DNA from: a virus
Taxonomy: Duplodnaviria > Heunggongvirae > Uroviricota > Caudoviricetes
Reading direction: 5' to 3' (one strand)
DNA length: 26,741 nt
Virus record (IMG/VR): IMGVR_UViG_3300015615_001076
Coordinates: 1 to 26,741 of that record
Made by a program: the position numbers and the translations under genes. The first letter of the stretch is position 1. Each line of letters begins with the position of its first letter. Below, one piece after another: positions 1-26,741 of this stretch. The notes under the pieces are model-generated. The model worked only from the letters and a program-made list of their open reading frames with translations. It had not been told where the DNA came from and did not search any database.

Positions 1-312
1 TCAGTCCCTCCTGCCATGCCGAACGATCTGTTCCAACGCCCTGATCCGATCTTCTCGATCGTCTGCGCCTCGCGTAACGGCTTTCAGCTGTTCGGTGAGT
101 TCAATTTGTCTTGTCTCCAACTGGGTAATACGGTCCCACTGCTTGGCATTGGTGGCTCGATTATCTTCAGCGGCCTGCTCAGCTCCGCGACTCCATACCC
201 CATACAAACCCCCACCAAAGAGAACAACGAGAGTACAAGAGCCCATGAATAAAGTTTTGTAATCCACGCTGACTCCCAGAGCAGAACGTGAATCGCTTGC
301 CTCATCTGACAT
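1..312 (-). CDS. Single-TM plus coiled-coil protein, putative holin/inner-spanin-like lysis protein (103 aa)
   Basis: Start trimmed to MSDEAS (ATG 312, AGGAGG 12 nt upstream); TGA at 1-3; hydrophobic segment TLVVLFGGGLYGVW followed by heptad-like RITQLETRQIELTEQLK...RIRALEQ; directly follows the DUF5675-like gene. Function is inferred. Confidence 0.55.
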   Translation of the reverse strand: MSDEASDSRSALGVSVDYKTLFMGSCTLVVLFGGGLYGVWSRGAEQAAEDNRATNAKQWDRITQLETRQIELTEQLKAVTRGADDREDRIRALEQIVRHGRRD

Positions 313-328
313 AGCATTGCGCTGCCTC

Positions 329-754
329 CTACACCTGCACCGCCGAGCCCAATAAGGTAAATTCATGAATCACGAGATCGAATTCAGGCACACCGTCCAA
401 GTACTTCAGCAGCTCACCAAATCCACGTTGGCTCGACACAAGCATCGGGCGATCCCACGTCCCGCTGAACTCTTCCCCAACCAAAACACAGCCTCGGGTA
501 TCGTCAATCGTGTTGCCTGCATGAAAGAGCACGTTGGTTCGTCCGGGAACATCGCAGATTTCATAGGTGTTGCCGAACTTCGGTGAGCGAATATTCCGGC
601 AGCGGTACCGCCCAGCCGGAATGCAGGACACGTTCTGCGCATTGTCTTGCCAGGGCCGTTCAAGCGTGAGCACAAACGGCACTTGGCCATGTCGCAAGAC
701 CCCAAACGTCCCTCGATTTGATTGGCCAACACGGATAAGGTCCAAGACGATCAC
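329..754 (-). CDS. DUF5675-family (L,D-transpeptidase-like) protein, putative endolysin (141 aa)
   Basis: Recognisable motifs TLERPW, SCIPAGRY and VLFHAGNTIDDTRGCVLVG (His...Gly-Cys catalytic-type motif); GTG start overlaps the upstream stop; GGAG RBS. Confidence 0.8.
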   Translation of the reverse strand: MIVLDLIRVGQSNRGTFGVLRHGQVPFVLTLERPWQDNAQNVSCIPAGRYRCRNIRSPKFGNTYEICDVPGRTNVLFHAGNTIDDTRGCVLVGEEFSGTWDRPMLVSSQRGFGELLKYLDGVPEFDLVIHEFTLLGSAVQV

Positions 755-933
755 AGATGTTCTCCGTTCCGCTCTCCAGGCTTTTGAGACAGATCATCCC
801 ACACATGACCGCGAGAGCGATCTTCCGTGGACCGCTCACACCCCCAGCATTTCCACGGCATGGCCAACCGCTCTTTCTCCAACGATCTGTTGCAGTTCGG
901 ATATGTGCGCGACCAGTCCTCAATGGCGGTCAT
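751..933 (-). CDS. Small hypothetical protein with CWGC motif, possibly a degenerate zinc ribbon (60 aa)
   Basis: ATG at 933 lies 1 nt after the stop of 935..1417, and its TGA overlaps the GTG of 329..754, so it fills the gap exactly. MTAIEDWSRTYPNC...PWKCWGCE. Confidence 0.55.
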   Translation of the reverse strand: MTAIEDWSRTYPNCNRSLEKERLAMPWKCWGCERSTEDRSRGHVWDDLSQKPGERNGEHL

Positions 934-934
934 C

Positions 935-1417
935 CTACGGCGCTCCCAACTGTCGATAGTGCCCATTCGCGCCTAACACGTAGGCTCCGGTCGGATCGAT
1001 CTTCAATGGACACGTCGCTTTGCCGGGCGAGGTATCCTCAAAACAGAAGAGGATGGGACGATGGATACCGGTCCCGCCTCGTTCGACCCCAATCCGATAG
1101 GCCCCGCCGTCCGTCTCATCGACCATCGCCGAGAGGCTGATGCGCTCCATACTGGGGTGGTCCCACTGATACCGATTCAAGGTGAGTTCGCACAAGGAAT
1201 GCTCTCGTGGCCGTATGGGACTGGCTGTTGGCCAGCAATCCCAGGCGGAACTCATGTCGGGGAGTTGGCTCTGTAGGCTGAGGCGACCGTCCGGCGATAC
1301 CCATTCCTTGGCTCGCAGCAAGCCGTTAAACCCCCAGTGGATGACGGAGGTCCAGGCAAAGACAAATCCAAGCATCAACGGAAGTAGGAGCGCGACGACC
1401 ACGATTTTCCTAGACAT
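935..1417 (-). CDS. Hypothetical protein with N-terminal signal peptide/TM anchor (160 aa)
   Basis: MSRKIVVVALLLPLMLGFVFA N-terminus (basic n-region, hydrophobic core, VFA); AGGA RBS; four Cys in the mature part. Confidence 0.7.
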   Translation of the reverse strand: MSRKIVVVALLLPLMLGFVFAWTSVIHWGFNGLLRAKEWVSPDGRLSLQSQLPDMSSAWDCWPTASPIRPREHSLCELTLNRYQWDHPSMERISLSAMVDETDGGAYRIGVERGGTGIHRPILFCFEDTSPGKATCPLKIDPTGAYVLGANGHYRQLGAP

Positions 1418-1429
1418 TGTGAGTCCTAC

Positions 1430-1690
1430 CTATCCTTCCTTCGGGTTCTTCGCGTCCTTCGGTTTCTTGACGCCAATCCGTTCGAGAATTTTTGGGTCCA
1501 TGACTTTGGCCGGTGGCGGAGTCGTCTGCGCGACCTGCGCACTCACCGCCTCCATCAAGGCTGCCGCAAACGCCGCGTCATCTTCGATCGGCAGTCCTCG
1601 AAAACGCAGGCCCCACGAACTCCCATCCTCCATATAGACTACGGCGTAGCCATTGCCGGACTCGTCAACATGTTGTAGCTCTAGCTCCAT
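1430..1690 (-). CDS. Small hypothetical protein after the tail fibre, possible fibre assembly chaperone (86 aa)
   Basis: AAGAAAGGA RBS before ATG 1690; fits between neighbouring genes; function inferred from position only. Confidence 0.65.
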   Translation of the reverse strand: MELELQHVDESGNGYAVVYMEDGSSWGLRFRGLPIEDDAAFAAALMEAVSAQVAQTTPPPAKVMDPKILERIGVKKPKDAKNPKEG

Positions 1691-1702
1691 GTTCGTCCTT
1701 TC

Positions 1703-3814
1703 TTAGGTGCGCAGCATGTAATTGGCGACCATAAACGGGGGCATATTGGGCGTATACGCATTACTGCCCGCCGACCCGCTTGGGGTCGAGACGTAGCCCA
1801 CATTGACGCCGTTGGCGAACGTGGACCCGGCACCAATCGGCTTGTCGTAGGGGTGGTTGTGGCCGACCAACTCCGTGAGGCTCTGCGCGTGTTCGGTTTC
1901 TCCGCCGCGTGCCCCGATTGAGCGGGCCTCCAGGGTATGCGTGATGGTATGGATGCCGCTCCCCTGCGAGGTGAGATCAATCACGATGCCGTTTTGCGCA
2001 TTGAGCAACGAACTCGCAAAATAGACGGTCGTGGCCCCGCCGCGTACGAGATAATAGGTCGGTCCGGCGGAGAGGCCTGTAGGCAAGGAGCCCGTGGTGG
2101 ACAAGACCACCTGCATGCCGGTAATCCACTTGTCTTTGTTGCTCACCACCGTCCACGTATCCCCGCCGGTTGAGACGGCTGAGGCCGCAACTGATTCAGT
2201 CAACGTCCCGGTCCCCGCATAGACCACGGTGCGACTGCGCAGGTCGGGAATGAGGAAATTCCGGTAGAGACTGTGCGTGCCGGTGCCCGTCGAGGTGAGA
2301 TCAATGGCGGCTCCGTTGCGGGTTAGGGACAATTGCCAGGTGTTAGACGTGGCGTTCAGCACATAATACTTGGTCAAGGTGGCGAGTCCGCCAGGCAAGG
2401 CCCCACCCGCGTTGCTCAGATGACACACGGTGCCGTTCACCATGCCATGGGCGGCGAGCGTCAGCGCATTCGTCCCGGCATCCGCCGTGAAATCGCCGAG
2501 AGGGGTGCCCCGAGCGTTGTACACCGCCAGGGACGGCAATAGCTCCGTAAAGACCCCCTCAAACACCGTACAACTGCGTTCGGTGGTGGAATTGGCAAAC
2601 AAATACCCATCGGGCGGCGATGTCCCCCAAAAATCCTGTCCACTCCCGACACACTCTGGGGGACCGCTCCGCGCTTCGAGGATCCACAGTCCGGCCCCCA
2701 ACGAAATGAAGGTCACCATCTCATCGGCCACCGCTCGATAGATCTTCCCGAATGGCAAGAGCAGTTTGGTGACGTCATGAATAAAGTTGAGTCCGTTGAT
2801 CACCCGAAACGTTAGGCGCGTATCCACATCCCGTGTGGCAATGGCTTCCACATTGACCGTGCCAGTGAGATGGTAGAGCCGAGCAACGCCGACCGGCGTG
2901 ATCGTCGCGGCCGAGGCGATATCCGACCCTTTTCCGTAGGATTCTCGCGCCGCCGGACTGCCGGACCAAATGTCTCGGAGATCGGTAACTTCGTTGGTAT
3001 CGATGGTCGTGTCGCCAGCCGTACGGGCAACACGGAACATGGGCAGCGCATACACATACCCATCCAAGGTCCCGAGGGCGGTCTGATGCGCGGACGAACC
3101 GCTTCCAGCCCGGAAGAGCCCGCTATCATCGCCCACCGCGACATAGTTGATCGCGGACGCCGAGACCAGCGGCCCTTGCGCAAACACGACCGGATCCGGG
3201 ACACCTTTCGGATAGGTGGTGAAATTGACGCCGGTCACGGTGCGAATCCGGTATTGCACCTGGACGCGCCGGCGGATTTCGAAGTTGACTTCGTTGATGT
3301 CATCGACCGGATTCGTGCCACCAAACAGGAGGTTGCCGTATTTATAGATCGCGGTCGGGCTCGGTTTATTGACCGACGAGGGGGTGCTGGCGATGGACCC
3401 CGGAACTTCGGCCAGCCACACTTCGAGAAAGGCCAGATCGTCACGGGATCCTGACCCTGGAGGAGCGGGCATCGTAATCTGACTTTCGGATTCGCTGTTG
3501 AGCGTGCTGCCGACTTCCGTAATCGGCAGACCGTCGAGATAGGCATCCGCCTTCCCGAGGCGAAAGCTATTCACGGGAAAAGCTCCGCTAAAGGAGAGTG
3601 TGGATTTAGACATCCACCCGGAGGGGCCGAGACGACGCACCAGCCGCCGCAGCTGATCCAGGACCATGCGCTGATACAGGCCGTCTTCTTTCGACGAGGC
3701 CGGTGTCGATTTGCCACACACCGACCCCACCATATTGCTCGACTGAATCGATTTCGACGCTGCGGTATCAGCGGAATCGGTACTAAACGCGTTGGTCGTT
3801 TTCTCCCACGGCAT
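1703..3814 (-). CDS. Tail fibre protein with baseplate-attachment N-terminus and C-terminal tail-collar-like domain (703 aa)
   Basis: Start trimmed to MPWEK (ATG 3814; GAGG upstream). Collar-like motifs FWGTSPPDGYLFAN, FLIPDLRSRTVVYAG, SIGARGGETEH and the terminal PNMPPFMVANYMLRT; located after the baseplate wedge genes. Confidence 0.85.
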   Translation of the reverse strand: MPWEKTTNAFSTDSADTAASKSIQSSNMVGSVCGKSTPASSKEDGLYQRMVLDQLRRLVRRLGPSGWMSKSTLSFSGAFPVNSFRLGKADAYLDGLPITEVGSTLNSESESQITMPAPPGSGSRDDLAFLEVWLAEVPGSIASTPSSVNKPSPTAIYKYGNLLFGGTNPVDDINEVNFEIRRRVQVQYRIRTVTGVNFTTYPKGVPDPVVFAQGPLVSASAINYVAVGDDSGLFRAGSGSSAHQTALGTLDGYVYALPMFRVARTAGDTTIDTNEVTDLRDIWSGSPAARESYGKGSDIASAATITPVGVARLYHLTGTVNVEAIATRDVDTRLTFRVINGLNFIHDVTKLLLPFGKIYRAVADEMVTFISLGAGLWILEARSGPPECVGSGQDFWGTSPPDGYLFANSTTERSCTVFEGVFTELLPSLAVYNARGTPLGDFTADAGTNALTLAAHGMVNGTVCHLSNAGGALPGGLATLTKYYVLNATSNTWQLSLTRNGAAIDLTSTGTGTHSLYRNFLIPDLRSRTVVYAGTGTLTESVAASAVSTGGDTWTVVSNKDKWITGMQVVLSTTGSLPTGLSAGPTYYLVRGGATTVYFASSLLNAQNGIVIDLTSQGSGIHTITHTLEARSIGARGGETEHAQSLTELVGHNHPYDKPIGAGSTFANGVNVGYVSTPSGSAGSNAYTPNMPPFMVANYMLRT
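1967..2305. repeat. 15-bp direct repeat cgaggtgagatcaat (1967-1981 and 2291-2305) at the ends of two duplicated ~75 aa fibre modules
   Basis: Read directly; both copies encode IDLTS in the tail fibre. Confidence 0.85.
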
Positions 3815-3832
3815 AGCCAGCCTGCCTCTTGC

Positions 3833-3848
3833 GCACCTCCCTGCGTGC
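3833..3848 (-). promoter_or_regulatory. Leader motif GCACGCAGGGAGGTGC (hairpin with GGA loop) upstream of the tail fibre gene
   Basis: 15/16 identical to 26006..26021 in the capsid leader; both copies are intergenic and shortly upstream of the start codon. Confidence 0.55.
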
Positions 3849-3930
3849 TTAGGTCCCCTGGAACAAGTCTCTTGATGACGAGCGTGAGGACTCCGCTCCG
3901 CGCTGGCCACGCGGCATCAAGATGAGTGGT

Positions 3931-4728
3931 TTAGGTCACCGTCACCTGCATGATCACCGCCTTCGTTCCCGCTGATCGATGCCGCGTCAACAACGCGAGG
4001 ACATCCGCTTCCGTCACGGGCAACTCGATACTGGGACGCCCAAACATCTTCCGAGCTGTATCGGCCGGTCCGCCGCTTAAATCGACCGAGGTGAGGTGCC
4101 CATCACAGACCTGCGTGTAGGGCGGCATACCGGTCAGATGCTGATCGGTAATCAAGACCAACGGAAAGAACGCAATGATTTGGTCGAGCGTAAACAGATA
4201 GGGATCATCCGCCTCCACGGTCATCCATACGCCAAATGCCCCTGGCACATAGGGCGGCAAGGCATCGCAGCGCACCGCTTGATCGGGAAGCGGCCCATTG
4301 AATCCCGGCAGCAAATGGGCATCGCAGAGTTGTGGCGGATGGCCTGGCGGTGTCGTCCACTGATCGTAGTGCAGCACATAGGGATAGAGATCGGCCAAGG
4401 CGATATTGAGATCGAACGCATGTTGCAGAAGTTGTTCGAGGGCATGAATTTGTGGCCGCTGTCGGACGGTTTCGGCAATGATCTTGGTCGCGTACTGGTG
4501 GTCGGTTTCGGCATCAACCCCGCGAGGCACTGCGAAGTGATCGCCCCACTGCGTCAGCCATCGTCCCCCAACCGTCTGAAAGTCCAGTTCGGCGATGGCA
4601 TACCCACCATCGAGATGCCCGCGATCTATGCCCGTGCCCCATGCGCCCAGTACGGCATTGAGCAACGGCGTGGATGCCCGGCCATAGACCCGGCCAAGAT
4701 TGGTGCGTATGCGCTCTGCGCTCGTCAT
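3931..4728 (-). CDS. Baseplate wedge subunit (tail protein I/gp7-like) (265 aa)
   Basis: Start trimmed to MTSAERI (ATGA overlap with the J gene stop). Motifs GGRWLTQWGDHFAVPR...ETDHQYATKII and RSAGTKAVI are typical of the J-adjacent wedge protein. Confidence 0.8.
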   Translation of the reverse strand: MTSAERIRTNLGRVYGRASTPLLNAVLGAWGTGIDRGHLDGGYAIAELDFQTVGGRWLTQWGDHFAVPRGVDAETDHQYATKIIAETVRQRPQIHALEQLLQHAFDLNIALADLYPYVLHYDQWTTPPGHPPQLCDAHLLPGFNGPLPDQAVRCDALPPYVPGAFGVWMTVEADDPYLFTLDQIIAFFPLVLITDQHLTGMPPYTQVCDGHLTSVDLSGGPADTARKMFGRPSIELPVTEADVLALLTRHRSAGTKAVIMQVTVT

Positions 4729-5858
4729 GAGACGGTCATGGTCCCTAATCGTATCCGTTGTCCGCTCAGACACGACACATCAGCCGATGGCGTACTGAGC
4801 GTCAGGGTTTTGACACCCGTCACGCGAATCAGGGTCGCCAATAATTGTTCCCAATCCAACGACCCGCCAATACTCAGGCCGTCAAACACACCGCTTGCAG
4901 CCACCTTCAACGCCGCCGTCACGTCCGCTAAGAGGGCGTTCGGCAGCAGTGTCACGACACAGATCACGTTTTGCGTCACTGAGGTGACCGCTTCGACCGT
5001 GATGACGACCCCGGCCGCTTTATAGCCGATCACGGCATTCCCCGCCGTGTCCGTATAGCCATCGATCACTTGCTGGCAGGTCGCAATGAGCGGTGCGGAC
5101 GCGGAGCCCGCGCCGTTATCAATGTAGAGCGTCGCGGTGCCGACCGGTTTGGAGGGATCCGTCAGATACTCTTCCACCACTTTCGCGACCGCCACGCGTT
5201 CCACGATCCCGCCGGCACTGTCCAGCAACCGTACGGTTTTGGCCCCAGCCTCAACGCCCGCGATGGGCGACCGCGCCAAGGAGGCAATGAATTCTTGAAA
5301 ACGGATTTGTCGGGTATCGTCCGATTCCTCATCGGTCCCGCCCGTCATCGCCGCTGCATTGGTCACCGCTTCAATCCCGAGGATTGCGGTGCGCAAGACC
5401 GTGACGGAAGTGGCGGCCACATTACTCGCCGCGCCCGTCACACCAGCCACGACAGACGCGGTGCGGGTCGTTTGACCAGCCACGAGCGTCACATCAGCAA
5501 TCGTCTGAAACTCGACCCCATCCGCCGTCGCCACCACGGTCCCTTGCGGAATCAGATAGTCCTGTCCGGCCGCCACGCTGCGGCTGAACGTCACCGTCCC
5601 GGCTGCCGCCGTCGCCGCCAGCCGGGTGAAATCGAACGCGGTATAGATGGCTTCGGGAATCGCCTTTTCGGTGGATTTATAGAGCCGGTAGTAGAGTTCT
5701 TCCAGTTCCATCGCCACGGCTTCGAGCAACGTGCGATTCACCGACCCGATATTGAAATCCGTGATGAACGTTTGCACGGACGCGAGATAGTTCAGCATCG
5801 ACGTGGTAATCGACTCAAAATGTTTGAGGTCGAATTCCACGCGGACCGGGGTCGGCAT
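4725..5858 (-). CDS. Baseplate J-like protein (377 aa)
   Basis: DFNIGSVNRTLLEAVA, RLAATAAAGTVTF, IPQGTVVAT, AMTGGTDEESDD..R.RFQEFIASLAR motifs; TAAGGAG RBS. Confidence 0.92.
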   Translation of the reverse strand: MPTPVRVEFDLKHFESITTSMLNYLASVQTFITDFNIGSVNRTLLEAVAMELEELYYRLYKSTEKAIPEAIYTAFDFTRLAATAAAGTVTFSRSVAAGQDYLIPQGTVVATADGVEFQTIADVTLVAGQTTRTASVVAGVTGAASNVAATSVTVLRTAILGIEAVTNAAAMTGGTDEESDDTRQIRFQEFIASLARSPIAGVEAGAKTVRLLDSAGGIVERVAVAKVVEEYLTDPSKPVGTATLYIDNGAGSASAPLIATCQQVIDGYTDTAGNAVIGYKAAGVVITVEAVTSVTQNVICVVTLLPNALLADVTAALKVAASGVFDGLSIGGSLDWEQLLATLIRVTGVKTLTLSTPSADVSCLSGQRIRLGTMTVS

Positions 5859-5866
5859 AGCACTCC

Positions 5867-6499
5867 TTAGACGGACACGACCACATTCAAGGGCACATCA
5901 TCATCCACGCCAATGACTTCGCACTGCGCCGTAATATGCAGCGCATCGATCGCATGCTGCACGGTCACGGAGGGAAGGGATCGAATGCGCGGATCACTCA
6001 GCAAGACTTCAATCACTTCTAATCGCACGAGGCTCACGCGAGCGTGATCGAGCGGATGGCCGATATGGGCGTCCAGGTTCGATCCGTAGTGCGGCCGATA
6101 GGCCAATTCTCCTTTGCGGGTCAGTAACCGGTGTCGCAACGATTGTTGCAGGTTGGCAATGCCGCTGGTCGTCCGCCAGTCTTGGGTTCCGGTGTTGGCC
6201 TCCAAATCTCCCGCGTCGGAGAGCGACAAATCGACCCCTAACAGCACATCATAGATATCGTCAGGATCGGCTTGTTCCGCCCGTTGCAGATCAGCCCCGA
6301 CCAACCCTGAGGGGAGCAGTAATGTATCGCCCAGCCCCAAGACACGTCCTGGATGAGCGGTACCGGAGATGTCGATGTACGGCCAGTCCAGTTTGTTGAA
6401 TTCCGCCAGCACGATCCATTGATCGGCATGCCCCATCACGCGTCGAGCAATCTGATGCAAGGTATCGCCGGCTTGAATCGTATAGCGTTGCGTCGCCAT
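5867..6499 (-). CDS. LysM-domain/gp25-like baseplate wedge (sheath initiator) fusion (210 aa)
   Basis: Start trimmed to MATQRYTIQAGDTLHQIARR (TAATG overlap); LysM motif, then GIANLQQSLRHRLLTRKGELAYRPHYGS...DPRI, a gp25/GPW-like signature. Confidence 0.88.
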   Translation of the reverse strand: MATQRYTIQAGDTLHQIARRVMGHADQWIVLAEFNKLDWPYIDISGTAHPGRVLGLGDTLLLPSGLVGADLQRAEQADPDDIYDVLLGVDLSLSDAGDLEANTGTQDWRTTSGIANLQQSLRHRLLTRKGELAYRPHYGSNLDAHIGHPLDHARVSLVRLEVIEVLLSDPRIRSLPSVTVQHAIDALHITAQCEVIGVDDDVPLNVVVSV

Positions 6500-7851
6500 T
6501 AGATCCTCGGAATCACCAGCGGGAGACTCGCACTCCACGTCGGGGCTTTCACCCGTGGGAAGGTCGAGGCACACCCGCTCAGACGAAACAGATCAAAGAT
6601 CGCTTGTAAGCTATCGCGCATGCCTTTGACGAAGAGATAGGGAAACGCCAAGAGGGATTGCACGGCGCAGAGCAAATTCCTGAGCGAGGTGCGTAAATTT
6701 CTCAGCGCCATGCCAAATCGCGCCGTCATCTTCGTCAAGCTGAGCGCCCAGCCCAACCCTAACATGAGCCCGCGAATCTCCTTCACGTAATTATTCACTG
6801 ACTTGATGGGCGTCGTGATATAGGAAATGCCTCGGTCCATATATTGGTTCACGGTGGAGAGGAGGCCCTTCCCTGTCGTGCGTGCCCCATCCAACCGTTG
6901 GCCAAACGTCTTCGCGCTACTGAGCACCGTGGACGCGGCTGATTGAATCGCCGCCAGGGCGGCTGAGGGACTGGGCAAACTGGTGCCGGTGTCTCGCGCT
7001 AAATCGACTTGCACCTGATAGTCGCTGATGGCCTGGATCGCCTCTGGTCCCAGCGGATCGGCCTGCGCGGCTTGCACGATGGTGTTCGTCTGTTGCTCCG
7101 CCACGGGATCGGTCGTCGCCGCTTGTTGGGCCTCGGTCGCCGCCGCGTCCGTGTCCGCGACTGCCGCCGTCAGGGCTTTACTGATCCCCTGCACACGTCC
7201 TTCCCCGCCATGCAGTCCATCCCCAATCGGATCGTCGACGCCGGGTTGTTTGACGCGCAAATCTTGCAGACCCGTGAAGCGTAACTCGTAATTGATCCAG
7301 AGCGCCTGATCTTTTGAACGTCGTTTCGTCGGCACACCGTCCGGCTCGACAATCCAATAATCATCGTCGTGATGATCGCGGAAATAGAGCCTGAGGAGCG
7401 GTTGCGGCGTCCCGGTTCGTGCGGCGAGAATCGTCCGTTCTTGATTTTCATCGAAATAGGTCTGCAGCAGATCGTGGAGCGCATGATAGGCCAAGTACCC
7501 ATCCATCAGCCTGTCCGGACTGTCCAGCCCTCTCGATCCAATCTCGCCTTCATCCCACGGACGCGCCCGCCATCCAGTGACGCCCCGGAGCGTCCATTTC
7601 GGCAAATCGAGCCCAAAGCTATCCACCCAGTGGCCGTGTGGTGTGCGCGTGACGTGATTCCGCGCCGGCTGGTCCTTGGCCAGATCTTGGGGATTCACGA
7701 AGAAGGTCAACCCTCCTGAGAATCGGACCCCTTGTCCGTTTCGCAGCACGGTGTAGGGCTGTTTTGTCTTCCCATTCACCTCAAAGAGAAACAGGCTGAA
7801 GATCCGTGTCACCGTCGCCAATTCGGTAAAGTGCGTTTGGTTTTGGATCAT
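6499..7851 (-). CDS. Baseplate/tail tube initiator-like protein (450 aa)
   Basis: FFVNPQDL...TRTPHGHWVDSFG...WTLRGVTG beta-rich N-terminus resembling tube-initiator proteins, with an Ala-rich helical C-terminus; lies between spike and gp25-like genes. Confidence 0.65.
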   Translation of the reverse strand: MIQNQTHFTELATVTRIFSLFLFEVNGKTKQPYTVLRNGQGVRFSGGLTFFVNPQDLAKDQPARNHVTRTPHGHWVDSFGLDLPKWTLRGVTGWRARPWDEGEIGSRGLDSPDRLMDGYLAYHALHDLLQTYFDENQERTILAARTGTPQPLLRLYFRDHHDDDYWIVEPDGVPTKRRSKDQALWINYELRFTGLQDLRVKQPGVDDPIGDGLHGGEGRVQGISKALTAAVADTDAAATEAQQAATTDPVAEQQTNTIVQAAQADPLGPEAIQAISDYQVQVDLARDTGTSLPSPSAALAAIQSAASTVLSSAKTFGQRLDGARTTGKGLLSTVNQYMDRGISYITTPIKSVNNYVKEIRGLMLGLGWALSLTKMTARFGMALRNLRTSLRNLLCAVQSLLAFPYLFVKGMRDSLQAIFDLFRLSGCASTFPRVKAPTWSASLPLVIPRI

Positions 7852-8684
7852 GTCGCTTTTGCCTGTTGGGTATAATGGAGATCGGGCATCAATGGGGCGG
7901 GCACCGCTGGGGCCGCCGTAGGGACCGACGAATTACTGGGACCAGACGTGACGCCGGCATGCGCGTGGCTGGTGGCCCAGGTCACATGCGTGGTCAGATC
8001 CAACTGGACCTTCTCCAGCCCGGCTTTCAAGGCCACGAAATCTTCGCCGGTCGTTCCGGCGAGATGCAGCAGCTTCCCTGAGGCGCACGACAGGGTGATT
8101 TCCCCGTCCGGCGCAATCGTGAGCTTCGCGCCGCTCGAATGTTCCACGTGGAGCGTAATCGAGGGATCGGTGGGGATGGGATGCGGGACCACCCGGCTCT
8201 TCGATCCTTGCCGTTCTCGCCGCGTGCGCGTCCCGAGTGCCGTGCCAGATCCCAAGCGGAGATAGGTGCCGGACGGGTGCGCATACTCAACGGTCCCGTC
8301 GACTTTCACCCGAAACCAGCTCCCGTCTTCATATTGCGTCAAATGGGTGTCCGCCGCTTCGGTGGTGATATTCGACAGGTTTTCATAGATAGACCCCAGC
8401 CACACAGCAAGATCCGAGGTGCCTCCTGGAAACACCACCACGCCCCAATCCCCCACCCGAGGCAAGGACACCTCGCCGACCAACTGACTCGCTCGATGCT
8501 CCAACACATGTGCTTTACAGCCTGTTTCCGCATCACTGCTGAGCAGGGCGTTGAGGTCTGGCAAGAGAATCTTCACGGTATGGTCCTGCGCGGACAGTCC
8601 CACGACTTGCGCCAGATACACGCCGTTCAAGCTCGGCACCGCCGATAATGGAATCTGTTCTCCGAATTGTGCTTGCGCCCACAT
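7848..8684 (-). CDS. Baseplate central spike (gpV/gp45-like) (278 aa)
   Basis: OB-fold-like N-terminus (YLAQVVG...SLPRVGDWGVVVFPGG), beta-repeat region, and an HxH apex motif (SHAHAGV) before the C-terminus. Confidence 0.85.
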   Translation of the reverse strand: MWAQAQFGEQIPLSAVPSLNGVYLAQVVGLSAQDHTVKILLPDLNALLSSDAETGCKAHVLEHRASQLVGEVSLPRVGDWGVVVFPGGTSDLAVWLGSIYENLSNITTEAADTHLTQYEDGSWFRVKVDGTVEYAHPSGTYLRLGSGTALGTRTRRERQGSKSRVVPHPIPTDPSITLHVEHSSGAKLTIAPDGEITLSCASGKLLHLAGTTGEDFVALKAGLEKVQLDLTTHVTWATSHAHAGVTSGPSNSSVPTAAPAVPAPLMPDLHYTQQAKAT

Positions 8685-10369
8685 CAGTGCTGCACCCTCT
8701 TTGCGGTATCGATCAGCTGCTCGAAGGTCTGTGTGACCGTCGTGAGGGGTACGATTTCCAAATCGCCCGCAATCGTCGGATCAAACAGCTGCTGTTCGAC
8801 GGGTGTACGTCCGGCGGTACTCTGGATGCCATCGAAACGCGCATAGTCCGTCTCCGACAGTCCGCGTGTCAGCGCAACCGTGGTGGTTGCCCCTTCGCCG
8901 TAGATGAATCGATGAAATACCCCTTCAATATAGAATTCCATGGGCTCCTCATGCCAGGACGACCGATCGACCAACCGTTCCCCGATATGCAGATGCGGCG
9001 ACAACCGCAGCGTTTTCGTCCCGCTCAAGAATCGATCGTTCAACACGTTCCAGCTCGCCAATTTCCAGCCAAGGCTCGTATAGAAATCAAACATCGTTTC
9101 GGTTGTGTCCTGGCCGCCGAGCGGTTGCATGAGGGTACATTGCGGAGTCAGGGGCCGATAGCCGTAGCGATGAAACCGCGCCCGATCCAAGACCGGCGGC
9201 AGACTCAAGGCCATCATCCGTTCGTTGAGCACTGGATAGGAGGGCATCGGCAAGTACATGTTGTAGGTTTCGTGATCGGATTTCGACAGTTCTTGGAGCA
9301 GCGGTTCGCCCTGGATCTCTTCGTCATGGCCGATTTCATGGCGGATCAACTGTCTCCAGTCCTGGCTCCCCGCACTCGCCGTCACCTGGATCACGGTGGA
9401 GATCGAAGACCCATCCTGTGTCACAAGCCCGTTCGCCTTTTGCTGAGCAAGAGATCCCGGTTGTGCTAAATAGGGAAAGGGCGTTCGGCGCAGGACTACG
9501 GTCGGAGCCGACCGGTCCAGGCCCAGCGTAAATCGTGCCGCCTTTGTTTCTCGTTCGCCCACCACGGCCTTCACCGTGATCCTCGTCGTGTTCGTCTTGT
9601 CAATGATAGGACGTGCCGCCACATTCGTGGTCGCGGTACGCCGCGTATCGATGAACAGTTCGTGAAATGGGGGCGAGGCCACTTTCACAAAGAACGACCA
9701 AAAGGACCCTTCTCCGCTGATGAACTTCATGTCCAGCCCAGCCGGCATCTCGGCATCATACGACGAGAGGTCATAGGCCAGGAGATCCCACAACTCACGC
9801 ACGCCCCCATGCACATGCACCGTCGCTCGCAGGAACCGCTCGAAGATATCGCCGAGTAGATTGCGGATGATCCGTGACGGTTTCTCTCGAAAGCGCGACA
9901 GGTCCACAAATTTCTGAGCCTGTAAGAGCGCCGCGCCTAAAAAGTTCCAATAGGTGACCATCCCGTTGACAAAGAACTTCCCGAAATCTTTCCCCCGCAC
10001 GACAATCCTTCGCTCAGGAGAGCCACGTTGATTCATGGCCAGGGTGTCGGTCACACTGTCCACCAGGCCGATCATCACCGTATGCATCTCGCCCACGCCG
10101 TCCGCTCCAGACGCCCCGCTATGGTTCATCATCTGAATGACCACGAGATCTTGCGGGTTGATCTTATCGGCCCAGGTGCGGCCTTGGCCGTCTTTCGTGC
10201 GAGCAAAGTGCAGTTCCCACTGTCCCACCGCCGCATCCATGCCTAAACGTTTCGCCGTCGTGCAGACCAAGAGATCGCCGGACGGTTGGGTGCCGGGTGC
10301 CATGTCGAGCGACACGCTATAGGTCTCGGTCTGCGTATGGATATCGACCAAACACACGGGATAGTTCAT
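8684..10369 (-). CDS. Baseplate hub (gp27-like) protein (561 aa)
   Basis: MIGLVDSV...IVVRGKDFGK, PPFHELFIDT, VVLRRTPF and FLSGTKTLRLSPHLHIGERL...FYIEGVFHRF...TTTVALTRG motifs; directly precedes the spike gene. Confidence 0.82.
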   Translation of the reverse strand: MNYPVCLVDIHTQTETYSVSLDMAPGTQPSGDLLVCTTAKRLGMDAAVGQWELHFARTKDGQGRTWADKINPQDLVVIQMMNHSGASGADGVGEMHTVMIGLVDSVTDTLAMNQRGSPERRIVVRGKDFGKFFVNGMVTYWNFLGAALLQAQKFVDLSRFREKPSRIIRNLLGDIFERFLRATVHVHGGVRELWDLLAYDLSSYDAEMPAGLDMKFISGEGSFWSFFVKVASPPFHELFIDTRRTATTNVAARPIIDKTNTTRITVKAVVGERETKAARFTLGLDRSAPTVVLRRTPFPYLAQPGSLAQQKANGLVTQDGSSISTVIQVTASAGSQDWRQLIRHEIGHDEEIQGEPLLQELSKSDHETYNMYLPMPSYPVLNERMMALSLPPVLDRARFHRYGYRPLTPQCTLMQPLGGQDTTETMFDFYTSLGWKLASWNVLNDRFLSGTKTLRLSPHLHIGERLVDRSSWHEEPMEFYIEGVFHRFIYGEGATTTVALTRGLSETDYARFDGIQSTAGRTPVEQQLFDPTIAGDLEIVPLTTVTQTFEQLIDTAKRVQH

Positions 10370-10375
10370 GGTTGC

Positions 10376-10510
10376 TTAGTCACACGTCTGATTGGGTTGC
10401 GCACGCTGCACCGGCTCGCCATGTTCCTTCTCCGCTTCCCGCTTTCCGCATTCGTCACAGATTCGGTTCTCGCTCCCATTGTCCTGTTCGTGCCAGGGGC
10501 ACCAGGTCAT
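10376..10510 (-). CDS. Micro-protein, zinc-ribbon-like (44 aa), absent from the ORF track
   Basis: Translated by hand: MTWCPWHEQDNGSENRICDECGKREAEKEHGEPVQRAQPNQTCD*. ATGA overlap with the upstream stop, ends 6 nt before the hub ATG; CxxH...CxxC. Confidence 0.7.
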   Translation of the reverse strand: MTWCPWHEQDNGSENRICDECGKREAEKEHGEPVQRAQPNQTCD

Positions 10511-11583
10511 TGTCTGGCGAATAACGGTTCGTCCTGGTCGCGCTTCACATCCATCCCACCTGCGCCGCCGGTTGCGCCACCGCCTCCGCCGCCACCTTCA
10601 ACCCCTTCCATCTCCTCTGCTGCGCCAATCCGCTGTCCGGAATCCGTATCCCACTGGGCCGCCAGTTGGTACGCGGTGGCGATATACCCCGCACAGGTCC
10701 CAGCTCGATAGAAATTTGAGGTCACCATATTCATGCCATCAGGAGAGACGAGCGCCGTCTTGGCCTCTGCCGGCCAGTCCCATGTGCCCCCATCGCAATC
10801 CACGCAATCAATCGTGGTATCAATAATCTTCTTTTCTGACGCCCCGCTGGTAATGTTTTTTCGGTAGACCTTGAGATACGCGCCAGGCGTGCCGTCCATC
10901 CCGTGCCCAATGATTTCGTAGCGCCACCACGAGCCAGGTAAGGCCCCATCAGCGGCCGCCGCCGTATCGTACCCAGGGCCGAACCAGCAACAGGGCGAGA
11001 CATCCGGGAGCCAGTTATAGGGGGCAGAATCTATAGCACCCCACCCATAGACCTGGGGAGTTTTGAGATCCGTCTGGTGAGACATCTGGATAAACGACGT
11101 CTGTATGGTGGCCCATTTGCTGGAGTTTGTGCAGGAGCCTGTATAGGTGGAGTAGTTGGAAGAATAATACGCGTACCATCGATAGGCCCAGCGGCCCTGT
11201 GTCTGCAGCTGAAATCCACTAAATGTGTAACCCCCTTCGGCCTGGTTGCTGTAACCCTCTGGCAAGACTAATACGCGGGTGTTGGTATGGGCCGCCGGCA
11301 GTGCGGAGAACACTGCGGCATAGGTACTCGATGTGGCTGAGACGGGATCGATGGCGTCCTCGTGAGGAAAGAGGAATTCTACACTGGCATCAAACAGGCA
11401 CGGCTTAGTGGGAGTCGTGTTCTGGTGCCATCCGTAGGAGTTCCCGCTATCTTGGGCAATCGTCGAGTTCCAACTTTGGGCGCATTTCGACGCAGAGCCT
11501 AATGCCACGGACCTCGCCTCTTCGTCGGCCATGGCCGCACAGGGCCACGCCAACAGCGCTAGGAGCACCGCATGTCGCATCAT
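10507..11583 (-). CDS. Secreted Cys/aromatic-rich beta protein, possible glycan-binding or lyase-like fold (358 aa)
   Basis: Signal peptide MMRHAVLLALLAWPCAAMA|DE; many Trp/Tyr; paired Cys; Gly linker near the C-terminus; ATGA coupling at both ends. Confidence 0.75.
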   Translation of the reverse strand: MMRHAVLLALLAWPCAAMADEEARSVALGSASKCAQSWNSTIAQDSGNSYGWHQNTTPTKPCLFDASVEFLFPHEDAIDPVSATSSTYAAVFSALPAAHTNTRVLVLPEGYSNQAEGGYTFSGFQLQTQGRWAYRWYAYYSSNYSTYTGSCTNSSKWATIQTSFIQMSHQTDLKTPQVYGWGAIDSAPYNWLPDVSPCCWFGPGYDTAAAADGALPGSWWRYEIIGHGMDGTPGAYLKVYRKNITSGASEKKIIDTTIDCVDCDGGTWDWPAEAKTALVSPDGMNMVTSNFYRAGTCAGYIATAYQLAAQWDTDSGQRIGAAEEMEGVEGGGGGGGATGGAGGMDVKRDQDEPLFARQ

Positions 11584-12332
11584 TGGCCTACTCCCATCGT
11601 CGTAAGACTTTTCACGGTGCCGCCACCTCCGCCTCCACCGCTCGCCGCAATCATCGGCACACCAGTCACCATCCAGTTATCGGTGAAGTCCAGCGTCCCA
11701 CTGGCAGTCACGCTAGCCCCGGCAGATGTTTCATCGGATACCCCGACGCCCGTTTCAGAATTTGGCCTATTGATCCGTGACGCCTGAGAGCCATCGAAGG
11801 TCAAGATTCGGTTCGAGTTGTTTGACCGCCACCAAAAGAACTCCGCCACGACATCCCCACTGGTGGTGGTGATTGACGTAGACGGCGATGAGGCACTGCC
11901 CGTGCCAACGGTCGGAGTGCGGTCGGGAGTAGTTTGATCCACGCCGCTGTACGTCACAACTCCAATGGCGAGGTTACTGGCAGCTCCGGTCGTAAAGGCC
12001 ACCGCTTGCGATCCGCTTGACGGCGATTTCAGGCGATAGATGTTTTGCCAATAGAGGTCACCAAATGAATGGGCCTGGCTACTGACAAGCGTAACGCCAG
12101 TAGAGCTGCCCCCCACGGTCGGAGTATTGATATTGTCCGCCCCTTCCCAGTCTGTGTGGCAGGCGATGTACATCACCCCATCGGTGAGCGATCCCACCGT
12201 GATGTTAGCCGACACGGACGTAGCCGCGTTTGCGCCGTTCGAGGATTGCGCATCAAAGGCCACTGCCGCCCAACCAGCAGAGGGCCAGAGCAGGAGTGCG
12301 CTGAGTGTGAGCGCGAGAATGTCTTTCGTCAT
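11580..12332 (-). CDS. Secreted Ser/Thr/Gly-rich beta-sandwich protein (250 aa)
   Basis: Start trimmed to MTKDILALTLSALLLWPSAGWA|AV (ATGA overlap); ends in GGGGGGGTVKSLTTMGVGQ. Confidence 0.78.
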   Translation of the reverse strand: MTKDILALTLSALLLWPSAGWAAVAFDAQSSNGANAATSVSANITVGSLTDGVMYIACHTDWEGADNINTPTVGGSSTGVTLVSSQAHSFGDLYWQNIYRLKSPSSGSQAVAFTTGAASNLAIGVVTYSGVDQTTPDRTPTVGTGSASSPSTSITTTSGDVVAEFFWWRSNNSNRILTFDGSQASRINRPNSETGVGVSDETSAGASVTASGTLDFTDNWMVTGVPMIAASGGGGGGGTVKSLTTMGVGQ

Positions 12333-15058
12333 GGCGCGGCCACCACTGTAATAACCCCTGAGGTTTGCACCGCTGCCGAGGACACCAAACACAACACGCG
12401 GTTCGTGCCGCCCGTGCGAGCAATCGACCCGAGACCACTACCAAGGGTCAAGCCGCCATTGGCCGCAATGTTCCACCCGCTACCCGCCGTGGTTCCACCG
12501 GCTAAGCCAGAAGTGACTGAGCCACACCCGTCGCTGTCGTCATCGACGAGCGCCAGGTTTTGTGCACCCGCTACCGGCCCGATATTGATGGAGCAGACGT
12601 AGTAATGATTTGAGGCTCCTGCGAGCGAGGCCGTAATTTCGGTGGTCGTTGCCGTAGAAATGTTGATTGGTAGATACTGCTTGGCAACTCCGCTACAGGG
12701 GTCTAGCAAGCGCGTCCACAGCAACCCGAGTGCATCGGTATTGATCGTTGAGTTATCCCCGCTCGTGCCTGAGCTGGTGGCTGCCGCATCACGCCTGATC
12801 GACCCTGCCATCGACAAGTTTCCGCCTGCGGTTTCGGCAGCGTCTTCGACGTAGACGCCCCAGTTGGCCGCTGTACCGGGATTGACATTGCCAATTGTGT
12901 TAGAGCCCGTTGGCAGAGCTGGGAGGCTGGCAACATCCACGTCGCCAATGTTGTTATTTCCGGCAGGGATGGCAGGCAGAGTGAGCACATCAACTTGCAA
13001 CTCCCCGCTAGTATCAGTCTTCAACGCTCGTGCGTTGGTGCCGTCTGTCCCGGCGACAAATGAGGCACTCGTCGGGACGGCTGAGCCAGTCGCAATCGTC
13101 GACGCGCTGATGTTGCGGACGACCAAAGCAGGATCGCTGGCGCCTGGCGAGGAGGTTGTCACTACCGCTGTATTGGTGCCATCCGTGATCTTGTGGAAGC
13201 CTGCTCGTGCGGCCGCATCCATCATCGGCATCGTGTTCGTGCCATCGAACGGACGCGCATACAGCAGCCGATTGCTGTCCATTCTCGGCGCACCCATATT
13301 GCCGTCGGTAATCGTCGGTGGTGTCGTATCGTAGAGTGCGCCCATTGGCGCGAGATCGTCAGCGCCGCCCGTGAAAGCAGCATTATCGTTGTGGGTCGCG
13401 CCAGACCCGCTCCCGCCGCAGGTCTCAAAGGCATTCCCCGCTGTATTCACACAGCGAATCGAGACAGAGGAGGGTGAGGCTGTCGTCGGCAAGTTCGCAT
13501 CGACGTGTAAGCGCCCGCTGGAAACATTGGCTTGCGTGGTGTCTCCGGTCCCGTCTTTAATAATCCCATCTTGATTGGCTGCCGTCGCCGCTCCGGTTGG
13601 GAGTGAGATGGTGCCTGAGACGTTCGTAATGTTCCAGGTACCGGATTGGGTCGCCGGCTGCGGCGTGGTGCCGGTGGGGTCCATCCGCAACGGGGTGCCT
13701 GATGTGCCGACTTCCGTCCCGCTGTTATTCCGAAGATTGGTATGGAGTGCTTTTTGGGCAGTGATCCGCGCCACCGCCGCGCTGTTCTCCGTTGCTGTAT
13801 TGGTGCCGACATCATCGAGCACCCCGCCAATCGGATTGATCGCGGTGGTCCCAAAGGTAAACGCGCCGTTATCGCCAAACCCCGACGAGCTGCTACAGCC
13901 GGAATCGCAGACCATATGCAAGTTCGTCCCGGTCCCTTGCGTGACAGTCACGCTTCCGCTAATGGGCTGGGTCGCTTGCCAAAAGGTTCCGGTGACGGCC
14001 ACGGTACCATCAATGGTCAACGGCCCAGAGCCATCACCGACAAGTTGGGTGTTGGCTGGTTCGGTCTTTTGCCCAAGCTCAATGAGAGCCTGATTCACCA
14101 GATCCGTGAGCAGTCGCAACTTCGCGTTGATCGAGCCAGCACCGCCTGCGATCGCAGCAGCATCTCCCGTTGCGCCGATCCCCGAGGCGGAAGCGGCCAG
14201 ATTCCCGCCTGACTCCAACGCGAGGGCCGAGGTGTTGAGGTTCGTCCCAGCGTTGGCCGTCACCGCGCCGCTCACCGGTTGCGTCACGCCGGATCCATCC
14301 ACGGGGAGTCGCCCGGAGACCGGCGTATACTGCGACAGGTTCACGCCACCAATAGTGTTGGCCCCGGCGGGGAGACTGGGCAGTGTCGTAATACTGCCGA
14401 TGTTCCAGGTGCCGGATTGGGTCGCCGCGAGCGACGCATTTTGGACGTTGACATGGAGCGCCCCTGCCGTGAGCAACAATCGATCCCAGGTCGCGCCGTC
14501 CCAGGCCATGAGCCCGCCATGCATAAACGTGGCAGTTTGCGCGGCCACGTTGTCGGCAGAACCAAAAGCAGCCGGAAACAGGGCCGTCCCGGTGCTCCCG
14601 GTCGGTAACATGTAGGGAATGCGATTCGCATTCATTCGTGCCAGGCCTGCACTATTTTCCGCAACGGTGTTGGTTGAGGTATCATCGACCACGAACCCGT
14701 TGAGTCCAATGGAGCTTGACCCGAAGGAAAAGGCACTGCCATCTTGAAAAGATGCGCCCGAGCAGCCCGCGACACAGTCTATTTGCAATTGCCGATTGGC
14801 ATTCATCCGTGGGACACCGACCCGTCCATCGGTGATGGTTGGCGGCGTGGTGTCATACAGAGCGCCCATCGGAGCCACATCGTCCGTCCCACCGGTGAAC
14901 GGCGCGTTGTCGATATGGGCGGCGCCCGATCCTGAGCAGTTCGTGCAGCTCATACTCCAGTTGCCGGACTGCTTGGCATTGACCGTGCCCGGCGAGACCT
15001 GGGCCTCGGCCGCGACCGGCACTCCCAATAACAGCACAAGGACTAACACGTTACGCAT
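12329..15058 (-). CDS. Large secreted repetitive fibre/adhesin-like protein (909 aa)
   Basis: GGAGGT RBS before MRNVLVLVLLLGVPVAAEA|Q (alternative start 15094 by ATGA overlap); Gly/Ala/Thr/Ser-rich, internal repeats, beta-sandwich-like C-terminal domain. Confidence 0.8.
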   Translation of the reverse strand: MRNVLVLVLLLGVPVAAEAQVSPGTVNAKQSGNWSMSCTNCSGSGAAHIDNAPFTGGTDDVAPMGALYDTTPPTITDGRVGVPRMNANRQLQIDCVAGCSGASFQDGSAFSFGSSSIGLNGFVVDDTSTNTVAENSAGLARMNANRIPYMLPTGSTGTALFPAAFGSADNVAAQTATFMHGGLMAWDGATWDRLLLTAGALHVNVQNASLAATQSGTWNIGSITTLPSLPAGANTIGGVNLSQYTPVSGRLPVDGSGVTQPVSGAVTANAGTNLNTSALALESGGNLAASASGIGATGDAAAIAGGAGSINAKLRLLTDLVNQALIELGQKTEPANTQLVGDGSGPLTIDGTVAVTGTFWQATQPISGSVTVTQGTGTNLHMVCDSGCSSSSGFGDNGAFTFGTTAINPIGGVLDDVGTNTATENSAAVARITAQKALHTNLRNNSGTEVGTSGTPLRMDPTGTTPQPATQSGTWNITNVSGTISLPTGAATAANQDGIIKDGTGDTTQANVSSGRLHVDANLPTTASPSSVSIRCVNTAGNAFETCGGSGSGATHNDNAAFTGGADDLAPMGALYDTTPPTITDGNMGAPRMDSNRLLYARPFDGTNTMPMMDAAARAGFHKITDGTNTAVVTTSSPGASDPALVVRNISASTIATGSAVPTSASFVAGTDGTNARALKTDTSGELQVDVLTLPAIPAGNNNIGDVDVASLPALPTGSNTIGNVNPGTAANWGVYVEDAAETAGGNLSMAGSIRRDAAATSSGTSGDNSTINTDALGLLWTRLLDPCSGVAKQYLPINISTATTTEITASLAGASNHYYVCSINIGPVAGAQNLALVDDDSDGCGSVTSGLAGGTTAGSGWNIAANGGLTLGSGLGSIARTGGTNRVLCLVSSAAVQTSGVITVVAAP
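13301..14875 (-). repeat. Duplicated coding module APMGALYDTTPPTITDG (14825-14875 and 13301-13351)
   Basis: 17 identical residues; codon-by-codon comparison shows 14 of 16 non-Met codons differ synonymously. Confidence 0.9.
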
Positions 15059-15090
15059 GGCCGTCCACCTCCCGTACTCAGTACGACTGC

Positions 15091-15447
15091 TCATCTCGCC
15101 ACCATGATAATCTCAGTGATTTGTGCGCCGCCGTCATTCGGATCGGCAGCCCAGACGCCGGTGACGCGACCGATATAATCGAGGATTTCCAGCGTGGAAT
15201 ATTGCTCCAAGCGATAGGAGTAATTGGTCGGAGAAGCAGTGCCGTTTGCCTTCAGGACGTACAACGCCGCTGAACTGTCATTCACGATGGTGAGGCTCGC
15301 CCGGAACAAATTCGCTTCTCGAAACACGGTACTGACCAGGGTGTCATTTATGCGAGCCACCGAGGACAGTTCGCCTTTGGTAATGGGACGCACCACGAGC
15401 CCATAGTCTGAGGACTCGGGCGGCACTTTACTGATCGGTCTGCGCAT
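15091..15447 (-). CDS. Small beta-rich virion decoration-like protein (118 aa)
   Basis: AAAGGTGA RBS; NLFRASLTIVNDSSAALYVL pattern recalled from small phage beta-sandwich proteins; no signal peptide. Confidence 0.7.
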   Translation of the reverse strand: MRRPISKVPPESSDYGLVVRPITKGELSSVARINDTLVSTVFREANLFRASLTIVNDSSAALYVLKANGTASPTNYSYRLEQYSTLEILDYIGRVTGVWAADPNDGGAQITEIIMVAR

Positions 15448-15470
15448 ATCTCACCTTTCCAATCAGACAA

Positions 15471-17399
15471 TCATTTTGCCCCCGACGAACCAAACACCGA
15501 TTTGCCATGCATGCCACGACGCACCGCATCCAGCGCCATCGCGCCAAAGGGGAACAGTCCCGTAAGCGGATTCGACGTGCTGGTATTAGTCGCTGTGTTC
15601 GCCACTTCGGTGCCGGCCAAGATGGCGAGTTTCTCCGCAGCCAATTTGGCCTGAATGCCGAGCAAACGAACGTCTTCGGTGGCTGTTGCAATATCCGCTG
15701 AGAAAACTTCCTGCATGGCATCTTGCTTTGAGCGACGTCCTTCAACCCCGGTCAGTGAGCCATCCGCCTTCTTCCCGCGCATCATCCGTTGGATTTCATC
15801 CGGCAGGGCCTCCCCCAACGACTCCATCATTAAGAGCGGATGACCTTCCAGGCTCTTCGCCCGTTTTTTTCCGAATTTCTTCTCTACCGCTGACGAGAGC
15901 GCACCGGTCATTTCCAGCAGGGCGCCGCCTTCTTTTCCGGTCAGCGCTTGCAACATCAGCATTTCGCCGTTTGGCCCGGCCGCTCGTGCCGCCTCCCCCG
16001 CCAATCCAGAGAACAATTTCGGATTCTTGCCGTTCCCCATGAGTTCCGGCAGGATCTGCATGATGGTCTGCATCTGTTGCATTTCGGTCATGGCGTCAAA
16101 CGCCCCGGCCCGTGCGCCATTCAGCCCAATCTCTTTGCCCGTGGGAACGCGTCCGCCGAACTGGCCCATGATCGCGTTCATCATGAACCGCTCATGCGCA
16201 ATCGACTTCGGCTGTTGAAACGCCCCCATCAGCGACGAGAGTTCCTGAGCGCCGCGTTCGCCCTTGAAGAATCGGCTGTCGCTATTCGAAAGGAGGGCTT
16301 GCACCCCCATCAAGCCGTTTTTGTAGTCTGCCGAGATGACGCCTAAACGGCTTGCCGCCTGTTCCGACAGGCCCATCATCGACCGCATGGTTTCACTCGC
16401 ATCAACACCGTTCTTCATCCCCGCTTCAACCGCTGCGGTCATCGACCGCCAAAACTGGGTTTGCTGGCCGGATTCCGCGATGCCGAGTTGGGTGGAGCGA
16501 CGACCCACCGCCGCAATGGCGTCAGGGTTTTCGCCGAACCCATAGGCTCGCGCAAACAGCCCTTGGGCCTGTATCGCGGAGCGTAGATTGCCGGAAGACG
16601 AGGGAATCCCAAAGGCATCGACCATCTTTGTGAGGTCGTCGCCGGTGTAGCCGAGGTTCATAAACTCTGTGTCGGTCACGCCAGGACGCGCATGCTGAAA
16701 AAGACGGCGCAACCCTTTGCCCATGCCGGTGCGTCGCCCTGCGTTTGTGAATCCCACATCGATATCTTCGCTGTAGCGCGAGGCGTCATCGGCACGATTC
16801 ACGAGCCAATTCGCTCCACCCAGCGCCAAGGCTGTCCCGGCGATCAAGGGATGCGCCATCACGGCCCGCCCGATGGCCCCCATGCCCGCGCCGATCAGCC
16901 CACCATTCATCGCCTGTTGGGTAGACATCTCGAAGAGGCCCCCGCGAGCCGCCCCACCGGTCATGGATTCCTGGGCGGTGCCCACCGCGATGGTATCGCG
17001 CAACCGATTGACGAACTGTCGGGCTTCTTGGGTCTCGCGTTCGCGAGCCCTGATATACCCGGAGGAGAGGCCGTGCTCCGTCCGTTTGAGGCGGCTCAGG
17101 TTGTCCTCCAACATGCGCACATGCGCCAGTTCTTCCTTGTAGAGCGTGTTGATTTCTTTTTTGTTTTTAATGAAGGAGCCTTGCGGCCCGATCGTACTGA
17201 TGAGCTTGCGTTCCACTTGGGTGAGGAGATCGACTTCCTGCTTAGCGGATTGTTGGCCGGCTGGTCCGCCTGGGGCCTGCGTGGCTCGCTCGGCCGCCTG
17301 CTTGACGTGCGCCGGCAGGTTCGCAATGGCCCGCTCCGCCGCCCCCGTGTCGACTTCGAGGGGTACGCGGACTTTGATATCGACCCGTTGATCAGCCAT
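15471..17399 (-). CDS. Tape measure protein (642 aa)
   Basis: Follows tube and chaperone genes; Ala/Gly/Met-rich helical sequence with an N-terminal coiled coil and a hydrophobic patch; start overlaps the post-frameshift ORF stop by 8 nt. Confidence 0.85.
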   Translation of the reverse strand: MADQRVDIKVRVPLEVDTGAAERAIANLPAHVKQAAERATQAPGGPAGQQSAKQEVDLLTQVERKLISTIGPQGSFIKNKKEINTLYKEELAHVRMLEDNLSRLKRTEHGLSSGYIRARERETQEARQFVNRLRDTIAVGTAQESMTGGAARGGLFEMSTQQAMNGGLIGAGMGAIGRAVMAHPLIAGTALALGGANWLVNRADDASRYSEDIDVGFTNAGRRTGMGKGLRRLFQHARPGVTDTEFMNLGYTGDDLTKMVDAFGIPSSSGNLRSAIQAQGLFARAYGFGENPDAIAAVGRRSTQLGIAESGQQTQFWRSMTAAVEAGMKNGVDASETMRSMMGLSEQAASRLGVISADYKNGLMGVQALLSNSDSRFFKGERGAQELSSLMGAFQQPKSIAHERFMMNAIMGQFGGRVPTGKEIGLNGARAGAFDAMTEMQQMQTIMQILPELMGNGKNPKLFSGLAGEAARAAGPNGEMLMLQALTGKEGGALLEMTGALSSAVEKKFGKKRAKSLEGHPLLMMESLGEALPDEIQRMMRGKKADGSLTGVEGRRSKQDAMQEVFSADIATATEDVRLLGIQAKLAAEKLAILAGTEVANTATNTSTSNPLTGLFPFGAMALDAVRRGMHGKSVFGSSGAK

Positions 17400-17634
17400 G
17401 CATCAGCTCCTGGACGCGGGATTCATATCGACGCGTAACCGCCAGCTCTGGGTGATCGAGTTCATATTGAGCCCACATCCAGGAGACCTGGGCATCCGTC
17501 AACGAGAGGACCGTCTGATCAAACGGATGCGTGTTGAGCATCCGCGCCAGGTGCCACCGTTGGCGCTCCCTCGGCAGTGCGGCCAGTTGACGGATCTCGT
17601 CGTCGGTCGGGAAAGGAGTCGCTGAATGCGACAT
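17392..17634 (-). CDS. Tail assembly chaperone, post-frameshift (T-like) ORF in the +1 frame
   Basis: Overlaps 17519..17998 in the +1 frame; its ATG has a GGAGGT with zero spacing, which is poor for initiation; WHLARMLNTHPFDQTVLSLTDAQVSWMW resembles T-part chaperones; abuts the TMP. Confidence 0.72.
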   Translation of the reverse strand: MSHSATPFPTDDEIRQLAALPRERQRWHLARMLNTHPFDQTVLSLTDAQVSWMWAQYELDHPELAVTRRYESRVQELMHG

Positions 17635-17998
17635 ACCTCCCGTAGATGTCCCAGAGCAGATCCATATCGGGAATCAGCTCGGGTGCCGCCGTGCGATCGC
17701 TCTCGCGCTGATGCGCATCGCGTTTGATGTCGTACCACCAATCCGGCGCCTTCCGAACGACGACCGCCAGCGTACTAAGCATAACCACGGTCATGCGCGT
17801 CGCCGGATCAAGCTCTTCAATCTGGACCCCTTCACGCAGGCGATGCTGCACCACCCCAATCTTCAAGAGGTCTCGACCGGTCGGAATCGCAACAGTGAGC
17901 GTGCCCTGTAACGTGGGAACACGTTTGGAGGACACGTCGAACGATTCGGTGTACTCGATACCTAATGCGATCTGTCCGGATCGTGCGGTATCCACCAT
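17519..17998 (-). CDS. Tail assembly chaperone (G-like, 159 aa)
   Basis: Between tube and TMP; GTLTVAIPT...STLAVVVRKAPDWW motif typical of myovirus chaperones. Confidence 0.82.
   Translation of the reverse strand: MVDTARSGQIALGIEYTESFDVSSKRVPTLQGTLTVAIPTGRDLLKIGVVQHRLREGVQIEELDPATRMTVVMLSTLAVVVRKAPDWWYDIKRDAHQRESDRTAAPELIPDMDLLWDIYGRYVAFSDSFPDRRRDPSTGRTAEGAPTVAPGADAQHASV
17609..17617 (-). other. Candidate +1 ribosomal frameshift site UCC_UUU_CCC
   Basis: In frame with the chaperone (codons 128-130); tRNA-Phe can re-pair UUU to UUC, entering the 17392 ORF. Confidence 0.6.
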
Positions 17999-18000
17999 GG

Positions 18001-18483
18001 TTAGCTCTCAGTCCTTCCGACCGGTCCGCCAAAACTCCCAAGATAGGCCGGCGTTCCGCGCTCAACGCTCTTCGCATGGAAGGTCGCGTTCTGCCCGGAG
18101 AACTGATTCGCGGTCACTTGATAGGAGAAGTTCCCGACCGTACAGCCCTGATACACCATGATGGTGTTGTCGATGTCGTCCAGCACTTCGAAGTCGATCA
18201 ATCCCACATCCAACGCTTCCCGTGGCCCCATCGGTGCCAGATTCATGAGCTGCACGGCGTCACCGAGCTTGGCTTGGTGAATCACAAATTGATCGAGGGT
18301 GATTTGCGCTGCCCAGCGCATCGGCGTATGTTCCGCCGGTGCCACATCGCCCAGCGCATACACCGGCTCGGTGCCGTAATCCTGGGTGAACTGTGACGAA
18401 CGACCGTAGCCGACGGTGAACCCCCCGGCCTTGATCCGGACAACATGCCCTCCCTGGGCCACCTGATTCCTCAAATCTGCCAT
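18001..18483 (-). CDS. Tail tube protein (160 aa)
   Basis: Follows the sheath; VGYGRSSQFTQDYGTEPVYALGDVAPAEH...IDFEVLD...YQGC resembles SPO1/K-type tube proteins; GGGAGG RBS. Confidence 0.9.
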   Translation of the reverse strand: MADLRNQVAQGGHVVRIKAGGFTVGYGRSSQFTQDYGTEPVYALGDVAPAEHTPMRWAAQITLDQFVIHQAKLGDAVQLMNLAPMGPREALDVGLIDFEVLDDIDNTIMVYQGCTVGNFSYQVTANQFSGQNATFHAKSVERGTPAYLGSFGGPVGRTES

Positions 18484-18495
18484 GATGCCCTCCCG

Positions 18496-20280
18496 TTAAA
18501 CGCTCGCCACAACCGTCGTCGGTGTCAGCCCGGCCGTAATCGTGATGTACCCAACCTCTCCCACCGGATGGGCCTCATAGGTCACGGCGACCAGATCAAA
18601 GCCATCGAACTCAGCCCGGACATTCTTGAAGGCCGGTTCGACTTGACCGGTTTCAGTTTGGCCTTCGGTCAACACTCCGACCTGATTTGTCGCGGTGCGG
18701 GTCAATGAACGCAAGCGCGTTACGGCGGCATTGAGAATACTCGTCACCACCGTGCGATCCGCCGTACGTCCAATAAACCGCTGCACCGCATATCGGATAT
18801 TCCGGTTCAAGTGATGCGCGATCGCTACGCCGGAGTGTTTCCTCCAGATCACGTTGGCATCTTTGAGATACGTCGTAATCCCCTGCACAATGCGGAAGGT
18901 CCCATCGCTGGGGACGCCCTCTAATGGCATGACCCCTTTGTCTAACAGGGTCTCAATGTCGGTGAGTGTGAGCGTCTTCTCTAGGCCGCTCACCCGAATG
19001 GTCTTGTAGGTCAGTGGGGTTTCCGGCGTCGCTCCTGCGGCAATCCCGCAGACGATGGCGGCGGCATACATCGGGGAGAGTGCATCCACTACCCCGGTCA
19101 AAAGGTTTCTTCGCTTCACACCAGGGTAGACCACGTCAACATGGTATTGATTGAGCGCTTGGGCTCGCGCATAGGCCTGCGCCACCGTTTCATTGGCCGC
19201 TCCGCCCACCACGGCTTGGCGCTCATGCCGTCTCGTGACACCACTTTCGACCTTGCAGTGCGCGGCGAGCATCGCGTGGATGGTGGCGTCCTCTGAACAG
19301 ACAAACATCAAATTCACTTCATGCGTGGTGAACGCATCCAAGGCGGCTTGCCAGTCATTGTTCGTCACCGCCGCCCCTTCCGATCCGCCCGCCAGAAACG
19401 TATACGGAATGTTGACCGGCACAAGCACGGCCCCTGGCACCCGCGAGGCGGTCACGAGTTGGGAATTCGTATTCACCCACTGCACGATTGCGCCGATGGC
19501 CGCCACATGGGTATAAGCCGCGCTTTTACAGGCAATCCCGGCTTGGGCGTCAATCGAGGCACTAGGCATCGCGGCATCGCCCTTGATCGTGCAGGTGAAA
19601 TCACTGAGGGCATCGAGATACGAGGCCAACAATCCCACCGTCGACAGACTGGCCATGGTGAGATCGAGCTCTAGTTCGGTCACCCAGGGATCGCCGCTCC
19701 CGGTCGCTTTCGTTTGCAGCCGGAGAATCGTCGCGATGTCTCCGCTCTTCACGACCACCACTTGAGCATCAAATTTAGAGCCGACGTACTGAATGGCGAA
19801 GACCTCGCCTAAGTTGTCTCCCACTTCGAAGACATCGGTGTTGAGCACGTCGTTGATCGTGATTTTCTTGCCGGACAGCGTCCCTGTTTCGACCTTGACA
19901 CGAATCTGATTGGTCCAGGACCCGGCATCGCTCGCCTTCAGCAGCAGGACGTTGTTCAGCCCGGCTTCTTGTAAGTTCAGTTGCGCATGGACCGCCTGAT
20001 TCAACCGGTAATACTTGATCCGTCCAGCCCCTTGTTCATCGCCACTCGGGTCATACATCAACTCAATCACAGACCGTAAGACACCGCCTCGCAACTGCTG
20101 TCGGGCTTCTTCCGGGCTGGAGATATCCGTCACGGCCCGTGGGGCGCCTCCCAACGAGGTTCCAATGACCCCCACGGTATTGACCGCCCCCGGTCGGTTG
20201 GGGACCATCGCATCGGCATTGATCTTGGAGTAGACCCCCGGCTTGAGGATGGTCCGCCCATCAAAATAGATCCCCTTCAT
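18496..20280 (-). CDS. Contractile tail sheath protein (594 aa)
   Basis: KPGVYSKIN, VIGTSLGG, FLAGGSEG...WQAALDAF, PLTYKTI, LLDKGVMPL, FRIVQGITT sheath motifs; AAGGAGG RBS. Confidence 0.96.
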   Translation of the reverse strand: MKGIYFDGRTILKPGVYSKINADAMVPNRPGAVNTVGVIGTSLGGAPRAVTDISSPEEARQQLRGGVLRSVIELMYDPSGDEQGAGRIKYYRLNQAVHAQLNLQEAGLNNVLLLKASDAGSWTNQIRVKVETGTLSGKKITINDVLNTDVFEVGDNLGEVFAIQYVGSKFDAQVVVVKSGDIATILRLQTKATGSGDPWVTELELDLTMASLSTVGLLASYLDALSDFTCTIKGDAAMPSASIDAQAGIACKSAAYTHVAAIGAIVQWVNTNSQLVTASRVPGAVLVPVNIPYTFLAGGSEGAAVTNNDWQAALDAFTTHEVNLMFVCSEDATIHAMLAAHCKVESGVTRRHERQAVVGGAANETVAQAYARAQALNQYHVDVVYPGVKRRNLLTGVVDALSPMYAAAIVCGIAAGATPETPLTYKTIRVSGLEKTLTLTDIETLLDKGVMPLEGVPSDGTFRIVQGITTYLKDANVIWRKHSGVAIAHHLNRNIRYAVQRFIGRTADRTVVTSILNAAVTRLRSLTRTATNQVGVLTEGQTETGQVEPAFKNVRAEFDGFDLVAVTYEAHPVGEVGYITITAGLTPTTVVASV

Positions 20281-20293
20281 GACTCAACCCTCC

Positions 20294-20521
20294 TTAGTTG
20301 GCGGCTCGTGCGGCCCAGGCCGCGAGTCCTGCCTGCCATTGCGTGCGCGTCTGTCGTTTCAGTGCGTTGATCAGGTCACAGTGCCGTTGAAACCCCGCGA
20401 GCAAGACTGGATTGACCGGTTCGGTCTGGCCAAACTCCTTGAGCCCCATCACGGGCTCTACCTCTTTCATATCCTCTTCTTTGCGAGTCTCATCAGAATA
20501 TTTCTTGCTTTTGTCCATCAT
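20294..20521 (-). CDS. Small conserved protein preceding the sheath (75 aa)
   Basis: AGGAGGG RBS, ATGA overlap; same position as the small pre-sheath gene of SPO1/K-like phages. Confidence 0.7.
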   Translation of the reverse strand: MMDKSKKYSDETRKEEDMKEVEPVMGLKEFGQTEPVNPVLLAGFQRHCDLINALKRQTRTQWQAGLAAWAARAAN

Positions 20522-21471
20522 CCCTCCTGCGCCGTAACGGTGATTGGTAGAAGCGTGGGATCGGCCACGGTAATGGCGGCAATGGTGCCTTCGACCGGGA
20601 TCACCCGCACCGACGCTTGCAGATCACCTTTGAGATTGAAGGCTGCCGAAAACATCGGCAGGTTGTAACTTTCGAAGTCTTCTCCGTACCGACCGGTCAG
20701 CGTCGTATTCATGACCCCGCTTTGCTCAAGCAGTTGCCGAGCCGAAAAGAGACACCCCTTCAAATGGCGGTACAGATGCCGACGAATCTCAGGATTCTCC
20801 GTCCAGCCGGTAATCGCCAGATTGAACGACGCCAGATAGCCACGACGATGAACAGCGGTATCGCCTTCGGTGTTCAGCTGGTTCGTATCGTCGCCAATGA
20901 GGTACGCGTCCGGCGCGTCGCTATCCAGATGCAGCGAGATGCATGGGAACGTCACCGAATCAATGAGCGGGGGCGAATCCAAGACCTGGACCTCGGTGAT
21001 ACCGGCCGGTAAGTCAAATTGGTGCGCGACGATCTGGCGCTTAAAATACGCCCGTACATAGTCCATCAAGAGGCCAATGACATCGACTTCTTCCAAGAGA
21101 CTCACGTCCGGTGTGCGCACGGTGAGCAGCGCCGGACTAGATACGTCCGTTTCATCCTGATTCATGGCGTAGGCGGCGTAATAGTAGGTCGTCGCCCATT
21201 GCACGGCCTTGGTATCGAGGGTGGACCGATGACGCTCTTCATGTTGGAGTGGTGACGGCCGGAAGACGGTTTGGTAGGGACGGGTGAGGATGCCTCTGCC
21301 GCCCGCATAGACGACCGTGGCCGATGGGTCGGTCGGACCTTCGAACAGGTTGGTGGTCTTTCGCACAATCTTGACGTGATGCAGCGTCGGAAAGTCCGGG
21401 TTCATCCAGAGGAGACGGACGCCGCCGCCATACCCAAACGCCCGGCCTTCAAAATGGGTGATGGGATTCAT
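20518..21471 (-). CDS. Tail terminator/neck protein with N-terminal Fn3-like domain (317 aa)
   Basis: Start trimmed to MNPITHF (ATGA overlap); VRLLWMNP...YYYAAYA Fn3-like segment, then FPCISLHLDSD...FNLAITGWTENPEIRRHLY terminator-like domain. Confidence 0.72.
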   Translation of the reverse strand: MNPITHFEGRAFGYGGGVRLLWMNPDFPTLHHVKIVRKTTNLFEGPTDPSATVVYAGGRGILTRPYQTVFRPSPLQHEERHRSTLDTKAVQWATTYYYAAYAMNQDETDVSSPALLTVRTPDVSLLEEVDVIGLLMDYVRAYFKRQIVAHQFDLPAGITEVQVLDSPPLIDSVTFPCISLHLDSDAPDAYLIGDDTNQLNTEGDTAVHRRGYLASFNLAITGWTENPEIRRHLYRHLKGCLFSARQLLEQSGVMNTTLTGRYGEDFESYNLPMFSAAFNLKGDLQASVRVIPVEGTIAAITVADPTLLPITVTAQEG

Positions 21472-22388
21472 GCGACGGACTCCAACCAGGACTGTGCATC
21501 GGCGGCAATCGTCCCGTCGAACCAATCTGTGGCCAACTCCCTCATCGATTGCGCGACTTTGCTGGCAATGGACTGGGCTTCATACGCCTGTATCCGCCAC
21601 CCTTCTGGATTCGCTTGCGAGAGCGTTCGGATCGTGAGGTATTGACTGTGGCCCTTCTTCCCGGTCCGCATGAGGCCCACCAGCTTCTGTCCTGTCAATG
21701 AGGCTGGATCGATGCCCAGCGAGTGCAGCGCCTGGGACTTCAACCGGTCGCCTTTCGTGTAGAGGAAGCGTTGGACCATGCCGTGTTTCACGTTGGGTCC
21801 GCGTTCGACATACGAGCTGGTCATCAGATGCGGTCGCTTCTTTTGCATGGCCCGGTGCACCGCAGGCGTAAGCACGTTCGATCCCCATTTTTTACTGATC
21901 GCCTGAAACCGTTGACCCTGTGAACCAGCTTCGGTGGTCGCATGCCGAAAGGGAATCCGGAGATACTTCTGCCCGGCTTTGCTCAGCCGCGCCTTGGGCG
22001 CATAATCCAACACGGCATGGAGATCGATCTCCATGCCGCCATACTCGACGATGGAGGCTTGCGGATCGTCGGAGACAATGACAAAACTGGCTTCGTTCGT
22101 TGGTCCCTGCTCCACCAGGATTGAATTGACATACTCAGTCCGATTGAGGCGCACCATCGGATCAGAGGGACCGGTGCCCAAGCGTAAGGGCCGGCCTTCG
22201 GTACCGGAAATGCGTGACGCCTGTTCCCGCCACAAGGTTTGACCGACTTCGGCCAATTCCCGTAACCGCTTCAGCGTGTAGGGAAACAGACTGGTGACGT
22301 GCTCGCGAGGCAGTTCCGAAAGGCGCTGCACGAACGCATCGGGTACCAGTTTGAGACTGATGGGAATGTCGACAACGATCCTGGCCAT
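21468..22388 (-). CDS. Neck/tail completion protein (306 aa)
   Basis: Position in the neck cluster; ASIVEYG...KYLRIPFRH...YLTIRTLS...GW motifs. Confidence 0.68.
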   Translation of the reverse strand: MARIVVDIPISLKLVPDAFVQRLSELPREHVTSLFPYTLKRLRELAEVGQTLWREQASRISGTEGRPLRLGTGPSDPMVRLNRTEYVNSILVEQGPTNEASFVIVSDDPQASIVEYGGMEIDLHAVLDYAPKARLSKAGQKYLRIPFRHATTEAGSQGQRFQAISKKWGSNVLTPAVHRAMQKKRPHLMTSSYVERGPNVKHGMVQRFLYTKGDRLKSQALHSLGIDPASLTGQKLVGLMRTGKKGHSQYLTIRTLSQANPEGWRIQAYEAQSIASKVAQSMRELATDWFDGTIAADAQSWLESVA

Positions 22389-23038
22389 TACTGCACCACT
22401 CGGTTCCAGAGTTCCATCAGCTTGACATGCACTTTGCGCGGCATACTGCGTCCGCCCATCGGACGATCACCGGCGAGTTCGCGGTAGACAAAGTATTCGG
22501 GTCTTGCGCGATACAGCACGCTGTATGGTTGGCCAGCCGGGAACGGATCCGTCAGCCATCGAATCGTGGGTCCGTCCATCAGATAATCGATCGATTCGTA
22601 GTATTCCTTGCGGATCGTGTTCACAATGGCCCAGACCGTCAAGATCGCAATCGGCTTGCGATACCGTAGGGTGTCCTGCGTGCCGCGTGTCAGCACTTCC
22701 GCGCTCCGCAGGCTGGAGTCAGTCAACGTAATGCGGTCACGTTCGCCCATGTCATAGGCCGGCGAATCAGACGGAATTGTGAGCAGCACATCCCCATCCT
22801 CCCATTCAGCGAACGCGGCAAATTTCCTGGAGGGTGTTGAGCCACTGACGCCGAAGGAACAGGGTTGCGGCGCGTCCCAGATCCAGCCCACCCCCTTACA
22901 GACGACACAGGCCACATCCGCCCCGCCGGTCCGTGTCGATCGACAGGGGCAGCGCGACGCCCGTTCCCAGGTCGCCGCCTGGCCGATTAACTGCAACATC
23001 GTGTTCAGTCGGTCTGGACAAAAGCCTAAGCCGCTCAT
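22388..23038 (-). CDS. Head closure/neck protein with Zn-binding Cys cluster (216 aa)
   Basis: WERASRCPC...CVVCKGVGW and GERDRITL motifs recalled from SPO1/K-type neck proteins. Confidence 0.78.
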   Translation of the reverse strand: MSGLGFCPDRLNTMLQLIGQAATWERASRCPCRSTRTGGADVACVVCKGVGWIWDAPQPCSFGVSGSTPSRKFAAFAEWEDGDVLLTIPSDSPAYDMGERDRITLTDSSLRSAEVLTRGTQDTLRYRKPIAILTVWAIVNTIRKEYYESIDYLMDGPTIRWLTDPFPAGQPYSVLYRARPEYFVYRELAGDRPMGGRSMPRKVHVKLMELWNRVVQ

Positions 23039-23790
23039 GCCACCACCAACGGAATGCCTTTAAGCCGTTGTCGAATCATGCGCCGTTCCCGGTCTTCATC
23101 CTCGCGATACTTCGCCAGTTCAAAGGAGATCGATTGGGAATGACCGTCGGACGAGTTCGAAAAGGATCCCGGCACAAGGGCATCCGCCGCGATCATGATG
23201 ACCGTTGAGCGCTTGATGCACTCCGGAATGTTGCTGTACTCGCGCTCCAGCTGTTTGTCGGTCAAGCCAGCCGTATAATCGATAAAAATGCTTTGGGGCA
23301 GTCCGCGTCCACCACTGAAGATGGACAGGATATGAGAATTGAACGAGGCGAACGCGGCTTGCTTGGACGGCACAAGCTGTATACGTCCGTATTTCTTGTC
23401 CAACCGCAACCACGAGTCGTTCCCAGACACCGGGACCGTAAAGACGGCACGATCCACGTTCGGATAGGCAAAGACCATGCGCTCGACCGACAGGACGGGT
23501 GACTGTCGCAACTGCAACCACCCCCAGCGTTCGCCCTCAAACATGGCCGCCTCATAGGGGTAAGCCGGTTCCTCTAGATCGTAGTCGGTGTCTTCGGCTG
23601 TCGGCTCACACTTGATCTTGGTCGGCGTGAGTCGGATGCCCATCGCTTGCTCAAAATCGTCTTCCGCCGCTCGAATCTTTTTCTCGAAATAGTCATCCGA
23701 CCAGTCGGCAGACGGCTTGAGATGACACAACATCCCAAAGACGCGATCCGTCCTGATCTCCTTCACCGTGATGCCGAGTTTCGACCGCAT
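23035..23790 (-). CDS. Head-tail adaptor protein (251 aa)
   Basis: WLQLRQSPVLSVERM, PQSIFIDYTAG and SSDGHSQSIS motifs typical of adaptors; first gene of the neck cluster. Confidence 0.8.
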   Translation of the reverse strand: MRSKLGITVKEIRTDRVFGMLCHLKPSADWSDDYFEKKIRAAEDDFEQAMGIRLTPTKIKCEPTAEDTDYDLEEPAYPYEAAMFEGERWGWLQLRQSPVLSVERMVFAYPNVDRAVFTVPVSGNDSWLRLDKKYGRIQLVPSKQAAFASFNSHILSIFSGGRGLPQSIFIDYTAGLTDKQLEREYSNIPECIKRSTVIMIAADALVPGSFSNSSDGHSQSISFELAKYREDEDRERRMIRQRLKGIPLVVA

Positions 23791-23794
23791 CGGC

Positions 23795-24055
23795 CTAGTT
23801 CAGAACGTCGACCGCTGGACTGACCACGGCTGAACTCGTTTCCGTTCCGGAAATGGTCACAGCGCTGGCGTTGATCCGCATGGTCTGTTGCGCATACGTG
23901 CCGCCATGGTCATGCTTCCGGAAATCCACGCGCAGCGCGTCCACATCGTTCTTCAGTTCGTTGATCAACGTGATCATCGCATCCAGCTTGGTGCCCAAAC
24001 CGGCCTTCTTGGCGGAAGGGGTGAGCTTGTTGAGCTTGTCCTTGTTCGTTGCCAT
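23795..24055 (-). CDS. Small head-associated protein, possible head fibre/decoration (86 aa)
   Basis: GGGAGGA RBS; LNKLTPSAKKAGLGT followed by a short coiled coil and an HDH motif; position after the capsid gene. Confidence 0.65.
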   Translation of the reverse strand: MATNKDKLNKLTPSAKKAGLGTKLDAMITLINELKNDVDALRVDFRKHDHGGTYAQQTMRINASAVTISGTETSSAVVSPAVDVLN

Positions 24056-24087
24056 GAACGATCCTCCCTCTCGGCGTTGACGAGTCG

Positions 24088-24462
24088 TTACTTGTCGTCC
24101 GCGTACTTCTTGCCTTTCTTGCCTTTCTTGCCTTTCCCTTCCGGACCGTCCACGCCGCTGTCACCATCCTCGGGACTGGCTTCGCCGGGTCCGTCTCCAC
24201 CACTCCCTGGATCGGACCTCGATCCGTCTGGTAGGGCTGCACTGGTACTGGATTCGTCATGTTCGGAGCCCGCAGGGTCAGACGGTTGCGGGTCGGTAGG
24301 AAAGTTGGTCTCGGCTAACACATAACCGGGGATGGAACAGAATCGAACGGCCTCAGCGTCGCTGATCGGCGCCGACAGCATGCCGCCTGCCACACGTGAG
24401 AAGGCGACGCCGCTGACTTCTTCGGAGCAGTTGGGTAAGGTGCAGAGTACTTGCTTCATCAT
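24088..24462 (-). CDS. Post-capsid small protein with acidic low-complexity region and Lys-rich tail (124 aa)
   Basis: Start trimmed to MMKQVLC (AAGGGGG RBS); ~50 aa folded-looking N-terminus ending FCSIPGY, then a disordered S/G/D/P/E region and GKGKKGKKGKK. Confidence 0.72.
   Translation of the reverse strand: MMKQVLCTLPNCSEEVSGVAFSRVAGGMLSAPISDAEAVRFCSIPGYVLAETNFPTDPQPSDPAGSEHDESSTSAALPDGSRSDPGSGGDGPGEASPEDGDSGVDGPEGKGKKGKKGKKYADDK
24107..24136. repeat. 9-bp tandem repeat (ttcttgcct) x3.3 encoding GKK repeats
   Basis: Read directly. Confidence 0.85.
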
Positions 24463-24480
24463 GTCCCCCTTGTACACAGA

Positions 24481-24506
24481 TGGCGCGAGGAGTGATCCTC
24501 GCGCCA
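24481..24506 (-). terminator. GC-rich hairpin after the capsid gene (terminator-like or RNA-stabilising)
   Basis: Perfect 10-bp stem TGGCGCGAGG/CCTCGCGCCA with a 6-nt loop; followed only by UCUGU, so at most a weak intrinsic terminator. Confidence 0.5.
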
Positions 24507-24534
24507 CTCATCCCTGTCCTGCGCTGTGGGTCGC

Positions 24535-25989
24535 TTACGCGAACGGATTCCAGACCTTGGACGTCTGCGTCGGGAGCACGTTCTTAATCATGACGTGCTG
24601 TCTGGACTTCGTGACCCGGAGATAGATAAAGAGCAATTGAGCCCAGGGCTCTTCCGCTTTGGCCGTCGGATACAGCGGAAACTTCGTCATCGGCAACAGT
24701 TGCCGCAACCCGATGGCGTCCATCGTCGGAGCCATGTTGAGCACATACACTTTGCTTGTGCCGGGAATGTCGCGGTTGAAATCGACATACACCGTGGAGG
24801 CCCCGGTTCGCGGCACCCGTCGCACCAACCGGAAATCGTTGGCGTTGTTGGTGCCACCTTTCCGACTCCGATAGATCGCGTAGCCGGTTTCGTCACCCGC
24901 CCCGGAGACGGTGATGGTCACCGTGCATTTTTCCCCGGCCGCAATGGCTTGCTGTGCCGCAATCCGCAGGTCGGATTCCCCGTTCCGATTCACGGAGGCC
25001 ACGGCATAGTAGTAGTTCCCCGCATGCGCCGCGCCGAACTTGCTCGCGGCATCGGAGGCCACCGCCACCCCGACCGCTGCCGGCCGGGTGGGATTGCTGG
25101 TCACATGGCCGGTCGGGCTTTCGCCCTGGCGCGGCAGTCCGCCCTCTTCGATGAAGATGTCTGGATTGTTCGCGAGGTCACCGAAGGAGGTCCGCACCCC
25201 CTTGACCGGTGCGCCAAGCATGATGCCGCCGTTCGGCACATTCGGGAGCGGCACCCGGAAGGCCGGGTCTAACCCGAGATCCAGGTCGGTTTGTGCTGCC
25301 GTGGAGAGGAAGATATCTGTCGGGACGCCGTAGTTCCCTCGGCGCCGAATCACTTGCGCGGCATTGATGATGTGCTGGAACCCGGCGCTGTCGAGCGGCT
25401 GACCTTCGGCATCGATGACATGATCGGTACTCCCGATGTCTTCGATGATCTTCGCGAGCCCATCGAACTCTTCCGGAACAACACCGGAATGGCCCTCAAA
25501 GCACCCCCACTCGCCGGAGGTCAGCAGCTCTAACGTGCCGCCGACTTCCTCACTCGCCTTGGCACTGATGATGGAATTCTGCACGTTCTGCACGAAGGAC
25601 ACGGAACGCCGGGTCATCAAATACTTGACCTGCGCGGTCCGACGGGCATACGACCCGCTCTGCTCCGCGATATCGCCCAATTCCGAGTTGAACCCGGAGC
25701 CTGGCCGTCCACCCACGCCGTTTTGCTCGGTCCATTCGTCGACGGTGGCCGTCGCCGGTGTTTTCTTCAGCCGATTGAACATGACAAAATCTTTGTGGTC
25801 CTGGATCACCTTCATCAAGGTGTGTTCCAAGGACTCGATGCGCAACGCACCACCGCCGACCAACCCGTTGCTGTCCGTGCCGTATCCGGCGGTGATCGAC
25901 TTCATAAACGATTCCCAGTCGGAGAGATGCAATCCGGCCAGGCCAGGGAACCCTTGACCGAACTGAGCTTGGGCTTGCAGTCCGTACAT
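24535..25989 (-). CDS. Major capsid protein, SPO1/Twort/K-like (484 aa)
   Basis: KSITAGYG...GALRIESLE, EWGCFEG...EFDGLAKII, GVPTDIFL, RQLLPMTKFPL and HVMIKNV align with recalled Herelleviridae capsid motifs; AGGAG RBS. Confidence 0.93.
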   Translation of the reverse strand: MYGLQAQAQFGQGFPGLAGLHLSDWESFMKSITAGYGTDSNGLVGGGALRIESLEHTLMKVIQDHKDFVMFNRLKKTPATATVDEWTEQNGVGGRPGSGFNSELGDIAEQSGSYARRTAQVKYLMTRRSVSFVQNVQNSIISAKASEEVGGTLELLTSGEWGCFEGHSGVVPEEFDGLAKIIEDIGSTDHVIDAEGQPLDSAGFQHIINAAQVIRRRGNYGVPTDIFLSTAAQTDLDLGLDPAFRVPLPNVPNGGIMLGAPVKGVRTSFGDLANNPDIFIEEGGLPRQGESPTGHVTSNPTRPAAVGVAVASDAASKFGAAHAGNYYYAVASVNRNGESDLRIAAQQAIAAGEKCTVTITVSGAGDETGYAIYRSRKGGTNNANDFRLVRRVPRTGASTVYVDFNRDIPGTSKVYVLNMAPTMDAIGLRQLLPMTKFPLYPTAKAEEPWAQLLFIYLRVTKSRQHVMIKNVLPTQTSKVWNPFA

Positions 25990-26005
25990 GACGACTCCTC
26001 ATCAA

Positions 26006-26021
26006 GCACCTCCCCGCGTGC
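26006..26021 (-). promoter_or_regulatory. Leader motif GCACGCGGGGAGGTGC upstream of the capsid gene
   Basis: 15/16 identical to 3833..3848; 4-bp stem GCAC/GUGC with a GGA-containing loop, 16 nt from the start codon. Confidence 0.55.
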
Positions 26022-26108
26022 GCGAGTCCCTTGAATGAACGTTCGGCTGGGCCAGAACCGTAGGGACGCCGGTTCGTTCGCTGGCCAGAGCTAGGCCCAA
26101 CCTATGGG

Positions 26109-26741
26109 TTACTTCACCTTGTCGATTTCTCGCATCAGATAATCCGGCACCGGCTGATTGGCTTGGAGGTACTGCCGCACCTCGCCTACCTGCGCCGCTG
26201 TCAGGGTGCTCGCCACCGCCTTCGTCAGCATTTCATTGGCGCTCAGCTTGGGAGTGTCTTCTTGCCCACCGACGCTCTTGGTAACCACGGTCAACAAGCT
26301 TTTCCGTGGCCGACCGGCATTGCCAAAGGCCGACATCTGATCGTGCAGTGTGGCGACGACGGTCTGCAGCGCATGCACCGACTTCGCCAGAATCAGCACG
26401 GCATCATCGGTACTCTTCTGAGCCGTCTGGACATTGGCCTGGACCGATGCGATGGATTTGGTGAGGGTGGCCTTAAAATCGCTGATGACCTGTTCGCCAT
26501 CCACCACGTTCCCCGTCTCAGCACCGCCTGTGTCGGTGGCAGACTTCGTTATGGTCTCCGTTGTCTCGTTGGTCTTGTCTTCGGTCTTGCCCGTATCCGT
26601 TTTTGTGCCGTCCTTCCCCTCAAGCGGCTTGCTCGCGTCAGTGCCGCGAGATTTCACAAAGGCCTCTAACTCAGCCATGGAGGACTGAAAGTCTTTGGCG
26701 ATCGACTCTTCGGACGGTTCAGTGGCGACTGTGGATTTCAA
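26109..26741 (-). CDS. Scaffold-like protein, 5' end beyond the window (partial)
   Basis: Open frame to the window edge; immediately upstream of the capsid gene; charged/coiled-coil composition with many Lys-Ser dipeptides. Confidence 0.72.
   Translation of the reverse strand: MKSTVATEPSEESIAKDFQSSMAELEAFVKSRGTDASKPLEGKDGTKTDTGKTEDKTNETTETITKSATDTGGAETGNVVDGEQVISDFKATLTKSIASVQANVQTAQKSTDDAVLILAKSVHALQTVVATLHDQMSAFGNAGRPRKSLLTVVTKSVGGQEDTPKLSANEMLTKAVASTLTAAQVGEVRQYLQANQPVPDYLMREIDKVK

Follow-up and report, generated by a model that had tools for sequence, protein, structure and literature searches.

Organization of the locus

The window analysed here comprises 26,741 nucleotides of a tailed-phage genome, which is present as a provirus on a 719-kb contig; all the evidence reported is computational. 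On its minus strand, five genes form a cassette between the tape-measure gene and the first baseplate gene (table 1). The initial annotation had placed this cassette inside the tail module, and the flanking genes confirm it: the tape measure lies on one side and a baseplate-type gene on the other, the latter coding for a 561-aa homologue of Cumys_23 (E 6e-28) and PHB04 gp007. Its description of the five genes, including those of 118 and 44 aa, as a chain of ATGA overlaps was also accurate, such an overlap being present at all four internal junctions. The cassette, about 1,700 codons in size, is separated by 23 nt from the tape-measure gene and by 6 nt from the gene for the 561-aa protein. The same phage has a separate, ordinary leaderless tail fibre of 735 aa and the remaining baseplate set.

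Between positions 8000 and 18000, a scan covering promoter-like sites of the sigma-70 type only found none, where 3.4 were expected, and terminator-like sites are not more frequent than by chance. Late expression, as originally proposed, is supported by the position in the late operon, the ATGA coupling and the lack of a promoter-like site belonging to the cassette itself. The cassette is not compositionally foreign. A lower GC content had been suggested, but total GC equals that of the flanks (0.58–0.61); GC3, the measure named for checking this, is marginally lower (0.64–0.67 versus 0.69–0.72) and lies inside the spread of the other tail genes.

Table 1. Genes and predicted features of the cassette and its flanks. 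Positions are those of the window.
Feature	Position	Strand	Remarks
Tape-measure protein (upstream flank), 642 aa	15471..17399	(-)	preceded by tail chaperone pair; homologous to Cumys_25 (E 7e-11)
w118, 118 aa	15091..15447	(-)	opens the cassette; leaderless
w921, 921 aa (909 aa from internal Met)	12329..15094	(-)	fibre-like repeat protein, predicted Sec leader
Predicted signal peptide of w921, residues 13–31, AEA↓Q	15002..15058	(-)	heuristic; same-build leaders in relatives
C-terminal jelly-roll ('type 1') domain of w921, three to four conserved Cys	12332..12709	(-)	AF2 model
w270 (w270/250), 250 aa (longest ORF 270 aa)	11580..12332	(-)	exported-type beta-sandwich
Predicted signal peptide of w270, 22 residues, GWA↓A	12267..12332	(-)	heuristic; start position of leaderless relatives
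Gly-rich linker and C-terminal tail motif of w270 (...LTTMGVGQ)	11583..11648	(-)	motif comparison
w358, 358 aa	10507..11583	(-)	exported-type, enzyme-like
Predicted signal peptide of w358, 19 residues, AMA↓D	11527..11583	(-)	heuristic; conserved cleavage region
w44, 44 aa	10376..10510	(-)	Cys-rich; closes the cassette
Tail or baseplate protein (downstream flank), 561 aa, SPO1 gp12.1 type	8684..10369	(-)	phrog_1015 (E 3e-36)

Predicted export signals

Leaders were identified by a home-made heuristic based on the n-, h- and c-regions and an AXA site, with a background rate of about 10 per cent (60 of 548 genes). Only w921, w270 and w358 are positive among the 24 ORFs from the capsid to the tail fibre. 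These are the genes for which Sec leaders had been claimed (909, 250 and 358 aa); the ORFs are real, and the three cleavage sites listed in table 1 were recovered. Each leader has a positive n-region, a Leu/Val-rich h-region and a small-x-small site. By the same heuristic, a leader is present in 95 of 120 relatives of w921 and in all 10 relatives of w358, and it is the feature that is kept across relatives while the leader sequences differ. The leaderless relatives of w270 start with a Met immediately ahead of the conserved mature sequence A(V/I)AFDA, exactly at the predicted cleavage site. The w358 relatives all have Ala ahead of the cleavage site and a conserved start of the mature protein (D/A-x-E-x-R..LG..KC). 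In the AF2 model of w270, the leader is a helix apart from the fold. In view of their tripartite build, their conservation, the start of the w270 relatives and this helix, the three leaders look genuine, actual export and cleavage being predicted. Other types of signal were discarded: relatives do not retain the Cys of the w358 leader, and a lipobox is absent; no twin-arginine motif of Tat signals is present; and the h-regions are strongly hydrophobic, Leu/Val-rich rather than Gly/Ala-rich as in SAR anchors, with clear cleavage sites.

The three proteins are probably made outside the cytoplasm, the compartment in which virus particles are built. Tailed-phage particles are generally taken to assemble wholly in the cytoplasm. 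The absence of signal peptides has even been used as an argument for the phage origin of a protein (PMC6199706).

The large fibre-like protein

More than 1883 relatives of w921 were found, none of which has a Pfam name. The protein is composed of 55 per cent G/S/T/A/N and 11 per cent charged residues and contains internal duplicated modules, forming a fibrous repeat shaft with a distal globular jelly-roll head. Its repeat modules are common to the 'trimeric spike' proteins of the Bam35/AP50/Wip1 tectiviruses. The C-terminal domain is modelled by AF2 with a pLDDT of about 90 over the last 125 residues. Structural alignment with VIA-align gives Z 8.7 for Ena1B, 8.4 for the STIV turret, 8.1 for XepA, 7.5 for YomS and 6.7 for the Bd2133 fibre tip, as well as 7.1, 6.8 and 6.3 for the cement proteins KHP40, GP4 and Pam1, values that many jelly rolls equal. 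In BFVD, 83 entries match the domain at E ≤ 1e-3; most are phage proteins about 110 aa long (E 1e-5 to 1e-8), some of them named virion structural protein. The C-terminal region is 84 per cent identical over 299 aa to a protein of the P22-like contig L006.

The 12 cysteines of w921 are closely paired: C50/C53, C107/C111, C396/C400 and C548/C559, with a further four in its C-terminal domain. Paired cysteines had been reported in the 909- and 358-aa proteins and are indeed present; the periplasmic maturation that was read from them is not proven thereby, because the pairs are equally conserved in leaderless relatives.

A search of Pfam and PHROGs with the five cassette proteins gave no usable family, only phrog_9224 (unknown function) and a sub-threshold zinc finger, and a PDB sequence search with w921, w270, w358 and one leaderless relative gave no match.

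The companion proteins

The protein w270 is a single-domain beta-sandwich followed by a flexible Gly-rich linker and a C-terminal 'hydrophobic-GVG' tail. Its AF2 model (pLDDT 87) has a leader helix at residues 2–14, the sandwich at 25–227 and a disordered tail at 233–247. Matches in AFDB (TM 0.6–0.74) are unnamed beta-sandwich domains fused to cellulase, xylanase, beta-helix, FN3 and Ig, and those in the Atlas (TM 0.73–0.84) are phage proteins of 213–231 aa. Among solved structures the best Z is about 5, and Foldseek against the PDB returned nothing meaningful. A profile search at E ≤ 1e-3 gave 29,764 cluster representatives, a family for which Pfam has no model; against Pfam, including the Concanavalin A-like lectin/LamG family (PF13385), w270 has no match. 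The tail motif is found in the partners of 11 loci and in none of 548 background genes. Its hydrophobic positions vary synonymously, and its GGAGTA doubles as the ribosome-binding site of the next gene. Part of the tail conservation may reflect this second role; a purely ribosome-binding function was rejected, as it leaves unexplained both the hydrophobic positions and the tails that precede non-overlapping genes.

The protein w358 has nine Cys, one in the leader and eight in the mature part, and ends in a Gly-rich linker and a 'GGMDV' tail. Across its 10 relatives, 49 residues are invariant, with R, W, Y, K, E and C prominent among them. In the Atlas, whose model of w358 has a pLDDT of 0.47, the nearest proteins by features (0.90) and by structure (TM about 0.5) are jelly rolls of polysaccharide lyases (PL14, heparin lyase I). 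None of the 10 members matches Pfam at E ≤ 1, including the polysaccharide lyases PF14099 and PF21294, and the resemblance to lyases can be taken as a lead only.

Two small proteins complete the cassette. The heuristic gives no leader for w118, which is 33–38 per cent identical (BLASTP, E 2e-13 and 8e-11) to the last 90 or so residues of leaderless proteins of 1026 aa (locus L020) and 883 aa (L027). On these alignments w118 is assigned as a separately encoded copy of the 'type 2' tip domain, the alternative C-terminal domain of leaderless fibre proteins. It has tblastn matches in eight loci, and all of its 100 nearest Atlas clusters are phage proteins of about 113–147 aa (score 0.96). The 44-aa product had been described as a Zn ORF: the CxxH...CxxC pattern is there, while the zinc-finger match stays below threshold (E 0.048). 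Relatives of w44 were found in none of the fetched loci and nowhere else in the genome; it is translationally coupled through its ATGA, yet its membership of the mobile module (see below) is not supported by these comparisons.

Distribution and mobility

The nearest cultured relatives of this phage are Bordetella phage PHB04 and Thermus phage Cumys. Both keep the order sheath, tube, tape measure, 561-aa homologue, spike, tube initiator, gp25-like, gp6-like, passing directly from the tape measure to the 561-aa homologue, which agrees with the gene order that the initial annotation took as normal. Neither has relatives of the five cassette proteins. Since the tail gene order is kept in both without the cassette, we conclude from gene content that the cassette is an insertion into a conserved tail module. 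At the corresponding junction, a lipoprotein gene on the reverse strand is present in Cumys.

Cassettes of the same build, with leaders on all members, lie between portal and scaffold/coat in the P22-like contigs L004, L006 and L001, without the small leaderless companion. Another, upstream of a Phage_tube_2 gene in the siphovirus-like contig L076, is 75.8 per cent identical at the nucleotide level to the w270 + w358 block over 1728 nt. The cassette is thus not specific to the tail: cassettes of this kind also follow the portal in podoviruses and lie close to the tube gene of a siphovirus-like contig. On the evidence of these contigs, it is mobile between phage backbones and not tied to one virion-gene site. 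A second run in the present genome codes for five leader-bearing proteins, including a beta-helix protein of 933 aa. Both cassettes of this genome are preceded by a small leaderless family member, w118 in one case and a 166-aa protein (genome positions 52796–53296) in the other. In MW202554, the positional equivalents are a Laminin_G_3 lectin-like protein (PF13385, E 8e-14), at the position of w270, and a GH28/pectate-lyase-like protein.

The initial annotation held that homologues generally devoid of leaders would count against export. The closest relatives do bear leaders; in other phages there are more distant sister cassettes with leaders absent on all members, which sit in structural modules like ordinary fibre genes. 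The big protein and its tail-motif partner agree in leader state, both having a leader in six of six loci and both lacking it in five of five, which suggests that all members need one shared compartment and hence form a complex. Among 42 w270-type sequences, at least nine changes of leader state are forced, often between close relatives. An N-terminal segment of about 40 aa (MADN...ATDD..G.H.Q.VKL) is conserved among the leaderless big proteins (n = 11) and has no counterpart in w921 and 11 other leader-bearing relatives. Judged from this pattern, the MADN segment is a likely virion anchor, for which a constant end of this sort would be expected.

A megablast comparison of the region with cultured phages gave no match, and no cultured phage carrying a relative of the cassette was found. 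Loci related to the 561-aa protein were not found in the viral-contig search; a single-protein genome scan yielded four MAG contigs only, of mixed phyla (Nannocystis, a 'Mycobacterium' bin, Blastocatellia and Roseiarcus).

Possible functions of the cassette

We favour, with a probability of about 0.42, the interpretation that the cassette codes for a mobile, late-expressed fibre–lectin–enzyme set that is assembled in the periplasm and acts on host surface glycans off the virion. An accessory module would have been inserted in the late (tail) operon of a Herelle-like/PHB04-like temperate myovirus. Late in infection, host Sec would export w921, w270 and w358 to the periplasm; w118 would stay cytoplasmic as a small tip-domain protein. 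The exported proteins would fold and pair in the periplasm, w921 as a long repeat fibre with a jelly-roll head, w270 as a beta-sandwich of the kind otherwise fused to glycosidases, beta-helices and Ig/FN3 in secreted proteins, and w358 as a conserved Cys-rich enzyme-like jelly roll, w270 and w358 being tethered via the short peptides after their glycine linkers. The complex, free or cell-associated, would act on glycans of the host envelope or matrix before and after lysis and would not be a built-in virion part. Its likely uses would be the release of progeny from matrix and debris, or the destruction or masking of receptors.

We infer the formation of a complex, its glycan substrate and its off-virion location from several observations. 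The exported forms are devoid of the MADN segment, the likely virion anchor, and an ordinary tail fibre without a leader is already encoded by the phage. The fold matches of w270 and w358, the equivalents in MW202554 and the 933-aa beta-helix protein of the second run point to an extracellular role involving sugars. There is also a precedent in XepA of PBSX, a late prophage jelly-roll protein reported to be exported beyond the membrane and absent from mature particles (PMC6834076). Other observations weaken the off-virion interpretation. With its tectivirus-spike repeats and a jelly roll like those of virion and cement proteins, w921 looks like a virion fibre; the leaderless sister cassettes are placed like ordinary fibre genes; the close translational link with tail genes would fit a structural component; and branched complexes, which the shared compartment suggests, are best known on virions. 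The enzyme role of w358 has no family match, its lyase likeness coming from a poor Atlas model, and the leader calls come from a heuristic with the background given above.

Several of these points suit a different fate of the exported proteins, in which they fold in the periplasm, perhaps with disulfides, and bind finished particles only once lysis has mixed the compartments, serving as auxiliary fibres of head or tail with lectin and enzyme side-arms and docking on w118 or another virion protein. We consider such arming after lysis less probable than not, but a close rival of the off-virion interpretation. It would account for the fibre repeats of w921 and the likeness of its head to cement and small virion proteins (KHP40, BFVD matches), for the position of the P22-like cassettes inside the head gene block, between portal and scaffold, and for the resemblance of the leaderless sisters to ordinary virion fibre modules. 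The frequent changes of leader state in w270-type proteins imply that the site of synthesis cannot be critical, which fits proteins able to bind finished particles; binding to mature capsids in vitro is a property of decoration proteins such as lambda gpD, phage L Dec and T4 Hoc/Soc. The small leaderless protein before each cassette of this genome could stay with the particle, and the cysteines are paired. However, the leader-bearing big proteins do not have the conserved N-terminal segment of the leaderless ones, the P22-like cassettes do not have the small companion, and the cysteines are just as conserved where leaders are absent. Moreover, a literature search found no tailed phage that adds virion parts after lysis. 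The broader proposal, that some tailed phages finish their particles outside the cytoplasm, with Sec-exported host-recognition or decoration parts (fibre, lectin arm and enzyme arm) maturing in the periplasm, joining by short C-terminal docking peptides and attaching to the released virions only at lysis, while leaderless and leader-bearing kits swap freely in evolution, is in our opinion rather unlikely. Two further readings have to be considered. The genes could be ordinary cytoplasmic fibre or decoration genes whose N-termini are due to chance, to an oligomerization or membrane-tether segment, or to mis-called starts; homology to leaderless phage proteins in structural modules, the heuristic nature of the leader prediction and the dependence of some leader calls in metagenomic proteins on gene calling are consistent with this. 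It is nevertheless improbable, given that three adjacent proteins each have a full tripartite leader, that the same build recurs in most relatives despite unrelated leader sequences, that leaderless relatives begin exactly at the predicted cleavage site and that the leaders are strongly hydrophobic, unlike the SAR type. A module for lysogenic conversion or superinfection exclusion, whose exported products, made in the lysogen, alter or shield the cell surface like lambda Lom/Bor or the HK97 gp15 moron, would agree with the provirus state, the predicted export and the insertion at the junction where Cumys has its lipoprotein gene. Because no promoter-like site of the sigma-70 type was found, the cassette is not a classical moron; with terminator-like sites at chance level, coupling to tail genes on the same strand across very short gaps, and a coding capacity and fibre-like repeats unlike those of known exclusion proteins, we hold this reading to be very improbable.

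Comparison with known systems

Modular receptor-binding sets comprise tail fibres, tailspike depolymerases and side-attached partners (P22 gp9; branched sets of the CBA120, G7C and K1-5 type). The cassette is similar to them in its late expression, the mosaic exchange of modules between unrelated phages, the fibre repeats with a distal jelly-roll head, the lectin-like and sugar-cutting-enzyme-like companions and the leaderless sisters in structural modules. It differs in that w921, w270 and w358 have a predicted Sec leader in place of an N-terminal virion anchor, that the companions bear C-terminal peptides after glycine linkers and not N-terminal adaptor domains, and that its proteins match no sequence family. 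Morons such as lambda lom and bor and HK97 gp15 are expressed in the lysogen, each with a promoter and a terminator belonging to it. Like them, the cassette consists of extra exported-type genes between conserved tail genes, absent from relatives; unlike them, it has neither promoter nor terminator of its own and is translationally coupled to late genes.

XepA and YomS are lytic-cassette proteins of the Bacillus subtilis prophages PBSX and SPbeta (PMC6834076). They align with the C-terminal domain of w921 at Z 8.1 and 7.5, values common for jelly rolls. There is no sequence similarity, and XepA belongs to the lysis cassette of a Gram-positive element and is a pentameric dumbbell, not a fibre. 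Sec-dependent late phage proteins include the signal-peptide endolysin Lys44 of fOg44, SAR endolysins and the Rz/Rz1 spanins (PMC6116005; PMC6834076). As predicted here for the cassette, these late products use host Sec to reach the envelope before lysis; they are small and encoded beside holin genes, whereas the cassette proteins are large, fibre-, lectin- or enzyme-like, and encoded in a structural operon. The cement and decoration proteins KHP40, GP4 and Pam1 resemble the jelly roll of w921 at the level of the fold only and with middling Z (6.3–7.1), and in w921 this domain terminates a 900-aa exported-type fibre. The binding of lambda gpD and phage L Dec to finished capsids would permit docking after lysis.

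Cassettes as a class

From the genomes compared here, these cassettes constitute a large, recurrent and mobile class in late operons of many uncultured phages, with fibre-, lectin- and enzyme-like products that all carry predicted export signals. A literature search brought up no account of tailed phages with fibre cassettes of this leader-bearing type. The class points either to an overlooked step of virion maturation or to a widespread secretion of sugar-binding and sugar-cutting complexes. If true, a secretion strategy would bear on phage spread in biofilms and flocs, probably those of Nitrospira-type and other environmental hosts, on genome-based prediction of host range and on the search for depolymerases. 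The parts now defined include a very large unannotated family of beta-sandwich domains (about 30,000 cluster representatives), short C-terminal tail peptides of two kinds, and a conserved N-terminal segment that separates leaderless from exported forms.

Genomic context of the cassette

The window corresponds to the initial 26.7 kb of an IMG/VR provirus record of 90.7 kb, itself located on a contig of about 719 kb. Its structural genes all lie on the minus strand. Downstream of the tail fibre gene (window 1-1417), a 141-aa phrog_1501 protein is encoded between two small proteins with hydrophobic N-termini; this stretch is probably the lysis region.

Table. Location of the principal genes in the window.
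Feature	Position	Strand
Major capsid protein	24535-25989	-
Sheath	18496-20280	-
Tube	18001-18483	-
Tail chaperone pair	17392-17998	-
Tape-measure protein	15471-17399	-
Cassette, five genes	10376-15447	-
561-aa SPO1 gp12.1-type tail protein	8684-10369	-
gpV-like spike	7848-8684	-
Tube initiator	6499-7851	-
gp25-like	5867-6574	-
gp6-like	4725-5858	-
735-aa tail fibre	1703-3910	-
160-aa protein, hydrophobic N-terminus	935-1417	
121-aa protein, hydrophobic N-terminus	1-366	

On the basis of sheath and baseplate proteins, the closest cultured relatives are the Thermus phage Cumys and the Bordetella phage PHB04. Both have the gene order of the window (sheath, tube, tape measure, 561-aa homologue, spike, tube initiator, gp25-like, gp6-like), and in neither does any of the five cassette proteins have a relative. 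The cassette is thus an accessory insertion and not a conserved component of the tail. In Cumys, a reverse-strand gene annotated as a putative lipoprotein (18786-19352) occupies exactly the site of the cassette, at the junction of the tape measure with the 561-aa homologue. The junction therefore accepts inserts and seems to be a hot spot for those encoding envelope proteins.

The five open reading frames described in the initial annotation are all present: w118 (118 aa, leaderless), w921 (fibre-like, 921 aa, or 909 aa from an internal methionine), w270 (250 aa; longest frame 270 aa), w358 (358 aa, enzyme-like) and w44 (44 aa). They are linked by four ATGA overlaps, begin 23 nt behind the tape-measure gene and end 6 nt ahead of the 561-aa gene. 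The paired cysteines were also recovered as described, while the lower GC content proposed for the cassette was reduced to a small difference in GC3 (0.64-0.67 versus 0.69-0.72). Since no sigma-70-like promoter was found in the region 8000-18000, and terminator-like sites are no more frequent than expected by chance, the cassette is presumably read together with the late tail genes.

Sec leaders

Leaders were assessed by our own heuristic scan (n-region, h-region and small-x-small site) and by their conservation in relatives. The scan reproduced the signal peptides of w921, w270 and w358 with the cleavage sites first proposed, and detected no other leader-bearing gene between the capsid and the tail fibre. 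More than 1883 relatives of w921 were found, none bearing a family name; among the best 120, 95 carry a leader according to the heuristic, and about seven of the remaining 25 are merely truncated. In all 10 relatives of w358, a leader precedes a mature N-terminus that is conserved. The relatives of w270 are of two forms: some bear a leader, and in the others the initiator methionine immediately precedes the mature N-terminus, which is conserved as A(V/I)AFDA. Such a pattern would be expected of a leader that acts as a detachable export module and is cut off at the predicted site. In the AF2 model of w270 (pLDDT 87), the leader is a separate helix, the beta-sandwich occupies residues 25-227 and the tail is disordered. 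When all readings involving export are taken together, w921, w270 and w358 are predicted with considerable confidence to be exported, and they are likely to work together in one compartment.

The fibre-like protein and the small members

The residues G, S, T, A and N make up 55 per cent of w921, which has few charged residues and contains internal duplicated modules. The 17-residue peptide APMGALYDTTPPTITDG is encoded twice (window 13301-13351 and 14825-14875); 14 of the 17 codons differ between the copies, and every difference is synonymous, so both copies of the repeat module are under strong selection at the peptide level. Repeat modules of w921 are also found in the trimeric spike proteins of the tectiviruses Bam35, AP50 and Wip1: in the family member of locus L027, the module at residues 481-574 is 42-50% identical to part of the Bam35c protein 28, AP50 and Wip1 spikes. 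Its presence in spikes of Gram-positive tectiviruses makes the module common to tailed and tailless phages.

The last approximately 125 residues of w921 are predicted to form a jelly roll, with structural matches to Bacillus Ena pilins (Z 8.7), the STIV turret (8.4), XepA (8.1), phage cement proteins (about 7) and Bdellovibrio fibre tips (6.7), scores within the range usual for jelly rolls. The domain has further matches in numerous phage proteins about 110 aa long, some of them annotated as virion structural proteins. Of the small members, w118 is a stand-alone copy of an alternative C-terminal domain found in leaderless big proteins (see below) and belongs to a family of small proteins that is common in phages; no relatives of w44 were found.

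The companions w270 and w358

No Pfam model exists for the domain family of w270, which is very large, with 29 764 cluster representatives at E<=0.001. The beta-sandwich domain, of about 205 residues (window 11652-12260; family proteins P0150-P0292), occurs singly, in tandem (up to six copies) and within giant proteins of up to 5721 aa. Phages carry it on its own; bacterial proteins combine it with cellulase, xylanase, beta-helix, FN3 or Ig domains, or with an IPTL-CTERM sorting signal. The protein w358 has 49 invariant residues of the kind typical of enzymes and matched no family profile; its neighbours in Atlas are jelly rolls of polysaccharide lyases, a comparison based on a poor model of w358.

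Proteins of the w270 type end with a glycine-rich linker and a hydrophobic-GVG peptide, which is replaced in other family members by a peptide of the F-x-R-R-R-V type; the single-domain proteins P0127, P0139, P0174, P0235, P0275, P0282 and P0285 have an aromatic and arginine-rich tail (e.g. FYRRRV, FRLRVN). Those of the w358 type end with a linker and GGMD(V/L). The bodies preceding these tails vary between loci (lectin-like, beta-helix and others), and constant tails behind differing bodies are the pattern of a putative docking peptide. A caveat is that the G-V codons of the GVG tail, GGA GTA, also provide the next, overlapping gene with its ribosome-binding site (GGAG, 8-10 nt ahead of the start; window 11583-11600 and equivalent sites in loci L004, L006, L001, L008 and L011), and both codons are used there more often than expected for a GC-rich genome. 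The upstream hydrophobic positions vary synonymously, and some of the tails precede non-overlapping genes.

Leaderless sister cassettes

A survey of 46 loci revealed many phages in which the big protein is leaderless and starts with a conserved segment roughly 40 residues long (MADN...ATDD..G.H.Q.VKL), its partner having the same hydrophobic-GVG tail as w270. The big protein and the partner with the tail motif are both leader-bearing in six loci and both leaderless in five, with no mixed locus; the motif is absent from all 548 background genes. Neither w921 nor any of eleven further relatives with a leader has a counterpart of the N-terminal segment. The leader of the exported forms occupies the place of this constant N-terminus, which is likely to be a virion anchor.

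On a tree of 42 single-domain relatives of w270, the distribution of leaders looks shuffled; 17 changes of state are needed, at least nine of them forced by well-supported branches, and part of the leaderless calls may be gene-calling artefacts. Most of these calls are probably real, because starts consisting of a methionine and the mature N-terminus recur.

Possible role of the exported proteins

We lean slightly towards a role off the virion (probability about 0.42), in which the exported products would form a free or cell-associated complex that binds and cuts glycans. It is favoured by the lack of the putative anchor segment, by the ordinary tail fibre that the phage possesses, by the dispensability of the cassette in relatives and by its unrelated genome positions across phage types. 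XepA, a late prophage protein reported to be exported and absent from particles (PMC6834076), provides a precedent. Docking of the products on virions at lysis is a strong rival and a real possibility: the big protein resembles a virion fibre with a cement-like head, leaderless sister cassettes sit in structural modules, and the repeated switches of leader state suggest that the proteins can bind after release. We consider it unlikely that the leaders are non-functional, and slightly less likely still that the cassette is a surface module expressed by the lysogen.

No description of leader-bearing fibre, lectin and enzyme cassettes of this kind was found in the literature searched, and the absence of signal peptides has been taken as a mark of phage origin (PMC6199706). 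We therefore place the cassette, from computational evidence, among the known modular phage sets of fibre, lectin and enzyme, the export signals being the new trait.

Leader-bearing cassettes in other phages

Cassettes of this kind are mobile. Contigs of P22-like podoviruses, for example L004 (from a Nitrospira MAG), L006 and MW202554, encode a trio of leader-bearing proteins between the portal gene and the scaffold and coat genes; the first of the three is large and related to w921. The final 299 residues of the large protein of L006 are 84% identical to w921. The contig L076, which has a tape-measure gene and a tube gene of the siphovirus type, also carries the w270 + w358 block; over 1728 nt, its nucleotide identity to the window is 75.8%. 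There the block is preceded by a leader-bearing big protein and followed by a second run of leader-bearing proteins, including a beta-helix protein of 912 aa. The genome to which the window belongs has a comparable second run outside the window (46239-53296), in which late proteins of 386, 426, 403, 933 and 90 aa, all with leaders, follow a leaderless protein of 166 aa with a MADN-like start and a type-1-like end. The 933-aa protein starts like a beta-helix of the pectate-lyase fold and is 42% identical to the 912-aa protein of L076.
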